Source: Psammoneis japonica
Taxonomy: Eukaryota
DNA length: 64,000 nt
Assembly: GCA_008632985.1 (NCBI GenBank)
Contig: QPGO01000035.1
Coordinates: forward strand, 421,899-485,898
Direction of reading: 5' to 3'
Translations under genes and position numbers: made by a program
Part shown: in pieces, positions 1-64,000 of the stretch
Layout of the letters: each line of letters opens with the position of its first letter
Numbering within the stretch: the first letter of the stretch is position 1
The notes under the pieces: generated by a model
Seen by the model: the letters and a program-made list of their open reading frames with translations, nothing else
The model's database searches: none
Told to the model about the DNA's origin: nothing

Positions 1-867
1 AACCTGGATTGCCACTTTGAGAAAGAAATGTGCATCGGCCGCCCTGGCCGCTGTCCCTGCAAAAACCTGCGACGTAACGACGAAATCTTTTGTTTTGTTC
101 TCCATCGTGTCTGGATTTGACGAAAACTTGATTCGTCGCATCGCTCTCCCAGATATTTGGACCACCACTTCTCCAAAATCGTAGATGTATAACGAACTTC
201 CCACAAAGGCAAAGAAGCCGCCCTTGGCAATTGTGGATTGCGAAAACGACAGTAGATCATCCATAAGGTTCGTGTATTCGGCGGAATTGAGTTGCCGGAC
301 CTTCGAGAGCTCATCGATGCACACGACAAACCCAGTTGTTTCGCCTTCCTTCGAGAACATTTCAACTAGATCGTCCCAGGTCTGTAACACAGACGCAGCG
401 GCATCAAAACGTCGGAAGTCGACTCTGCCTTCATAAGACCGTACCAGCCTTTCAATCGTAGAGACCACAATTGGTCCTTCGCCAGTCGTGTAGGGCGACT
501 GTTGATTGAATGACGCAAAGAGGACAAGGAGACGGTCAAGGTTCGGAACATTGTCTGGTGAAGCAGCATTGATTCGTCGAAGAAGCTCTTTCGCCGTGTT
601 ACCTGCATCAGGACTGAAAGTACAGCAGTTGTTAAAAATCCAACGAAGAAACTCGGTTTTGCCGGACTCGCTCGGCGCCGCGATCCCCAACACAGGCACT
701 TTCTTCTTGTCCAGGGCTGAATTCCCTCTCGATGTTGCCAAGTATTCGAGACCTTTATAGAGATCTTCCTTCGCAGATTCTCGGTCATGAAGTCCCCCAA
801 ATTTTTGCGCTCCTTCCCCCACTGGAAGAATTGCTTTTTGGTCGGTTGGAGACCAAACGACGTCAGC
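1..867 (-). CDS. Partial P-loop NTPase (Crinkler/CR-NTPase- or AAA-like), runs off the window edge
   Basis: My own translation of a minus frame absent from the ORF track, which is open to base 1. It gives VPVLGIAAPSESGKTEFL (Walker A-like) and FVVCIDELSK (Walker B). There is a candidate acceptor ttcttag near 867 and no in-frame ATG nearby, so this is likely an internal exon. Confidence 0.65.
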
Positions 868-1013
868 TAAGAACCGTGTGATAATCGATAAGTAACGATG
901 ACATCATCCTTACCTCACCATACGTGTACATTTTCATCGGTGCATATATTATTATGAATGTTCCCAACTTACTCACAGCAAACTGCAGCGCTGCAGCGCA
1001 CAATGACACCGGT

Positions 1014-1583
1014 CGACGGTGTCCCACTTTACGGCGAGATATCTCAACGATACTTACACCGATTTCCCTGTTTCTTTTTTCAGTATTGGGATACATTGTA
1101 CAATGCATCCTACTAGGTTGGTACCATTGCGCATTATTGAGAATTATGGATTTCTGTTTTGTTTGAAACCTCGCAGCAATTTCAAATTCGGAAAAGCGCG
1201 CACGACGGTGTCCCACTTTACGGCGTGATATCTCAACGATACTTACACCGATTTCCCCGTTTCTTTTTTCAGTATTGGGATACATTGTACAATTCATCCT
1301 ACTAGGTTGGTCCCATTGTGAATTATTGAGAATTATGGATTTCTGTTTTGTTTGAAACCTCGCAGCAATTTCAAATTTGGAAAAGCGCGCACGACGGTGT
1401 TCCACTTTACGGCGTGATATCTCAACGATACTTACACCGATTTCCCCGTTTCTTTTTTCAGTATTGGGATTCATTGTACAATTCATCCTACTAGGTTGGT
1501 CCCATTGTGAATTATTGAGAATTATGGATTTCTGTTTTGTGTGCAACCTCGCAGCAATTTCAAATTTGGAAAAGCGCGCACGA
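1014..1583. repeat. Tandem repeat, 3 x 189 bp, near-identical units
   Basis: Units beginning cgacggtgt(c/t)ccactttacggcg start at 1014, 1203 and 1392 and end aaaagcgcgca. Confidence 0.97.
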
Positions 1584-1675
1584 AGGATGCAGGTAAGTAC
1601 CATTCGATTCTCCGTGGTGCTACACCAATATTCTTACTTCTTTGCACCATTTTAACAAGAAGTTGACAACGTCCC

Positions 1676-4600
1676 TTAATGATTAATGCTGTCATGACTT
1701 ATGATGAGACGTGTCCACACCTTTCCAGTGTTGGAGCTGGCATATTTAGATATCCAGTTTCTCACCGACACGCTTTTTGCGATTCGACGCTCGAATTGAA
1801 TGTTGCCAATTGCAAGCGGTACCCCGGCACCTCCATAGCAAGATACTTCCACACCAATGTTGTCTTCATTTCCCATTGTTGTAGCCAATGGTCGTATGTT
1901 GTACAAGGCATGAAAAACCACCCACTTTGTACCCAACGGTAGTGTCTCCAACACTGGCTTTTCGGTGGAGACGAGCGTTGCCAATTTCACCTGGTCTGTA
2001 ATAGCTCTTGAAAAATGCATTGAATTTGTTAATGAACTTGTTGATATCTTGTTGCCTAACCCTGTGTCCAATCTTTCTTAATTCCCTGCAGGTGACAATC
2101 GTTCGGCAATTCTTGTCTCCACAAAAGCTGCAGGTAGATTTGGACTTTTCGTTTTTCGTTGCAGCTACGGTGCCACCATTTCGAGCCATCACTTGTGAAG
2201 CGATTCTCTTCTTGCGAGGTGCCCCAGCTCTGTTGGCCTCTGGACCACGTTTTGTTGGGGGGTTGCTCAAAGATGAAGCTGGTCTTTTCCTGGCAGCTTG
2301 CGCAACAACACCAACAACATCAGCGGCGTCATCTGGGCTACCCCCCTTTTTGGCAATGTCCAGCAGCTCGAGTATGGAGCCGTACAATGCCCCTCCCAGT
2401 GCTGTGCTAGAACTCACTGCATATTCTGTCAGCTTTGTGCAAGCCTTTAGCATCTGGTTTCTATTACTTTTTTTGGCTTTCGGGAGTTTGTTTCTTTTGA
2501 TGCCGTTTCTGACAGCGCCGACACCGTCGACACTGTTTCATTCGGCGCGGCTTCGGCAGACTCAAATTCCATTGATGCCATTTCCGATTCTAATGCTTCG
2601 GTTGCTGTTGATTCGGTTTGTGGAGCGAGTTGAGACAATGCAACATCGTCGTCGCTGGAATCACTGGCTCGGCCGTCTCCATCGTCACGGCAACTGTCAT
2701 CCACGTCAGCTATCGGTTCCATCTTGTGAGGCTGATACAACCGTTCTGGGAACAATGCCTTGTCAAACACACGGCCGTTTCTGCAGCACTCATGGGGACA
2801 CATGCTGAGCGCCTCCAATCGGCGAGTACAGTCACATCTCCCATGCTTGGGGACGAGTCTTACGCTGTCGACGCTTGTGCCTTCTCTATGCACACGGTCA
2901 AAGTTGTCGCCTTTATCTTCTAACAACTTATAGTTGAAACTTTCATTGTACACTTCTGTCCAGTAAGTCTCGTGTGCCCACTTGGACAGAGTTCGCAACG
3001 CCTCCGCCTCTGACGCATTTTCTGATTGTACTTCTTCGGCTTTCCTTGCAGATATAAGCCGGTACTTTGCATCCTCTGTTTTGTTTTGTTGGTCACGGGT
3101 AGTCTGCCGTTCGAGTAGCCCACTGATTTGCTCCACCATGTCTTCAGTAGACCCACTCCCGAGATGAGCCTGCACACTGGAATGGTTTGACTCGGCCGGT
3201 TGGCTGCTACTCTTGCCAAGGTTGCCGGGGATTCTCTTGATGTAACATCCGGCAAATCTCTCGGGATGATCATAGTATCCTTTGATGTACTGGAGTTTGA
3301 CAGGATCAGAACCCAGCTTTGCTTCAATTCGCTCATACGCCTTGTCATATTGTTCCCTGGTGTCGCTGTGCAGCATCGCACACATGTTCTCGGATGTTGC
3401 GTCATAGGTTTGTTGGCCCATCTCCAACGGCCAAACGTTGGTTCTCAAGTGGAAGGAGTCCCATAACAGGTCTGTTCCCTCCAATGCACCAATTTGGACA
3501 GGTCGATCCAGGTCCAACATGCCCAGCATTGAATCGTTTAGAAAGCCATCGGCAAACATCAAACGAATGCTACTGATCTTCCTTCTCGGCTCCATATCTT
3601 CCAACGACTTTACTGCAAACTCGTAGCACTCAAGCTCTTCTTCAAAGCAAATTGTTTCATTGAGCTGCACAATCCGTTTCTCATGATCAAGAGCCACAGG
3701 ACCAATGTAAGGCCAGTGGTCGCTGTTCATCTTCGTCTTCATGAAATCCAAAAATATCATGTCCCCGCACCGAATCCACACCTTGCGCATAGTTTGAGTC
3801 ATCCACACAATGGCGCAGGGTTCTCCGTTTGCGTCTTTCTTGACACGATAGTCTAAGCCTCGACTGCTCTGCTTTATTTTCATAAGATACAACTCAGCCT
3901 TCCATGCCTCACCACGATCTTGCATCACTTGCCGCAACAACTCCCTCACCTTGGTGCGACATAAATCAGTGTCGGGTAATTGGATAGCCTCATTTTCTGC
4001 AAGAGGCTTGAACCTCATGAGGTTCTCAGCAGCTTTAGCATCCATGGGCTTGTCTTCTAGACAGTGTTTCTTTGCCTGCATCCTCACGTTTCGAACGTCA
4101 TCAGCTGCAATTGCCTGCCCATCTGGAACGTATTTTCGAAGGAGCCCACGAATGCCACGGGGGTTTGTGATGACTCCAGTCGCGACAGTTTCTGCAATGC
4201 GATCCATGTCTGCGAGATTGATGTTTCCCAACACAGCGCCAGCCGCTTTCTTTGCCAGGCGGGACGCCTCCACACCCGGGTTACAATTGTGCTCAAAGCA
4301 GTGGCCAGTGATGCGCACCATTCTTCGGTGCCTTTCATCTTTGGGATTTCGTTGGTCTACAGTGGCCTTTGTGACAAACGGGCAGTTTCCCTTGATGCTC
4401 TGCCGGTTTCTCTGCCTTGAAGGCGACACCACCGACTCTTGTGCTTTCTTGTTTGCTTTCTTAAAAAGGCACTTCAAATGACAGTTGTTCACTGTCGTAA
4501 GGTGAAATCCCCAAGCATCACCAAATCGAATCGCCGCTTGTTTGAGCTGACAGAAATTCACGAAAGATCTCTTCTTCAGGATGCTTCCAAACAGCTCTTG

Positions 4601-4882
4601 AGCTGCCGACTCCAACTTCTCCAGTTTTACCATGCCCTCCTTGTCAACACCCGTGTCCAGATTTGGTCCATGTTGGTCCACCACGTCTTTCAGGGACTTG
4701 GGCAACCAATCAATGCTGTCGGCCACTTTGCTTTTTGCGTTGCTCAGAGCTCTCTTAGTCGGCTTGTCATCTGGCCCAGTGTCAGTCACCGCGACGTTGT
4801 CGACTCGCTCGAATGGATCTCCGTCCCCTTCATTCCATTCAGGCTGTTCCGGTGGGCGGTTTTCAAAGAACTTGTAAGACAT
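1676..4882 (-). mobile_element. Mutator-like (MULE) transposase with SWIM finger; C-terminus continues across two frameshifts
   Basis: ORF 2447..5074 (ATG at 4882) has a MULE DDE-type core (IFLDFMKTKMN...MFADGF...LWDSFHL...ESNHSS) and SWIM CDCTRRLEALSMCPH. It continues in 1866..2453 (CSFCGDKNC knuckle) and 1676..2071. No TIRs were found. Confidence 0.85.
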
Positions 4883-5572
4883 GGTTTGCACACTGCGGTT
4901 GTCAATGTTGGCGCCAAGGGCCGATGGTGTTGGTGGTTTTTCAGGCGGTGTTGATTTAGAGGCGGTGTGGATGGAGCCAGAGTTGACAACGGTGTGGTTG
5001 TCGCGACGATGCTGGTGGTTGGTGCGGCACACCAAATTCGAAGTATTTGATCGAGTGCTGCCGAGTAAGTGCAACTACCTACGTGGAGAAGTGTGTTTGT
5101 TGTCGGTGTGTTGCGGCACCGGTAGCACATCTGATTGCTGGTAGACACCGGCAATAAAGTGCGCGCGATGTTGCGTTTTTGGCAGGTGCTGGGGGGCAAT
5201 GATGATGTCAACATCACTTATTGTGAACAAATAAGTTCTTAGTTGACGTCGTTTGTCCAATCAGATTTCCATACCGCCGTTATGACCGCACTTACCATAC
5301 CGCGGATACGTTTTCTGGCCAAGGGCTCGCTTCCGGTGGCGTTTCGGACGACAGATAGACGGCGATGATTTCCTGTAAAAGGAACGTAGCACAAACAGGT
5401 CATGCGCACCCATCGGCGGATCTTTTCTGGATCGCTCATAATTTTTAATTTTCTATTCACCTTCCACCTTCTTTTTGTTGTTGCTATCGTCAGCAAAAAC
5501 AGTGAGGGAAACTGAGTTCAACCGCAACCTCATACGAAAACTGCAAAAGAAAGTATAGGATTGACAGAGAAA

Positions 5573-6670
5573 ATGCTTTCATCAATAAGCATGAGAGCGT
5601 TAGTGGCATCGTCTGCTTGTCGGTGTCGTATTGGTCCCCCGAATTTTGCATCGTCACGTCAATTTTCGTCCACAATGGACCTTATCAAACAACTCCGTTC
5701 CCAGTCGGGTGCACCCATGATGGAATGCAAAAAGGCTCTACAGGAATCAAGTAACGATTTGAACAAGGCCATCGATTGGTTAAGACAACACGGTGTTGCC
5801 AAGGCGTCGTCCAAAACCAGTGGTCGTTCTGCGACCGAGGGCTTGATTGGTTTGGGTGTTTCGAGCGATGCCAAATCCGCGTCGCTCGTCAAGATTTCGT
5901 CCGAGACAGACTTTGCCAGTCGCAGTCCGCCCTTTGTGGAATTAGTAACGCACGTGACACAAGCGACACTGGAAATGGAGGACTGTCCATCATCATCTTC
6001 CAATAATCAAGTAGTCGTCGATGAAGCAACCTTGTTGCAAACACAACACGACAACAAGACGGTTCAACAAGTGTTGGACGATGCCATTCTGGCGATTCGT
6101 GAAAACATTAGTCTTACGAGTGTTCAGCGTTATACTTGTCAAGAGGGACAATACGTGGGGTATGTGCACGGACGAATGGAGGGATCACAAAACGTGGGAA
6201 CGTCGGCGGCTCTTGTTCACTTGCAACCAACTACTGACAACGACAGCAACAACGACTCGGAGGAGGCGATTCAAGAGATTGGAAAGAAGCTAGCCATGCA
6301 CGTGGTTGCGGCAAAGCCACTGTACAAAACACCCGATAGTGTGCCACCAGAAATTGTAGAAAAGGAAGAGAGCATCCTCGAGCAACAGGTAAGTCAGAAA
6401 CGGTTTTGCACAACATAGTAGGTATCTACCGTACCGGTATGATTTTGGTAGATCCTAATCCTTGTTTTCTTTTCTCCCTAGTTGGCCGATACGAACAAAC
6501 CACCCGAAATCATTGAAAAGATTGTCAATGGACGAATGCAAAAGTACTATCAAACGGTTTGTTTGACGGAACAACCACACATGGTGGAGGAGGGCAACCC
6601 AAAGGTAGCCAAGGTGCTCAAGGAAGCAAACTTGCAAGTGACGGATTTTCACATCCAGTCTGTGCCGTAA
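5573..6670 (+). CDS. tsf: Mitochondrial translation elongation factor Ts, 2 exons (5573-6388, 6482-6670)
   Basis: LIKQLRSQSGAPMMECKKAL, SETDFASR, LAMHVVAAKP and KIVNGRMQKYY motifs. GT-AG intron 6389-6481. Arg/Ser-rich N-terminal presequence. Confidence 0.95.
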
Positions 6671-6846
6671 AATAATAGTAGAGAACGAATCAAGAGATGT
6701 GTATGCAATTCAAACTGTATATATTTTTATGCTAATTGCCTCTTGGAGTACAACATGGTCATTTCACATATCCATGCCACAAAGGCTTGCCTTTCCCAAT
6801 CAATACAGCTACCTGTCATTGGTAACGTACGCGTGCGCAACTTTCA

Positions 6847-8280
6847 TTATAGACTGTAAATCTTGTCGTCACAGCACATGATTTTGTCACAGTCACTGAG
6901 ATACTTGAGGCCAATGTCCACCTCGTTTGGTGTAAAGGCATCTTCTCCTCCCATGATTTCATTGACTTGATCCAATACAACGGCAGCATCCACCTCGCCA
7001 TCCTTGCGGCGTAGAAATTCCGAAAAGACACCTACAAAGCGTTCTCGGCGACTAGACAGAATATTGCATGAAAGAATATAAAGTTTAGTTGTCACACGAC
7101 CATCCATACACAATCTTTAACAAATCAGTAGTACAAACTCACCGTTCGTCCATCATTGTCGCATCTCGCGCTGACGGCTTGACGACGACTAGTTTTTTCG
7201 TTTGCTTGTCCGCCATGAGTGTCGTGACGAATTGTTCGGCACTCTTGCGCTCGTTATCATAAACCTCTTGAAACGGTACACGTTCCGTCGGCGTCACCTT
7301 GGAGGCAGGCTTGGATGATCGCGGCGCAAGAATGGTGGTTCTGGGTGCAAGAGATACAAAGGGCTGTGGAGCGAGCGTCATGGACGGAGGTTGATCTAAC
7401 CCACGAGCAAGAGTCGTGGCAGAAGGTCCTGGGGCTTCCGTTTTCATGCTGGCTTGGGCTTGGAAGCAGCTCTCTTTGCAGGAGCAGCCTTTGGCTTTGA
7501 ATCACGGGACATGGAAGCAGCAGATGTCTTTGCTGGAGCGGCCTTTGGCTTGGAAGAATCACTGGGCCTCGATGCAGCAGCTGTAGCTGTCGGTGCAGCA
7601 TTTGGCTTGGAAGCGGCGGGCTTGAGAGTTTTGGGCGCCTTTTTCTTTTTCTTGGTAGTACGGCTCCTGGTTTTGTCCTCCTCCTTGCTCTTGCCCTTGG
7701 TGATAGTCTTTTGCTTCTTCTTGTTGCTGCTGCTTGTAGTATTTTCGTTCGATTTGCGTTTGGGGGGCTGCGGTACCACCAATATCGTGGTCACGTCTGG
7801 TACGGGTAAGGGCGAAATACAGTCGGCGTGATTCATCTGGACAGCAATTGCTTCACAAGGCGGCGGTGGGTCCTTTTCTTCTTTTTCTTGGTTGCTGCTT
7901 ACGACCGTCGCGTCGGAAAGCGGCTCCTCGGGGAGTAAATGTGGTTCTTGTGGTTGTTCTTCTGCAGTCTTGTTGACCATCATAGGCTGTTTCTTGCGTT
8001 GCTGTTTCGTTATTTTTTCTTGCTTTATATTCATGACTTGATTGCGTCTTCGTGATCGTCCTTGTCGTTCCAAGGGTTGATAGGGCGACAAAAAGTCCGT
8101 ATCAATGCGAGCCTCGGTGCTATTGTCGAGTACGTACTTGACATCGAGACAATCGATATAGCCATTGGTAAAGTGCACCTTTTCGACAATACAAACACCA
8201 CCCGGTTTGTTGATTCCGGCCCATGTTCGTGGTGCTACCTCGACCTGTTGGCCGACATGAAAGCGTGTATCCGATGACAT
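6847..8280 (-). CDS. Uncharacterised nuclear-type protein: N-terminal Tudor-like domain, Lys/Ala/Pro-rich linker, C-terminal MCM3-like winged helix
   Basis: FHVGQQVEVAPRTWAGINKPGG...DVKYVLD at the N-terminus and FTPNEVDIGLKYLSDCDKIM at the C-terminus. Frameshift near 7444 and an intron at ~7032-7142. Confidence 0.6.
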
Positions 8281-9301
8281 GATGTGAATGTATGTAAGGG
8301 CTTTTCTCTGTCGACAGCGTTTCTTATACAATCCACAACCACTCGCTCACAGACCGTCAATGATGTTTCAGTCGTGCCGTCAAACGTAACAAGGACGTCC
8401 CGGCGTTGTTCAGTAACAATAGGTTACGTTATGTCCTTGATTAGAGAGGGGTGCGTGTCTTGAGAATGCCTTCAGCAACAGCAACCACAGCGCGAGCAAC
8501 AGCAACAACAAACAACAGCGCGCTGTGTTTTGGGCCAGCGCGTGTCCGTGCTTTGGCGGCGGTGTTTGGAGTTTGGATCGAGGTAGAATTTCCGTATTTC
8601 AATGTAAAAAATCTTTTCAATGAAACGTTTTTGATTTATTTACAGTTTTCGTATTCAAACGCCGACACGCGGCGTGTCTGATCAATCTGTTCAGTCTAAC
8701 CAGTCAAACTCGACCGTTGGGCGGAAGGACGAGAGCTCGAATTTGAATTCTGGACGGCAAAAAGTTTCTCCAAAAATGAAGGTGAGTATGTTCTTTTTTA
8801 CAAGCTCTCACAATGAATATATTTAATTAAGAGGCTTGCCAAGATTGGATTTTAGGCGATTATTTAGAATCGGTATATTTACCTAAAACAATTAATATCT
8901 CTTTATTTTAAGTAATCCAATATACCCTCTAGCTTTGAATAAACACTATTCTATGAAAAGTGTCACAACGGTCACTTTTTATCCAAATCGTGATGTCCGG
9001 GCCGAAAAATTTGAATTCGGATGGAACGTCGTCGGAGCTCTCTTTGATGTTGACTGTTGAAAACATCACAACAGCCGCAACCAAGAGCAACAGCATCACT
9101 CTCTCTTTTGCTGTCAGATTGTTGCATCCACACAAATAGAATCAACGCATTGGATCCGTTGCCACGATACATCTAAACAGTGAATCAACCGCAGTCGAGA
9201 CAGATACTCGATACGCCGTTTTCAAAACGCACGTTTAACCATTCAAAAACCATACGTTCGCTTGGGAGTGCTTGCCGTGATTGATTTCGACAGAAGAGAA
9301 C

Positions 9302-10943
9302 ATGAATAGACACTGCTTTCCCACAATATGTTCCATCGACCACAACATGTCAGAAGTTGTAGCACCCGACGACGAAATGCTTGAATCATCATCACCAGCC
9401 GTGACACTACGCCGTCAGCAGCACTCGACTCCAGAACGGCGGAATAAACGAGGGTCGCCTGTTTCTGTATTGAATCTAAAAGAATCGCCACCCGAGTCCA
9501 AGAATTTGAATCCCGTTGTGATTGTAGGCGAAGACGGCGGTACCGAAGTTACGTTACAACAACAACCGAGCTATACACGAGATGTGGCAGCCTTGCTGGA
9601 TTCAGATATATCACCCACGAGCGAAGCAACGACGCGTTGTAGTATGGATTTTGAAGAAGCATCTCCACAAACAGTAGAAGGACGATTATCACACGAAGAC
9701 TATCTACCAACCTTTTCACCACAAGCTCCCGAAACACCAAAGTCACCGGTGGGTTCTCGTATGTGTTGTGGTGTTGGTTCTTGGTCAACCGACGAAGTAG
9801 AACGGCAGCTGGCGATTCCTACTACTCAAGCTTCGATTGAAGAACTGATTTGTGGCTTGCTGGGCAATGCTGATCTTTGCGGCACTGACGGTTGGCAACT
9901 CTTTGTCTTGCCGCAGCCGGGGGACACGCCCCACAAGCAGCAAGAGGTTCGTCAGGTACTCAAGAATCGTGCCTGGGATATGAGTTCCAAGAGTAAGCGT
10001 ATAAAGGCACTGCAAGACAATTTGGATCCCTTTGGAAACGAGCGTGTGGAAATTGTCAAGAAGAGTTCCTTTTGTAATGCGCATCATGCGGCCACCAAGC
10101 AAAGACGAGTCAAGGAAGAAGAAGAGGCTCTTTACAATACGACCTTCCACCGACCATGAGTTCCATGTGGGCCTTTTGTAGCTCGGAACCAAAGGAGAAT
10201 CACCGGCTGTGGTTCGAATGAGACACCATGATGACGACTTGTGCTATGACTCGGATCCCGAAGACATTACGCGACGACACACCTCGAGACGACGAGAACC
10301 GCCTCGTAAGACCTTTTTGCAACCCAAGCGGTTGAATTTCGATTTTCATGACAATGTCAAGGAACAAGTCAAGGTAAGACTGTGTGCATTTTGCCTATTA
10401 TGGACCGTTTTTTTTTATGTTTTACAATCATGTGTGCTGACACAACTACGACTGTGTATGGATATATGTTTTTAGGCCATGATGAACCAGAGAATGACTC
10501 TTATTTGGCATCGCGCTGGTGCCGGACGAAAAGATACTTCCCCGTTGGCTGTCAAGGCTTGGATTGAACACGGACACCGTCTACGCTCCACACTGATTCA
10601 ACCCAAGCTCATGTGGAAACCCGTCAATGAGGCGGTGGAACGGTCCAGTCTTGGCATTTCTAGCGAGGGACTCGCCAGTCTCGACTTGCTCGATTTTTTG
10701 CGCATTTTGGAAGCGGACCGAACCGACACGCGTAGGTTTGCCCTGGCCAAGCGAAGTCATAGTTTTGTGATTGAAAGCCACGATGGCTTTTTGCTGTTTG
10801 AAACTTGTTCCAAGGCGGAACGGGACCGAATTGTTCACGGCCTCAAGTTGGTGGTGGCACGGCTTGGATCCAAGGTTGTGGCAGGAGAGCACGATGTCTT
10901 TGACGAGTTTTTTGGATTTGTTCCTGTAGGTGGATTGGAATGA
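9302..10943 (+). CDS. Protein with C-terminal PH-like domain
   Basis: ORFs 9281..10159, 10209.. and 10479..10943 are joined by a frameshift at ~10150 and a GT-AG intron 10374-10475. The C-terminus LDLLDFLRI...SFVIESHDGFLLFETCSKAERDRIVHGLKLVV is PH-like. Confidence 0.7.
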
Positions 10944-11008
10944 ACTCCGAAAAATGTACAACTCGCTCATAACGATATATAAACACAAATGCAATACTAC
11001 TATGCAAT

Positions 11009-11827
11009 TCAATCTTTTGGTAATACCTCTAGCGTCTTGGTCCAGATCAATTGTCGCTCCTCAGGCGTATGTTTGACTCCGTCCTGAATGAGTTTTCCGT
11101 CTTGATCAATGAGAAAGAAATTCTTGTCCCCGTCCTCTGGAAGAGACAAGAAACCCTCGGTAAGCAAATCACCACACTTTTCAATACTCCGCCCAAGTGG
11201 TTGAAGACATCGAACAATACCTCGCAAATACCAAGGAAACTCCGTTCCCCAATTGGTATTGACAAATCCGGGACACGCATGACAAACTTGCGATGATGGA
11301 AATTCCAGAGCCAACGTCTCGAGTCCGGCATCGTTGTAAAAGCCCGCCGCGTCGGCGGCATTCTTGATGGAATAATGTTGCTTCAATTCAAAATCATGTT
11401 CGAATTGTTCATAACGATTATGCACACCGGCCGATAAGACGGACAAGACCTTGAGTGGTTGTTTTTGTTTTTGTGCCAACAAGCGTGCCAAGTAGACGCG
11501 AGAAAAGTAGTGAAGTTGTAGCTTTTGATCAAGACCGTTTACTGTGGGTGTGTATCCCTGCGTGGTCGCCATGCCTTGCGTCAACACCAACAAATCCACA
11601 TTGTCATTTTCACTCAATTTCTTGACCGATGCCAAATCAAACGCATCCACTTGTTGAAAAGAATGATGCTTGCCGGATGAAACTTGTTCTAGTTGCTTGA
11701 CAATTTCCATACCACGTTCTTGGGAACGACCGGCAATTGTAACGGCAATGTTACCCCTCTTGGCAAGTGCCAGAGCAATACCGTGACCAATTCCACTCGT
11801 TCCACCCACGACAAGAGCGTGTTGCAT
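11009..11827 (-). CDS. Short-chain dehydrogenase/reductase
   Basis: ALVVGGTSGIGHGIA Rossmann motif, AGRS, and CPGFVNT. Confidence 0.9.
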   Translation of the reverse strand: MQHALVVGGTSGIGHGIALALAKRGNIAVTIAGRSQERGMEIVKQLEQVSSGKHHSFQQVDAFDLASVKKLSENDNVDLLVLTQGMATTQGYTPTVNGLDQKLQLHYFSRVYLARLLAQKQKQPLKVLSVLSAGVHNRYEQFEHDFELKQHYSIKNAADAAGFYNDAGLETLALEFPSSQVCHACPGFVNTNWGTEFPWYLRGIVRCLQPLGRSIEKCGDLLTEGFLSLPEDGDKNFFLIDQDGKLIQDGVKHTPEERQLIWTKTLEVLPKD

Positions 11828-12587
11828 AGTACTAGTGTCGTTGTTGTTGCTGGATTGTGCTGCTGCTAGATACGTTGTTGTTGTTGCAGGGTTGTTGGCT
11901 ACAATGTAGGAAACTGGCACGACGATTGCCACACTAGCGACAACAAGAAGGGTTTTTGCGTTGCCAGAGTTGAGAGCTTGTCGATAACAACAGTCTCATT
12001 TGCCTGGGCAGCTAGAGAATACTGCGGCCGATTGATTCACAAAGACTTTTTGCTACAACGGCATCAGCTCTCGCCATGTTCTGCGTCGCGCCTTTTCACT
12101 TTTCCCGCACTTTTTGCCTACGGCGATTTCACGTAGAAACAATACTGGATCATATCTTTGTCGTCTGGCTGTCAGTCCGCCGCCGACGGTGTATGTAGCT
12201 TGCGAAACACAATATATTCAATAATGAATACGTACAATTTATTGTTAATTCAACTTCAATTCAATATATAAAAGATATTTGAGATTTGTCGCCAAAGAAA
12301 TTTCCGTATTATTCAGTCACGAAGAATAATTCAGATTGATACACGGGAACTCGAAGTTGGCGAACCGACGCCTCACTTTTTTGGGCGACGAGGACCTGCT
12401 AAAGTACGGAGTACCGTGATTGAATAGGAGCCCTAGTTGTTTTCTGTCCCAGCTTTGCTTTCATCACTCTCGATCGACTGTTGTGGTTGCACTTTGATGC
12501 CCCACCATTGATTCATTCATTCAGTCAGTCAGTCGCCTCAGGAGTCAAACAATCACTACTTTTTCGTTGTGGCTTTTCTAAAACACA

Positions 12588-13016
12588 ATGGGCAACCACG
12601 AAAGCTATTGCGCTTGCTGGTCCGATCAGGATTGTGATCCAGAACTGATTCGAACATCGGAAAATTATCCAAAAATGTACCCACCGGATATATTTGATGA
12701 TGAGATACCGTATCCCGTCTACGGTCTGGAGCCAGAAGACTCCATGCGCACGAGAAGTTGGCTCAAAGCAAGACGTGCCGCCAAACGGAAGGATGCCGCT
12801 CTTGCGCGAGACTCGAAACGAATACTTCATTTAAAGTCTTCCAACACGGCTACCTCTTCCTCTACTACAGCAATGAGGTCAGCCGATCTGTTTCGATCCT
12901 TTTCTTCCATGTCGTCCTTTTCGGGTGATTTGCGAGAGTCTCGTTTCGAACGAGGGACGCGACGAAGCGATTTTCAACGCCGTGATGGCGTTGAAGAACG
13001 AAACGAGCGATTTTGA
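12588..13016 (+). CDS. Hypothetical 142-aa protein
   Basis: ATG-initiated ORF in otherwise intergenic space; no recognised motif. Confidence 0.45.
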   Translation: MGNHESYCACWSDQDCDPELIRTSENYPKMYPPDIFDDEIPYPVYGLEPEDSMRTRSWLKARRAAKRKDAALARDSKRILHLKSSNTATSSSTTAMRSADLFRSFSSMSSFSGDLRESRFERGTRRSDFQRRDGVEERNERF

Positions 13017-13406
13017 AGAGAAAGTGGAATGCTTTATTTATTTGCACATTATGAAGCGGCAAGCACTTTAAACTTGCTTTCTGAACTCAATAAAGCTACG
13101 AGGTGTTGTGCAATCTTAGATTACAGCAAACTGACCTTCAGATCATACATGAAAAGAACACGTCCCAGTCAGGTATACGAGAGTCACCGACAAAACCACT
13201 CCCTTTGTGAGGTTTAGAATCCTCTCTTGGTAGATGGGAGTACATATTATATAACAATAGAATCATTTTGTACAGTAGACCCTCTCTTCGCAACCTAACA
13301 TTTTGGTGTGGCTGCTCAAATCCTTCTGAACCCGCCATGTACACAAAATTGCGGGTAACTCCGCAGCAGCTGAAGGCGTACGCCAAAACGTGAACTTGCA
13401 TGTTGA

Positions 13407-15149
13407 TCAAGACGGCTTCATTGTCTCACTCGCAAACAAACTGTTCTTTCCGTTAGGGCGATACTCGGTTTGTTGAAGCATTTCACGTAATGAATTCGAT
13501 TCACTTTGCATGGCTTGCAGCAACAAGAGCATTTGACTCAATTTCTCATCATGCTGCTCCAACATCTCTTTACAATTTGTCGCCAGGTCTTCTTCTTCAT
13601 TGACGTTATCGTCTGATGGTAAAGTGAGTTTCTTTTCCGTTTCTATTTGTGACGCAGTAGCTGATTCTGGTGTATGAGCCTTGACAACATTCGCCTTTCT
13701 TTTCTTGTGCCACCTGGAAAGGATCGCTATTAACACAGCTACTGCGGTCAGGGAGTAATGTACGATAAACGTTCCTCCCATGTTTTGCAATGTTAGCTGT
13801 GTCGTGTTTTCGTCGTCATCAGAGTCCTCAGCCTCATTGCAATCTGTCCCAGGCAGCTTTGCTAAATGTGCGTCCCACGCGAAATCTATAAAGTGTTCAT
13901 TCTTCATTTCCACCAAATGCAAATTCACAACGTCTCGAATCAAGGATGTACACAGCGTTCCTGAATCGGACTTTGTGACGAAGCCACCTTCTTGTGGTCG
14001 AAAGGGTCTTCCAATCCACGTCAAGAGACAATCCCCGTTCACGTCGGGATTGCGGCTCTGCTCTTCCCACGCTGACACGGACGTCAGCGCGTAGTCGCAC
14101 CGTCGTTCTCGGACCCACTGATAGGTATCGAGCTCGGTCTCGACGCGAATAATGTGTTTGCTTGTTGGAAATGCCCTCGTTAATTCCACATCTGGTGCTG
14201 CTCCTCGAATCACACAAATACCCAAATCATTCTTGATCGCATCGTCCACGCTTTCAATCTGAACTGTCGGAGTGTTTTGAACTACCAGAAAGCTCGCCAA
14301 GTTGGCTGTATAGGCCGAAGTGACCAAGAGACAAAAGAATGCCAAGGAAAATGTAAAGAGTCGTGCTGCATTCGTAGAGGGTTCGAACTCAAACTGCCCT
14401 GTAAAGCTGAGCGCCGACAGCCAAATGGTATGGGCGGGGCTGTGCTCGAGTTCCAGATTGTCGCTGTCGCTATCATACCAGTCCATTGCCATGTACACCA
14501 AGCCAGAAAGAAGCAAAGTAACTGCAATCAAAATCCATACCCCGGCTGAGAAGGGTTCTAAAAATGTAAACACATCCAGAGAACTCGTACCCGAACCACT
14601 CTCAATGCCCACCAGGATGAGCGTTGCATCGTACCACCCCTCGGAGAAGGACGCACCCCGATCAATTCGATCCAGTGTCTTACCCCAAAAGGCGGCCATA
14701 AAATCAAATGTCTCAATTGACCAAATCAATAAATCCGAGTAGGTTTGGTTGGTATCGATTGAAATTGTGGGTGCGAGCGCATAGGAATTACGCCACGAAA
14801 ATTTCGCACGTTTTGCCAGTTCATTAATTAACACGGGAATGAGACCACCGGCTTGTTTGTCAAGAACCACACCTTCTTTTGCAACCACAAAATTATTATC
14901 GACAGCCAACAGAGTGTGCAGATGGAATCCGTCTAGCGCGTTTCGCAAGAGCACTGTCCCGTTGTGGAAGGCTTCTTGTCGGTCGCATACACTCTGACGA
15001 TGGCTGACACTGTAGTCGAAAGGTGTTGCAGCAAGTGTCGGTGGAAATTGTGCTACTGTTGCTGTCAAAAAGAAAGCACTGAGCAGCACCATTAGTGAGA
15101 GCATGACACGGTTCTTTCGACGTCGTCTCGTCATGGTGATGATTCTCAT
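13407..15149 (-). CDS. Ionotropic glutamate receptor-like (GLR) channel
   Basis: FTFLEPFS-M1, re-entrant loop, M3 SAYTANLASFL (SYTANLAAF signature), S2 and M4 LQNMGGTFIV. Hydrophobic signal-like segment near the N-terminus; start codon uncertain. Confidence 0.9.
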   Translation of the reverse strand: MRIITMTRRRRKNRVMLSLMVLLSAFFLTATVAQFPPTLAATPFDYSVSHRQSVCDRQEAFHNGTVLLRNALDGFHLHTLLAVDNNFVVAKEGVVLDKQAGGLIPVLINELAKRAKFSWRNSYALAPTISIDTNQTYSDLLIWSIETFDFMAAFWGKTLDRIDRGASFSEGWYDATLILVGIESGSGTSSLDVFTFLEPFSAGVWILIAVTLLLSGLVYMAMDWYDSDSDNLELEHSPAHTIWLSALSFTGQFEFEPSTNAARLFTFSLAFFCLLVTSAYTANLASFLVVQNTPTVQIESVDDAIKNDLGICVIRGAAPDVELTRAFPTSKHIIRVETELDTYQWVRERRCDYALTSVSAWEEQSRNPDVNGDCLLTWIGRPFRPQEGGFVTKSDSGTLCTSLIRDVVNLHLVEMKNEHFIDFAWDAHLAKLPGTDCNEAEDSDDDENTTQLTLQNMGGTFIVHYSLTAVAVLIAILSRWHKKRKANVVKAHTPESATASQIETEKKLTLPSDDNVNEEEDLATNCKEMLEQHDEKLSQMLLLLQAMQSESNSLREMLQQTEYRPNGKNSLFASETMKPS

Positions 15150-15269
15150 CGGGTCGCCATCGTCGAGATTTTCCAAAAATTTCGCAAGAAAGTTTCGTGC
15201 GAAACTCGCGCGACAAGAATGGCGCATCTCAACATCATGTTGTGACTGGCTTGGAATTTGTGACAAGCT

Positions 15270-17330
15270 TAGCTAGCAGCTAGCAGCTGCCATGCTGGTA
15301 GCTGCTGTAGCCCTAGTGCTTCTAGAGGTCTGCATCGTTGTGGCCCATGGCAGTGAAGGTTTTGGGCTTTCATGTGTGGGTGTTGACTTGCAGTGTGGCA
15401 CATTGTTCCCTGCGGCAGTGCGTGCTGGTGCTGCTGCGCGCTTGCCCTCACATGTTCTGGACACAACCCCCGCCATGCTCTCCTCCATTGAACCTGCTTT
15501 GCCAAACTGTCAGAGCCTTGGTTGTTTCTGCTTTAAAGGCTGTGGTTGCAAACACTTCTCGCACATGCCCGCCATGCCGTGTGCCATCGGATGAATCGGA
15601 TGGGTGTGTGTCTGCGGCGCTGCGACCCATTTTGAATGAACAAGTTTGTGCGTCTTCAGTTGTGAACAAAAGACAAAAGGAAATCCATCTCTTGACAGTC
15701 CACCACACTCGCTCTCCATCATGAGTCAAGGTGACCCAGGCATGCAAAGCATGTGTGGTGCACGGTCGATGCATGGACTCACGATGGAGAATGAGTCGTC
15801 CGCCGTGTGTGACACACAAAATCCATGATGACGGGAGATCGGAGAGAAAGGGGCACCCCCTGCGATGCCCTGCCATTTATTTTGTACATGGATGCCACAC
15901 TGCTGCATGGAGAAAATGCACAGGGGGCATCAATGTCACAATGGGAGGGGGCTCCACACTCGTTTGTTCCAAACACATCAACAGCGCGAAGCCAGAACAG
16001 GGCAGAGACAGAAAAACATCAAAAGCCATCAAATGCTGAGCTGATTGTGATGAAGCAAAGGGCAAGAAATGCTTCTAAGACCACCCAGTTGTAAAGGGGG
16101 CCATGTGTTTGGCCGCAAAAGACCGAACAATTTCACACTGTTCATCTTCATCCACCATGTCCAGCAACTCAATCTCGTTGGCGACATCTCTTTGGGATGG
16201 CAGCACAAAGAGCAGTGGGGCACTTGTGGCATTGGCCAAAGAAGTGCCGTGACTTTTTTCACCAATGTGCTGTGCACCAAAGTTGCTGCCACTTTGGTTG
16301 GATGGCGGGGGCTGATCTTTTGGCCCGGATGAGTTTTGATCTGGCAAAGGAGTGCTGCTGGCCCCGCTGCCATTGAAAGCTGTCCGTGCACGTTTGCAAT
16401 CATGGTGCCTGAGCAGTTCATCTGTCACCTCTTCAAAGGAGAGTCGGTCGGCCAATGCAGAGGGCAGGGTTCCTCGATGCAACCCATCGTGAAGGCTCTC
16501 CAAAAGACACTTTGCCAGTCCTGCCCCTTTGTCGGAGGGCTCAAGTTTGAGCTTGTAGAGGCAAACTCCGGGAGCATCTTTGTGCAGGGCAAACCAGCAA
16601 AACACCCAAGCGTGGTTCAGATCTGTCAACACAGACACTGCACCCTTTTGGCGGCTTAAGAAGGAAGCTGCGAAGTGTTTGCACACTGCCTGCAGATTGC
16701 AATCTTTCTCTTCAATGTTTCTGGGTTTCTTTAGTTCCATCAAGACTTCAATGGAGTTCCTCACTGCATCGTTTGCAACATTTGCATTCTCTGCAATGAC
16801 AACGTCGGCAGTTCCGCTGGTGCGTCGACTGCCGTCGATTCCTCGAAAATCGACGGACAAGAGCACATGCTTTGGCTGCGCATCTGCTGTGGAGTAAACT
16901 GGGGGCAACCTCACATTCCTTCTAATGTGCTCCATGCAGGCGGTGTGATTTTCCGTGGAATCTTCAGGGCTGGCCCGCCAATGAAAGCACGGAAATTCGC
17001 CAGGCGCGCCGGGTTCATTCGGCCATTTGCTGCCAAACTCGGGTGGGTTCATCATCTCCAAAATGTCATCCTTTGCCAAGCTGGTGGCATCAGAAAGTAC
17101 AATTGTTTTTTCCCTTTTTGCACAATTGAGACCCATCGACAACAGCCCTTCCACAGCTTCCGGAGGAAGCTGCTGCTGTTGCGGCAGCACTTGAATGCGA
17201 CAGCACGTGCCCCCCACGAGGTGGTTAGTGCACCACCATCACAGCCAAGGAGAGTGCTGAACATTTTGATTTTTGGATCATCTCCATTGGAATCTACAAC
17301 AGAAAACTCAAAAGGTTCATCCGTGTAACT
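15270..17330. other. TpA/CpG-depleted hypermutated tract
   Basis: Excess TG/CA and sparse TA. Spurious Cys/His-rich, Tyr-poor ORFs occur in all frames. Confidence 0.85.
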
Positions 17331-17517
17331 AGAGGCAAGATTTCCGCTCGTTTGATCTGCTCCGCCTTTGCCCCACTTTGCCCTTTGCCTTCACGTCACT
17401 GGGGTTTGGCTTGGAAACCTCCACGACGGGCAACGTCTCCGATGTACCTGTTGCTGATGCTGCAGTAGCAGCAGCAGCCACGGTGGGCTTGCCAATACAA
17501 TCGGAGTTCGACGCCAT
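16075..17517 (-). pseudogene. Degenerating gene of a Crinkler-like / PD-(D/E)xK nuclease-fold family
   Basis: SGTADVVIA...LMELKK...QA...SVLTDLNHAWVFCWF resembles a restriction-endonuclease fold (D...ExK). The 5' end from ATG 17517 is compositionally normal, while the 3' part is frameshifted and Tyr-depleted. Confidence 0.55.
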
Positions 17518-18003
17518 TTTCAGGGTTGTTGCTGTGTGCGGCGTGTTGTTTTCTGTTTTCAGCGTTAGGTAGTTTCGCGCGGAAAGAACGCGCGACAGGA
17601 GAAAAACAGGTGTCACGCAAAATCCGAGATGAGGGCGGGGGGATCGGAGAGAAAGGGGCACCCCTTGCGCTCCCATAGTACCATTTGGCGCGGAAGTACA
17701 ATAATTTATTACTGGGGTTCGCGTACGAACGAAACGGGGAGCATGAGAATCTAAAATAGGGGGACCTAAACATCAAGAAGGCAAGCAGGGCAGAATACAG
17801 AAAACATCGAAACTCGAAACCCTTCAATCAATCAACGCGGAAGCTGAACCTATCTTGCCATACACTGTTCTATTTATCGACTGCGCCATCAAGCTTGTCG
17901 GTATTGGCAGACAGCATATTGCCGTGGGTTGTGGTTGTTAGGTTTGCCACACCGCGTTGGAGTTTCAATTTCTTTCCCGCTCGCATCCAGAATATAGAAA
18001 AAG

Positions 18004-18483
18004 ATGTCAAGCATCGCTGCAACCCGTCCTGTTACCGGTGGAATGACCTGGATCGGAACAAACAGCATAGCGACAACCGGTGTGAATATGGAAGAGAGCC
18101 GCTCAAACAAACTTGTAGCATCTCCTGGAAAGCATGATGAAGATGATGACGACGCATCGTGCTCGTCGCTCGAATCGCTCGAGGAGGAGGATAGCAATGG
18201 CATTCTGGACGAGGCTACAACGTCAAACAAGAGTCCAGCTCAACTTAACAAAGCAAAGAGTGCTATCGGACAACAAGCATCTAGTAGCAAGAGCCATCAT
18301 CATGGATTGTTCAGTCGAATGCTATCGTGGAAACAAAAGAATCGAAGCAACAAGAACAACGCAGACGATGATGAGGCGATTAGAGCAGCGGCCGTTCAGC
18401 TGGTGGAAGAGGAGCTCAAGGTGGAAGATATTCGAGCTAGCATGGGTTCGGTTTTAATGGAGGAAGACGATTTTGATATCTAA
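18004..18483 (+). CDS. Hypothetical 159-aa acidic protein
   Basis: ATG-initiated ORF with protein-like low-complexity composition. Confidence 0.5.
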   Translation: MSSIAATRPVTGGMTWIGTNSIATTGVNMEESRSNKLVASPGKHDEDDDDASCSSLESLEEEDSNGILDEATTSNKSPAQLNKAKSAIGQQASSSKSHHHGLFSRMLSWKQKNRSNKNNADDDEAIRAAAVQLVEEELKVEDIRASMGSVLMEEDDFDI

Positions 18484-19474
18484 AATGCTTGAGTCTTGAT
18501 TCATTTGTTGTCTCTTTTATCTGAGGACATTGAAAGTAAAACGTAAGCGGTATTCCTATCGTATTGCAATACCGTAGTCTTACTCGAGGTAACGACGCTT
18601 GATTTCCCTGCAGCACCATCATGGGATAATGGGATTCTTCGCGTTTGCTTCGTTTCTCTTTTTCTGCCCGAGGCATCACTCCTTTTGAAGCAATAGCATG
18701 AAGAGTTTTCACCGCCGGGGCGTTGTATTAATAACTTGGAAGGTCGGCAAAAGTAGAAAAAACGGCTGTGAAGCGTGCAGGTGACAATATTGCAGCCCCT
18801 GCCGCTCATAATCACACAGCACTTGTGGAGCTTGCAGCTCTTGTGCAGGCATTGGATGAGTCCTTTCATTAGATTTTCCGATTGGATCATCGTAGGCTAG
18901 ACTCTGCTCTGCGAAGATGTCTGCCTGATCCAGCGGTTTGGTGATAATGGACTTCATCTTCCTCGTTTTAAGCTCGAGCTGCAGCTTCTCTTTCATTCCC
19001 AACCAGCACGTATTCGTTTAAGTCAGAATGCTGGTTTTCAGTCCATTGATAATAAAGATAGAAGTATCAAGATACGATTTACACCCACAGAGAACTTGCG
19101 CCCTCTGAATCAAGTTCGATACCCTCCTTATCATACTTTCCAAAGGTAAATCAATATTAGGCTTCATGGTCCCATTTGCAAAGCACCACATTGCAAGGAC
19201 ACAAGCCGAAGGACTACCAGTATCAACGTCCATGCGTTGAAGTGCATCTGAACAGAGTTTCGTTTGACTCCTGGTGAGCATCTGAACACTCGTTTTGCAC
19301 AGTGGATCGTCGGGCCCGTTGCGGCAAAAAAGTGAAGGTGCTGTCACTACATGCATCGCAAGTACCGTGCGCAAAACATATATACTATTTTGTGTATTTC
19401 TGAATGTATTGGAATTGTTCTCTCCTCTGTTGTTGTGAGTCGAGCTTCGTCTATTTGTGGCCTCTTCGTCTTCC

Positions 19475-22400
19475 TTAGTAACCTTTGCCATAATAACGTC
19501 CTTTGCCTTTCCCACCTTTCGAGCCGTAGTCAAAATAACTATAGTTTCCCTTGGAGTAACCTCTCCAGCTGCCCTTTGAGTTGCCCTTTGAGTTGCCCTT
19601 GGATCGACCTTTGGATCGGCCTTTGGAGCCCCCCTTTCCGACATCGTATGCTGGGCATGTCTTGTGATTGCATTCTGTCCCGGCCCCTTGCCATTTTCCG
19701 TAGCATTCAGACTCAGGGACAATTTCACAGTCTCCTGTGTAAAATCGTTTGTTAATATCCCATATGTCTCTTGTCCATGACCAAGTAAGCTTGCGATCTC
19801 TCCAGCCACCGTATGATCCTTTATTCCAGCCTTTGCCGCCTTTGCTGTATGTTCGGGTATATGAATAGCCTCCTTTGCCTTTTCCCCCTTTGCTTTGGCG
19901 GAAGTCCCATACGGTTTTCTGACCTCCTTTTCCTCTTCCTTTGCCTCGTCCTTTACCTCTTCTTCCTTTGCCTCCTCCTTTCCCTCTTCTTCCTTTACCT
20001 TTTCCACCCTTGCTGCCACCCTTGCCGCCAGATGAATAACAGCAGGCTCCCGGCTCTTCGTTGTCGAAAGGTGTAGGAGCCGGAGTATTGACGTCCAACA
20101 ATGGTGTAGGAGCAGGAGTAATCACGCAAGTGTCGTCCTCGCAGACGCTGCCTCTTCCTTGATAGACGCCGTCAAACCGACTCTCGCATCTCTTTCTAGT
20201 GGTCACTAGCATGCAGTCGCCGTCGGGCAAGCAGCAGGCTGATTTCGGTCGTCTGGTAGGCATTGGGGTTGGTGACATTGTGGGCATTGTTGTCGGTGAA
20301 GGAGTAATCACACAAGTGTCGTCCTCGCAGACGCTACCTCTTCCTTGAAACACACCATCAAACCGGTTCTCGCATCTCTTTCGAGTGGTTACTAGCATGC
20401 AGTCGCCGTCAGGCAAGCAGCAGGCTGATTTCGGTCGTCTGGTAGGCCTTGGGGTTGGTGACATTGTGGGCATTGTTGTCGGTGAAGGCGTGATTACGCA
20501 AGTGTCGTCCTCGCAGACGCTGCCTCTTCCTTGATATGTACCATCAAACCGTTTCTCGCATCTGTTTCGAGTGGTTACTAGGATGCAGTCGCCGTCAGGC
20601 AAGCAGCATGCTGATTTCGGTCGTCTGGTAGGCCTTGGGGTCGGAGAAATTGTGGGCATTGGTGTGGGAGACGGGCTCGGCATTGGGCTCGGCGGCGCTG
20701 GAGTGGGACTGAGTGTTCCGTCACCAGGGTTCGTGCCAAAAGGTGTCGGACTGGGTGTGGGATCCGCCGCGCAGGTGTCATCGTTACAGTCGCTGTCTCT
20801 TCCTTGGTATTTACCAAAAAATACTGACTCGCATCTCTTTCTAGTGGTGACGAGAACGCAGTTTCCACTCTCGAGGCAGCATGCACTTTGCCGTCTCGTT
20901 GGCTGTGGAGTCGGCGATGGTGTAGGGGACGGTGTTGGGCTTGGAGTTGGCGATGGCGTTGGCGAAGGCGTCGGGCTCGGGCTAGGAAAAGGAGTTGGTG
21001 ATGGCGTCGGACTAGGTGACTCAAGCGTTGGACTTGGGGTGGCGAAAGTCGGTGACGGCGTCGGGATAGGACAGGTTGAGGGATCACATTCCGTGCCTTC
21101 GCCCTGATAAGTACCATTCGCCGTTTCGCAGGCCTCTTCACTTGCAGTCGTACAAGTGAATTCGTCATCATTGAGACAGCACGCACCAGTAGGTGGAAGT
21201 GGACAGCTGACGTCGTCACAAGTGCTTCCATCGCCATTATATGCACCTCCATCGTTCTCGCAGGTAACCTCATCTACCTCTTCACCACACTACATAGCGA
21301 CGCACCGTGTTGAAACGCAGTTGTGAGGAGAGGTATTTTTGATATTTATGGAATCTCAAACACTGCACACGATCGGAAATACTCACAGTTCCGTCAGGGA
21401 AACAGCAACTGCCCTCCAACACGTCTAGGGGCGTTGGAGATGGCGTGGTTGGAGACAAGGTTGTTGGACTTGGTGTCGGAGATGAAGTTGCTGGGAATTC
21501 CGTGGGAGCAGACGTTGTGGGACTTTGTGTTGGGCCCACGGGGCAGATATCCTCATCGTTACAGTCGGTTCCCGGCCCCTCAAAAATGCCGCCAAAATCT
21601 TGTGTGCACTGTTTCTTGTTTTTCGTTTGCTGACATTCACCAGTTTCGGTAATACAACATGCACCAGGCTGTGGCTTGCACTCCGCGTTGTCGCAGCTTG
21701 TTCCATCCCCATTGTAGGTACCTCCGTCGGTTTCGCAGGTAACCTCATCAACCTCTTCACCGCATGTTCCATCAGGGAAGCAACACGAGCCGAACTGCAC
21801 ATCTAAGGGTGTGGGAGAGGGTGTTGCAGAAGGCTGCGTTGGAGACAAGGTCGTTGGACTCGCTGTTGGACTTTGTGTAGCATCGCCTTGGCAAACATTA
21901 TCACCGTCACAGTCGGTACCTGCCCCCTGGAAGATACCATCAAAGTCGAGTGTACACCGTTTCTTGTTCTTCGTCTCTACACATTCACCAGTTTCCACCA
22001 CACAGCATGCGCCAGGCTTTGGGGTACAGTTTGCATCAGCGCACACACTGTCATCACCGTTGTATTCTCCGTTGCTGAGGTTGCAGTTGTTTTCATCGAT
22101 TCCTTCAATACATTCACCATCAGCCAAGCAACAAGAGCCGGTGTTGGTGTCAAAAGGCGTTGGTGAGGGCGTATCAACGTCGAGTGGTGTCGGGCTAAGC
22201 GTTGGGTCAACGTCAAGGGGAGTTGGCGATGGAGTCGATGGCTCCTGACAAACCGTTTCCGCGTCATCGCAGTCGGTACCTGCTCCCTGGAAGATACCGT
22301 CAAAGTCGAGTGTGCAACGCTTCTTGTTCTTCGTCTCTACACATTCGCCAGTTTCGACCACACAGCATGCGCCAGGCTTCGGGGTACAGTTTGCATCAGC

Positions 22401-25048
22401 ACACACACTGTCATCACCGTTGTATTCTCCGTTGCTGAGGTTGCAATTGTTTTCATCGATTCCTTCAATACATTCACCATCAGCCAAGCAACAAGAGCCG
22501 GTGTTGGTTTCAAAAGGCGTTGGTGAGGGCGTATCAACGTCGAGTGGAGTCGGGCTGGGCGTTGGATCAACGTCTAGAGGAGTGGGTGACGGAGTTGATG
22601 GTTCCTGACAAACCGTTTCTGCATCGTCACAGTCGGTACCTGCTCCCTGGAAGCTACCGTCGAAGTCGAGTGTGCACCGCTTCTTGTTCTTCGTCTCTAC
22701 ACATTCGCCAGTTTCGACCACACAGCAAGCGCCAGGCTTCGGGGTACAGTTTGCATCAGCACACACACTGTTGTCGCCGTTATATTCTCCATCATTCAGT
22801 TCGCAATTGGTCTCGATAACGTCATCGACGCAAGAACCATCGGCAAGGCAACACGACCCAGTGGTTACTCCAAACGGAGTTGGTGCAGGAGTAGGACTAG
22901 GCGTTGGATCAACGTCAAGCGGCGTAGGAGCGGGCGTCTCAGCATCACAAGAAACTTGTCTGCAAGTGGTCCCAAATCCTTGCCATACACCTCCGAAGTT
23001 ACTATTGCATATTTCTCGCTCCTTGTGACCCTACAGTTCTCACCGTCGACAGCATCGGGAATGCAGCATGCTCCGTCATCGGTATCGGGCGGAGGTGATG
23101 GTGTCGGGCTTAGCGTTGGATCAACGTCTAGGGGAGTGGGTGACGGGGTCGATGGGTCCTGACAAATCGTTTCCGCATCGTCGCAGCTGGTACCAGCTCC
23201 CTGGAAGATACCACCAAAGTCTTGCGTGCACCGCTTCTTGTTTCGCGTCTCTTCGCATTCGCCCGTTTCGGCAATGCAACAAGCCCCAGGCGGTACCTTA
23301 CAGTCCGCATTGCTGCAAGTGCTTCCGTCACCATTGTATTCGCCATTGATGAGGTTGCAAGCAGCTTCATCTACTCCTTCAATACACTAAGTAGCGACGA
23401 AATTTGTGGAGGTGCAGTTGTGAGGAAAGATGATTGACCCTTCGTAACGTGGAAAACAACACACGATCGGAAATTACTCACGGTTCCTTCAACGGTACAG
23501 CAGCTGCCCGTCTCCACTTCAGCAGGGGTTGGGCTGGGCGTTGGATCCACGTCAAGTTGCGTAGGAGCAGGCGTCTCTGCATCACAAGAAACTTGTCTGC
23601 AAGTGGACCCAAATCCTTGCCATACACCTCCGAACTTACTGTTGCATATTTCTTCGCTCCTTGTGACCTTACAGTTCTCATCCGGATCAGCATCGGGAAT
23701 GCAGCATGCTCCGTCATCAGCACCGGGCTTTGTAGGAGAGGGCGTAGGGGAAGTGGTTGTACAAGTAACATCTGCATCTGCACAGTCGCTGCCGTCACCA
23801 TTATATTCTCCTCCGCTTAGCTCGCAATCGGCCTCATTGACGTCATCGACGCAAGTTCCGTCCGATAAGCAGCATGCACCCGTTTTGATCATAGGAGTTG
23901 GTGAAGGAGTTTCATCTGCTGAACAAACAACATCCGGGTCGTCACAGTCCGTGTTGGGGCCTTGGAAGATTCCGCCAAAATCTCTAGTACACCGCCTTCT
24001 GTTCTTGACTCGTTCGCACCTTCCGTCAGTCTTGCAACAAGCTCCAGGTTGAGGCGTGCAAACTGCATCAGCACAACCAGTGCCATCACCATTGTACTCG
24101 CCACCGCTGAACTCGCAGGTAGTCTCATCTACTTCTTCAGCACACTACGTAGCAAGAAATTGGTTGACGCAACATATTGTGAGGAGGTATGATTCAATCT
24201 TGTTGACGTTTTGAAAAAGCACATGAGCATAAATGACTTACCGTTCCATCCGGTAGACAGCAGCTGCCCGTCTCCACTTCAGCAGGAGTTGGGTTGGGTG
24301 TTGGATCAATGTCAAGTGGTGTAGGAGCAGGCGTCTCTGCATCACACGAAACTTGTCTGCAAGTGGATCCAGATCCTTGCCATACACCTCCGAACTTGCT
24401 ATTGCATATTTCTTCAGTCTTTGTGACCTTACAGCTCTCATCAGGATCAGCATCGGGAATACAACATGCTCCATCATCAGAATCTGGTGTGGTAGTAGGA
24501 GGGGGCGTAGGGGGCGGAGTTGCTGGAGAGGGACATGTGTCGTCAAAACATTCGGTGTTTCCGCCCTGAAATTTTCCGCCGGCTTCTAGACATTCCAATT
24601 TGCTTGCAATACCACATAAGCCAGCGAGATCGATACTGTCAGGAAAGCAACAAGCTCCAATTTTATCGAGCTAAAATACCATTCATTTGCCAAGGAGATC
24701 ATCCAGAACAACAGTTCGAAGAATGCCAAAGCACAACAACACAGTTAGAAGGATGCCAATACAAATGAATACATTGGTTTGTCTTTCACACGTACCCCGG
24801 ATTTCATGTTTATTTGTAGAAATCTGGCATCGTTCTCTGGCACTATATCATTAAGGCCGAGCTTTGTTGCAAGGTCTGCGCAAAAAATACAATTCAAGAA
24901 TATTTGGTAAGGACCGGTCGGTTGTCAAAAATGCCATCATTGCAATGTCCGTCACTTCACACAAGGACGTCCAATAGTTGCTTTTTACCTGATGCTTCAC
25001 CACACGAAAAACAAGAAGGAGAAGTTCCCCCTTGCGGATGAAGTTCAT
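19475..25048 (-). CDS. Large secreted/cell-wall protein: many GxCC...DG.C...C...G.(Y/F)(Q/N)G.G..C modules, TPSPTP linkers, Lys/Gly/Arg/Tyr-rich C-terminal tail
   Basis: Modules repeat across ORFs 19475..20683, 21282..22766, 23371..23892 and 24194..24598. GT-AG introns 21290-21386, 23387-23481, 24145-24241 and ~24671-24795. RFL (RxL) motif near the N-terminus. 1-bp deletion at ~23015 relative to the repeat at ~23650. Start uncertain. Confidence 0.85.
20110..20650. repeat. Intragenic tandem repeat, 3 x 180 bp (60 aa)
   Basis: [26 protein letters not shown] units at 180-bp spacing. Confidence 0.92.
21910..22770. repeat. Intragenic tandem repeat with 360-bp period (120 aa)
   Basis: ttcttgttcttcgtctctacacattc recurs at 21961, 22321 and 22681. 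Confidence 0.95.
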
Positions 25049-25803
25049 CGTGTGGTTTTTCGATTGCACTTGAGCGTTTTTTTATGTGAGTTCTTTCTTG
25101 TGGCGATTTTTCAAAAAATCTCGCAACTTGTGTCGCCGCAAACACATTCGGGAATGTCGTCATACAAAATCACGTAGGAATGGACACTTTAAATTCGCTT
25201 TCTATTTAACAAAATCATTAGATATAAGCCCTAATCCCGTACAAGCATCTACGTATGTACAAAAAGTTACTGAATCCACGTTAGCGAAGTTCCTATGATA
25301 AATTTGTATACATAATGTTGGAGGTAAAGCGAAGGAACTGCGACAGAGAAAAGTAATCATGAACAGATAAAGAAGATAATTCTAACATTCTTGTATTTCG
25401 GATATATTCTTTATATGATTCATGAGGATAAAGTTGGATAGAAACGGCACTGCTAGTTGACCGTCCGTCCTTCTATCAAAGATTCATGATCAGGCAGAAA
25501 GATATCGCGCGAAGATCGTGCGAAAGATCTTCCGATGCCGCAAGCGAGCCGCAAGCCGATCTCTTGAATCTTTCTCTTCCTTCTCATTTTTGCTCACTTC
25601 AGTCATTCTCACTTCAACTCTTCGGGTTTCGTCAACGCTGATCCTTGATTCGTGGCTTTGTTGTTGCTGTATCAACCCAGAAAGGAATTGAAAGCAGCTC
25701 ATCAGCCTGATTGATCGTCAGAGCTGCTATTTACTTTGTTGAGTCGCCCATAAACAGTCAGAACAAGCCAGAAGAAACAGAAATTCCGTATATAAGAAGA
25801 ACC

Positions 25804-27018
25804 ATGGCGCAAGAAGAAACATCCTCACCGCCCCCCAGCCCAGGTCGCCGCAAATCGCTCACCCATCGCAAGAGCGTCCGAGCTCTGGAATCCTTCACGA
25901 TTGAGGAGATTGTCCGCAACGTGACGGCTCGCGGTGGATCGGCGGCTCTGGTTCGCGATCAGTTGCAGAATGGCACGGTCCGTCGTTCCCACCTTCCCGT
26001 GGCGTGCCAAAAGCCACCGTCGTCCCCCAAGGCCCAAACGACAGCGGTCCCACTCGAGGAGGCGCCTGTGGGCAATGCCAAAAACAAGGTTTCCATTGTC
26101 GGATGCGGTCAAGTCGGTTTGGCTGCCGCGTATGCCATGCTGATTCAGGGTACTCCGGGTGCCATGGCTCTGGTGGATGTCGATGAGGAAAAACTCGAGG
26201 GCGAAGTGATGGATCTACGACAGGGATCTGCCTTTTACAGCAGGGTCCGCATTGAGGCTTCCACGGACTATGCCGTAACGCACGATTCCGATTTTGTACT
26301 CGTCACGGCCGGAACAGCCCGCCGTCCGGGTGAATCACGGCTCGATCTGGTCAAGCGCAACGCGTCCATTGTCAAGAGTATCATTCCAAAAATTCTACAG
26401 TACAGTCCCAATGCGACGATTTGCATCGTGTCGAATCCGGTCGATGTCATGACGGCCGTGGCGTCCCGAGCGGCGGGAGACGACTTGGAACCCGGACGCA
26501 TCTTTGGTTCCGGTACCAATCTCGATTCTAGCAGACTTCGATCTCTTATCGGAGCGTCGTTTGATGTCGACACCAATTCGGTCTTTGGATACATTATTGG
26601 TGAGCACGGCGATTCGAGTGTCCCGGTGTGGAGCAGCATTTCCGTCGGCGGCTCCTTGTTGGTGGCGCCTGGACAGAGCCCCAATGAAGCACACAAGGCC
26701 ATGCACCATGAAGTCGTCAAGGCAGGCAGCAAAGTCATCAAGAAGAAGGGATATACCAACTGGGCCATTGGCTTGTCCATGGCGCGAATTGCCGAGGCGG
26801 TCCTGACGGATGAACGGGCATTCCTTCCCGTGTCGACCTGTGTTCGGGGATACCAAGGTGTCGAGGAGGATGTCTATTTGTCTTTGCCCTGTTGTTTGGG
26901 TGCCACGGGAGTCGTCCGTGTGATTGACCTTTTGCTGACGCAAGAAGAAGCCGACGCCTTTCGTGAGTCTGCCAAGCAAGTATGGGAGGTCCAGAAGGAT
27001 GTTTGGGATTCGTGGTAG
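25804..27018 (+). CDS. ldh: L-lactate dehydrogenase family enzyme (Arg at the specificity position)
   Basis: KVSIVGCGQVG, GESRLDLV, VSNPVD, GSGTNLDSSR, GEHGDSSV and KKGYTNWAIG. ~90-aa N-terminal extension. Confidence 0.88.
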   Translation: MAQEETSSPPPSPGRRKSLTHRKSVRALESFTIEEIVRNVTARGGSAALVRDQLQNGTVRRSHLPVACQKPPSSPKAQTTAVPLEEAPVGNAKNKVSIVGCGQVGLAAAYAMLIQGTPGAMALVDVDEEKLEGEVMDLRQGSAFYSRVRIEASTDYAVTHDSDFVLVTAGTARRPGESRLDLVKRNASIVKSIIPKILQYSPNATICIVSNPVDVMTAVASRAAGDDLEPGRIFGSGTNLDSSRLRSLIGASFDVDTNSVFGYIIGEHGDSSVPVWSSISVGGSLLVAPGQSPNEAHKAMHHEVVKAGSKVIKKKGYTNWAIGLSMARIAEAVLTDERAFLPVSTCVRGYQGVEEDVYLSLPCCLGATGVVRVIDLLLTQEEADAFRESAKQVWEVQKDVWDSW

Positions 27019-27152
27019 TAGCGCAGTAGACAAAAACGTTTAGAGGAGCAGGCAAGAACAAAGTCCTGATTCTAGATTAGTAACCACTTTTAGTTGAACA
27101 GTTTTTGAGTAATTGTCTGTTCCTATTACAAACAAACTAAGGTACTCCTATC

Positions 27153-28697
27153 TTAACCGTGCTTCTTGGAATGGGGACAAGCAGAATATTTTTCCAAATT
27201 CTGCAATCGGCATTGGAGTAGCTCTTCCGTGGAATAAAATGCGTGGTACTTGTAGCCGAATTCTCGACACGATTCACGCACAATCGGAGCAATGTGCGGC
27301 AGGAGGCGGTAATTCAAGCTAGGGAAGAGGGTATGTTCCAAGTGATAGGTCAGTGTACCAGCACAGGAGCCATTGAGGCTACCCCAAAGCAATGGGTGAA
27401 GCCATTGATCCGCACGGGTCGGATGCCAACTGCAGCTGGATTCGACATTATGACGGCCCCAATCTTGATCAATCACAGCTTCGGGGAGATCAGGATAGTC
27501 CCAGACATGTTGAGCAAAAAAGACTTGAACGGGATAGACGCCAAGGATATTTCGAAGAAAACAAAGGACCACAAAGAGACCAAAGCCAATTGCGCCGCTG
27601 CAAGGTAGCGCAAGGTAGCACCATGAGCTCAGGGGAGCAGCACCCATTCCAATTAACCCGGTCAAAGATCGAATGTACTCCCCATGGGGAAGGAACTCTT
27701 TGAATGTGTAGAAGATATGCGGGAAAATGAACAGCACACGAATGCCGTCCGAAATCACTTCTGAAATGGTAGTCTGGATGACCTGACCGACAAAGGTGGC
27801 TTGAAAACGGTGAAACAACGAACGGTACAGTGTCGTTTCACAGAATCGACTCAAACCATAGACTGATACCATTGAGAGGCACTGATCATGTTCCAGTTTT
27901 GCACCCTTGACATGATGGATGGCAGTATGTTCAGAAAAACCCCTTCCAAAATGCAGCTCGAACTGCGAAACATGGCGAGGTTGATTGAGCATGGTGCGGC
28001 TATTCTTCTCGCTGTTGGGCAACGAAAAGCTATGGAATGATGCCATTCCGAGGCAAATACCAACTTGTTCGGCATACCACTGCGCTCTACTCTTTGGTTC
28101 CCACAATTGGCCGTGACCGCTGGCGTGCATTTGTCCAACCCCTCGCAGCATTGTAAAGCATGAGGTGAGTACGTGCAAAACCATCAAGAGCCAGAGCGGT
28201 GCTGTTTCGTCTCTTTTCAGCACCAGAAAGGTAAACCCAATACAGTACATGAGAGACAGAACTACAAAATCCACAAACCACATGAGTTTAGCATAAAAGG
28301 GCCGTCGTTCCAGTTTCTCTTTTCTCAAATGAGCCACAACTCGCTTGGAGGTCACATGCCAAAAGTCTCCCATGTTGGGACTGGTAAAGGAGGAAGGATC
28401 ATCGACGTCACGCTTCAGCACTCCAATACGAAACTTCTCTAGTACCTTTCGGGCCTTTTCCGGTTCCCACAAGTGATACTGGTGGAATAGAACTGTGGAA
28501 TCGGCGCCGGCGGCACTCATAATGAGGTGCCCTCCAGGATGTTCGTCGCGATATCCCGATAAGTCGTAGACGGCATTGTCAATGACGGTCCAAAAATCAT
28601 TGCAAGTGTTGTGCATCTCCACATCTTGAATAGAGAAACACTTTGTGGACGCCTCGTTCTTGTTGCTTTTTCCATTAGTGCTTTCAACGACCATCAT
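27153..28697 (-). CDS. Cytochrome b5-fused membrane desaturase-like protein
   Basis: HPGG cytb5 motif; His boxes HASGH and HTAIHH; divergent third box YHLEHTLFP; transmembrane segments. Confidence 0.85.
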   Translation of the reverse strand: MMVVESTNGKSNKNEASTKCFSIQDVEMHNTCNDFWTVIDNAVYDLSGYRDEHPGGHLIMSAAGADSTVLFHQYHLWEPEKARKVLEKFRIGVLKRDVDDPSSFTSPNMGDFWHVTSKRVVAHLRKEKLERRPFYAKLMWFVDFVVLSLMYCIGFTFLVLKRDETAPLWLLMVLHVLTSCFTMLRGVGQMHASGHGQLWEPKSRAQWYAEQVGICLGMASFHSFSLPNSEKNSRTMLNQPRHVSQFELHFGRGFSEHTAIHHVKGAKLEHDQCLSMVSVYGLSRFCETTLYRSLFHRFQATFVGQVIQTTISEVISDGIRVLFIFPHIFYTFKEFLPHGEYIRSLTGLIGMGAAPLSSWCYLALPCSGAIGFGLFVVLCFLRNILGVYPVQVFFAQHVWDYPDLPEAVIDQDWGRHNVESSCSWHPTRADQWLHPLLWGSLNGSCAGTLTYHLEHTLFPSLNYRLLPHIAPIVRESCREFGYKYHAFYSTEELLQCRLQNLEKYSACPHSKKHG

Positions 28698-29084
28698 CAC
28701 CTTGTCGCTATTAGAAAACACTACCGAGACAGCTAAGAAAAAGACAAAGAAAACAAAAGAGATTGAAGATATCTACGGCTATCAACAGGCCCTCAATTCA
28801 ATTGTGAGAGTAAGTTGTAGTGTGTGCCGTAATGCTTTTCTGCCCAACTGTTGGCGATAGTACTATTGTAGGAATGTTCCAAAATGTGACTCTAGTCGAA
28901 TCATCATCGCGAAAAGCAATTTCAATTTCAAATTGGCGAACATGCCGTAAAATTATATTCATACATTAAAGATATATATATAATAAACTAGTGTTCATGA
29001 CGGAATATATGCATTTTTTACGTAGGAGGTTACCGGTACGGCGACCGACCACGAAATCCCTCTCTACAGTGCAGTACGTAGTGG

Positions 29085-30179
29085 CGCTGTGTGACAACTG
29101 GCAGCTGCCATGAAATTGCAGCAATTGGTGGGGGTGCACACCTTTCCCACCAGTTCAGTGCATCACCATTGTGGTGGACTTGGAAAATGTTTGCCCTCTG
29201 CCCCTGATGCAACAACAAGCTTGTGCTCCTCCTGGTTGCTCACTCTGCACAAAGCAAATTGGGAGGTCTTGTTGGGTTGTGTCGCACCTCTGGAATTTTC
29301 TGCCTTCAGCAAGGCACATGTCCAGATCTCTTGCAATTGATGCTGGTGCTGCTGTGAAGTTGCGAGAGCAAAGCATGGCCAGTTCTGAACTTTTGGCACT
29401 GTCTTGAGCAAGTGGGAAAAATGTGCTTCTGCATTGCCTGCAAAGGCTGTGACATGCTTTGTCTCAAACCCAGTGTGCTGCATTTTTTCTCTCACCACTG
29501 CTCCAAAAATTGTGAGCCTTTTTGCTCCAATTTTTCCAAAAGCCAGATTTTGTGTCAAACCAATGTGTTGCACAATTTGCTTGTTGGCCACAATCAAATC
29601 ATTCAGACCATGTGACTCCCATGGCTGGGGCTTGTCACCAGCAGCCGTGCCCTTTGACGCTCCTCTCCCTCCTCTTCATGAGCTCTGTTGCTGTCATCAT
29701 TCATGTGCTGGTCTCTTGAAACTCCTGAGATGTGGTTGACCATGTGTTTGTCAAGCAAAGGTTTTGCTGCAAAAATTCTTGGCAAAGATGCCAGAGATGA
29801 CATGTCATCTCTGCTTCCCAGCTTGCATCACCAACTTTGGGGTTTTCTCTTCAACTTTTGCAGAAACTTTTGCTCTTGACTTCAATGTGAGATGTGAGCT
29901 CAACCACCCACCAACCAACTGTTTGCTGAGTTTTTGATGTTCATTTCCAACTTTGTTGGCAGCACAACTTCTTGCAAACCCACACAGGCCAAGCAATGCC
30001 TGGTGCATTTCAACAGCATGTTTTGTGTGTGAGAATGCTGCTGCTGAGCCGTCCACCAGCATGAAGCAGCTCCACCCCGGGCTTTGTTGTGGGCCGGGCT
30101 GTTTCTGTGCACTGTGCCATCTCCCTCTTTCTCTCTCCCTCTTTCTCTCTCTCTCTTTCTCTCTCCTCTTTCTCTCTCT

Positions 30180-30237
<58 letters not shown>

Positions 30238-30330
30238 TCTCTCTCTCTCTNNNNNNNNNNNNNNNNNNNNNNNNNNNNNNNNNNNNNNNNNNNNNNNNNN
30301 NNNNNNNNNNNNNNNNNNNNNNNNNNNNNN

Positions 30331-30374
<44 letters not shown>

Positions 30375-30800
30375 GTCATTTGTGAAGCACACACCTCTTT
30401 TCCAGACAGCTGTCTGCCTCCCCCCAGGCTGGCAACCTGACACAACAGTCAACAAAAGGTGGCACAATCCCCAAAAAAGAGGAGTGCAAAATGGTGAGAG
30501 ATCTTCTGAAGTGTCCCCAGAAAGTCACTTGGCATGGAGTTTCCACCCATGCCATGACAGGCACAGTGCAGATCTGTGCGCTTCATCCCTGTGGCACAGC
30601 TGCAACTCGGTGCGCCACAGGCCACCGGGGATTTGCAAAGGACCTTGCTGCTGCTGCTGCTGCTGCTGGGTGCTTGTTGCACTGTGGCAGCCAAGTCAGG
30701 CACTGCCAAACAAATGGAGGAAATGAAAACAAACCCCAAAAACGGTGGACATGTCATTGAACGTGCTCTTGTGGAGTTTGGCAAATGGGGAAACGCTGAT
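29085..30800. other. TpA/CpG-depleted tract, probable decayed transposon of unassigned family
   Basis: Essentially no TA over ~1.7 kb, next to TA-rich DNA at 28940-29030. Confidence 0.8.
30119..30372. repeat. (CT)n microsatellite spanning an 80-N assembly gap (30251-30330)
   Basis: Direct reading of the sequence. Confidence 0.99.
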
Positions 30801-31054
30801 GGGGGGTGATGATAACCGCGCAGCGCAGGCAGAGCCGCAAACACAGATAGAGTTGGCCCACATGCAACTTGTGAGGAATCCAGAATTCTGCTTTTTGATT
30901 TTCTCTCTCAAAAAAGATCCGCGCCGAGTGCCGAGTCCGTCTTCACACACAACAATTAACCCGACAGCGGCAGCAACAATAACAACAACATCATTTCGCT
31001 GTTGTTGTCATTTGCATAGCTACACAAAACACACTTTTTTATTTGTATGGCATC

Positions 31055-34000
31055 ATGTCATTACGAAACAAGTTCTTTGAAGACAATGATGAGGAAACAT
31101 GGAGTCTTCTCGTTTCATCATCGGCGGCACCCGAAAAGGACCGACTCGACAGTCTTAAGCAGCGCTTTCAACAAGACGAGGATGATTCCTCGTATGAAAC
31201 GTATTGGAAAGAATTGTTGCAACGTGTGCAACAGACTTGTACTACACAAACGACAACTAATACGTCATCGTCATCTCCGTCTTCTTCTTCTTCTTCAACT
31301 GACGCCTTCCCCGCCGCGTTTCAATCTGACGAGGGCAAGCGTCATTTAACAGCCGTGTCCATGTTGTTGCGTGTCTCGCAACACTGTGCGGTACAATTGA
31401 CGCTTGGGGCGCTCTGTGCCGTGACACAAAATGTGGTTTCCAGTAGTGATATCCAATACCAATCCCTCTTGGGAACACGCGCCTTGTTACAGACTGTCGT
31501 ACGACACTATTATCGACAACGAACGGCACGGATTCAAGTCGTGGCGGAATGTCTGCGTATGGAACAGGGTGTTGTTGCTGATGCTGCTGCCGATAGTGAC
31601 GTGGTGCAGTTTTTAGATTCCATGGATACAACCACCAAACTCAATGGACACAATCGCGGTTTGTTTCGACGACTTGTTTGTATCGCATGCAAGCCCGATT
31701 CGCTTCCGACCCGACAAGAGCTGCTTCCCACCCAAGAATTGATTCCCCAAAACGACAATGATTGGAAGCTGTTTGCGACCAATTGTATGCAAGCTGCCAA
31801 GCAACAATACCAACAAGAACGACTCGCCGCCATGGAAGCCTTGTTGCTATTGCTCTATGAACGGATCCATCAAGGCATTCATCGAACGGACTTGATTTTG
31901 ATTTTGACGGCCTTTCAGTCACAATCCTTTTTTGTTTCCCATAGCAAACGTGCAAATCAATTGGCAGGATTGGTGTGTTGTGAATGCATGGGATTGTGGC
32001 GATTCTTTGGGCAAAATGACGACGATAATTCGTCTTCTCTGGAAGCCATTCAGAATCATCCACTCTTGATGGGTATTGTTCTCAGCAATAATGACGCCTC
32101 GGCCTTGAGAAATTTAGAACGAGATGCAGAACGCGAGTTGGAACACATTCGAAGCACGCTCACCAACTTGTCGGCTCCAGCAGCATCGAACCAAGACTAA
32201 TAGTAGTGACCCTGAATCGTTGGCACTCTTGGGATTTGGTTTGTTGTTGAAATTGACCTTTGGTCAAATTTTGCAATCCGACCAGGGGGCCGACACGCAG
32301 GGTTATTGGCGCGAGTTTGAAGCATACGGGATGGAGTGTATTCAAAAAGCCAATGACAAGGGAAGCGGGGCCTTTTCGTTTCTCAGCACGTGCATGGACA
32401 AATTGGTGGTGACACCCAGAATCAAGACAACGGCTACTAGAGAAGCAACTCAAGAAGACTGCGATTGCTCTACACCACCACCACGACTACCGCATGATGG
32501 AAGCTGTCCCTCAAGACCCCGACACGAGCTCGGCAACCGTGGTGTATGCCAGTATTGGACGAGAAGTGCTGCTTTCTACCATTATGGCCTTTCAAGATAC
32601 AATTCTATCCAGTCACCACGGTCAAGCACGAGAGAATATCGGATTGCTGTGTTCGCTGGCAGCGTCATTTACAAGAATCATCCCGTGCTCTGTGAAGCCT
32701 TTTGGATGGAATGGGATTCCTTTACCAAGAGCAACAGCAATGGTGATCCACTCTGTTTTCTATTGGAAGCTGCCTACAACTTGTCGGTTTCCGTTCTCAA
32801 TGCTGTTTCCGGAGCGGCACAACAACCGGGATTGGAAGAAGAGCTGCTTCCCTACTTTGAACCTTTGCTCAAGTTGGTATCGTCTCTTTGTTCCGAAAGT
32901 GGCCTGGTCGAGTCGGTTGTGAGTTTGCTTCCCGACGGACTCTTGAGGACTTCACTCTTTTGTTGCAGCCCCACGACGAGCGCACCCGCTGACGAAGAAG
33001 CCTTTTGCAAGCACGCCGAGAGTGTCTTGACCGCCATTGGGACGCTCAATCGAATTGGCGGCAACAAGTCGTCGTCGTGTCGCTTGTTGATTTGCAATGC
33101 GCTCGAAACGGATCCATCCACACATCAACCGGACGGACCGCGCATTCTGTTTCGCATTGTTAGCAACTTGCAACGTCCGACGCTCGTGACGGGTGCTCTC
33201 CATATCATGGCAGACTTTTTGGAGTGCCAATCGGTATCCCAGTCTTGGACCATGGCGGCTGCCAAATTCTTTGCCAAAGTGGTTTTGGTCCGCTCATGGG
33301 TGGTAGCAACAACAACAACGACATGGTGTTGGCGTCGGTGCGTGTCTTGGATGGATTTGTCGCGCAATTTCATAGTGTCGTGTTTAATGATGATTTCAAG
33401 GAACGAGAGGTGTTAGAATACATGCACATGGTTTTGCAAGGAACGCTCTTGGCGTGTGGGTCCTTGTCGGGCATGTTGGCACCCACCGATAGTCCACTCA
33501 CGACACAAGCTCCGACCTTTCCCTATCCGGTTGCCTTGCAAATTTTGCAATTGCTCGGAACGCTCCTCCAGCAGGCGCTCCGTCCCATTTCCAAGCTTCA
33601 TGAAACACCCGCCATCCGTGACGCTGCCACGGAAATGATCAATACCATTATCAATACCTTGGCCACATCGGCCGCCTTGGGAGAATCCATTTCGTACTTT
33701 GCCACGGCACCCGTGTCACTCGGTTTGGCAGCGGCCTTGCGCAAACGTTGGATGAGGCGCATGTATTGAGTGCGGCAACGACCGAAGAGAGGATGACAAG
33801 AATGCCAAGTATGGAGCGTGGAAGAGCTTGCTGGCGGGAAGCAAGACGCAATCGTCGTCCAGCAACAACACGATGTTCCACACGCCGTGACGGACTATTT
33901 GGAAAAGATCCAAACGGGAAAGCAAGCACTTGTGCTGGATTTGGAAGCTGTTCATTCACTCGGATGGATGGGTCAAGATCAACAAGTGGGTCTTGACGCT

Positions 34001-37000
34001 GCTCGAGCCGCCATGGAGGTCCTCATGGCGTGGGCACTCTATGTCGAGGACAAGTTTGCGAGGAGAAATCGGATGAAATCATGGCGTTTAGTCCGTACCG
34101 TTTGTTTTAGTGTGCGGTGGTGCCTCCTCCTGTCCGAGAGCATCACACGCTCATTTCCGTGTGGCCACGAGAAACCTTTCAATCTCTCTCTCATGCTACG
34201 ATTCCTCCAAGGCGAGACGGATACCGACAGGACGGCACCATCCTTCAGGATGCTCGCCTCTCTATGCTAAGCATTGAGCTGCTTTCGACCTGTCTTAAGC
34301 AAGCAAACCGTGGGAGTAGCGTTGCTGGAACTCCACCCGTTTCCATTGGATTTGGCAGTTCGCAACACCTTTACGGTCTTTTACAAGACTCGCTAAAGCA
34401 CGCTGCAAAAATCATGGAGGATGGCTCCAACGATGATTCGAACAAGACCGAAAAGGACAAGATGGAACAAACGATTCGACTCTTGCGCATGCTGTGTACA
34501 TGCATTGAGACGCAGCCTCACTTGGCTGGCTCTATTTTATGCGGATCGGAGGGCAAGCCTTTGCCCATTTTGGAACTCGTCTTTAAGAATGTTCGCAAGG
34601 TGGCAGACTTTCTCAAGCAAGGTGGCTTGGAATACACGCGTCAAGTTTGCAAGGACAGCCGCCTTACGAGTCACCTGCAAATCGCTTCCGAGTGTCTCGA
34701 TGTGCTTGCCGCCATTTGGACAGCCGCTCGAGCTCCAAAGGAAGTCCCTTGAGCAACAAGGTCAAAGATTGGGTCCCAATAGTTACTTCTGAAGTCAAAA
34801 AGAGCTCACTCTTTTCTGATTTGGTTTACCTTGTCAAGAACCACTTGACGTTACTACAAGACGAAGACCGCGCCGAGTTTGTTTCGGGAAATTGCTATAT
34901 TCGAGGCGTTTTCTTGAACGTTATTGCACGTTCGCTAGACATTCTTTCCTTGCAGATGGTCGAGCATGACACGGACTTTCTCAGCATGCCGCAACGTCGA
35001 GAAATAACAGACGCTTCGCTGACGGAATCGCTGTCACGAAATCTGCCCTCCACGAAGAGTCCTGCCTACTTGATGAAGACCTGGGGAGATTTGTCTGGCG
35101 TTGCGGCGAACGAGCTTCCTCGACAGGCGGGTATGAAAGGAAAGCAACCAAAAGACTTCCTCTTGTCGTTTCCCACGTCTTGTGCGTTTGATCGGTTCAT
35201 GGAAGAAACTGGACTCCGCGGCAGCGCTTGTGACGTTTCCAGCGCTGCGCGTTTTCTTCACAGACTTTGCAACGCTGACGGTACCGACCAAATGGTGGCT
35301 ACAGATTCGCGGTCTTGGCTTCAAAAGACCGCAAACGTTCATTCTGCCTTCGTGCTACTCCACAGAGAGCTCAAGTTGATTTCCGCTGGAAAGGGTTTGC
35401 TGAAGTATTGTTGCGACCGGAGACAAAACCAGGGTGGACCCCGGCAAGGCAGTACAAGAATCTCTGTCTTTGGCGCAGGAAACTTGCGGCACGCTTCACC
35501 ACAATTTGAGAGTGGTGGAACTCTCCCAGGTGGATATGATGGATGGTTTCCTCTGCTTGGAGACCGGTGTCATGGCACGAGCGCTCACCAGTCTATTGTT
35601 GCAATCTCTGGAGCACTCTGTGAAGGTATCAGACGGTTTGGCTCCTCCAGCCAAACAAACGGTGCAGTTGGCAATCACGGAAATGTTAGGACAGCTACAG
35701 GAGTCATCTGACGAAGTCTTTTCTACTCTTTGTCAGCCGCCATCGTTCAACGACGTTGACATGTTGAAGGTACGGGACATTTTCGTGTTTTTGCTTTCTT
35801 GACGAGCTTGTCATTGCGTCATCTCACTTTCCTGTTTTTGTCTAAATCGACAAACGCAAAGACTTTCTGTTTCCTACAACAAGATCTCCTCGCTTCCGCC
35901 ATCGTGCTGGTCAAGGCATCGGAACCCAACGCCGTCTCTAACAATCGGACGGGGGAAAATCTAGATCGACTCAATAAATGCTCGGTTGACTTTGCCTTTT
36001 CTGCTTGTCGAACCATAAAGTTGATCAAGCCGTATGCAATGGAGGAACACGGAGGTAGCCGCGCTCGACAAGTATTGCGTACTTCCGCGTCGCTTCTTAC
36101 ATTGCTGCTGTCCCGTGGTAAGGACTCTGCCTCTCACGCTGGCCAAAGTAACTATCTTTCCAAGGTTGCGGAATCACTAAAGGAAAACGGAACCATTATG
36201 ACTTTGGTCGAGCAGGCGAATGAGTCGTCGGCGAGGTCAACTTCAAGTGGGCCGAAAACTGCAGATGAAAGTCAAGGCCGCACCGGTTTGGGTCTTCCAT
36301 TTGCTGAACTTGACCGAAAGCGGCAACAACATCGTGACATGAATATCGACACTGTGAAAGCCATCTTTTCTTTCATGTTGGCAGTGGCTGATGCCAGCGA
36401 CGCCTCCGTCGAACTGCTGAAATTGCTTACAGACAGCGGTATCGCACAGTTGCTATTGAATAATCCACTTTTTCGTTTTGCGAGCGAGCAGTGGCATTTG
36501 GGCGAGCAGGCTGATGTTTCGATCGACCGTACAATGGCTGTTGGAGGCGTTCAAGAGAATCGTAATTTACGAGGCTATTTACCAAAAGAAAGCAAATCTG
36601 GGCTGGAACGACGAAGAGGCGCAGTGAAGGACGTTTCGGGACAATTCTTTTCGGGTAAAGACGACCCTTTGCATGAGATTTGGAGGACTGCGCTACGCAT
36701 TCTTCTTGCGGCCGTACGGTCTTCCAGGCACGCAGACACGTCGCGTCATTCAGAATCTGTGAATGCGTATTTTGTCCAGACAGCACTTGACTTTCTCCAA
36801 ACCAACGAGGCCTCACTCCGTTCTTGCTTGCGGCAGTGCGCCTCGGTGCCATTCGGCGATAAATCAGCGCCCGCTTTTCCCCATGCGACAGCCGCAGCAT
36901 CTATGAATTCTCAATCAGTTGTGTTCACTCGGAATGTTCTTCGAGAAGCGCGTGATCTGCTCGCACTGGTTTCGGAGCTTTGCAGCGGCAAAAATCGAAA

Positions 37001-38297
37001 CCAGTTTGAACGCTCTTCAACTCTGCTCTTTGAGGAATTTGTGCAGGCTGCGCTGAAGATGATCGGATCGTTAGGGCAATTCCTCGGTGCAGCTGGTGCC
37101 GCGAGGGAGTTATTCATGGCGCTTACGGACAACGTTGACGAAGGCGATGATGCCGCCAACAGCTACATAAACCAGCTGCTCGAAGGTGGTATCCCAAATG
37201 CACGCCACGAGGCGATTCGAAATGCGCACTATGCTATTCGATGCTGCGCTTTTGTCACGGCGGATGACTACGACGCTTTCGGTATGTCACATAATAAGGC
37301 CGGCGAGGGCACTGCTGATAGTCTCGAACGCACCTGCGAAGTTGCTGTCAATAGCCATTTTGTCCTCCGCATGGAGCACGCGGCTGCGGAATGCCTCTTC
37401 CACGCAGTTTCGGTCGTGTCCGAAACACATACTGCTTCTTCCGCGTTCGTCATGTTCACTCCAGAGGAGTTGACCCGGTTGAACGTCATGTCGCTGGTCA
37501 AGGAGCAATCGATTATCGCGCTGCATAAACCCGGAGACGGGCGTACTACTCGCGAGGCCCAATCGACTCTTCACTGGTCGGCGCCTGCGTCTTATCCAAG
37601 CAGACCAGGCGGCGACTTGCTTTTTGCACGTGTCCTCGGACGTGACACCGTTCGTCGCCTGTGGCGTGTTCAGTACCTGGAGACATCCTCAGTAGCCGAC
37701 GTGAAGGCTGATCTCTTGGCTGGTGTACAAGATACAATTAGGAACTGTCTCTTTGAGTACAAGTTTGCGGAATCTGCGTCTGCGGTTGAGGCTGCCGGTG
37801 GAGTGGACCGCAAGGCATCTCTCGGACACCTCATTTTGGCACTACGATGGTGTTATCAGTTCGCTTCCATCCCCGAAAGTCAGAATAGCGACACTGCTCT
37901 CACCTGTCGCCTTGCCAAACTGGCTTCCTTACTTCTTGGAACAGAAGTAGCACTACACAGGGAGATTCGAACGCGAGAGGTTGTATCCGAAGAAGTGACC
38001 AAACGCATCGGCGGACAACTCGTGGGCTTGTTTCGAAGCAAACGGCGTATGCAGCGAAACGAACGACCACTTTCCGAATTGGGACCGAACGAAACCCCGG
38101 CAGACCAGCTTCCCGCAGGTCGCATGCGGAAATTGCTAGACGGCCCAACGTGGGATACTATCCAGCGTCTGATTCGTCCCGAACTGGAGGCAGCGCAAAA
38201 GCTCCAAGAGAGTACACAGAGACGCAATGAGCAAAGCAACATTGGTGAAGCTAGTCCTTATCGAAGAAGTGGGTTCTTTCGAGGTTTGTCGCTGTAA
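31055..38297 (+). CDS. Very large alpha-helical protein, probably nucleoporin Nup188/Nup205 family; broken by ~10 frameshifts
   Basis: Overlapping helical, Leu-rich ORFs tile 7.2 kb. The N-terminal RHYYRQRTARIQVVAECLR resembles the Nup188/205 N-terminal YYxER pattern. Intron from donor 35770 to ~35883. Confidence 0.55.
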
Positions 38298-38418
38298 TCA
38301 TTGCGACGGGAAAAGGTGTCAACCTGTAGCCAAAGTAGGAAAAGTGTACGGCAATAGGCATTTTCTATAATATCTATTCGTTTCTGTCATGGATGTATCT
38401 TACACATTTTTTGTTTTG

Positions 38419-40086
38419 TCATCTGAGGAAATTGGGCAGCCCCGTCCCGCCATTACTACTTTGTGATGATTCTTCCTCAAACTCGTCGTCATTCTTTTCG
38501 TTCCTGTACACATCATCGTCGGGTGGTGCTTGAAGATGTGTCGACCATTCCGTCACTCGTCGGCTCCGTTCCACATCGAGCAAGTGTCGGGTTTGTTGTA
38601 CCAAATCCCGATTTCGTCGCAACGAATCGACATCGTCCTGATCCGGTACACGAATGAGTGGATTTCCAAAATCGTCCGTCAGCATATTATTGGTATGGGT
38701 GGGTCGTGTTGGCGCTGCTTGTTGTTGCGCTTGTTGTTTTTGTAATTCTTCTGCCTCTTTTTGTTTCTGCTCAATATAGGCAGCCGGCAGTGGTACGAGA
38801 GGATTGCCAAAATCGTCCGTGAGAATGCCGGGTGGTAAATCCGTGTACTTTTTGGAGCTCGGCAATGTCTCTTTTTTTCTTGTTGGATAGAGTGGATTTC
38901 CAAAGCTGTCGGTTGGGTGAATGGGTGGATTCGTTAATTGCGAATTGTAGTCCAAAGATGTAACTTCATGCAGTGCATCGTTGGGAGGCAGAGGATTCCC
39001 CAAATCGTCCGTCATTTCGTTGGCAGCAGGAGTAGTTGAGTCTGTTGGTGCCGTCACCCCATTGCGTTGTTCAGGTACAGTAGCGACTCCCGGCAGAGGA
39101 TTACCAAAATCATCCGTCATTACATTGGCAACAGGCGGAGTCGAGTCTGATGGCGCAGTTACCCCATTGCGTTGCTGAGGTGCAGCGGCAACCCCTGGAA
39201 GAGGATTCCCAAAATCATCCGTCACTACTTGGGAATCAGGTGGCGTCGAGTCGTCTGTTGGTGCTTTCACCCCATTACGTTGCTCAGGCACAGCCGCAGC
39301 AACCAGAGGATTACCAAACTCGTCAGTGGCAATTTCAGAATGACTGGGAAACGCCTCTACAGCATTGTCTATGATAGCATCAGGCAATTTTTCAGGCACA
39401 GCAGCCCCCGCAATAACCGTTGCGCTGGCTCCGTTTTTCTTGTAGACAGCTTTGCTTTCAATCAAGTCATTATGTTGTTGTTTTGTCCCCTCAACGGCTT
39501 GTTGCGCAAGCGTCGGTCGGTTGTGTCCACCACCACATCGCACAATTCCTTCAATGCTCCCCCCCGGTGTAATTGCAAGCTCTTCGGAACAGACATCCCC
39601 AATAATCTCTCCCTCGGCCCCCACAACGAGACGTTCACATTCAATATTACCGTGTACTTTTCCATAGGCCTCCACCGTCTTTACCCCGTGAATATTGGCG
39701 TGCAGTACACCCTCGGTTCCTATTCGAATCAACGTGTCAGCATCATCAGCATCAGCATTAGAAGTACACACAAGCATGTTGACTTGTACCAATCCCGACA
39801 CCAAGAGCGAGTGTGGAAATTTTAAACTCTCCGTGGCCAAGACGGAACCAGCTCCAATGGCAACGGAAAATTGATTCTTGTCATCTCGACGAGAATCTCT
39901 TCGAACCGCCAACGCTGGTCGAAAACGACGGCTTGATTGTGAAGAAACTACTCTGCCGTGTTGAAAACACACGAATCGAGTGACGGAAAACGGTTGTACC
40001 GCCGGCCATGAACATACTACGAGCCCAAATACAATCCAAACACAATTGTATTGTGGTGGTAGGCACCGCGTCGTGTCCTTTTGCAT
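38419..40086 (-). CDS. Bactofilin (polymer-forming beta-helix) domain protein with N-terminal targeting peptide and seven TD(D/E/S)(F/L)GNPL motifs
   Basis: SVAIGAGSVL...LLVSGLVQVNM...IRIGTEGVLHANI...VEAYGKVHGNIECERLVVGAEGEIIGDVCSEELAITPGGSIEG follows the bactofilin G/hydrophobic pattern (~39535-39870). A hydrophobic N-terminus is followed by an Arg/Ser-rich segment. Confidence 0.85.
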   Translation of the reverse strand: MQKDTTRCLPPQYNCVWIVFGLVVCSWPAVQPFSVTRFVCFQHGRVVSSQSSRRFRPALAVRRDSRRDDKNQFSVAIGAGSVLATESLKFPHSLLVSGLVQVNMLVCTSNADADDADTLIRIGTEGVLHANIHGVKTVEAYGKVHGNIECERLVVGAEGEIIGDVCSEELAITPGGSIEGIVRCGGGHNRPTLAQQAVEGTKQQHNDLIESKAVYKKNGASATVIAGAAVPEKLPDAIIDNAVEAFPSHSEIATDEFGNPLVAAAVPEQRNGVKAPTDDSTPPDSQVVTDDFGNPLPGVAAAPQQRNGVTAPSDSTPPVANVMTDDFGNPLPGVATVPEQRNGVTAPTDSTTPAANEMTDDLGNPLPPNDALHEVTSLDYNSQLTNPPIHPTDSFGNPLYPTRKKETLPSSKKYTDLPPGILTDDFGNPLVPLPAAYIEQKQKEAEELQKQQAQQQAAPTRPTHTNNMLTDDFGNPLIRVPDQDDVDSLRRNRDLVQQTRHLLDVERSRRVTEWSTHLQAPPDDDVYRNEKNDDEFEEESSQSSNGGTGLPNFLR

Positions 40087-40498
40087 CGTTTCAGCATCAT
40101 GCTGTTATTTTGCGGCGTCATTGTCGACATGCAAGATTTTGACAGGCGCCAAGAATCATCGCTTCCATACGTAGAAATCTACGGCATTTTTGTACTGAAC
40201 GGAACAGATGCTAATACTGCCACGTGATGGGTGAATCATGTACTAACATTATGAAAACAATAGGTTCTCTATAATTATTATTGATTGTATTTCCCGCGCC
40301 ATGTCCGTTGCACGGCAATGAATTTTATCATGATTGTAGAATCAATAAATGACGCGCGTTTGTTTGCGCGATTTTTTCGAAACGCCCAAAAAATGCCGCC
40401 GACGTTGAGATTCGGCACTTTCTCATTCTCATCATCACTCTTTGTGGTTTGAACGAAACTCTTCTCTTTCAATTGAAAAAGCACAACAACACATAATA

Positions 40499-41272
40499 AT
40501 GTCTCCCATTATTACTACAATTATTTTTGATGTCGACGACACGTTGTATGATGTCGGAACCGGTTTTACCGCACACCGAAACGGATACGGCGCCGAATCC
40601 TTCATGGTGGAAAAGCTTGGCTTTTCAGACGCGGCATCCGCCAAGGTGGTACGGGACGAATACTTTTCTCGTTTCCACTCCACGGCCAAGGGACTGACGG
40701 TTGCACAAGACGAGGGACGCTTGCCAAAGGGAGCGACATTTGATGCATTGGAATTAGCCGACTGGTGGGCCACCAAATTGGACTATTCGCTCTTGGAGTC
40801 TAGCAAAAACGAAAAAGTACATTTCGATTTAGCTTTGTGTCCACTCCAATTGGTTGCCTTTTCCAATGGCCCACGCAAGTATGTCAAGCGTGTCTTGATG
40901 GAGTTGGGATTGTTTGATTTGTTTGGAGAATCACGGTTGTTTGCCGTCAATGACGTTTTGCCACATTGCAAACCAGAACCAGCATCCTTTCAATTTGTAT
41001 TGGATGCGGTGGGTGCCAAGGCGGACCATTGTGTTTTGGTCGAAGACAGCATGAAGAATATACGAATCGCCAAGCAAATGGGAATGAAAACGGTACTCGT
41101 GACGGGTTTGGAACGACACGATGCGGCGACGGCGGCGGCAGAAGCAACAAAGGCGGGGGATGCGCCTTGTGTAGATGATCCAGCAGTCGATGTGAGCATA
41201 CAGAGTATAAATGAGTTTCGAGCAACCTTTCCGGGGCTTTGGCAGACTCCTGCCGTTTTTGAACAAGAATAG
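40499..41272 (+). CDS. HAD hydrolase, pyrimidine 5'-nucleotidase (SDT1-like)
   Basis: IFDVDDTLY, FSNG, CKPEP and VEDSMKNI. Confidence 0.9.
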   Translation: MSPIITTIIFDVDDTLYDVGTGFTAHRNGYGAESFMVEKLGFSDAASAKVVRDEYFSRFHSTAKGLTVAQDEGRLPKGATFDALELADWWATKLDYSLLESSKNEKVHFDLALCPLQLVAFSNGPRKYVKRVLMELGLFDLFGESRLFAVNDVLPHCKPEPASFQFVLDAVGAKADHCVLVEDSMKNIRIAKQMGMKTVLVTGLERHDAATAAAEATKAGDAPCVDDPAVDVSIQSINEFRATFPGLWQTPAVFEQE

Positions 41273-41400
41273 AAAAATTCAACTTTGCATCTCTAGAGAG
41301 AAAGTGGCGAGGATAAAGGAGGAGAAGCGTCCTCGGATTTTTGTTAAACGCTACTTTTAGAGAAACTAGAGACTTGAAGCATTGGTTACAATCACGTCTC

Positions 41401-42834
41401 TTACGTCTCACGCATGGACCGTGCAATGGCTTCGGCAATCATTTCCTCTTCGGTCATTTCTTCGTCGTTTCTGGATCCGGATGCATTGTTGTTGGACGTT
41501 CCATTGCTCTGAGCACCCGAGTTTGATGTCGTATTGGGGGGCGCACCACTACTCGTCGGTGCAACGTTGTTGCTGTTACCAGTTCCGCCGGGAGCACCAA
41601 ATCCGCCAGAGTTGCCAAATCCAGAATTGCCACCAAATCCACCCATTCCAGAGTTGCCACCCATTCCAGAAGAGTTCATCATGGCTTGCATCTGACGAAC
41701 CATGTTGGGGTCCTGCATCATTTGGCTGAGTTGATTCAATTGTTCCGGATTGGATGCCAATGCGTCCAAGTTTTGCCGAAGCATGGGATCGTTGGCAAAC
41801 CTAGGATCCCGTTCCATCATTTGACGCACAAATGGATTCTGAATAACAAAAAAAAGATGATGAGAACATCATGTCAGCCAAACGACATATAAACCGTTGA
41901 TACAGGTATCTGTAGTAGCGTAACTTACCTGAAGCATCCGCTGCATGGCTTGCGGATCGGACATTAGATTGGCTACTGCACTTTCCATACCCGGAGGAAT
42001 ATTTCCGACACCTCCTCCGGGAGCTCCCATTCCACCAGGAAATCCCATACTACCCGAAGCACCAGCTCCGACGGCTGGGAAACCAGACGCAGCAGCCGGG
42101 GGAGGCGCAGCGCTTGCGGTAGCCCGTTGCGCATCCGCCACGGCTCTCGACACGGCCTCCTTGCTGGCCACCAGCTTGGGCCAAGCCTCGGCACTGGCTT
42201 GCATCTGGTAGCATTCATCTCCATCAATGGTTTCAATAGTAAATCCAACAGCCTTCATGGCGTCATCGCCTCCGGCCAATCCGCCCAAACGGCGCTGAAA
42301 GGCTGCGTTTTGTTTCTTGACCTTGCGGTACTTTTCCTCCATGGGATGAGACGTAATGTTGACCAGAATCTTTTCAAGAGTCTGAACGGCAGTCAAATAC
42401 ACACTAGATTCGTTGGAAGATTTTAACGTAGTCAGAGCCATAGCAAGCGGATCTCCTCCAGTAGCAGAAGTGGTAGCCGCTGCTGGTGCTGCTGTCTGAG
42501 AAATCGTAACAGAAGACCCTGCAGCGCTGCTTCTAATTGGAGTTGCCGCAGGAGCAGCTTCTACTGGACTGCTGTTTTCTTGTGGCTTTCCCATACAGTG
42601 AATGACACAGCCATCTTCTAATTTGAATTCCGACACAACCTCTTTGGTTTCATCCTCGGCAATTAAACGGCCACGAAAAATAAGTTTCAGAGAGGCCAGT
42701 GGAATGTTTGTCGCGGTGGCCGCCTCGGAACGAAGCTGAGATGCGGTTGCCGTTTTGGAAATCGTAACGGGAATACGAGGAGCCGACGGAGCTGCCGTCA
42801 AGGTCAAGTGAAACGTTAGCGTATCGTTGCTCAT
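41401..42834 (-). CDS. Ubiquitin-like + PUB + STI1-like + UIM protein (p97/proteasome adaptor type)
   Basis: LKLIFRGRLI (UBL), LEKILVNITSHPMEEKYRKVKKQNAAF (PUB) and MTEEEMIAEAIARSM (UIM). GT-AG intron 41839-41928. Confidence 0.88.
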
Positions 42835-42967
42835 GGCGCAATTACCCCGACGCTCATTGCGTCTATGACGAAATGACGACAAACGAAAGCCGACGATTTT
42901 TTCTCGCGCGTCGATCGCGCACGATTCCACAGACACAATGACACACAAAAAAGAGGTGACACGTTTC

Positions 42968-44452
42968 CTCTCACATTTTGGCGTTTCGCGATTCGCGAAC
43001 CCCACCATCAGAACCCAGATAATTGCGACGACACCTTCTGCTTTTTGAAATCTGTTGGGCAATCCAATGCGATGGGTTAGAAATGATTCAGTTTTTAAAA
43101 TAAAACGGTGAAAATACAGTGACTCCTGCACTTGGTCTCTCTACCATTAGTTTATTGTCCACTTGTCTTGTTTCTTCTTCTACCTGTCTGCAACAATCAG
43201 TTGATAAAAGGTCCTCTCTAGTTTCGTCATATCATTCCATGACAAAATGGATGTTATGATTCGACGTAATGTGTTGGTTGTTCATTCCGAACATCGTCAA
43301 CGCACACCGGCAACAACGCAAAGCCGAGCAGTCAGGAAAGAAGTGAATGAGAAGAAGCCGAAATTCTTGGTTCGTTTAAACGAATCAAGTAGTAGGATTC
43401 GGTTTCCGCTATTGTGTAAGAGCGATCCTCCTAAACTTCATCCATCAGAGGCTTTGACAGGCGACGTACCGGGAGCTTATACTTGGTGTTGTGCCATGTG
43501 GTGTCACGGCATGGTATCTTATTCAGAGGGTCCGACTTCCTTCTAGTTGTACGCATAGCGAAAACTCCAAGACCCAAAACTCACCTCATAGCTCAAAGAA
43601 TAAATCTATCTACACAATTTCAATTTGATGTAATATGAAGCCTAATAGTATACTTTAATTTATGAAATAACAGCGTTGTCTCGTTTCTTTCTGTCTCGTT
43701 TTCTTTTCCAATAGACAACACACGCACAATAATCACACGCAAATCTCGCCTCCAATACACAAGTCATCCAATAACTTGGAGGCGGCGCGGATCTTCCTTG
43801 GGTTCTCTCCCTCTCTCTAGGGATCGTCTAGTGTGCCGGCAAAATAAATGAGATCTGTGTTAGGGGCCGGTGGACAGGGAGGAGCAGGCGCTAGTCCAGC
43901 CTCTTGAGCTGGTACGGGTACGCCTCCACTGGATCCAGTGGATGATGAGCTGCTTGAACCAGTGGATCCAGCGGATGATGAGCTGCTTGATCCCGATCCT
44001 GAACCAGAAGAATAGTAGGGAAGCTGGCGGCCGCGCATTCCATGTCTCTGAGCATTTGCATCGTTACTGAGAGCAACTCCCAGGGACGCAAACAACAAAC
44101 CGACTTGAAGGAACTTCATTGCGTGATTGACTTCTTGTGCAAAAAGTGTTTTATTATGAGAAGCCCTACAAGAGGCGAAGATGGAAGTACTTCAGTCGTT
44201 GTTGATGGCTTTCAAAGAATCATCGAAAGCGGGATGCTGACACCCAGAACACAATCGAATCTTCTTTTTGAATTTTCAAGTTTCAAATTGTTTGATACTG
44301 AAGCAAAAGGATTCCAATAAACGGAATCTTGCTTCACCACGATTTTAAGAATTGAGACAATTCCTATTGTCGAAAGACTGGAGAAGATACGAACCTTGTG
44401 AGACTTCTTTTGATGGATTCCGGTCGTGGCAAAATGTTCTGCTCTTCTTGCA
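42968..44452. repeat. Segmental duplication, copy A (direct repeat of ~61119-63100)
   Basis: Colinear shared blocks, e.g. ttttgaaatctgttgggcaatccaa, catggtatcttattc, gtctcgttttcttttccaatagac, acacaatcgaatcttctttttga and gtcgtggcaaaatgttctgctctt. Confidence 0.93.
43817..44119 (-). CDS. Small secreted Ser/Gly-rich protein with RxL (RQL) motif, 100 aa
   Basis: Signal peptide MKFLQVGLLFASLGVALS, RHGMRGRQL, and a paralog at 61992-62765. Confidence 0.8.
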   Translation of the reverse strand: MKFLQVGLLFASLGVALSNDANAQRHGMRGRQLPYYSSGSGSGSSSSSSAGSTGSSSSSSTGSSGGVPVPAQEAGLAPAPPCPPAPNTDLIYFAGTLDDP

Positions 44453-44699
44453 CGTAGATGTATGTATGTACAGTATTGTCTTTGAACAACCTAAATTCGT
44501 ATGACGCTATACGGATACAATAATTAGTACATAGGACCCTATGTTCTACATAGCTAATGCTGTAACAGAAATGTCAATCGCACTGTAGAATTCTATGTAC
44601 CGCAGTACAAGATCATTCACATTTTGCATTCCAAAACGACGCCCACAAAACCTTGCCAAAAGAGCAAGAGTGGAGACTCGAGAACTTTCCCTTCATGCG

Positions 44700-47050
44700 A
44701 GTGAGGAAGGACAAGCAAAGAGATTGAGCGAGAAGACGTGCTGCAATTGCACCTTGGGGTCAACTTGCCAAACATGTGGTTGCTCATGGGTGCCAAAAAC
44801 ATGGCAGACCACGCACCTCCTGTGTTTGCTTCCACAAACGCAAGAACAAGAAAGGACTCTCAACTTGCAGCACAAGCAACAGGCATTTGGACAAGAAGCA
44901 ATGGAAACTTCAAACCTTCCCAGAATCCAGTCCAATTCAGCCGAAAGTTTGTCAACTCATCAACGACACCCCTGATGTTGCCGACAAACAAACAAAAACC
45001 AGGCCAACACCGAAGCCAACAAAGAAAACATTGCACCCAACAATCAAGAGATGGACACTGATGAGGGCAGAACCAATGAGGAAGTTGACACTGCCACAAG
45101 GAACAGTGTGCAGTTGGAGGACAGACAGGGCTTGAGAAGGGGCTGTCGTTCCGTCAATTGACTGCACCATGACACACCCAATGACTTCAATTCAAAAGCA
45201 AAACAGACCACACACAAGAAGTGTGGCAAGACATGTCATCTCAGCTGTGGCACTGAACTGGATGGTGGAATGTTGGATGACAAGACAGGGCAAGAGCATT
45301 GGCGCCGGCCAGTGTCCCACCCATCGCAATGATGCGACGTGCCAAATGGCTCGATTGGCAAACGATTCATTGCAACATTGGCACAGCTGCTGCACGGAGT
45401 CATGATGTGGAAGTGGAACTTGGAAAGATTCACAGCACATCAAATGGTTGTTTTGTGGTGGGACCACAATGCAAAAGGAGTGAAAGATGTCAGAACTTTG
45501 CTGAGCACGCGCACGGACGATTGGGACGCAGGCAAGCACAAAATGCTGATCCAGTCAGCAGAGCGGCTGCTCACAAAGCTGACCTGAAGACCACTCAGAA
45601 GGAGGAGATGCCTGAACAGTGTGCTGAGACATTCAACAGAATGGTGCTCCAAGGGAACCCAAGAGGAGCAGTTGGGCACATCTGTGAATGCGAGAAAGAG
45701 GTGGAATTCTCTCACTGGATGACATCGACGAAAAAACCAAGAACGACTCAGTGTTTGAGGTGCTTTAGAAAAAGCATCCAAATCAGAGGATCCCAAACAA
45801 TGAAGACCATTTTCACAAATTCAGTGAGCTGCCCAAGCTCCAGGACATCCTTGCCACCAAAATGGCGCCATCAAGACCATCGCACGCAGACTGTCCGGGG
45901 GCGCAGGACTTGGTGGATCTGATGCCAATGCTGTGTCAGAATGGCTTCTCCATCACAGAAAAGCCAGTGGATTGCTCAGAGAAGCATCACGCATGTTTGC
46001 AAACTGGCCAGAAAACAAGCAACCCCATGGGCTGCATGTCATGCAATCATGGCAAAGCAACTTGTCACGCTAGACAAAAATCTGGGCATGCATCCGGTCG
46101 GCATGGGGGAAGCATGGCAACAAGCCACTGCCAAAGCTGTTCTCCCAGTTGCCAGAGCAGAAGCCAAGAAAGCTTGTGGGACAGACCAGCTGTGTGCTGG
46201 GCTGGAAGCATGCATTGAAGGTGCCATCCACACAACGAGCATGCTCTGGGAGCAACGCAAATTCGGATGCATGTGACTGTTGGTTGGCAGAAAAAGCTGA
46301 GTCATGGACCTTGGTCATCCAGGGACTTGCCAAGATCACAATTCACCACCCTCAGACTGCCTGTGCCGGTCTGCAGAAGTCTCCACAACACCAGTGGCAA
46401 CATGTCCAGCATGCAGCAAAGGACTGTGGCAAATGTTTGCCGATGCAGAGCACGAGACACAGTGCAATTTTCTGTCGGTGCCGATCAGTGAGACCCCAAC
46501 CAACGATGACCCAAGACCAGCCCTGTCTGCCCTCCCAATCAAATTTTCGGGACTGTCCATCCCTCATCCAACAGAGTCTGCAGCTCACAACTGTGAAGCA
46601 AGTGCTCTCACGTGCTCCCACATGATCAACTCACTCTGCGGCCGCTCCCAGTTCTCCTCCGCAGTCCACAAGGACACCATGCGCAAAGTGAAACAAGAAG
46701 CAGCCAATCAAAAAGTTAAAGCACATGGGAGACCCTCAAAATGATCCTCAGGACCCTGTCCTGCCTTCAGGCCAGAGCTGTCAAGTGCAGCACCAAGACT
46801 GGAGTGTGGCTGTCAGCATGCCCTTCGACACTGAATGGCACAGAACTCTCATGCCAACAGTTCCGTGACACGCTCTTCTTGTGGCATGGCGGCACTCCGC
46901 CAGACCTCTTGGAGCACTGCAATGGATGTGGATGCAAGTTCTCCATCAACCACACCCTCTGGTGCAAGAAGGGTGGCCTGGTCATCTCATGACATGATGA
47001 AGTGTGTGACAACCTGGGTGACCTGATTGGCAAGGCTTGCAAATCATCAT
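44700..47050 (+). mobile_element. CRE-like non-LTR retrotransposon relic (RT + zinc finger), internally deleted
   Basis: LDKNLGMHPVGMGEAWQQ...ACGTDQLCAGLEACIEGAIH (cf. RPIGIGE..RR...QLCAGLEAG.EGAIH), HPQTACAGLQKS, LPIKFSGLSIP and GTELSCQQFRD...CNGCGCKFSINHTLWCKKGG. Confidence 0.8.
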
Positions 47051-47229
47051 GTGACAACCAGGTGACCCAATTGGCAAGGCTTGCAAACCTTCCCATGCAC
47101 GTGACAAACCATGCATGCCATGGTGGCATCACATTCCTTGGCAAAAGTTGGGTCATTTGCCTTGAGTTCCAAAGTGAATTTACATGTCCAGCACAGCCGT
47201 TGGAGCATCCAGAGTGAGCGGGAAGCAGT

Positions 47230-50220
47230 GTGAGAAACCCAGAAAAAAGGAAATTGTTGAAGAGAAGATGCTTCAGCTGCCAACGTGGTGGATCTGGCAA
47301 CACTTTGAGAATGATCAAGGTGTGTGTCTGGCAAGGCCCCAGAAGACATGGCATGCATGACTTTTGCTCTGGTGAGAGTCCAACGTTGCAGATGGCATCT
47401 GCAGCGGTGCCGGCAGCATCAGCCACAGATTGCCAGAGTGAGGCAAACAAGTGGGCCAGAGAGGAAAGGCAGCTGGAGCATGATTGCAAGATCAAGTTGC
47501 ATGACTGCAATGAGAAAAGTCAAGAAGCTCAACAAAGAGAACAAGAGTGCTGCATTTGCAGCAATCCTGGACAATTGCTGCTTGGGGCCAATGAGCAAAG
47601 ATTGCAGGCTGATCTCAGTTGCCCGAGCATCAGGGATGACCCAATTGAGCTGCTGAAATTGATCCAGTCACTTGCGCTCCACTCCTTGAGAGGTCAACAC
47701 CCATTCCATTTGCTTGTCAAGTCCCTGAAGCTCACACTGGATGTGAGACAACAAGAGATGAGTGTCACTGAATGACTGCCTGTCAAGATTTAAGAATCAA
47801 AGAGACATTGCAAGGAAAATCTCAGTGGAAAGAAGCCAGATTGATTCATGATCATGAATGCCAAGGAGTGCAAGAATTGCACCAACACAGCAGATCAGAA
47901 AGCACTGAAGGACACTGCATTCAAGACATGGACCACATGTTTGTTTGTGGAGAACAGCAATGACCACACCGCTGCAAGAGCCTCAAGAAGAGCCTTGTGA
48001 GAGACCACAGCCTGGGGAGGGACTCTCATCCCAAGATCCTTGACAAGGCAATGGATGTGCTGCTGAACCATCCCAAAGACAACCTTTCAAACAAGAGGCA
48101 GAGCAAGAAGAGTGATGAACATCCAAACAACAAGAAAGATGACAAGAGCAATGACAAGTCCAAGAATCTGCAAGACCAGAGTCATGCACAGAGTGGCAAG
48201 ACAACATGCCATGGTTGTGTTGAGCCAAACCACAAGTCCCCAAACTGCAGGCACAACAATGAGATTCTGCAGAAGTGCTGGTGCAAGAACACCAGTGAGA
48301 AATTGCATGCCAGGGAACACAGTCACACACAGAGAGACAAAGACAATTTGTCTGTGATCAGCGACAATGCCAGCATTGATGCCTGCAACTGGCATGGGTT
48401 CCAAGCAGATGAACAGGCCAAAGATGGGGCAGAGAGAAGTTTGAGCCAAGGACATTTGCATCAAGTCAAATGAGATCATCGTCAATGACAGTTCTGCCCT
48501 TGGCACAGCAGCAAGTCAGAAACGGGTGCACAATGTGCAACCAGCAAGGATCAAGATTGGTCTGTCCACCAACACTGGAGTGGACACTTCAGACAGAGAC
48601 TGCACTGTGCCAGGATGGGGTGACATGAAGAAGCTTGGATCACAAAACATGACAGAAAACATCCTGAGTCAAAAGGATGTGAAGAGCAAGCACTCATCCA
48701 TTGGACTAAAAGACTGGCAGACAAGTTGTGGTGTGTTCAAAGTTGACGACATTGGGCTGCATGCATTTGCACCAAGCCAGTGATTCCATGACCATGAAAA
48801 AAAACTGCAAGAAGATGAGTTGCATGTGAGCATGCTGTCAAAGGAATGAAAAGAAGGTCACAAAGAAGACCAACAAGAAGCACAGGAGCGCACACTGGGA
48901 GAGTGCATCAGGAGCCATTGTTCCAACTGTGAAACAGAACATGAAAGGCTGCACCAAATGAGCAACAGCAAGTGCTGAGGAAGCACTCAAACCACACTGC
49001 AAAGCCAAAATGCCCAGTGTGAGGGATTTCAAGCCACTTTTATGATCCAATTGGGTGAAAAACCCATCCATCATTCCTGAAAACGTGAACAGAATGGTGG
49101 CCATTTGGGGTCCACCAGCAGATGCACTGTGAAAGGCAAGTCAAGACCAAGCAAGCACACCACTCCTGTGAGAGGAACAACACTGTTGCAACTCCACCTG
49201 AAATTTACAAAAAGAAGAAGAAGAGAGAAGGTGTGACTCTCTGCACTGATGTCACAGAAGCATGCAGTGTCAAGATGCTGCACATGGTTAACAAGACAAT
49301 CAAGCATTGATGAGGTGTGAGACTGAAGTCCAAGAGAAACATGCACTTGTGTTTGCAAAGCCTTGGACATGATTCTCCAACAGCACAGTGTGGCCCTGTT
49401 CAAAGTTGACTTTGTAGAGTGTGATCCAGAGTTCAAGGACACACTGGCAGAAGTCACGGATGGCATGAATCTGGAACTTGTTGCATCTGCAAATGCCAAC
49501 GATCATGTCCCCAAAGTTGAGTGAAGCATCCAGACCATCAAGGAGCAAACCAGAGCCACTGCACATGACATGCCATGCAAGACAACACCCATGTTGATGT
49601 GCGAGCAAGCCGTGATCAAGAGCGCTGTCATGTGGAACATGCACTGGCAACAGGAAGGGATTTCCAACACTTGCGGTCCACACACCATCATGCGTGAAGA
49701 GTCTGAACAAGACAAAGAACCCCAGGAGAATGCAACAAGATGGGGAGGTGAACGATTGGAGGAAGATGGCAAGTGTGTTGTGCTGAGCAGGATTGCAAAA
49801 TGCAGAGCATCTTTCAACATGAAGGCAGACACCAGAAAAGCAGCAAGGGAGCAACACACAAGCTCAAGTGCTGCCATCATCTGTGCACCAATGTGAGCCC
49901 CAATGCAAAGGACAATGTTGAGTGTGAAGTGGAGACAGCAATGGTGCTTGCGTGCTTCATGTGAGAGATTGATGGCCAACTCTGAAAGCAACATTTGCTC
50001 CACAAAGGCCTCAAAGCATTTGGCCAGAAGGAGCATGATGCCTCAGAGAAAGAAATCAAACATTTGCACAACTGAGTGTGCTTTGCACCATGCACCAGTG
50101 TCAGTCAAGGATGTGACTCTGACTGAAAGGAGGGCCAAGGCCATGGCAGCCTTGATGTTTCCAACCAAGAAACGAGATGGTTGTGCAAAAAGGCAAATGG
50201 TCTGCTGTTGACGCCCATGA
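47230..50220 (+). mobile_element. Copia (CoDi-like) LTR retrotransposon relic: gag, integrase, start of RT
   Basis: DDPIELLKLI, DHSLGRDSHPKILDKAMDVL, knuckle CHGCVEPNHKSPNC, integrase DPEF...DHVPKVE*SIQTIKEQTRA and RT LMFPTKKRDG. Confidence 0.8.
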
Positions 50221-52289
50221 AGGATTCCATGAAATGAGTGCATTTGTGGGGGCAATGATGCCAGCCTGGAGAAGGCAAAGACCAGATTGTGATGAAGATT
50301 GAAAAAGTGCCAGTGGACATGCCAGTGAGCCTTGATCCCAACCTGTGTGGACCTCATGTGGTCCCAGAAAAAGGCAACAAGAGAGTCCTTCATGTCCAAC
50401 AAAAAAAGTCAAGAGATTGCACAAGAGAGTGAGGACAAAGGATCCAAACTGGTGTTCCCAGCATGAGGAATGGAAAGACAAGATCTGTGGAGAGGATCCC
50501 CAGGGTTGCAGAGGTGCCACAAATTGAAAGAACTGTCAGAAACCATGACAGAAATGAAGACAAGCTGTGAAGCAGCAGTTGAATGTCTCACCACTGCTGC
50601 ACCAATGTTCTCTGTCCTGGACAACAAAGAGATTGCATCTCCAACTGTGGAGCATGCCACTGATGCACACAAGACCAAAGAATTGTGGCAGGCACCAGGA
50701 GCTGATTCCCAGACAAGACAGATTAACAAACAATGTTTGGCACCCAAAGAACATGTCTGAGTGACATTGCCACATTGTGTCACAAGTTGAATGTTGTCTT
50801 TCCTGCCTTTGGCACAAGGAGCAAGAGTGGGGTTTGTGGACCCCTCACAAATCTCAAGGATCTTGACCCTGAGAACACACAGGAGTAATTTGGACTCATG
50901 CTGGATGCCAAAAAAGCGCTGCACATGCACGGCATTCCTGAATTTGACAGAAACAGTTGACAGTTGGGTCATGGACTGCCTTGGAGGTGCAGAAGATGAG
51001 AAGAATGAGAAAGAGAAATGTTGTCACACCAATGTGGAGCACTCTGTGGAGAGTGTGCATGGGGCCATGTGTGCATTCAATGATTTGATTGATTGCAGGG
51101 ACAGTGGCAAGTGCACACATTTGTGCATTTGCAAGTTGCAGGACAGTGGTGACAGTCCTGAAATGAGCGGCAATGGCGCCAAGAGTCCTGAGCAGACTGG
51201 TGAGCTGCAAGACTGCAATGAGTCCAATGAACACAGGCCACATGAGCAGCAGAACATTGATGCAAGCATCAGGAGTGTGTTCAAGCATGTGGAACAAGCA
51301 AGAAACATGAGAATTCCTGGAAAGGAAACTGTTTCAGAAAAGATGCTTTGGCTGCTGGTGTGGTGGATCTTGCAACACTTTGAGAACAAATCTGCATTCA
51401 TTGCCAATCTCACCAACCTTCTTCTGTTGCAATCTTTGGAGTGAATCATCTGGTTTGTGCAAATTGCATTGTGGTGTCAGCAGGCACCTGTCATGCCACA
51501 AGATCAAAGTTTGTTGAGGACTTCAAGGTAAACCACAGCTGCCACAGAAACAGAACCAGTGTGACAAGCATCACATGAAGCCTCAGTGGATTCCCTTTTG
51601 GTGGCATTGACTTGTTGGTTCAAGAACAGCACCCAATTTTGGGTTGGCATCTCAGTGAGTGAGGGCTGGGTTGAAGACAGCAGCATGTTTGGCATCATCA
51701 TGCTTGCAAGTTCTGTGGCTGTGAAATTTCAAAAGACAACCAGCTGAGAAGTCTTCCTTGCAACCACCATTGGCATTGTGGAGCATGCACTCATCAACCA
51801 AGGGAGACCAGAGCTGAGGATGACAACAGTGAGTGCATGTGCACACAGTGACACAGCCTTCTTTGGGTTGCACAGAAACACACAAGCTGCCAAACCCATG
51901 AAAAGTGGCCCCTTTGCCAAGATCTGGATTGACCTTGAGGGGATGTGGGTTGTTGGTTGGTGGTGCAAATGGTTGGCAGCTGTGTGCACATCAAGTTGTG
52001 CACCACAACATTCATTGGCACATTTGAGCTGAAAGGCATTGACCTGAAAAGCTTCATGTCAGCATCAAAGGCAACAGACAGAGAGGTGCAGCATGGCACA
52101 TTTGTTGAGATGCACACAGAAATGAGGGTGGCAGTGCCAAAGCCAAAGCTGACAATTTCTTGCACGTTGCACTTTGAACACATGTGATTTCACAGACACA
52201 ATGACACACACAAAAAAGAGGTGACACATTTTGAGAGTGTTGCTCCACTGTCTGTGTGGGAATGACCCACTCACTGAGACTCTCTCAAA

Positions 52290-55200
52290 CCAGGAGAATC
52301 ATGACTCTGCTGAAAAGAGGAGCACTGTTCACACAGTGAATGGTGCAATGGTGAGTTGTTGCCACTGCCTGAAACATGTGCTGGGTGGCAGCAGCTGGTG
52401 ATTGTCCAGGCAGCCCTGGCAAGGAGAAAGCAGCACAGCAATGGAACAGGCAGTGGTGGATGTCAGCAGACCAGTTGGAGTCCTTGCACTCCACAAGTTT
52501 CACAGAGGATTTGGCCTGTGGTGGTGGGGCAATGCAGTCATGAGGAATAGTCAGGAGTGGGAAGGAGGTGGCATGAATGGGAGGAGTGGATGATTCAGGC
52601 ATGTGAGGCCAAAGCATTGGTGTTCATTGAGAGGCTGAAGAATCTGTTTCACAACTCCATGGAAATCCTCATCACCTGGGTTGGAGCCAAGCTGACTCAG
52701 CTCAGTGATGGAGAAACCCCCACTGAGATCCACACATGCAGCCACCATTGCCTGCATCAGCTTGCCAACAGCCTTGCGGCATGAGAAGCCATGCTGTGCT
52801 TTGAGGGCATGAGATTTGTTGGTCATCAAGAGGGAGGGAGCTTCATTGAGGTTGTGGTGCAGGTTGCATCATCCAGCATGGGCAATTTGGCAATGCCACA
52901 TTGTCCCATGGGTGGGAAGGTGATGAAGGGACAGTCAGCCACAACCTGTTTGATGCAGGATGTGCTGTGGAGACAAGCACAATCTCCAGTGTTTGTTCAA
53001 CATCACATGCAAGGAACAGTTTGAGGAGGCCCTGGCAGTTTTTGATCTTGCTGCCTTTTCACATGACTTGTGGCGGGTCTCATCAGAGTTGGAAGTGATG
53101 GCAAAGTCATCAACTTGACACAGAAATGGGTTTTTCTTGCAACTCACCTTTCCACTGCAGACAAAAGGTTCATGTGTTGTTGGGGTGAGAAAGACTGCAT
53201 TGTGAAGGATGCCATCAATGTGGACATTTCCACAAATGGGGGGACTTGGGGTGGCCCAGGAGCAATTGGAGGACTGCTGGGAGAACAAAGCATTCTGGCA
53301 TGGGTGGACAGCAAAGATGTTCAGTCCACCAAATTTGAAATGCTTTGTCAACTCACACACAGAATGTGTGCCGGGAAGGGAAGCTGCCATGAATTCATTG
53401 CTGATGTCAATGCCACACACTTCTCAATTCTTAAGAGTGCCCCACCAGAGTGGAGAAGAGGCAAGTGCTTGGTTGCTCCACTGAAGCTGCGCACATTTGA
53501 TCAAGGGTCTGCATGCAGCCAGATCAAGGACTGCCATCACATGTGCCATGGGCTTTCTTGGTGTGGTCAAGATTGTTCTTGACAAGGCAGGGCCACACCC
53601 AGCTAAGCACTGCTGCACCCTGGGGAGGTGGCATTGGTTCACCAAACATGCCTCAGGTGCTGTGCATGTCCCAGTTGCTCAAATTTGCTGGGTTGCCAAT
53701 TGGTCCAGTCCTCTTGGATGAGCAGTTTCCATTGAATGAGTTTTTGCATGGCCATGGTGGGAAGCGCAGGGTCCTTGATGGTCTCCAGTTGATGGCAAAT
53801 GTGGTTGATCTGGTTGAGAAAGAGCTGCAGGCAGTGGACCGCCGGAATCCAGTGTTGGGGAAGAGCAGTCATGAGCAAATTGGAGTGCGGTGGCATCATT
53901 GTCTGAACAAATGGATTGCACAACCTTGCCCAAAGATGGAAGATCAGCTGCAGGGTGAGAACACACAGCAGCAAACAAGACAGGCACATTGCAGCTTGGA
54001 TCTCCAGTGGGGCACAGGACTGGCACGAGAGCTCAAATGACAATGCTGCAGGTGCAGTCAGCCATGGTTGGAGTCATGGCTCAGCTCCAGTCCACAGAAT
54101 GGTTTGGTGGTGCCCCATGTGGGTGACAAGGGGGTGTCAAAAGAGCAATCAAATGGGTTGCAAGACACAGCAATGGTGGCAACAGATTCCAAGGCAATCA
54201 GATCTTTTGGCGTGAGGGATGCCGCTGCAGCAGTGTGTGACTCCTCATCAATGAATGTGCTTTTTCCTGGTGGCAGTTGGCTGTGCAGACAATCTTTTGG
54301 TGTCTGTGACTGGGGTGACAGATGGGGGGGGGGGCTGACTTGCTCAATGCCCAGATTGAAGAGCAGCTGAGGTCCTGGAGGTCTGATGGGTTGTGCAAAG
54401 TGCGCCTCATCACAGGTGGCATGGTGGTTGGTCTTTTCTTGGCCAATGGTGGTGGTGTCCCCATGTCAAGTGTTCTGTTTGTTGGTGGCCACACAGTCAA
54501 TGAAGATGCCATTGAATGTGTGGCAATCCAATTTCACAGCTGGTCCATCAGGTCATCTGGCATTTGCTTGAGATCCAGAAGCCTGAAGTTGGGGCAGATC
54601 TGGGACATCACCCACCCATGCTTGGTTTGGGGTCAGGTTGATTGAAGAATGCCAAAGGTGATTCTTGAGATAGATGGCATGAACCAAAGCATCAGAGCAG
54701 CACGCAGCTGGAAGGCCAGATGAGTGAAAAAGGGCCCAAACCACAACTCCAAAAGTGTTGTTGAGGATTTTGACATGGCCATTTTGCCAAGGGCTGTCTG
54801 AGCCTGTGGTCTTCATGACATGGTCATGTTTCAAACACATCTTGCAGAAATCCTCCAAACACACAAGTTTGCCACTCTGGTCTGTGCAAACACAACACAA
54901 GCCAGACTTGTGACTGTGGTGAGAGAGGAACACATCCAGCAATTTTGTCGTCGGGGGCTCCTTGCTGGGAGTGAGAAACACCCACATCCACTGATGAGTC
55001 TCGGCATCCATTGGTGACAAGAGGGAATTGCAGCCATCACAGGATTGGACAACCCAATCCACTTGATCTTTCTCATGTCCTGCTTGTCAGCACAAGGTTG
55101 CATGTCAGGCCCTGATGCATGCATGAACTGCAATCCATGTGAAAATGGTCAGTGGGTGTGAGATGGGTGTCATCCTAGATTGCCCCCCCCCCATGGACAA

Positions 55201-55450
55201 TCAATGGTGTTGGGCATCATCACACACATTGCAGGAGCAATGTGGTGTGGCACCAGCTGCAGCAGCTGGCACACTGGTGACATGGCATTAGAGGTGTTGC
55301 AATTGGTGCATGCCAGGGTGTCCCAGGTTGTTGTGATGTCCCAGTTTGCTGCTTGCAACTCAGATCAAAGAGTGAAGAATCAAGTGGAGCTGGTCATCAT
55401 TGGGCTCAGCAGTCTTGGGAGGTGGCTGGACATTGCAGTCATCTGGCTCT
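52290..55450 (-). mobile_element. Second Copia relic (integrase-RT-RNase H); probable gag remnant at ~59500-60900
   Basis: WVFLTPSKEPP...CTDQSGKL...GSDSPWQNG...ALVHAIYLKNHLWHS (integrase), TTHEP...FLCQVDDFAI (RT) and DSNWSAD (RNase H). Confidence 0.82.
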
Positions 55451-55800
55451 GGTTCAGAAAGATGTGCCAGGGTTGCCAGGGTGGGAAAAGTGTGTCCTTT
55501 CTCAACAGAGGTGGGAGCATGCATGGTCAGCTTTTGGAGAGCCCCATCAAGTTTGGTGGCAGATGAGGCAAGTGGGATGTTGGGACGAATGCAAGGAACA
55601 AACCACCCACCATTTGCATGAACCACAGGGAAGGTGCACATCAGAGAGTGGTCTTTGTTGGCAAATGTGCAATCAGCCTGTGTCCCACACCCATGCAGTG
55701 TGGCACATGAAATTGGCTGCATCTCTCCACAGATGAGCAACCAATGTGGTTGGGGGAGAATGGCACTTTGCCCAATCCTGTGGTGGACATGATTGTGAGT

Positions 55801-56064
55801 GGCCTGTTCCAGCTCCAGGTGCTCTGCTTTTCATCACGCGAGAGGCCGATTTTCTGTGCAGTTCAGCGCAATTAACACCTTCAATTTTGATCGTTTCGAA
55901 AATCGAAAGGTGAGTGTACACCCGAAAATACATGCAAAGTGTACACTCACCCTTCGATTTGGCAAAAACGGATTTGGAAAAAGTTAATTGCGCCAAATGC
56001 ACAAATTTTCCAAAAAAATGATGGGAATCGAACCCGCGCGGAGCACCTGGAGCTGGAACAGGCC
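55801..56064. mobile_element. Fold-back MITE, 264 bp, 27-bp TIRs, 4-bp TSD GAGT
   Basis: ggcctgttccagctccaggtgctctgc pairs with gcggagcacctggagctggaacaggcc (26/27). Inner inverted pairs gcgcaattaac/gttaattgcgc and aaatcgaaaggtgagtgtacac/gtgtacactcacccttcgattt. gagt lies at 55797-55800 and 56065-56068. Confidence 0.88.
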
Positions 56065-57329
56065 GAGTGTGTTTCATTTTTCCAGGATGAATGGCATTGC
56101 ATTTCACAAAATCCATGAGCTTGGCATGTTGAGCCAAATGAGAGCAGTGATGGTGACTGTGTCCACATGAGATGCATGCATCACATGTGAGGTCCTTTCA
56201 TTGTTGAAAAATGACCAGCTGGCAATCCAACTGTTGTTGGGTCTTGCAACTGAAATGGCTGCAAACCGGGTTGGACAGAGGAGGGAGCTTGGGATTAATT
56301 TGAGCAACAAGGGACACAAGTTGGAAATCACGAGGAAGCGTGGCATGCCACTGAAATGCAAAATTTGTGTCACAAATTAATTCACAAAGGCAAATGGCTT
56401 AAATTTTTCCCCAATGAAAGCACGTGCAAGGTCTCTGAATGCTTTGTTTTTGCTTCAGACAAGCAAATGTAACAGTTTTGACAAGAACCGCAGGTCTGAA
56501 AGTGACACAAAACAACAAAACAACTGGATTGTTGTCAACACAAAGAGCTGCATGATGTTTTGTTTGTGAGGAAAGGTGGTGCAATTGTGAAACAAAAAGG
56601 ACATTTTTGTTGAAATCTTGCAATGCATTGGCATGAGTTGCTGTCATGAGGAGAAGGCAATTTCCTTTGAAAATGACAATTTCTTGTCATTTCTTGTGAA
56701 TCACATCTTTTCTCAATCAAAGCAAAAGAATGCTTGCACCTTGATTGCACTGGAAGATGTGGCAAAGATGATCTTGGAGGGTGACAAGGTTGTGTGTCAT
56801 GACTTGCCTCTTGCAGCAATGGTGCAGAATTCATTTTCACTGAGTTCATTCAGCCAGTGTTTCAGAAGCATGGCAACTGGTCATGTGTCACCAGAAGTTG
56901 TTGCTTCCAACAGTTTGAGGGACTTGTTCCATTTGGCATGCATTGGGGGATCAGCAGTTGTGTTCAAAACCCAGCACAGAAAAATGTGTGGCTCTTTTTC
57001 TGCTCCTTGCAAAGATGATGTTCTTGAAGCACATCATCTTGGAGCAGTTTGGAACAGATTTCCATTGAGCACTTCCACCAGTGAGAGCTGCCAATCTTCA
57101 CGGAATTGAAAAAGTCAGGCAGAGTGTTCAAGAAGATGGCAACATGCCATTGGACAACTCAAGGGATGGCAAAGCAGGGGCTGGTGTCTCTCACAGAAAA
57201 CTTTTCAGAGGAAGATGCAGACTTACCAGCAGACAGACCTCTGGATGCATCCACAGAAGGCAGTGGATGAGCAAGGGCAGGGCCAGCAAGACAACCTGCA
57301 ATGTTTTTGAGAATCATTGGAATCTTTGT

Positions 57330-58350
57330 GGCTGCTGATGCGTCAAGCAGCCAGGGGGGCGGGGGGCAAGGAACCTGGTGATGCATCAGCCATCACCGGT
57401 GAGTGGGTGGAGGAGGATGAATCAAGGGAAGATGCAACCACGGGCAGTGGTGCTGCCAGCTGGGCAAGCTTGGAGGCACTGCACCACATGTTGGTGAGCT
57501 CTTCATTGAGGCCATTGCTTGACTGTGCAAGGTGTGGCATCAGACACCTTCTTCTAAGACTCTGCAGCTTGGGCAACTGCCTCATTGATGGAAGTGGATG
57601 CTTTGCTGGATGGATGTGTTTTGTTGTCTCCATGAACAAAGAGGAGGGACAGCCAAAAATGCAAACTTTCAAAGATGAACATCATCACATTTGTCATTCT
57701 TGGAGAGAAGGACATCCACAACATTCTTTTGCTTTGCTGCAAAGACTTTGAAAGCAATGGCATCAATGGCTGTGTTGTTTTGTTGAGCTCAGAGGAAACC
57801 ACAGATTTGAGGATAATCCAGTGTGGAGTGAGAATTTTTCACACTTGTTTTGAATGATTCAAGGGCTGACTGCAGATGATGGGTGTCAACAAGTGCACAA
57901 CTGCATCTGGGCCTGCTGGTGGTGACACTGGGCCAAAGGAAAGCAATGTTCCCAGCAGCACAACCCATGCATTGTTGCCACCAATCTTGGCAGGAATGCA
58001 ATCAATGGCAGCATTTTCAAGAAGGTGCTGGAAGGAACACACTCAAAATTTCATGCACACCCACCTCCATCACATGCCATTGTGTGGCTCATGCAAGCAA
58101 CCTCAAGTGGAAAAAGCAGGGCACTTGGGTGCAAGCATGTGGATTTTCAAAATGAGCCATCCAAGGACATTTTGTTTGCAGCCTGTCCAGATGCTCATGT
58201 CAAGTGAGCTGGGAATGAATCAAGTCATTTGGACCCGCTTCTCAAGCTTTGCCATGGCCACCCTCTGACAAGGAACCTCAAGGAGGACATGGAGAAAAAG
58301 GGAGGACCAGCTGTGCTGTTGGCTTTTTTGAGGGAGTGTTGAGCTCCTGA
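57330..58350 (+). mobile_element. PIF1-type helicase relic, probably Helitron-derived
   Basis: Degenerate motifs in order across frames: PGG.GGK-like, ATTGSGAA, LIDGS, VELRGNHRFEDNPVW, RNAINGSIF and DPLLKLCHGHPL. Confidence 0.55.
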
Positions 58351-61300
58351 GGGAAGGTGTTTTTTGGATGATTTGGAGTTGATGAGGATTGATGGTCATT
58401 GAGTGAGGTCAGCCAGTGTTTCACAAGTTGAGAGTCCGCTGTCTTGAGGCATCATGAGGAGAAGGCAGAGAGGAGGAGGTCTGCTTTGTGTGGCTCCAAG
58501 AGGAAAGAAACATGTGTTGTCAACTTTTCTGTCCCCATGATGGGCTTCATTGACAAAAGAACTTCAAGAATCAGCCAAAGACACAGATGACCTGGCTCCC
58601 AAAGTCAACAATGCAGCAACTGCCCACAACTGGGGAGCATGACGAAGAGCTGAGAGCCAGACTGTCTGAGACTGCAAAGAGGCAACTGGGTTCATTTGGC
58701 TCTGTCCACAGTGACAACAAGAAAGGGACTTTGTGGCTTGGGAAGAAGCTTGATGGCAGGAAAACAAAGGGCATGTCATTGGTGTTGAATGAGTTCCTTG
58801 GTCACTTCAGGCACACAAGAGGGGGCTCCAAGAAGTCTTTCAGCAGGCTCTCTTGCTGCAAATGACCACACAAGGCATTGCAACTAAAGATTGCAGTCAC
58901 CAGATGTTGATTTTTGACAATGTGGCAACAAACTGGGCTTGCATTGTGTGATTGTTCTTGTCAGTCCTAGAAACAAGGGGGTTGAGTTGTTCATGCATGA
59001 TCCCTGGTTTGAAAGTGAGTGTGTGTGCAAAAAGCACAAAATCTAAAAATCCATGGTCTCAATGATTTTCACATCCACAGATTGAGGTGAATGACAGAAA
59101 GACAAAAGCAACTGGCATTCAAACATTTGTGTTTGATGACCTCAAAATGGAAAAACAGCCAATCAATTGGCCAGAGGAGTCAGTGGCATCCCAACCAAAA
59201 AATGACTGGGGCAATTCAAAATTGGGCATCTTTCACATTTGTTTACAAAACAATTTGTGTGGAAGTCCCAAAGCCTTCAAAAGTCATTGGACACCATTTT
59301 GCACACAAAGACGCCTTGGGAATTTGGTCATTTTGAAAGTGGTCAGCCCCAAAGCCCAAACCCCATCTTTGTCTCACCCGTCTGTCTCCGGTTGGGGGTC
59401 AGGGCAGGGAGGAGACAACACAGATGGATTTTGGAGTGCAAGTGTTTGGGCCATCACACCATCAAACTGTTCATGCAGGGCATCCACAAGCTGTTCAGAG
59501 AAAACAAAGTGTTGGAGTGCAGAGGGTCTGTGAGGTTGGGAGGTGGAGAATCAGTCTGATGAGTGGCACAGTCACTGAGCATGCTGCTGGCACCATGGTG
59601 TCAGCTGCAGACAAGCCATTCTGCGCAGCCATTTTGGTCATGCCATGTGCCCCAAGATTGGAGGAGTTCCATCTCCTGAGTCATCTCCTGTTTGCATGTG
59701 GCAGCTTGATTGCTCAATTTTTTTTGAGTGTTGCCAGCAAAATTGCCAAGTTGCTGCAAGCCATCAGACACCACATTTTGATGTTGTCTTTGCAGTGCTC
59801 CTGTGCAGTTGTCTCAAGGAGAGTGGCAGCCTGTTTGGTGGAAGAAGTTTTGAGCTTGTGTCAAGCTCCATCTCTTCTTGGCAGCTTCCAGGCCTGGGGT
59901 CCAGGTCAGAGATGGTCCTGCAGTTTTTTGTCAATTTCAGGAGTGGTGCACTCCTTGAGAGTTTTGACAAAAGCAGCATCTTCTGCTTCATTTGCTGTTT
60001 CAGATGCCAGGGCAACAGTTTCATTGCGGCATGCATCCATCTGGTCATGAAGATCTGTGCTGACAGCATCCAATTTGGATGCAAAATGGTTGGGTGACAT
60101 GGACTCAAGCAGAGACTGTCACTCTGCCCAACATTGATCATCATCCTGAGCACTGCAAAAATCCTGCCTGAGCTTTTTGAGCTCTGCTGTGGCACCGGCA
60201 AAATCATTTTGACATGCAGCAAGCTGTTGCATGGCCTTCTTGAATGATTGTTGTTGTTGGCAGGTCACAAGAGCAGCAGACAATGTTGGCAGCAATCGGC
60301 TTCATCTGACGGTGTTTGGGCCAATCAGGAGGGAGAGGGGTGAGAGATGGAGGGTGCTGTCAAGCTGGGGTGGAGCATGGGTGTCAGCAGCCAAATGATC
60401 AGCAGGGGTCAGAGACAGGGACTTGGGCAGGGTGGGAGCTTGTGCAGTGTCAACTGGGTTGCTTTCTGCCTCTGTGACATCAGCTGCAGCAGTGAGCATG
60501 GGTGTGGGGAAGGAGGGCAGGCTGCATCATGCACCACTGCAAACACAGTCAATGTGGTCATCACGATGCTGTTGCTGGATGTGACAGCAGCAACAGGAGT
60601 GCTGAGTGAGCTTTTGCCCTGCACCAATGCTGGAGACAGAGCAGGATGCAGAGATGAGTGCTTTGCTCACCACAACAGCCCGTCTTGGAATGGGTGCTGT
60701 GGGCAGGAGCCATCTTGGTTGTTGTTTGTTGTGCTCAAAGAATGCCAGCTGTGCATGTGACAGCAGGCAGCATTTCTTTGCTGGCACACCTCACACAAGG
60801 TCTTTGTGCAAGCAGAGCATGTGCCACACCACGCCATGCATCAGACATTGGCCAACGACGCTGACAAAAGCACCAACAAGGAGAAGGACAGTGCATCCAT
60901 GGCATCAACACAGCAGAGGTGGGTGCATTGCAAGTGCTCACTGCCGTTGTTGACTGCAACATGCTGAACTGTTTTTGTTGTTTCGCGTGTGCCACTGCTC
61001 TCTCTGCTTGCTCTAGAGAGAGAGAGAGAGAGGGGCCCTGTCCCGGCTTGCTTGCTCGCAGCAAAGCTGAGAGTGATCCACTGTCGCGCCCGCACCCGCA
61101 TGGCTGCATGCGGTGGGATCACATTTTTTGGCGTTTCCGAACTCCGAACCCCGAACCCGCCCGGCCTCGATGAAAATTCACACGACACAACTTTCTTGTG
61201 GTGTTTTGAAATCTGTTGGGCAATCCAACGCAATGGGTCAAAAACAGATTTGTTTTTAAAACAGTGAAAGTGCAGTGATTAAAGCACTTAGTCTCTCTAG

Positions 61301-61991
61301 CATAATTAGATTGTGGTCAAGCTGTCTTGTTTCTTCGTCTACCTGACTGCAAAAATCAGTTGATATAGTTTCCTCATTTCATTCCAAGCCAAAACCGTAC
61401 ATAGATGACCACAATGTAAAAGGTGACTCACAATCTCATGACGACTCGACGTATGTAATGGTGTCGGTTGTTCATTCCGAACATCATCGGAAACGCACAC
61501 GGCAACAACACACGGCCGAGCCGACACAAGTACCAGAAAATGTGAATGAGAACCCGGGATCTAAAAAATTCTTCGTTCGTTTACACGAATCAAGTAGGGG
61601 GATTCGGTTAGTGATCGTGCAAGAGCGATCCTACCAAACTGCATCCATAATGTGCTTTGACAAGTGAGATTATATTTGGTTTTGTGTAATGCGGTCATGG
61701 CATGGTATCTTATTCGCCATGGGTCCGATTTCGTTCTAGTCGTACAATGCGAAACCTCCAAGACCCGAAACCAGCGTCATAGCTCAGAGACTAGATCTAT
61801 CTACCAGTACGCAATATCAGTTTGATATATTATGAAGTCTAATAGTGTATAGTTTTTAATTTATGCAGCATTGTCTCGTTTCTTTCAGTCTCGTTTTCTT
61901 TTCCAATAGACAGCACACACAATGCAAATCTCGTCTCCATTGCACAAATCATTCAATAAGAGGCGGCGCTAATCTTCCTTGGGCTCTCCCT

Positions 61992-62765
61992 CTAGGGTGG
62001 TAGGGTACCGGTATAAAAAGTGAGCTCTGTGTTCTTTTCCGGTTCACATGGAGGAGCAGGTGCTAGCGTTTGCGTCTCTTCGATTGGTACGCCTCCACTG
62101 GATCCTGCTCCGCCACTTGAACCGGACTCTTCGATTGGTACGCCTCCACTGGATCCTGCTCCGCCACTTGAGCCACTCTCTTCAATTGGTACGCCTCCAC
62201 TGGATCCTGCTCCGCCGCTTGAACCAGACTCTTCGATTGGTACGCCCCCACTGGATCCTGCTCCGCCACTTGAACCACTCTCTTCGATTGGCACGCCTCC
62301 ACTGGATCCTGCTCCGCCACTTGAACCAGTGGATCCAGTGGTTCCTGCACCACTTGAACCAGTTGCAGTGGATGCCGCACCGCTTGAACCAGGGCTAGTT
62401 GCACCTTCTTGAACACTGCTTCCACTGGCTGCGCCACTTGTACCAGCTGTAGTACCACTTGAACCAGTTGTAACGGATGCTGAGCCACTTGAACCAGTGC
62501 TAGTTGCAGCTTCTTGAACACTGCTTCCACTGGGTGCGCCACTTGAACTGCTAGTTGCAGCTTCTTGAACACCACTGGATCCCGATCCTGAACCACTACC
62601 GTTTCCACCGGAATCCGCACCGCCCGATGTAACTGCTGAGCTTCTAGAAGTACAGTCTGTACCGGAAAGCTGGCGGCCGCGAAGACCATGTCTCCGAGCA
62701 CATCCATCTTGACCGAGAGCAACTCCCAGCGACGCAAACAACAAACCAAGTTGAAAGAACTTCAT
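61992..62765 (-). CDS. Secreted Ser/Gly-rich RxL protein with 17-aa repeats (paralog of 43817-44119)
   Basis: MKFFQLGLLFASLGVALG...RHGLRGRQL; GSSGGAGSSGGVPIEE x5; LAPAPPC tail shared with the paralog. Confidence 0.85.
   Translation of the reverse strand: MKFFQLGLLFASLGVALGQDGCARRHGLRGRQLSGTDCTSRSSAVTSGGADSGGNGSGSGSGSSGVQEAATSSSSGAPSGSSVQEAATSTGSSGSASVTTGSSGTTAGTSGAASGSSVQEGATSPGSSGAASTATGSSGAGTTGSTGSSGGAGSSGGVPIEESGSSGGAGSSGGVPIEESGSSGGAGSSGGVPIEESGSSGGAGSSGGVPIEESGSSGGAGSSGGVPIEETQTLAPAPPCEPEKNTELTFYTGTLPP
62081..62335. repeat. Coding tandem repeat, 5 x 51 bp
   Basis: cgattggtacgcctccactggatcctgctccgccacttga recurs every 51 bp. Confidence 0.95.
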
Positions 62766-63547
62766 CGTGTGATCGATCTTGCCTTGTGCCGAATGTGTTT
62801 TCTGTTTTATTATGAGAAGCCGGAGAAGAGGAGATGGAAGTAGTCGTATTGGTTTATGTTGTTGATTGCTTTCAGGAATCGGACGCGGGATGCTGACACG
62901 AAGAACACAATCGAATCTTCTTTTTGAGTTCACAAGTTTCAAATTTGATACTGATCAAACGGATCCCAAGAACGGAATCTTACTTCACCATGTTTGTCAG
63001 GATTGCCGATTACTATTGTAGAAAGAGTTGAAATATGAGAACCTTGTGAGATTTCTTTTCAGGGTTCCTGTCGTGGCAAAATGTTCTGCTCTTGTTGCAT
63101 TTATACTATCTTTGGGCTACGAATGAGATATTAAAAGTTTATCACATATAATGCACCCAAATGCGTTTGGACATATTCAGATACATATACCTAGTAAATG
63201 AACGATTTTTGGTGGGAAACTCTTATGACATTCTTCATCTCTTTAGCATTATCAAACATAATCACCATCGTAGAGTTCTACACGATATGCGGGTTTTTGT
63301 AGGTAAGTTTAAAAGACCGATTATGCGTGGTGTACAGAATTTGACATTAGACTATTTGACAACCAAACCAAATTTTATATCGTAAACGACAATGACACAA
63401 GATAAAAATATACGAGCCGTTGCAAAAAACACGGGTTGCTCTTACGAGAACAGAACACGAGACAAAAAAAGACGCGTGCGAGACATCGAAATTCGAGGCT
63501 CTGCCGCAACTGCAACCTGTTGTCAAGATGGCACAATGATGCTTAGA

Positions 63548-64000
63548 TTGAATTTGATTGAGCTCTTGCCAAGTTTTTTAGCATGTCAATCCACTGCAAG
63601 CATCTTCTTCTTGATTGCTGCTTTGTGAGCAAATCCCCCTGATGGCAGCCAGTGCAAGAGCAACAAAGAGTGCCAACTCTCTCTTTTTGCATCTAGAGCA
63701 AGGCTCTTTAATCTCTTGTTGTGAACAACCTCAATTGCAGTGCAGATGCATTCCAGCTCTGGAGGTGTTCCCTTGGTTGTGACAGAGCACACAGCAGTGC
63801 ACACACAGAACGTGTCAAAAATCACCTCTGCCAGTCTCCAACAACACGCGAGCACTTTTTTTTGTGCTTGGGTTGAATTTGATGGAGCTCTTGCCAAGTT
63901 TTTTAGCATGTCAATCCACTGCAAGCATCTTCTTCTTGATTGCTGCTTTGTGAGCAAATCTCCCTGATGGCAGCCAGTGCAAGAGCAACAAAGAGTGCCA
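63548..64000. repeat. Direct repeat with 325-bp period inside a TpA/CpG-depleted tract running off the window
   Basis: 63548-63676 is near-identical to 63873-64000. Confidence 0.9.

Follow-up and report, generated by a model that had tools for sequence, protein, structure and literature searches.

The window, a stretch of 64,000 nucleotides, carries a bactofilin-family gene at positions 38419–40086 of the reverse strand, on which all features described below are located. According to the list of open reading frames and the translation, its coding sequence is a single exon of 555 codons that runs uninterrupted from ATG to the TGA stop. The frame is complete as judged from the translation and from an in-frame TAA at 40107–40105, seven codons 5' of the ATG. 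Since the next in-frame methionine after Met1 is Met104, which falls inside the bactofilin domain, Met1 is the sole sensible start. An adjoining gene encodes an LDH/MDH whose best named matches are from diatoms (Attheya with 72% identity; Cylindrotheca, Nitzschia and Epithemia).

The original prediction assigned the locus to a eukaryotic bactofilin. This assignment holds, because the LDH/MDH neighbour matches diatoms and the protein scores above the Pfam threshold for Bactofilin. Judged from its sequence, the window is diatom nuclear DNA and the 555-residue protein is a genuine eukaryotic bactofilin. The gene model could still be an artefact or the gene non-functional, i.e. untranscribed, translated from another start, or acquired horizontally and now decaying. 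The public sequencing runs that were found consist of DNA from one study and include no RNA run, and additional ATGs precede the start, two of them out of frame at 11 and 14 nt upstream and two further upstream in the frame of these. However, the 555-codon frame is intact, and all conserved modules are present in the order of the family, among them the P-x-F-L-R end and the residues that are invariant in the last module. Moreover, the homologues are many divergent sequences, several of which share a conserved intron. We therefore regard an artefact or a non-functional gene as extremely improbable.

Bactofilin domain and relatives

A complete bactofilin-like β-helix had been proposed for approximately residues 73–185, with a search against the Bactofilin Pfam family and a structure prediction as checks, and both checks agree with it. 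The domain comprises residues 71–188 (39523–39876). Residues 89–181 match Pfam Bactofilin (PF04519) with an E-value of 7.7e-9 and 36.1 bits, compared to a curated gathering cut-off of 27.9 bits. An AlphaFold2 (AF2) model based on an alignment of 91 sequences places β-strands at residues 75–184. Its block pLDDT is 91–98 over residues 71–180, except for 79 at residues 111–120, and 77 at residues 181–190. With this model Foldseek ranks three bactofilin entries first to third in the PDB, namely 6rib_A (TMt 0.89, rmsd 1.8), 2n3d (TMt 0.71) and 6ria (TMt 0.72). Each of these matches has a probability of 1.00, but E-values of just 6e-3 to 2e-2, which are modest because most of the query protein is disordered. 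A profile search against PDB sequences retrieved the same two proteins, BacA (2.3e-5) and TtBac (7e-4). The profile matches and the structural model together show the predicted β-helix to be a bona fide bactofilin domain.

Bactofilins are well studied in bacteria. BacA from Caulobacter crescentus (2N3D) and TtBac from Thermus thermophilus (6RIA/6RIB) have PF04519 in common with the window protein, which is predicted to form a right-handed β-helix of the same size (about 100–120 residues), likewise flanked by disordered tails. In contrast to the bacterial proteins, it is eukaryotic, nuclear-encoded and equipped with a leader of the signal and transit type. Its C-terminal tail of about 365 residues is also far longer and contains GNPL modules and an FtsZ-like end. 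A further comparison concerns oomycetes, which do not have a plastid. PiBac (PITG_07992) of Phytophthora infestans is described as polymerising in the available text of Deng et al. (2019, bioRxiv 10.1101/617639), and eukaryotic bactofilins can thus be functional polymers. As in the window protein, the bactofilin domain of PiBac comes from a stramenopile nuclear genome. The available text of that report, however, makes no reference to organelle targeting, a GNPL module or an FtsZ-like tail, and the words "diatom" and "plastid" do not occur in it.

A profile search yielded about 45 relatives of the window protein, many of them fragments. Among the 28 homologues that include the N-terminal part, 24 pass the Pfam Bactofilin cut-off; an NCBIfam search with three family proteins gave no match. 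In a FastTree phylogeny of 96 sequences of this short domain, most family members group together, the subgroup of P0025, P0031 and P0037 stands apart, and no clear bacterial sister group to the family emerged. A scan of prokaryote genomes with the pattern [VT]D[DN]FGNPL[IY] returned 59 matches, none of which is a relative. Judged from titles and the openings of abstracts, we found no published description of this family. For eukaryotic bactofilins, the literature found is a short report (Deng et al.), whose available text does not deal with function, compartment or partners.

N-terminal leader

Residues 1–32 (39991–40086) constitute a signal-peptide-like leader, which is followed by Phe33. The Kyte-Doolittle maximum over nine residues is 2.96 at residue 16 and corresponds to a hydrophobic core of residues 16–24, after which the chain continues with WPAVQP|FSV. 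Candidate cleavage sites are S26|W27 and P32|F33. The adjacent residues 33–70 (39877–39990), with Phe33 in the first position, resemble a transit peptide both in composition and on the ASAFind matrix. They contain 10 Lys and Arg versus 3 Asp and Glu, have a pI of 11.9 and consist to 18% of Ser and Thr. F33 has a transit score of 4.55, most of it supplied by the Phe itself, and F38 one of 4.58. By the ASAFind rules (PMC4329603), a transit region has a positive net charge, hydroxylated residues, few acidic residues and a score above 2, and residues 33–70 are transit-peptide-like on this basis. According to that paper, diatom proteins depend crucially on Phe at position +1 for their import into the plastid.

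The apparent plastid-targeting leader of the original prediction is supported by the hydrophobic core, the Phe and the Arg/Ser-rich stretch of the window protein and by the cleavage motif of its relatives. In the protein's own site, AVQP-FSV, however, position −1 is occupied by Pro, and the site departs from the canonical signal-peptidase/ASAFAP pattern. The ASAFind cleavage matrix gives 5.02 for VQP|F and 5.29 for TR|F, values that were equalled or beaten by 153 of 500 shuffles. The canonical plastid motif is [A/S]|F, with Ala or Ser at −1 and Phe at +1, and was evaluated with a cut-off of at least 6.0. A hydrophobic core is present in 18 of 29 homologue N-termini, and ten of these 18 reach the cut-off, versus 1.95 expected from shuffles. 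A bipartite plastid-type leader as a conserved trait of the family is therefore supported by these N-termini.

Two other functions of the leader were considered and rejected. A mitochondrial presequence was ruled out, since hydrophobic signal cores with [A/S]|F predominate in the family, and a transmembrane anchor, since the uninterrupted hydrophobic run extends over just about 11–13 residues (residues 15–27).

It is also conceivable that the leader is a plain ER or periplastidial signal and that the protein acts in the endomembrane lumen, in the periplastidial space or extracellularly, for example in a membrane-bound diatom compartment. The cleavage region of the window protein, being non-canonical and no different from shuffles, would fit such a non-stromal location, as would the eight of 18 homologues that have a hydrophobic core but stay below the canonical score. 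Nevertheless, we consider this location quite improbable. The [A/S]|F motif occurs in ten of 18 relatives, versus about two expected, the core of the window protein is succeeded by an aromatic residue, either W27 or F33, and the 38 residues past the leader are strongly basic, poor in acidic residues and similar to a transit peptide. In addition, an FtsZ-like tail would have no obvious use outside the stroma. If the protein were non-stromal, the finding would amount to no more than an unusual eukaryotic bactofilin, either secreted or luminal.

GNPL motifs and the conserved tail module

The tail downstream of the β-helix is acidic (pI 4.5) and contains, in residues 254–477 (38656–39327), seven T-D-(D/E/S)-(F/L)-G-N-P-L motifs. 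Both the seven motifs and three copies of P(E/Q)QRNGV.AP had been predicted; the motif positions confirm the former, and the latter can be read directly in the translation. The GNPL motifs start at D255 and at residues 290, 325, 360, 393, 424 and 471, so that they are spaced by 35, 35, 35, 33, 31 and 47 residues. At the DNA level FGNPL occurs six times in the window, always within the bactofilin frame, versus 0.13 occurrences expected, and none of 100 shuffles reached six. The motif-bearing region is disordered according to AF2, with pLDDT mostly below 50 and slight peaks at the GNPL motifs. Tandem Repeats Finder detected a repeat of 105 bp, i.e. 35 residues, at 38987–39298 (2.9 copies, 79% matches, score 346), which is the source of the central motif copies.

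This array is not shared by the relatives. Among 30 tail-bearing sequences, strict GNPL motifs number one in 16, two in eight and zero in five, and seven occur only in the window protein; P0027, its closest relative, has a single motif in its tail. At the level of the DNA repeat, the seven-fold array is a lineage-specific tandem expansion of 105 bp.

The last motif differs from the others in its surroundings. Motif 7 (TDDFGNPLIR) and a long Arg-rich helix with the pattern D.DSLRRNRDLV..TR.LLD make up a family-conserved module of residues 470–518 (38533–38679), which was delimited by alignment and AF2 and recurs in all tail-bearing homologues. Residues D471, F473, G474, N475, P476, L477, R479, R490, L495, R500 and D504 are invariant in four full-length proteins. 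The helix of residues 483–518 is predicted with pLDDT 89–94 in the full AF2 model and 92–98 in a model of the tail only. A further helix is predicted after motif 6 at residues 435–456 (38719–38784), with a block pLDDT of 82–89 in the full model and 93 in the tail-only model. The latter has a pTM of 0.35 and consists of two isolated helices. Alignment and models together show that the last GNPL motif is part of a longer conserved module, in which a predicted turn is combined with the Arg-rich helix.

These results do not sustain the sticker-and-spacer design, similar to that of pyrenoid linkers, which had been proposed for the tail. In such a multivalent scaffold the seven GNPL stickers would condense a client, e.g. 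Rubisco. Seven regularly spaced motifs, 31–47 residues apart within a disordered tail, do recall EPYC1 of Chlamydomonas and PYCO1 of Phaeodactylum, which also have a disordered region with short motifs repeated at regular spacing. In contrast to these linkers, the window protein has a folded bactofilin domain that is predicted to polymerise, its tail is acidic, and the number of repeats varies in the family. The GNPL motif is also not known to resemble the Rubisco-binding motifs published for EPYC1 and PYCO1. Since the seven-fold array is a lineage-specific tandem expansion and the other 29 sequences have no more than two motifs, the family does not share a pyrenoid-linker design. The conserved copy, moreover, belongs to a structured turn-plus-helix module and is not a bare sticker. 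Hence, a scaffold of the pyrenoid-linker type is very unlikely.

FtsZ-like C-terminal peptide and proposed role

The chain ends with L-P-N-F-L-R-COOH (residues 550–555, 38422–38439), after about 360 residues that are mostly disordered in the AF2 model. An acidic run at residues 523–539 (DDD...DDEFEEE, 38470–38520) lies ahead of this peptide. The ending is a family feature: hydrophobic-P-x-F-L-[RQK] terminates 23 of 31 tail-bearing sequences and is absent from the remaining eight. In these 23 tails, [IVLM]-P-x-F-L is found in 22, an exact FLR end in 16, and an excess of acidic over basic residues at positions −25 to −8 in 18. Within the best 150 matches, this ending is absent from all bactofilins outside the family, most of which look bacterial. 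P0025, P0031 and P0037 have kept the GNPL module, with the ending swapped for a basic RFLGRFR/RFLPRFK.

FtsZ proteins offer a close parallel. Their C-terminal tails contain DIPAFLR in E. coli and DIPDFLR (LDIPDFLRKR) or LDIPDFLRKRTPPRN in cyanobacteria (PMC7714070), and the core motif D/E-I/V-P-x-F/Y-L of plastid FtsZ2/FtsZA binds ARC6 (PMC4641359). Carriers of the core motif are cyanobacterial FtsZ, plant FtsZ2 and red-lineage FtsZA, and its bacterial counterpart is the CTC. Proteins that bind FtsZ include ARC6, ZipN, SepF, FtsA and ZipA. A 14-column profile of the family tails aligns end to end with DYLDIPAFLR of E. coli FtsZ at 12.8 bits, whereas the best of 2000 shuffles reached 7.3 bits. 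In both cases a disordered linker leads up to a short hydrophobic-P-x-F-L-R/K peptide, which lies at the very C-terminus of a cytoskeletal polymer of bacterial type. A tail-only word search with residues 440–555 found no match at E ≤ 0.01, and phmmer with one 26-residue family tail retrieved from the PDB only irrelevant matches with E-values around 9. As the tail profile shows, the conserved C-terminal hydrophobic-P-x-F-L-R closely resembles the C-terminal (core) peptide of FtsZ.

There are also clear differences. The carrier is a bactofilin and not a tubulin-like GTPase, the position ahead of the hydrophobic residue is often non-acidic, and Leu or Met frequently replaces Ile/Val. The window tail, G-L-P-N-F-L-R, has Gly instead of D/E and Leu instead of I/V. 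Since the strict consensus D/E-I/V-P-x-F/Y-L is thereby missed, we do not class it as a strict instance of the FtsZ core but speak of a resemblance only. In most family members the Arg is the last residue, but the FtsZ tails compared run on (KQAD; KRTPPRN). A likeness of six to seven residues can be due to convergence or functional coincidence.

The protein may be a plastid scaffold whose similarity to the FtsZ tail is superficial, and which organises the plastid interior independently of FtsZ. The tail might then bind a thylakoid or girdle lamella, the nucleoid, an envelope lipid or, as a cap, the polymer's own ends. The evidence from domain and targeting is identical for this scaffold and for one that acts in division or shape. 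In its favour, strict consensus tails are confined to 5 of the 23, most tails do not have the variable extension found after the FtsZ motif, and the basic ending of P0025, P0031 and P0037 suggests that the terminus is an exchangeable anchoring device. Yet five of the six positions that are key in FtsZ (hydrophobic, P, F, L and R) are conserved in the peptide, which likewise comes last in the chain, after a disordered acidic linker, and is carried by a bacterial-type polymer predicted for FtsZ's own compartment. We therefore consider independence from FtsZ unlikely.

The reading that we tentatively favour, with appreciable doubt, is a polymer of bactofilin in the stroma, docked on the putative receptor of diatom FtsZA and active in plastid division or shape. 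The presequence, consisting of an ER signal peptide, an aromatic residue and a basic, acid-poor, Ser-containing transit peptide, would direct the protein to the stroma. From the fold we infer that the β-helix would polymerise there without nucleotide into filaments or sheets, like BacA, TtBac and PiBac. The flexible tail would extend from this polymer, and its terminal peptide could bind a putative stromal or inner-envelope receptor of the FtsZA core motif. By docking on a receptor shared with FtsZA, the bactofilin polymer would be recruited to the plastid division ring or envelope, compete there or stabilise it. The GNPL module may serve as a second interaction element, whose tandem duplication from the usual one or two to seven copies would raise the valency. 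A complex prediction of the β-helix domain with the last 90 residues scored 0.00 and gave no answer, speaking neither for nor against binding. As to the role, plastid shape, division and pyrenoid organisation had all been offered originally. Because of the conserved GNPL-helix module and the FtsZ-like end, we rank division or shape over pyrenoid organisation.

The family hints at an undescribed component of the machinery that divides or shapes the chloroplast. A BLAST survey of diatoms found FtsZ and DRP5B, but no homologue of ARC6, MinC or MinE (PMC4641359). It is possible, albeit rather doubtful, that plastids of diatoms and probably other complex plastids of the red lineage contain a second bacterial-type cytoskeleton, in which a bactofilin with an FtsZ docking peptide would share the socket of the Z-ring. 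In lineages for which no such homologue was found, it would supply part of the missing layer that tethers and regulates the division of the plastid, with GNPL modules recruiting further division or envelope factors. If true, this would be a rare example of one cytoskeletal polymer bearing the adaptor peptide of another, and it would bear on how FtsZ rings are tethered and positioned in red-lineage plastids. At one further locus (L003), a single gene combines a leader of the canonical type (QTASA|FSISR) with the β-helix, an intron, the GNPL module and, as its ending, D-I-L-P-H-F-L-K. The 10–15-residue terminal peptide of the family is a concrete bait for whatever receptor the FtsZA core motif binds, and the family also makes it testable whether a second polymer has a part in plastid division or shaping.

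Gene and folded domain

The bactofilin ORF occupies positions 38419–40086 of the window on the reverse strand as a single uninterrupted frame of 555 codons. Seven codons before the ATG, the same frame is closed by a TAA. Since the next in-frame methionine (residue 104) falls inside the folded domain, the annotated ATG is the only sensible start. A 27-codon upstream ORF (40017–40100, reverse strand) overlaps the main ATG in another frame; it starts at two ATGs situated 14 and 11 nt before the main ATG, and two further ATGs of its frame are located at 40130 and 40121. This upstream ORF could alter translation initiation, provided that the transcript starts that far upstream. It is very unlikely that the bactofilin ORF is an artefact or a dead gene.

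The Pfam Bactofilin model matches aa 89–181 with 36.1 bits, exceeding the cut-off of 27.9. AlphaFold2, run with a 91-sequence alignment, predicts a beta-strand domain at aa 75–184 with block pLDDT values of 91–98 (79 at aa 111–120) and pLDDT below 50 for most of the protein outside it. The first three Foldseek matches of this model in the PDB are all bactofilins, namely 6rib_A (TMt 0.89, rmsd 1.8 Å), 2n3d (TMt 0.71) and 6ria (TMt 0.72), each with a probability of 1.00. Their E-values (6e-3 to 2e-2) are weak, which we attribute to the long and disordered query, and no PDB match reached E ≤ 0.001. A PDB sequence search with a four-sequence profile found BacA (2.3e-5) and TtBac (7e-4). The identity of the domain is thus established, and the complete beta-helix at about aa 73–185 described in the original prediction is correct.

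The window is eukaryotic nuclear DNA. Its gene content includes ubiquitin/PUB, a glutamate-receptor-type channel, a cytochrome-b5-fused desaturase, LDH/MDH and EF-Ts. The best named relatives of the LDH/MDH protein are from diatoms, with Attheya (72% identity) followed by Cylindrotheca, Nitzschia, Epithemia and one Bacillariaceae MAG. A divergent HAD-hydrolase gene lies 412 bp upstream of the bactofilin gene, and a convergent 752-aa ORF (36039–38297, forward strand) ends 121 bp from its stop codon. Neither this ORF nor another long one of 811 aa (2447–4882, reverse strand) has a Pfam match at E ≤ 0.001. In the ORF listing, no ATG-started ORF of at least 180 aa occurs at about 51.4–59.4 kb. Positions 44001–60000 show a strong strand-composition anomaly, with an AT skew of up to 0.30 at 48001–50000 and a GC skew of 0.12–0.15 across 50–60 kb.

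A family of related proteins

A word-based search found three relatives. A profile combining them with the window protein was searched against 1.84 billion representative proteins and yielded 4631 at E ≤ 1e-3, 79 at ≤ 1e-10 and nine at ≤ 1e-30. The highest-ranking hits form a separate family of about 45 sequences. Numerous family entries are N- or C-terminal halves, all broken after '...GD[IV]xxxx[ML]' in the beta-helix domain. On the metagenome locus L003 (3–782 and 740–2242, forward strand) both halves are found on one contig in the correct order; the break point is therefore an intron, which the window gene lacks at this point. Of 28 homologues whose sequence covers the N-terminal half, 24 exceed the Pfam Bactofilin cut-off; of the other four, three fall short of it and one is too heavily truncated. 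In a FastTree phylogeny of 96 domain sequences, most members of the family cluster together, with no clear bacterial sister group. Scanning prokaryote genomes with [VT]D[DN]FGNPL[IY] gave 59 pattern matches and no relatives. The GNPL peptide pattern had 249 matches in metagenomes, and tblastn confirmed five loci. Four of these were assigned to the family by the profile; the fifth, L005, was judged spurious.

Bactofilin domains have been described in stramenopiles and ascomycetes, and Phytophthora PiBac was shown to polymerise (Deng et al. 2019, bioRxiv 10.1101/617639). The text of this preprint contains neither 'diatom' nor 'plastid', and its supplementary lists may include diatom sequences. 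A full-text literature search, covering titles and abstract openings, found no published description of a bactofilin family with a GNPL/FtsZ-like tail. On this basis, the family appears to combine a bactofilin domain with organelle targeting, a new conserved module in the tail and an FtsZ-type end that looks borrowed.

N-terminal leader

ASAFind rules, as outlined in its description, call for a signal peptide and for one of F, W, Y or L in the +1 position, where Phe is stated to be crucial for import (PMC4329603). The published matrix (PMC4329603, Table S2) was applied to candidate cleavage sites in the 24 positions past the most hydrophobic 9-residue window, a scan that differs from the real ASAFind procedure. 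A hydrophobic core (mean ≥ 2.0) is present in 18 of the 29 family sequences bearing an N-terminus; the other 11 appear N-terminally truncated. Ten of the 18 have a site scoring at least 6.0 with A/S at −1 and F at +1 (e.g. LSA↓F, VNA↓F, SLA↓F, SHA↓F, AAA↓F, VYS↓F), whereas shuffles predict 1.95. Against this excess of canonical sites, a protein residing outside the stroma is quite unlikely. Several further core-bearing homologues have G↓F.

The site of the window protein is non-canonical. Candidates are P32↓F33 (5.02) and R37↓F38 (5.29), and its score was equalled or beaten in 153 of 500 shuffles; the −3/−1 rule would also allow S26↓W27. The nearest relative, P0021 from the profile search, has a similar arrangement, 'AVEP...F'. 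The 38 residues after P32 (aa 33–70) are strongly basic, containing 10 K+R versus 3 D+E (pI 11.9). Consequently, the plastid address predicted from the leader is well supported for the family, and only moderately so when the window protein is considered by itself.

Tail module and C-terminal peptide

The seven GNPL motifs noticed in the tail are real. They start at D255, 290, 325, 360, 393, 424 and 471; six carry F before GNPL and one carries L. All six FGNPL patterns in the DNA of the window (0.13 expected) lie inside the bactofilin ORF. The central copies derive from a 105-bp tandem repeat (2.9 copies, 79% match). Among 30 tail-bearing family sequences, the strict motif occurs once in 16, twice in eight and not in five, where the variant FGHPL stands instead; seven copies occur in the window protein alone. 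The homologue with the closest tail, P0027 (56% identity), has a single motif and another linker. The tail of the window protein is acidic as a whole (pI 4.5). Together, the zero to two motifs in relatives, the tandem-repeat origin and the acidity undercut the analogy to pyrenoid linkers as a family property, and a protein of this type is very improbable given an acidic tail and seven motifs in the window protein only. The expansion may raise valency in the window species.

Conserved in the family tails are an optional upstream DDFG motif and one module with the consensus '(V)D(D/S/N/E)FGNPL(I/Y/L/F)RGA..(D/E)..(V/I/L).(S/G)(L/F/Y)R..R(E/D)L...TR.(L/I)(L/I/M)D'. For this module AlphaFold2 predicts a tight turn, in which a beta-bridge spans FGNP, and a long helix after it (helix pLDDT 89–94 in the full model, 92–98 when the tail is modelled by itself). 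With a pTM of 0.35, the model of the tail argues against a compact fold. No Pfam or NCBIfam entry matches this region. Motif conservation and family architecture are direct observations.

An acidic run and then hydrophobic-P-x-F-L-[R/Q/K] finish 23 of 31 tail-bearing family sequences. Within these 23, the pattern [IVLM]-P-x-F-L is matched by 22 tails, F-L-R-COOH is the exact terminus of 16, and the strict FtsZ core motif of plastids and cyanobacteria (D/E-I/V-P-x-F/Y-L) is found in five. The window protein ends in G-L-P-N-F-L-R, and the L003 gene in D-I-L-P-H-F-L-K plus a short basic extension. The eight exceptions include the homologues P0003/P0026, which share another end, and P0025/P0031/P0037 with a basic RFLGRFR/RFLPRFK end.

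Constant and variable parts of the FtsZ tail have been defined (PMC5125937). E. coli FtsZ ends in ...DYLDIPAFLRKQAD (translated from the annotated ftsZ gene) and one cyanobacterial FtsZ in LDIPDFLRKRTPPRN (PMC7714070). The core motif of cyanobacterial FtsZ, FtsZ2 and red-lineage FtsZA serves in ARC6 binding (PMC4641359). A profile of 14 columns, built from 16 family tails, gives an end-to-end alignment with E. coli DYLDIPAFLR at 12.8 bits, compared with at best 7.3 bits in 2000 shuffles of the 40-residue piece containing it. No non-family protein, of 221 scored with the tail profile, is among the twelve best-scoring rows, and all non-family bactofilins among the 150 matches listed lack the FtsZ-like end. 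Beside these results, a tail unrelated to FtsZ on a protein of the same compartment seems somewhat unlikely.

The most economical reading, which we put forward tentatively, is that the window protein would form a bactofilin polymer in the stroma. From this polymer the flexible, acidic tail would display the GNPL-helix module together with a docking peptide of the FtsZ type, and the latter would share the FtsZA receptor at the inner envelope or the division site. In this reading, import, polymerisation and every binding step are inferred. A BLAST survey of Thalassiosira and Phaeodactylum reports FtsZ and DRP5B in both and MinD in Thalassiosira, and no ARC6, MinC or MinE in either (PMC4641359, Table 1).

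Two side groups were observed among the relatives. L001 (3629–4780, forward strand), a metagenome locus, forms a second subgroup with P0025, P0031 and P0037, comprising a signal-like leader, the bactofilin domain and one GNPL-helix module. Its basic end looks amphipathic, replaces P-x-F-L-R and might be a direct membrane anchor. In the domain tree the three proteins stand apart from the main clade. The homologues P0036, P0039, P0040 and P0041 (~330–355 aa) have Pfam Bactofilin in the C-terminal half (43–49 bits) and a common N-terminal region beginning '...SFHQANIWFNE'. They lack the hydrophobic leader, GNPL module and FtsZ-like end, and may be a cytosolic paralogue family; in the domain tree they adjoin the main family.

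Follow-up and report, generated by a model that had tools for sequence, protein, structure and literature searches.

The window, a 64,000-nt stretch of contig QPGO01000035.1 of the diatom Psammoneis japonica, contains four tracts in which TpA is depleted more strongly than CpG. The best protein hits point to a diatom nuclear genome. The largest of these tracts, the main island, is flanked on both sides by copies of a gene region duplicated in tandem and includes the remains of a Ty1/copia element. The following features were delineated (O/E, observed/expected ratio; strand is given where one was assigned):

15324-17300: second erased tract (TA O/E 0.14, CG 0.55, computed over 15301-17300)
16078-17238, minus strand: open 387-aa frame in the second tract, member of a hypothetical-protein family
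29080-30812: third erased tract, unclassified content, 0 TpA over 1734 nt (TA O/E 0.04, CG 0.25 for 29101-31000)
43043-44452, plus strand: left flank of normal composition, with a second copy at 61204-63099 (72-79% identity)
44607-61040: main island of decayed mobile DNA, TpA and CpG changed to TpG/CpA, delimited by dinucleotide O/E and edges
47246-47311, plus strand: 66-nt direct repeat, copy 1 (83% identical to 51321-51386)
51321-51386, plus strand: 66-nt direct repeat, copy 2
52520-55400, minus strand: Ty1/copia pol relic (integrase, SH3-like, RT), from protein search and tblastn
55801-56064: MITE-like insert of 264 bp inside the island
63501-64000: fourth erased tract (TA O/E 0.14, CG 0.15), running past the window end

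Between positions 44620 and 61270 (16,651 nt), TA was observed 37 times against 1068.0 expected (O/E 0.03) and CG 171 times against 990.1 (O/E 0.17), with CA (1943 vs. 1041.9, O/E 1.86) and TG (1862 vs. 1014.9, O/E 1.83) in corresponding excess. The ratios of AT (0.92), GC (1.16), AA (1.09), TT (1.22) and TpC (0.99) are unremarkable, and the G+C content of the island is 0.49. All 16 consecutive 1-kb windows from 45001 to 60001 have a TA O/E of 0.00-0.11 and a TG+CA O/E of 1.72-2.05. Outside the four tracts, most windows have a TA O/E of ∼0.4-0.7 and a CG O/E of ∼0.7-1.3, and the background TpA O/E of the genome, as estimated from the window, is ∼0.5. The near-absence of TA in 16.6 kb noticed in the initial annotation is borne out by these counts, and so is its claim that four separate tracts share the same state, the further ones lying at 15301-17300, 29101-31000 and 63501-64000.

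The edges of the main island are sharp within tens of bases, and the non-coding flanks a few bases off are TpA-dense. On the left side, TpA is dense until 44606 and then absent before 45766; on the right side, it is sparse to 61257 and dense beyond, with CpG recovering earlier, from ∼60830. Copy number along the island, as judged by depth, is a mosaic of single-copy stretches and multi-copy segments at 44.6-52.4, 56.2-56.8 and 57.4-59.3 kb. Pfam and sequence searches found no homologues for the stretch around 46.3 and 48.0 kb. Two CA/TG swaps are among the differences between the copies of the 66-nt direct repeat, and other copies elsewhere in the genome connect position 47314 to 51416; these repeats are possibly remnants of two LTRs.

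The copia relic, translated with stops as X, gave 1324 matches at E≤0.001 among 1.84 billion representative proteins (best 6.5e-50), and the long matches bear the gag_pre-integrs, SH3_retrovirus and RVT_2 domains. A tblastn search with these polyproteins was colinear over 55400-52520 in the order integrase, SH3-like, RVT_2, which is that of Ty1/copia elements. The frames of the relic are interrupted by TGA stops, a Pfam search of its own ORFs matched no family, and no flanking pair of long terminal repeats was found around 52520-55400. This relic is single-copy (depth ∼57), yet fully erased. The MITE-like insert ends in 24-nt inverted repeats without a mismatch (55801-55824 and 56041-56064), is flanked on each side by the 4-bp duplication GAGT, and is present in ∼215 genomic copies (depth 12248 vs. 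∼57 for single-copy pieces). It is not hypermutated, its TpA (5) and CpG contents being normal. Its exemption would be due to discontinuity of the process over the domain, to a very recent insertion or to a length insufficient for targeting. The repeat-targeting proposed in the initial annotation gains no support from the erased single-copy relic or from this spared multi-copy insert.

An ordinary glutamate-receptor-like gene (13410-15272) has its 5' end immediately next to the start of the second tract. The open frame of this tract has 31 homologues, the best with E 2e-110 and 51% identity, mostly without a name or termed 'hypothetical protein', one carrying a Thalassiosira-like label; none of the 31 contains a Pfam domain. 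In the third tract, a CT microsatellite was found along with a gap in the assembly (N at 30251-30330). The earlier assignment of the tracts to unrelated element classes is partly supported, by one copia relic and one unrelated protein family, the remainder being unclassified repeats.

The polarity of substitutions was analyzed in conserved columns of two alignments, taking the family consensus, which is not the true ancestor, as the reference. The copia relic keeps 137 of 207 conserved columns, but only one of 10 conserved Tyr (four are now His by CAY, three Cys by TGY, one Trp and one Leu; Fisher p = 7e-5) and one of 15 conserved Arg (p = 3e-7), compared with 135 of 182 (74%) for all other residues. 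The Arg replacements are His, Gln, Cys, Trp or stop, and 11 of 14 are changes to CAN/TGN. The 16078-17238 frame keeps 138 of 201 conserved columns and two of eight conserved Tyr, four being now Cys (TGY) and two Phe. Changes from TAY to TGY/CAY thus account for 7/9 and 4/6 changed Tyr columns in the relic and the frame, respectively, whereas the control gene LDH keeps 4/5 Tyr and 7/7 Arg. Among the resolved single-step changes, 9 of 51 in the relic fall at TA and 17-20 at CG; the respective numbers for the frame are 11-12 of 49 and 9, giving 20-21 TA changes together. Transversions or multi-step changes make up 33/70 (relic) and 32/63 (frame) of the changes. Polarisation at the DNA level comes from one 115-nt contig of a less mutated copy, in which four TG of the window read CG (three sites) or TA (one site). 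The predicted replacement of Tyr by Cys or His holds, in places other than those named initially. The Tyr codons indicate that dead mobile DNA has undergone TpA to TpG/CpA changes besides CpG decay, in agreement with the earlier proposal of a second process running opposite to fungal RIP.

The dinucleotide balance was assessed using 80 related copia loci taken from metagenomes, all of which are TpA-normal (TA O/E 0.56-0.99; lowest 1-kb window 0.37). These loci contain per kb 51.1 TA, 49.1 CG and 150.0 TG+CA (sum 250), and the copia relic contains 2.1, 5.6 and 237.8 (sum 245); thus, the TA and CG lost equal the TG+CA gained. The fraction left is ∼4% for TpA and ∼11-16% for CpG. On the sense strand of the relic and the 16078-17238 frame, 11 changes are TA>TG and 9 are TA>CA, and TG and CA follow one another along the tract as expected by chance (1928 runs vs. 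1902 ± 31, z = 0.8). Since both strands are equally affected without strand runs, these data argue for a DNA-level process acting after insertion. Surviving TpA sites are YTAR in 19 of 31 cases and RTAY in none, at background frequencies of 15% and 33% (p = 4e-8), and the pattern is seen again in two other tracts. In the fourth tract, all five remaining TpA are YTAR. TAG and TAA are the survivors among TpA contexts, and sites with mixed flanks have no strand-choice bias (p = 0.24). The TA/(TG+CA) ratio in the tract is 0.008, which, if the tract is near equilibrium, implies a TpA loss rate ∼100 times that of its regeneration through C>T at CpA.

We consider it probable that the main island is a bounded graveyard of mobile DNA that underwent site-specific transitions at TpA and CpG, the TpA process being enzymatic and acting on silenced or foreign chromatin. 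The graveyard would comprise one Ty1/copia relic and several unclassified repeat families. We infer the timing, targeting and enzyme of the TpA process as follows. After insertion, TpA in the duplex DNA of the bounded domain would change to TpG or CpA (A:T>G:C) and CpG to TpG or CpA (G:C>A:T), site by site and on both strands, with TpA nearly completely converted and further along than CpG. Both flanks would govern the choice of TpA sites, RTAY being the fastest and YTAR the slowest, and neighbouring genes would be spared because the process halts at the domain edge. The CpG part may most simply be ordinary 5-methylcytosine deamination in silenced repeats; since CpG loss goes with TpA loss everywhere, a single cause common to both may also be envisaged. 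The TpA part matches the signature measured de novo in Bigelowiella natans and is most likely enzymatic, directed at silenced or foreign chromatin. A DNA-acting adenine deaminase (ADAT2/TadA-like) is a plausible agent and would be the leading candidate. Error-prone synthesis by Pol eta (WA>WG), another candidate of the initial annotation, does not fit, since ApA/TpT is not depleted (AA 1.09, TT 1.22).

A rather unlikely alternative retains the pattern and targeting but assigns the chemistry to a base modification of palindromic TpA instead of direct adenine deamination, through either thymine hydroxylation (5hmU or a J-like base, by a TET/JBP enzyme) leading to mispairing with G, or formation of N6-methyladenine at TpA, followed by deamination or miscopying. 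The TpA step shares its palindromic symmetry with CpG, and such a modification would parallel 5mC at CpG; site-by-site changes on equal strands without runs are expected from a duplex-reading system, and the symmetric RTAY vs. YTAR effect with unbiased mixed sites agrees with it. In eukaryotes, 6mA is known from the motif ApT, whose normal frequency here (0.92) argues against the adenine variant, as that of TpC (0.99) does against 5hmU. According to the available text of the respective papers, repeats of a dinoflagellate show an enrichment in 5hmU, which work of the 1980s placed preferentially in TA and TC (PMC11071213), and 5hmU silences transposable elements in dinoflagellates (PMC11572971); however, the maps of PMC11071213 itself are described there as giving no sequence preference. 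Passive decay, by which old neutral DNA drifted, untargeted, to the equilibrium of the ordinary context-dependent mutation bias of the genome, would agree with the TpA-poor background (O/E ∼0.5) and with relics old enough to match no Pfam family. We regard it as highly improbable because adjoining non-coding flanks are TpA-dense up to sharp edges, 74% of conserved residues other than Tyr and Arg remain vs. 96% of TpA lost, and depletion has gone further for TpA than for CpG.

Editing at the RNA or cDNA stage, i.e. A-to-I changes in retroelement transcripts or cDNA deamination fixed by reverse transcription and integration, scarcely deserves credence. One relic is a retroelement, but the frame in the second tract is not recognisable as one, sense TA>CA is about as frequent as TA>TG without strand-coordinated runs, and adjoining unrelated pieces have one common sharp outer boundary. 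Moreover, ADAR favours TAG and TAA, the very contexts that survive here. On the other side, a 5' U ahead of the edited A is described as typical of ADAR and tRNA adenosine deaminases in the available part of a preprint (bioRxiv 10.64898/2026.01.13.699255). We attach a negligible probability to a composition intrinsic to foreign DNA or to an assembly artefact. Some viruses avoid CpG and TpA, and among the differences listed between the window and single-copy contigs, independently assembled from a public run that is probably of the source sample, TpA is lost at one and CpG regained at four. However, these contigs differ from the window by only 0-4 letters per piece, the relatives of the copia relic are TpA-normal, the codons of conserved Tyr and Arg have been ruined, and TGA breaks the frames.

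Beyond the bounded, enzymatic process favoured above, it is conceivable, albeit doubtful, that diatoms and chlorarachniophytes share an old defence pathway, possibly SAR-wide, which marks silenced or foreign chromatin and uses enzymatic A>I deamination of duplex DNA to rewrite the step R-TA-Y. This would be a natural dsDNA adenine editor acting beside CpG methylation, perhaps derived from a tRNA deaminase, an enzyme that reads U33-A34. If so, both self-complementary pyrimidine-purine steps would be erased, an 'adenine RIP' that disables mobile DNA without AT-richness.

To our knowledge, no cellular pathway was known before 2026 by which resident DNA is mutated at the A:T pairs of TpA. The initial annotation was aware of no described pathway with this signature; the literature yielded a single report of TpA to TpG/CpA hypermutation, a preprint in whose available text the same process is measured in the rhizarian alga B. 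natans (Mettrop et al., bioRxiv 10.64898/2026.01.13.699255). The present locus would be the first diatom case, as far as the literature found. It would show that the process is not limited to one species, affects transposons besides viruses and can reach completion. The sharp edges, the RTAY preference, the coupling to CpG loss and the spared MITE-like insert provide handles on the machinery, and a natural enzyme editing adenine in duplex DNA would be relevant to base-editing technology as well as to the biology of genome defence. For annotation, erased tracts contain long false open frames because TGA is the only stop remaining, and protein relics in them are missed by Pfam.

The island resembles the products of fungal RIP in transition hypermutation that inactivates mobile DNA, in sharp boundaries and in a dinucleotide footprint. 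RIP, however, changes C to T mainly at CpA, creating TpA and an AT-rich product, whereas here TpA is destroyed and CpA created (TpA O/E 0.03, CpA 1.86, G+C 0.49), and RIP was rejected on these values. The CpG>TpG/CpA changes in silenced repeats, with Arg CGN becoming CAN/TGN, are like the decay of 5mC-methylated transposons known from vertebrates, plants and, as TCG>TTG, Microbotryum; diatom transposons are CG-methylated. Deamination of 5mC cannot remove TpA, and it was rejected as the sole process, TpA being more depleted than CpG in all four tracts. Similarity to ADAR/APOBEC editing of retroelements before integration lies in deaminase-driven hypermutation of mobile elements. These enzymes leave strand-polarised clusters (sense A>G for ADAR, plus-strand G>A for APOBEC), unlike the equal strands and unclustered changes found here, and ADAR-type editing fixed by retrotransposition was rejected (sense TA>CA 9 vs. 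TA>TG 11, runs z = 0.8). Mutation accumulation in the diatom Phaeodactylum tricornutum gave a GC>AT bias with mutable CG, CC and TG, and the available text reports no TpA effect (PMC6604790).

The closest parallel is the chlorarachniophyte B. natans, as described in the available part of the preprint (bioRxiv 10.64898/2026.01.13.699255), where integrated giant-virus and virophage DNA undergoes TpA>TpG/CpA hypermutation. There, 231 of 302 nuclear mutations fell in two viral regions, 230 of the 231 being A>G or T>C at TpA; the de novo rate was ∼1000-fold over background and episodic among lines, TpA-depleted genes were enriched for reverse transcriptase and DDE transposase domains, and an ADAT2-like adenine deaminase was proposed. 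Both systems share TpA>TpG/CpA transitions on either strand, confinement to bounded foreign or mobile DNA (here a copia relic and multi-copy repeats) with neighbouring genes spared, and a long-term footprint of clustered TpA depletion with CpA and TpG gain. Unlike B. natans, a member of Rhizaria, P. japonica is a diatom (Stramenopiles); instead of viruses, the process affects transposon relics and a copy of a gene here, and its rate is judged from the TA/(TG+CA) ratio of 0.008 under an equilibrium assumption. The spectrum given for B. natans is almost exclusively A:T>G:C, whereas CpG>TpG/CpA is equally prominent here and may be a separate, superimposed process. New beyond B. natans, as far as the preprint text goes, are the near-complete erasure (TpA O/E 0.03 vs. 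0.45 in its NCLDV region), the coupled CpG loss in the same tracts, CpG being without mention there, and the preference for RTAY over YTAR flanks, which that text does not describe.

Within the island at 44620-61270, a stretch of mobile DNA, dinucleotide counts gave 37 TpA against 1068 expected from base composition (observed/expected, O/E, 0.03) and 171 CpG against 990 (O/E 0.17), with CpA and TpG in excess (O/E 1.86 and 1.83, respectively). The initial annotation had estimated about 30 TpA by eye and had described a large TG/CA excess, and both observations are borne out. The O/E values of ApT (0.92), GpC (1.16), ApA (1.09) and TpT (1.22) are ordinary. TpA O/E is 0.00-0.11 in all 16 of the 1-kb windows at 45001-60001. 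The left edge of the island is sharp: TpA steps lie only a few bases apart up to 44606, beyond which the next one is at 45766. At the right edge, TpA remains rare to 61256 and CpG is back from ∼60830. TAA and TAG are nearly gone from 44000-62000, so that 23 stop-to-stop frames reach 150 aa or more, counting both strands; such long frames of the erased island are a trap for gene callers. By scanning the window with 400-nt windows, we located three tracts besides the island, in agreement with the four separate tracts claimed initially.

Erased tracts outside the island
15301-17300: erased tract, TA O/E 0.14, CG O/E 0.55
29101-31000: erased tract, TA O/E 0.04, CG O/E 0.25
63501-64000: erased tract cut by the end of the window, TA O/E 0.14, CG O/E 0.15

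Four short low-TpA patches in ordinary genes were not counted, as their CpG is normal and their TG/CA excess mild. A CT/Leu-Ser microsatellite at 29938-30726, which holds an assembly gap (N at 30251-30330), lies in the middle of the tract at 29101-31000.

Support for these bases, for which the initial annotation had looked to raw reads, comes from one public run that contains 89% of sampled words of 46000-55900 and is probably the source sample rather than an independent isolate. Independently built contigs of this run were placed on 43500-62500. Eight single-copy contig pieces (569-6407 nt record length, depth 55-67), which span much of the tract, have 0-4 differing letters each, an agreement that excludes an assembler artefact in the window. 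Depth indicates a single copy at 52.4-55.5, 56.8-57.4 and most of 59.35-61.9 kb, about 25 copies at 46.0-47.3 kb (depth ∼1200-1500), and a depth of ∼1340 at 58.7-59.3 kb, showing that the island is a mosaic of single-copy and multi-copy stretches. Across 2100 contigs, 383 of the 497 differing places are transitions (A>G 110, T>C 95, C>T 92, G>A 86). Among 40 listed of 501 differences, the island places where only differing contigs are present number ten (44902, 47875, 52435, 52437, 52935, 53444, 56922, 56927, 57225 and 57836); at all of them the contig reads G or C in place of an A or T in the window. A CpG is restored at four, and at one a surviving TpA becomes TpG; the ten could reflect allelic variation, ongoing change or consensus error. 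Two listed differences in the flanks are G>C and C>T.

The former identity of the erased DNA was partly recovered by homology. Pfam searches matched no mobile-element family, either with 130 stop-to-stop frames of at least 70 aa from the tract (2 noise matches at E≤0.01) or with 23 chosen frames at E≤10. The segment 54208-55086 (-), read through two TGA stops with X and searched against 1.84 billion representatives, gave 1324 matches at E≤0.001 (best 6.5e-50, 45% identity). The long matches bear gag_pre-integrs, SH3_retrovirus and RVT_2 domains, some also dUTPase, and are Ty1/copia polyproteins. A tblastn search with 18 polyproteins of at least 800 aa delineated a single relic in the window, at 55400-52520 (-). 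An RT-like stretch at 45321-46700, likewise read through, yielded 2821 candidates, none at E≤0.001, and the homologue search classified nothing in the island outside the copia relic. The LTR search of the island returned only a 66-nt repeat pair (47246/51321) whose differences include two CA/TG swaps. Contigs from elsewhere in the genome join 47314 to 51416, omitting 4.1 kb, at a joint that adjoins this pair; an element at ∼47.2-51.4 kb with a copy elsewhere that is solo-LTR-like or has an internal deletion would give such a joint. The open reading frame at 16078-17238 (-), within the second tract, has 31 homologues (best E 2e-110, 51% identity, no Pfam domain), most of them unnamed or labelled 'hypothetical protein' and one with a Thalassiosira-like label.

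The direction of change was read from columns in which at least eight homologues align with at least 60% agreement, using tblastn alignments projected on the relic. The copia relic is unchanged in 137 of 207 such columns, including Asp 9/9, His 9/10, Pro 18/20 and Trp 6/7. Tyr is kept in only 1 of 10 columns, the others now reading His CAY (4), Cys TGY (3), Trp (1) and Leu (1), and Arg in 1 of 15, with 11 of the 14 changes being CAN or TGN, two TGA stops among them. All other residues are kept in 135 of 182 columns (Fisher p = 7e-5 against Tyr, 3e-7 against Arg). Several Glu>Lys and Gly>Ser changes come after C and therefore represent CpG>CpA across the codon boundary. Composition follows the same pattern: 150 listed copia homologues contain 1.6-6.7% Tyr, 1.7-9.8% Arg and 0-8.2% Cys (mostly ≤3%), as against 0.3% Tyr, 0.7% Arg, 4.8% Cys and 6.8% His in the relic piece. 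The second-tract frame keeps 138 of 201 conserved columns and Tyr in 2 of 8 (four now Cys TGY, two Phe), with 0.5% Tyr versus 1.7-3.6% in its homologues; its Leu>Pro (CCA) and Val>Ala (GCA) changes, together with Thr>Ala and Lys>Glu where T precedes, also fit TpA>CpA/TpG. The control, a dehydrogenase gene whose composition is normal, retains 182 of 210 columns, among them 4 of 5 Tyr and 7 of 7 Arg. Thus, the TpA to TpG/CpA direction proposed in the initial annotation is upheld by the Tyr losses in both erased genes. Each changed column was further assigned to the single substitution explaining it.

Substitutions explaining changed conserved columns
Copia relic, 52520-55400 (-): TA>CA 6, TA>TG 3, CG>CA 14, CG>TG 3 (and 3 ambiguous); other transitions 6-8, transversions 14, multi-step 19
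Second-tract frame, 16078-17238 (-): TA>TG 8, TA>CA 3 (and 1 ambiguous), CG 9; other transitions 10, transversions 18, multi-step 14

The many transversions and multi-step changes mean that the family consensus merely approximates the true ancestor.

An alignment that combined the relic with 19 homologues was used to scan contigs from metagenomes, and 80 loci encoding related copia integrases were collected. All 80 have TpA O/E of 0.56-0.99 (lowest 1-kb window 0.37) and CpG O/E of 0.40-1.16, so relatives of the copia element are not intrinsically TpA-poor. Per kb, these loci (432 kb) contain 51.1 TA, 49.1 CG and 150.0 TG+CA steps (sum 250), and the relic 2.1, 5.6 and 237.8 (sum 245). The gain of TG+CA thus equals the loss of TA and CG, as predicted by transitions at TA and CG steps. 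About 4% of TpA and 11% of CpG are left relative to the density in relatives, and about 5% and 16% in the whole relic relative to the host background; 74% of conserved residues other than Tyr and Arg are unchanged. In every tract TpA is depleted beyond CpG, hence TpA was lost faster. The ratios TA/(TG+CA) and CG/(TG+CA) are 0.008 and 0.038; if the tract is near equilibrium, TpA would be destroyed at ∼100 times the rate at which C>T at CpA restores it.

Other genomic copies of the island repeats seem to be erased too: twelve short strings from such copies (227 letters) contain no TA by eye, where ∼8 are expected at background density. In a 115-nt contig flanked by CpG-rich sequence, three CG and one TA stand at positions that read TG in the window, and among the listed differences repeat copies show CA versus TG at 46401-2 and 58158-9; such DNA-level comparisons are few. 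The 80 related loci, normal in TpA, are distant from the relic (32-50% amino-acid identity) and belong to other organisms.

The initial proposal that the process is repeat-targeted is not supported. A short insert in the island is spared.

55801-56064: MITE-like element, 264 bp, perfect 24-nt TIRs, internal palindrome, GAGT on both sides

This element (depth 12248, ∼215 genomic copies) has 5 TpA and normal CpG, and the single-copy copia relic is fully erased; high copy number alone does not draw the process. The MITE must have landed in a relic that was already erased, and its intact state reflects a very recent insertion, an episodic process, or a process that passes over short elements.

The TpA that survive are biased in their flanks. 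Leaving the MITE aside, the island retains 31, of which 19 are YTAR and none RTAY, as compared with 15% and 33%, respectively, in ordinary DNA of the window (binomial p = 4e-8); YTAR accounts for 6 of 13 and 5 of 5 survivors in other tracts. These data would fit a motif in which both flanks weigh about equally, RTAY being best and YTAR worst. Alternatively, the surviving TpA may be newly made by context-specific C>T. If the base 3' of A alone mattered (TAY), YTAY should change to YTGY and not YCAY; this model was rejected because no strand-choice bias is seen (p = 0.24).

The surrounding window is gene-dense, with long uninterrupted frames, and includes genes for a lactate/malate dehydrogenase, a cytochrome-b5 desaturase, a glutamate-receptor-like channel, EF-Ts, a HAD hydrolase and a bactofilin-domain protein. 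The dehydrogenase shares 72% identity with a transcript that bears the label Attheya sp., and many other matches are diatom-labelled, which identifies the host as a diatom. No tRNA or Rfam family was found in the window, and no deaminase-like gene among its genes. Diverged duplicates of one gene region (43043-44452 and 61204-63099, 72-79% identity) flank the island, and within these tandem duplicates a frame for a Ser/Gly-rich repeat protein lies at 61995-62954. An 875-aa open frame at 2450-5074 (-) lacks a Pfam match, its Cys/His patterns recalling by eye a transposase-derived zinc finger; the 700 nt at 4201-4900 have TpA O/E of 0.18 and near-normal CpG. Internal tandem repeats of ∼350-1100 nt (77-90% identity) at 21500-24500 lie within long (-) frames, 21285-23030 and 23374-24144, that received no family assignment.

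Several explanations of the erasure can be weighed against these observations. Editing at the RNA level is disfavoured, since the two polarised genes show TA>TG (11) and TA>CA (9) equally often on their sense strands, a result that editing of a sense transcript cannot produce. An artefact is disfavoured by the independently built contigs, and an intrinsic composition by the TpA content of all 80 related copia loci. The 3806 TG/CA steps along the tract are in random order (1928 runs versus 1902 ± 31 in shuffles, z = 0.8), so the strand-coordinated clusters that processive single-strand deaminases leave are absent. One outer boundary is common to unrelated pieces of the island. Pol eta-type WA mutagenesis, one of the candidates first suggested, is disfavoured by the ordinary ApA and TpT in the tract. 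A serious rival concerns the chemistry, namely base modification on palindromic TpA by 5hmU-like or 6mA-like marks. The depletion is confirmed and its polarity is shown; the enzyme, targeting signal and timing of the TpA process we infer.

Full-text literature searches found no report of TpA erasure in diatoms, and Maumus et al. 2009 (PMC2806351) has no relevant mention of hypermutation, RIP, deamination, dinucleotides, transitions or degenerate sequences. The available passages on Phaeodactylum tricornutum mutation accumulation (PMC6604790) describe a GC>AT bias with mutable CG/CC/TG and do not include TpA. Fungal RIP is the opposite process, turning CpA into TpA, whereas TpA is erased in the window, and 5mC decay accounts only for the CpG part of the pattern. 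The closest counterpart is described in the available part of Mettrop et al. (bioRxiv 10.64898/2026.01.13.699255), where 231 of 302 nuclear mutations in Bigelowiella natans mutation-accumulation lines fell in one integrated giant-virus region and one virophage region. Viral-region mutations were confined to some lines and arose at ∼6e-7 per site per generation, ∼1000 times background; A>G or T>C made up 230 of the 231, every one of these on TpA, and an ADAT2-like adenine deaminase was proposed. That part of the text mentions neither CpG nor diatoms. Features of the present case worth pursuing are the coupled CpG loss, the RTAY preference, the sharp edges and the spared young MITE. The pattern is best read as A:T>G:C hypermutation at TpA, confined to a domain and acting on DNA after insertion, superimposed on CpG decay; it would be a diatom instance of the B. 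natans type of TpA hypermutation, carried almost to completion.

Follow-up and report, generated by a model that had tools for sequence, protein, structure and literature searches.

A TpA- and CpG-purged retrotransposon island in a diatom chromosome and candidate explanations for its flank-dependent loss of TpA

A purged island and its contents

The DNA analysed here is a window of 64,000 nucleotides from Psammoneis japonica (contig QPGO01000035.1, positions 421,899 to 485,898), in which ordinary genes flank, on both sides, an island almost free of TpA and poor in CpG (Table 1). Its limits are sharp: the last dense TA lies at 44606, and TA is dense again from 61257–61280. The original prediction had the depleted region run from 45760; that region is indeed TA-poor, but the true start lies farther left, at 44607. 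Outside a later MITE, 31 TpA steps are left against about 586 expected, and the tract retains 155 CpG against about 961, expectations which presuppose that the tract was originally like the rest of the window. GC content is 0.491 in the tract versus 0.484 outside, and dinucleotides other than TA, CG and TG/CA deviate from background by at most 15%. The losses per kb, about 33.9 TA and 49.2 CG (together 83.1), are matched by a gain of 79.8 TG+CA, and this mass balance also holds by flank class (R..Y, 21.7 predicted and 23.0 seen; Y..R, 16.9 predicted and 16.8 seen). The two strands are equally affected (TG:CA = 1843:1924), and the 3767 TG/CA steps form no strand-coherent runs (runs test z = +0.73; autocorrelation about 0). 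No tandem repeats were found in the tract.

Table 1 Features of the purged tract and its surroundings, in window positions
Feature	Position	Strand	Remarks
TpA-/CpG-purged tract	44607..61256	.	16,650 bp; symmetrised O/E: TA 0.03, CG 0.16, TG/CA 1.84
Decayed, internally deleted reverse-transcriptase retroelement	44643..47100	+	starts at most 37 bp from the left tract edge
Short repeat, copy 1	47198..47314	+	partner 51278-51389; 90% alike in purine/pyrimidine coding
Short repeat, copy 2	51278..51389	+	partner 47198-47314
Mutated short-element copy	52092..52232	+	CG- and TA-bearing copy outside the tract at 42832-42967
Integrase-core-like retrotransposon remnant (lead only)	54556..55086	-	single-copy in reads
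MITE	55801..56064	.	264 bp; 27-nt terminal inverted repeat, 96% complementary
Right edge of tract	61085..61256	+	within duplicated host segment; 0 TA, 13 CG retained
Duplicated segment bracketing the island, left copy	42960..44455	+	TA and CG normal; partner 61130-63100
Duplicated segment, right copy	61130..63100	+	partner 42960..44455
Partly purged tract (replicate)	15270..17300	.	TA O/E 0.07-0.28, CG 0.42-0.68
Second tract without any TA	29079..30813	.	1734 bp; 80-N gap, GA-rich repeats
Further purged tract	63544..64000	.	start only (window end)

The tract is dead as coding sequence: one reading frame holds 92 stops, and a Pfam scan of 176 open pieces scored no domain. At its left end lies a retroelement that phmmer matched to 1364 sequences, the best at 47% identity, and to which 28 long relatives produced 96 tblastn matches; RVT_1 was present in three of the five relatives scanned, in one of them over the Pfam cut-off. 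The nearest named proteins are from diatoms. These relatives reveal what the element has lost. Among 22 conserved Arg codons, 11 now read His, Gln, Cys, Trp or stop and 9 are retained, while none of 11 columns in which Tyr is likely still encodes it (4 Cys, 5 His, 2 other). The Tyr codons at 46362 and 46592 have gone from TA to TG on the + strand, and neighbouring Arg codons (46040–46410) from CG to CA. Relatives recovered from the reads carry CG at 46358, 46364 and 46395 and TA at 46373, and have TG where the tract has CA at 46401–2.

Repeated pieces record the same changes. The two copies of a short repeat differ by at least five adjacent double differences, CA versus TG, in about 110 bp, and to judge from this pattern were probably mutated independently of each other. 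A short element common to the host flanks, and not part of a retroelement, is mutated in the tract (TG/CA, TTGT), yet its copy outside, which adjoins a gene, is unmutated and has CG and TTAC. Farther right, a possible integrase remnant rests on language-model look-alikes (0.92–0.96) from clusters with PF00665 (rve) in 42–77% of members; a Pfam search of the remnant itself found nothing, and its read depth is 57–65 against 57–69 in the flanks. The MITE, which retains five TA, including two GTAC, along with many CG and has a summed word depth of about 12,500 compared with about 60 for unique DNA, arrived after the purge.

Kilobase-scale contigs of reads from run X1 reproduce the tract with 0–4 differences per contig and at the depth of the flanks. 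At two positions the window has TA and the reads TG, both at TTAC. Run X1 may be the window's own source sample, and the agreement excludes an assembly slip rather than providing an independent biological replicate.

Flanks of the surviving TpA steps

The tract holds 36 TA, five within the MITE and 31 elsewhere. The latter comprise 19 YTAR, 12 mixed (RTAR or YTAY) and no RTAY, in agreement with the original prediction, which had put about two-thirds of some 30 survivors in YTAR and none in RTAY; the seven sites that it quoted are all present, one of them displaced by 1 bp (a CTAG quoted at 55176 but beginning at 55175). In the undepleted remainder of the window, the 1557 NTAN are 15.0% YTAR, 51.6% mixed and 33.4% RTAY, against which the absence of RTAY from 31 sites has P = 3.4e-6 and the presence of at least 19 YTAR P = 5e-9 (chi-square = 55). 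A second comparison set, 79 intact retroelement relatives from metagenomes (11,824 NTAN; 21.3, 50.9 and 27.8% in the same order), gives P = 4e-5 and 1.6e-6, respectively, and every locus among these relatives has at least 15% RTAY and at most 35% YTAR. The deviation persists under a back-mutation null, in which survivors arise from TG/CA contexts within the tract itself (P = 2e-4 and 8e-6), and when the less depleted patch at 56260–56500 is left out (27 survivors: 16 YTAR, 11 mixed, 0 RTAY; P = 1.7e-5 and 1.7e-7). Two other purged tracts in the window repeat it: the partly purged tract at 15270–17300 keeps 19 TA, of which 11 are YTAR, 6 mixed and 2 RTAY (YTAR P = 2e-5), and at 63544–63904 all five are YTAR.

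Normalised to expectation, the estimated survivors are none of about 196 RTAY, 12 of about 302 mixed sites and 19 of about 88 YTAR, the ranking that had been predicted, and uniform survival across contexts is rejected (likelihood ratio 50.9, 3 df, p = 5e-11). A multiplicative model in which each strand contributes its own half-site fits all ten context classes, with survival factors of 0.64 for TAA, 0.33 for TAG, 0.09 for TAC and 0.05 for TAT; the trinucleotides remaining amount to 13.7, 7.4, 2.1 and 1.2%, respectively. Because about 78% of YTAR has been lost too, TAY represents a rate preference of about 3- to 7-fold per strand and not an all-or-none rule: the proposed target motif holds as a preference but not as an exclusive site.

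The original prediction also had TAY changing to TGY irrespective of strand. The flank dependence does act on either strand, as the fit of the half-site model indicates, but the direction of the product is only weakly indicated. Survivors by themselves fit TAY to TGY and RTA to RTG equally, and among cases informative between TAY to TGY and its mirror rule, five favour the former and two oppose it (binomial, not significant), one of the two contrary cases sitting on a weakly conserved column. From the sequence, we infer that the cause of the TpA loss is enzymatic.

CpG loss and the reach of the purge

The original prediction made no mention of CpG, which has been purged from the same tract with a flank bias of its own. 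CG O/E is 0.16 over the tract, and CG falls to 0.08 of expectation in the core. TCG has been lost most: the survival factor with a 5' T is 0.27 (0.13 in the core) versus 0.39–0.52 for other bases (LR p = 2e-4 and 5e-5). TC outside CpG is undepleted (TCC 16.1 versus 15.9 per kb). Over the leftmost 2.8 kb and the rightmost 0.7 kb of the tract, TA is absent or nearly so and CG O/E is 0.2–0.5 or higher; because these edges lack TA and yet retain much of their CG, CpG loss has been paced differently from TpA loss. The CpG loss would most simply be deamination of methylated cytosine, with TCG hardest hit. Decay of methylated transposons likewise turns CG into TG/CA in repeats, but it cannot remove TpA. 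In the 79 relatives, which belong to other organisms, the excess of TG/CA is correlated with the loss of CpG (Spearman −0.84) but not significantly with that of TA (Spearman −0.18); TA O/E in these intact elements is ordinary, at 0.33–0.83, with none lower.

The stretch from 52.4 to 55.5 kb, at unique depth (57–65), is purged as much as the repeated stretches, whose depth is 8- to 30-fold, and the MITE and the outside copy of the short element are spared. We take this as evidence that targeting follows the domain rather than copy number. The signs of action in place are indirect. An apparent spill of the purge into the right-hand duplicated segment is weak, in that TA lost from the right versus the left copy stands at 5:1 near the edge and 4:5 farther out (Fisher p = 0.29). 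No spill whatsoever was seen at the left tract edge.

Known systems and candidate agents

Among known systems, the tract comes nearest to Bigelowiella natans, where DNA integrated from giant viruses and virophages undergoes TpA-specific hypermutation (Mettrop et al., bioRxiv 10.64898/2026.01.13.699255). According to the accessible parts of that preprint, mutation-accumulation lines gained 231 mutations within two integrated viral regions, 230 of them A>G or T>C and each of these 230 on TpA; the de novo rate was up about 1000-fold, in some lines only; TpA-poor, CpA+TpG-rich clusters are enriched for RT and DDE domains; and an adenine deaminase, an ADAT2 homologue, is proposed as the agent. Within the same parts, the main text contains no analysis of flanking context, trinucleotides or CpG, and no diatom. 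For a raised rate in the diatom, the two TA/TG differences between window and reads are the sole hint. We read the tract as hypermutation of the same kind with an extended motif. Both cases involve TpA to TpG/CpA on either strand, seen here as an end state and not as observed events; both affect discrete blocks of foreign or mobile DNA, here with sharp edges, an RT retroelement and an integrase-like lead; and in neither need the target be repeated, the unique-depth stretch being purged here. They differ in that new mutations in chlorarachniophyte culture lines were recorded there, whereas the diatom presents an end state, and in that TA O/E in the viral region is given as 0.45 compared with 0.03, near saturation, here. 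There is also almost no C>T excess in the preprint's accessible account, whereas CpG is purged here, and therefore either two processes overlap or the agent is different.

Taken together, the island is decayed retrotransposon DNA within a diatom chromosome, and we consider it probable that nearly all of its TpA and most of its CpG were converted to TpG/CpA by transition, in place, on either strand and site by site. The TpA loss would be directed hypermutation of silenced foreign DNA, of the kind measured in B. natans, at a rate set by the base 3' of the A, such that, on each strand, TAT and TAC change at roughly 3 to 7 times the rate of TAG and TAA. RTAY, which offers two good targets, would therefore vanish, and YTAR, which offers none, would linger. 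The most likely candidate agent would be a base-flipping DNA adenine deaminase that recognises T-A-Y, presumably guided by chromatin, with the CpG loss of a methylation type added to it.

Fungal RIP was rejected as a model for the tract. RIP converts CpA to TpA (C>T), raising TpA and lowering CpA/TpG, acts in a strand-coherent manner and recognises duplicates by homology. Like the process here, it is a host activity that riddles transposons with transitions and spares neighbouring genes. However, the direction in the tract is the opposite (TA O/E 0.03, TG/CA 1.84), strand-coherent runs are absent, and unique-depth stretches are purged while the outside copy of a repeat of about 270 bp, a length that may be under the RIP threshold, is spared. 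The CpG part alone, in which TCG fares worst, is reminiscent of the basidiomycete form of RIP, which is directed at TCG, as described in the accessible parts of the literature on RIP (PMC2621366, PMC3318451).

The two losses could conceivably be the work of one TadA/ADAT2-type deaminase that requires a 5' T and changes T-A-Y to T-G-Y and T-C-G to T-T-G on either strand, a possibility to which we give a minor share of belief. On the acting strand both changes produce TG, and the two flank biases have a 5' T in common, obligatory before A and favoured in TCG. In the accessible part of the report on amphioxus BjADAT2, this one fold can act on A as well as C in DNA and favours TCG for cytosine, but for adenine in E. 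coli it favours GAA and not TAY (PMC10354150). An ADAT2 homologue is also the B. natans suggestion, and Trypanosoma ADAT2 is cited among DNA-acting deaminases in the accessible part of that preprint (bioRxiv 10.64898/2026.01.13.699255). Against a single enzyme, TA and CG loss are uncoupled at both ends of the tract, the two Tyr codons underwent TA to TG on the + strand, in contrast to CG to CA in adjoining Arg codons, and non-CpG TC is undepleted. The natural RNA target of ADAT2/TadA is A with U before it, and we know of no evidence of genome defence by ADAT2/ADAT3 or TadA enzymes.

We find it improbable, more so than a single deaminase, that thymine was the base changed. Modified by TET/JBP-type oxidation or the like, the thymine of R-T-A would mispair with G and give T to C. 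The survivors fit a purine 5' of TA as well as a pyrimidine 3', and the discriminating base would adjoin the target, as in TCG. Thymine change and adenine deamination are inseparable by sequence, because RCA and TGY would result from either; the literature searched, with searches aimed at other subjects, documents no enzyme or modified base of this type for diatoms.

Editing before integration, by ADAR-like A-to-I change of RNA or APOBEC-like deamination of cDNA, would make the tract a pile of pre-mutated copies. The left tract edge does coincide with the 5' end of the retroelement, and ADAR is described in the accessible part of the preprint as usually preferring U before the edited A (bioRxiv 10.64898/2026.01.13.699255). 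We nevertheless regard such editing as very unlikely: the strands are equal, Tyr to Cys and Tyr to His occur within one element, the non-retroelement piece is also mutated, and the repeat copies acquired their changes independently of each other. Furthermore, ADAR favours G after the edited A, with TAG the best triplet, but TAG survives well here (7.4% versus 1.2–2.1% for TAT/TAC); ADARs are, to our knowledge, animal enzymes, and the closest named proteins in this case come from diatoms.

A base-calling or assembly artefact, for example from modified bases, is more improbable still; the window does contain an N gap, but the read contigs give the tract at flank depth, its sharp edges match element ends, the MITE inside is normal, and the stops and residue changes in a recognisable gene obey the pattern. 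Selection against TA and CG words (through nucleases, TA-targeting transposons or RNA decay) merits the least belief of all, for although both steps are self-complementary, the DNA is dead, its intact relatives have normal TA, and TA at 3% of expectation across 16 kb could hardly be maintained by selection.

To judge from the accessible parts of the literature, the only earlier account of TpA-directed hypermutation of foreign DNA is the 2026 preprint on a single chlorarachniophyte, which identifies no enzyme and gives dinucleotide context only. The window adds a saturated end state in a diatom, a flank rule, domain targeting and a TCG-biased purge of CpG that is coupled to the TpA loss but separable from it. 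The order of loss, TAT/TAC > TAG > TAA, argues for a reader that senses the base after the A and against an ADAR-like one; it can be compared with the 231 published B. natans mutations and used for screening candidate deaminases. Purged transposons evade Pfam, and because TAA and TAG are missing, purged tracts yield long false open reading frames, which would matter for annotation if such tracts are general. We suggest, tentatively and as the less likely case, that an ancient DNA-editing defence guided by chromatin is common to diatoms and chlorarachniophytes, and that in it one T-requiring TadA/ADAT2-like deaminase erases T-A-Y and T-C-G from silenced foreign DNA until it is unreadable. If so, the TAY and TCG flank rules would be the footprint of that enzyme.

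Extent and setting of the purged tract

The window is eukaryotic and intron-poor, and the best named relatives of its lactate dehydrogenase are diatom proteins (Attheya sp., 72%, then Cylindrotheca, Nitzschia and Epithemia); no protein identical to it is on record. Over most of the window the observed/expected ratio (O/E) is ~0.54 for TA and ~1.0 for CG. In the main purged tract these values are 0.03 and 0.16, and TG and CA stand at 1.84, while the GC content is the same as outside (0.491 versus 0.484) and the other dinucleotides shift by at most 15% each. Both TA edges are sharp: 22 TA in the 150 bp before position 44606 are followed by none over 1160 bp, and dense TA is back at 61257–61280. 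At background density, the chance of a 1-kb gap without TA is 3e-16. The tract contains no tandem repeats and almost no internal repeats at the nucleotide level.

Contigs assembled from a read set (run X1) span the tract in kilobase pieces with 0–4 differences, at a depth (56–67) that matches the flanks (57–69). Since these contigs reproduce the tract, an assembly slip is excluded; run X1 may nevertheless be the sample behind the assembly and so provides no independent biological replication. Of two further read sets, run X2 gave only fragments over this stretch and run X3 gave nothing.

Features of the window and their positions
Feature	Position	Details
Main purged tract	44607-61256	
Terminal (GA)n run of main tract	61017-61033	
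Smaller purged tract, partial	15270-17300	
Smaller purged tract	29079-30813	wholly without TA, CG-poor; 80-N gap and long GA-rich arrays
Smaller purged tract	~63540 to window end	
Less depleted patch in main tract	56260-56500	4 TA (3 TTAA, 1 GTAA) and 5 CG kept in ~240 bp; ~15-fold read depth
MITE	55801-56064, 264 bp	27-nt inverted ends, GAGT flanking both sides
Short element, copy beside gene	42832-42967	
Short element, tract copy	52092-52232	
Host segment, left copy	42960-44455	
Host segment, right copy	61130-63100	expanded ~100-bp tandem array, 62067-62660
875-aa open frame	2450-5074 (- strand)	intact, no Pfam match
Cysteine-rich frames	19400-24200 (- strand)	tandem cysteine-rich modules with Ser/Pro/Thr linkers; several long open frames

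The tract is bracketed by two direct copies of a host segment of 1.5–2 kb, which are ~85% alike as judged by eye in the alignment and were detected by purine/pyrimidine recoding, ordinary blastn giving only a 41-bp match. The zone without TA extends ~170 bp into the right copy, and a graded spill of the purge further into this copy is suggestive only (Fisher p = 0.29). The MITE has kept its CG and must therefore have inserted after the purge; its summed read depth of ~200x that of unique DNA identifies it as a member of a high-copy family, which was probably active recently. The less depleted patch may be a younger insertion, purged only in part.

Loss of TAA and TAG leaves TGA as nearly the sole stop in the tract, and this dead DNA consequently yields 176 spurious open pieces of at least 60 aa in a six-frame reading; gene callers would be misled by them. 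Pfam searches of these pieces returned nothing real, with two sub-threshold chance matches. Elsewhere in the window, the region of the 875-aa open frame has a TA O/E of 0.15–0.24 at 4001–5000 and near-normal CG, and the frame, still intact, may be a gene or element on which the TA process has acted; its assignment as a MULE transposase is unsupported by Pfam. The cysteine-rich frames look like secreted or wall proteins.

Flanks of the surviving TpA sites

Thirty-six TA are left in the tract, five of them inside the MITE. According to the original prediction, survivors outside the MITE are dominated by YTAR, which presents no TAY on either strand, and lack RTAY, which presents it on both. Indeed, the 31 sites comprise 19 YTAR, 12 mixed (RTAR or YTAY, with a single TAY) and no RTAY. 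We compared this distribution with three nulls: the undepleted remainder of the window (YTAR/mixed/RTAY 15/52/33%, n = 1557), 79 intact metagenomic relatives of the retroelement in the tract (21/51/28%, n = 11,824), and back-mutation from the tract's own TG and CA contexts (24/52/24%). All three were rejected (P from 2e-4 to 5e-9 for two key survivor counts), and the bias holds after the less depleted patch is dropped. The same bias is seen in the partial tract (11 YTAR, 6 mixed and 2 RTAY among 19 TA) and at 63544–63904, where five of five TA are YTAR.

If the tract originally had the NTAN make-up of the window, as the denominators presuppose, survival amounts to 0 of ~196 RTAY, 12 of ~302 mixed and 19 of ~88 YTAR sites, the ranking that was anticipated for depleted tracts set against intact transposons and intergenic DNA. 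A model with one factor per strand fits all ten classes, and uniform survival after normalization is rejected (likelihood ratio 50.9, 3 df, p = 5e-11). The fitted survival factors by the base after A are 0.64 for TAA, 0.33 for TAG, 0.09 for TAC and 0.05 for TAT, in agreement with the trinucleotides remaining (13.7, 7.4, 2.1 and 1.2%, respectively). TAY is favoured roughly 3- to 7-fold per strand, and TAR is not safe. The flank bias is thus real and statistically strong, and the proposal of a TAY target stands as a per-strand rate preference, but not as a strict motif, because most YTAR sites have been lost as well.

Ancestral states and the base pair that changes

Together, TA and CG have lost 83.1 per kb and TG and CA have gained 79.8 per kb, such that the extra TG and CA account for the missing dinucleotides; for the two unambiguous flank classes the gain is predicted within ~1 per kb. 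Relatives among the reads carry CG or TA opposite tract TG, and TG opposite tract CA. The outside copy of the short element has CG where the tract copy has TG or CA at nearly every CpG, and TTAC where the tract copy has TTGT. A further short repeat, present twice in the tract, shows at least five adjacent double changes over ~110 bp, CA in one copy against TG in the other; ancestral TA or CG sites resolved independently in each copy would leave this pattern.

A decayed reverse-transcriptase element makes up the left 2.5 kb of the tract. Its 1364 relatives (top identity 47%; RVT_1 present in relatives) were recovered by exhaustive phmmer alone; word-indexed protein searches with read-through tract pieces gave no match, nor did Pfam on read-through frames of 51.6–55.8 kb on both strands. 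Among 22 conserved Arg codons of this element, 9 are kept, 6 are now His/Gln and 5 Cys/Trp/stop. Columns that are often Tyr in the relatives retain Tyr in none of 11 cases (4 Cys, 5 His and 2 other).

By themselves the survivors cannot separate the predicted change, TAY to TGY, from its mirror image, RTA to RTG, where the flank lies on the other side of the step; they fit both. Cases that bear on the choice lean towards TAY to TGY by five to two, which is not a result: Tyr codons after C are now TGT at 46362 and 46592, the short element has gone from TTAC to TTGT, and positions 57224 and 59244 read TTAC in the window and TTGC in the reads, whereas an Ile column at 46103 is now ATG before G and a weakly Tyr column at 46347 is now CAC after C. 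Tyr-likely codons after a purine became Cys in two of six columns and His in four, both outcomes being expected. When nine rule combinations were compared with the observed gains of the 16 NTGN words, all correlated poorly (r from -0.27 to -0.04), and the comparison had no power. The exact product rule is one that we infer.

Mode of action, CpG loss and known systems

TG and CA occur at near parity (1843:1924), and their order along the tract is random (runs z = +0.7), indicating that sites were hit one by one on either strand, without strand-coherent sweeps. The Arg codons of the retroelement look strand-coherent (all CA at 46040–46410, all TG at 46786–47005), but this tract-wide test rejects strand coherence. 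The purge is equal in unique-depth stretches and in stretches of 8- to 30-fold depth, and it has spared both the high-copy MITE and the short-element copy beside the gene; copy number does not set targeting. A possible integrase-like remnant in one unique-depth stretch, pointed to by a protein language model, is a lead only. As the original prediction did for an enzymatic context, we infer both an enzyme and a targeting signal.

CpG has a flank rule of its own, weaker than that of TpA, with TCG lost most. The survival factor with a 5' T is 0.27 against 0.39–0.52 for other bases in the whole tract (p = 2e-4), and 0.13 against 0.29–0.42 in the core (p = 5e-5). At the margins the two losses are uncoupled: the first 2.8 kb and last 0.7 kb are essentially without TA, with a CG O/E of 0.2–0.9. 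Positions 52435, 52437 and 53444 are CG in run X1 reads and CA in the window, so CpG loss in the tract differs between assembly and reads, and alleles or isolates may be the source.

Fungal RIP acts in the opposite direction on TpA, and three RIP-defining features fail in the tract. Among the 79 relatives, which come from other organisms and were found with search patterns that include a Tyr and hence favour intact copies, none shows the purge: TA O/E is never below 0.33, the TG/CA excess tracks CpG loss only, and the YTAR share is unrelated to TA level. Amphioxus ADAT2 is described as deaminating A and C in DNA, with a preference for TCG for C and GAA for A (PMC10354150). The main text of a 2026 preprint on mutation accumulation in Bigelowiella natans describes two integrated viral regions that mutate ~1000-fold faster, with A>G or T>C in 230 of 231 changes, all of these on TpA; it reports RT and DDE domains enriched in TpA-poor, CpA- and TpG-rich clusters of the same genome, proposes an ADAT2-like adenine deaminase, and does not mention flanking context, trinucleotides, CpG or diatoms (bioRxiv 10.64898/2026.01.13.699255). 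In full-text literature searches this preprint was the one directly relevant paper, and none turned up that describes the purging of TpA in a diatom. We file the tract as a diatom case of this newly described TpA hypermutation, extended here by a flank rule and by a CpG purge that accompanies the TpA loss yet is separable from it.
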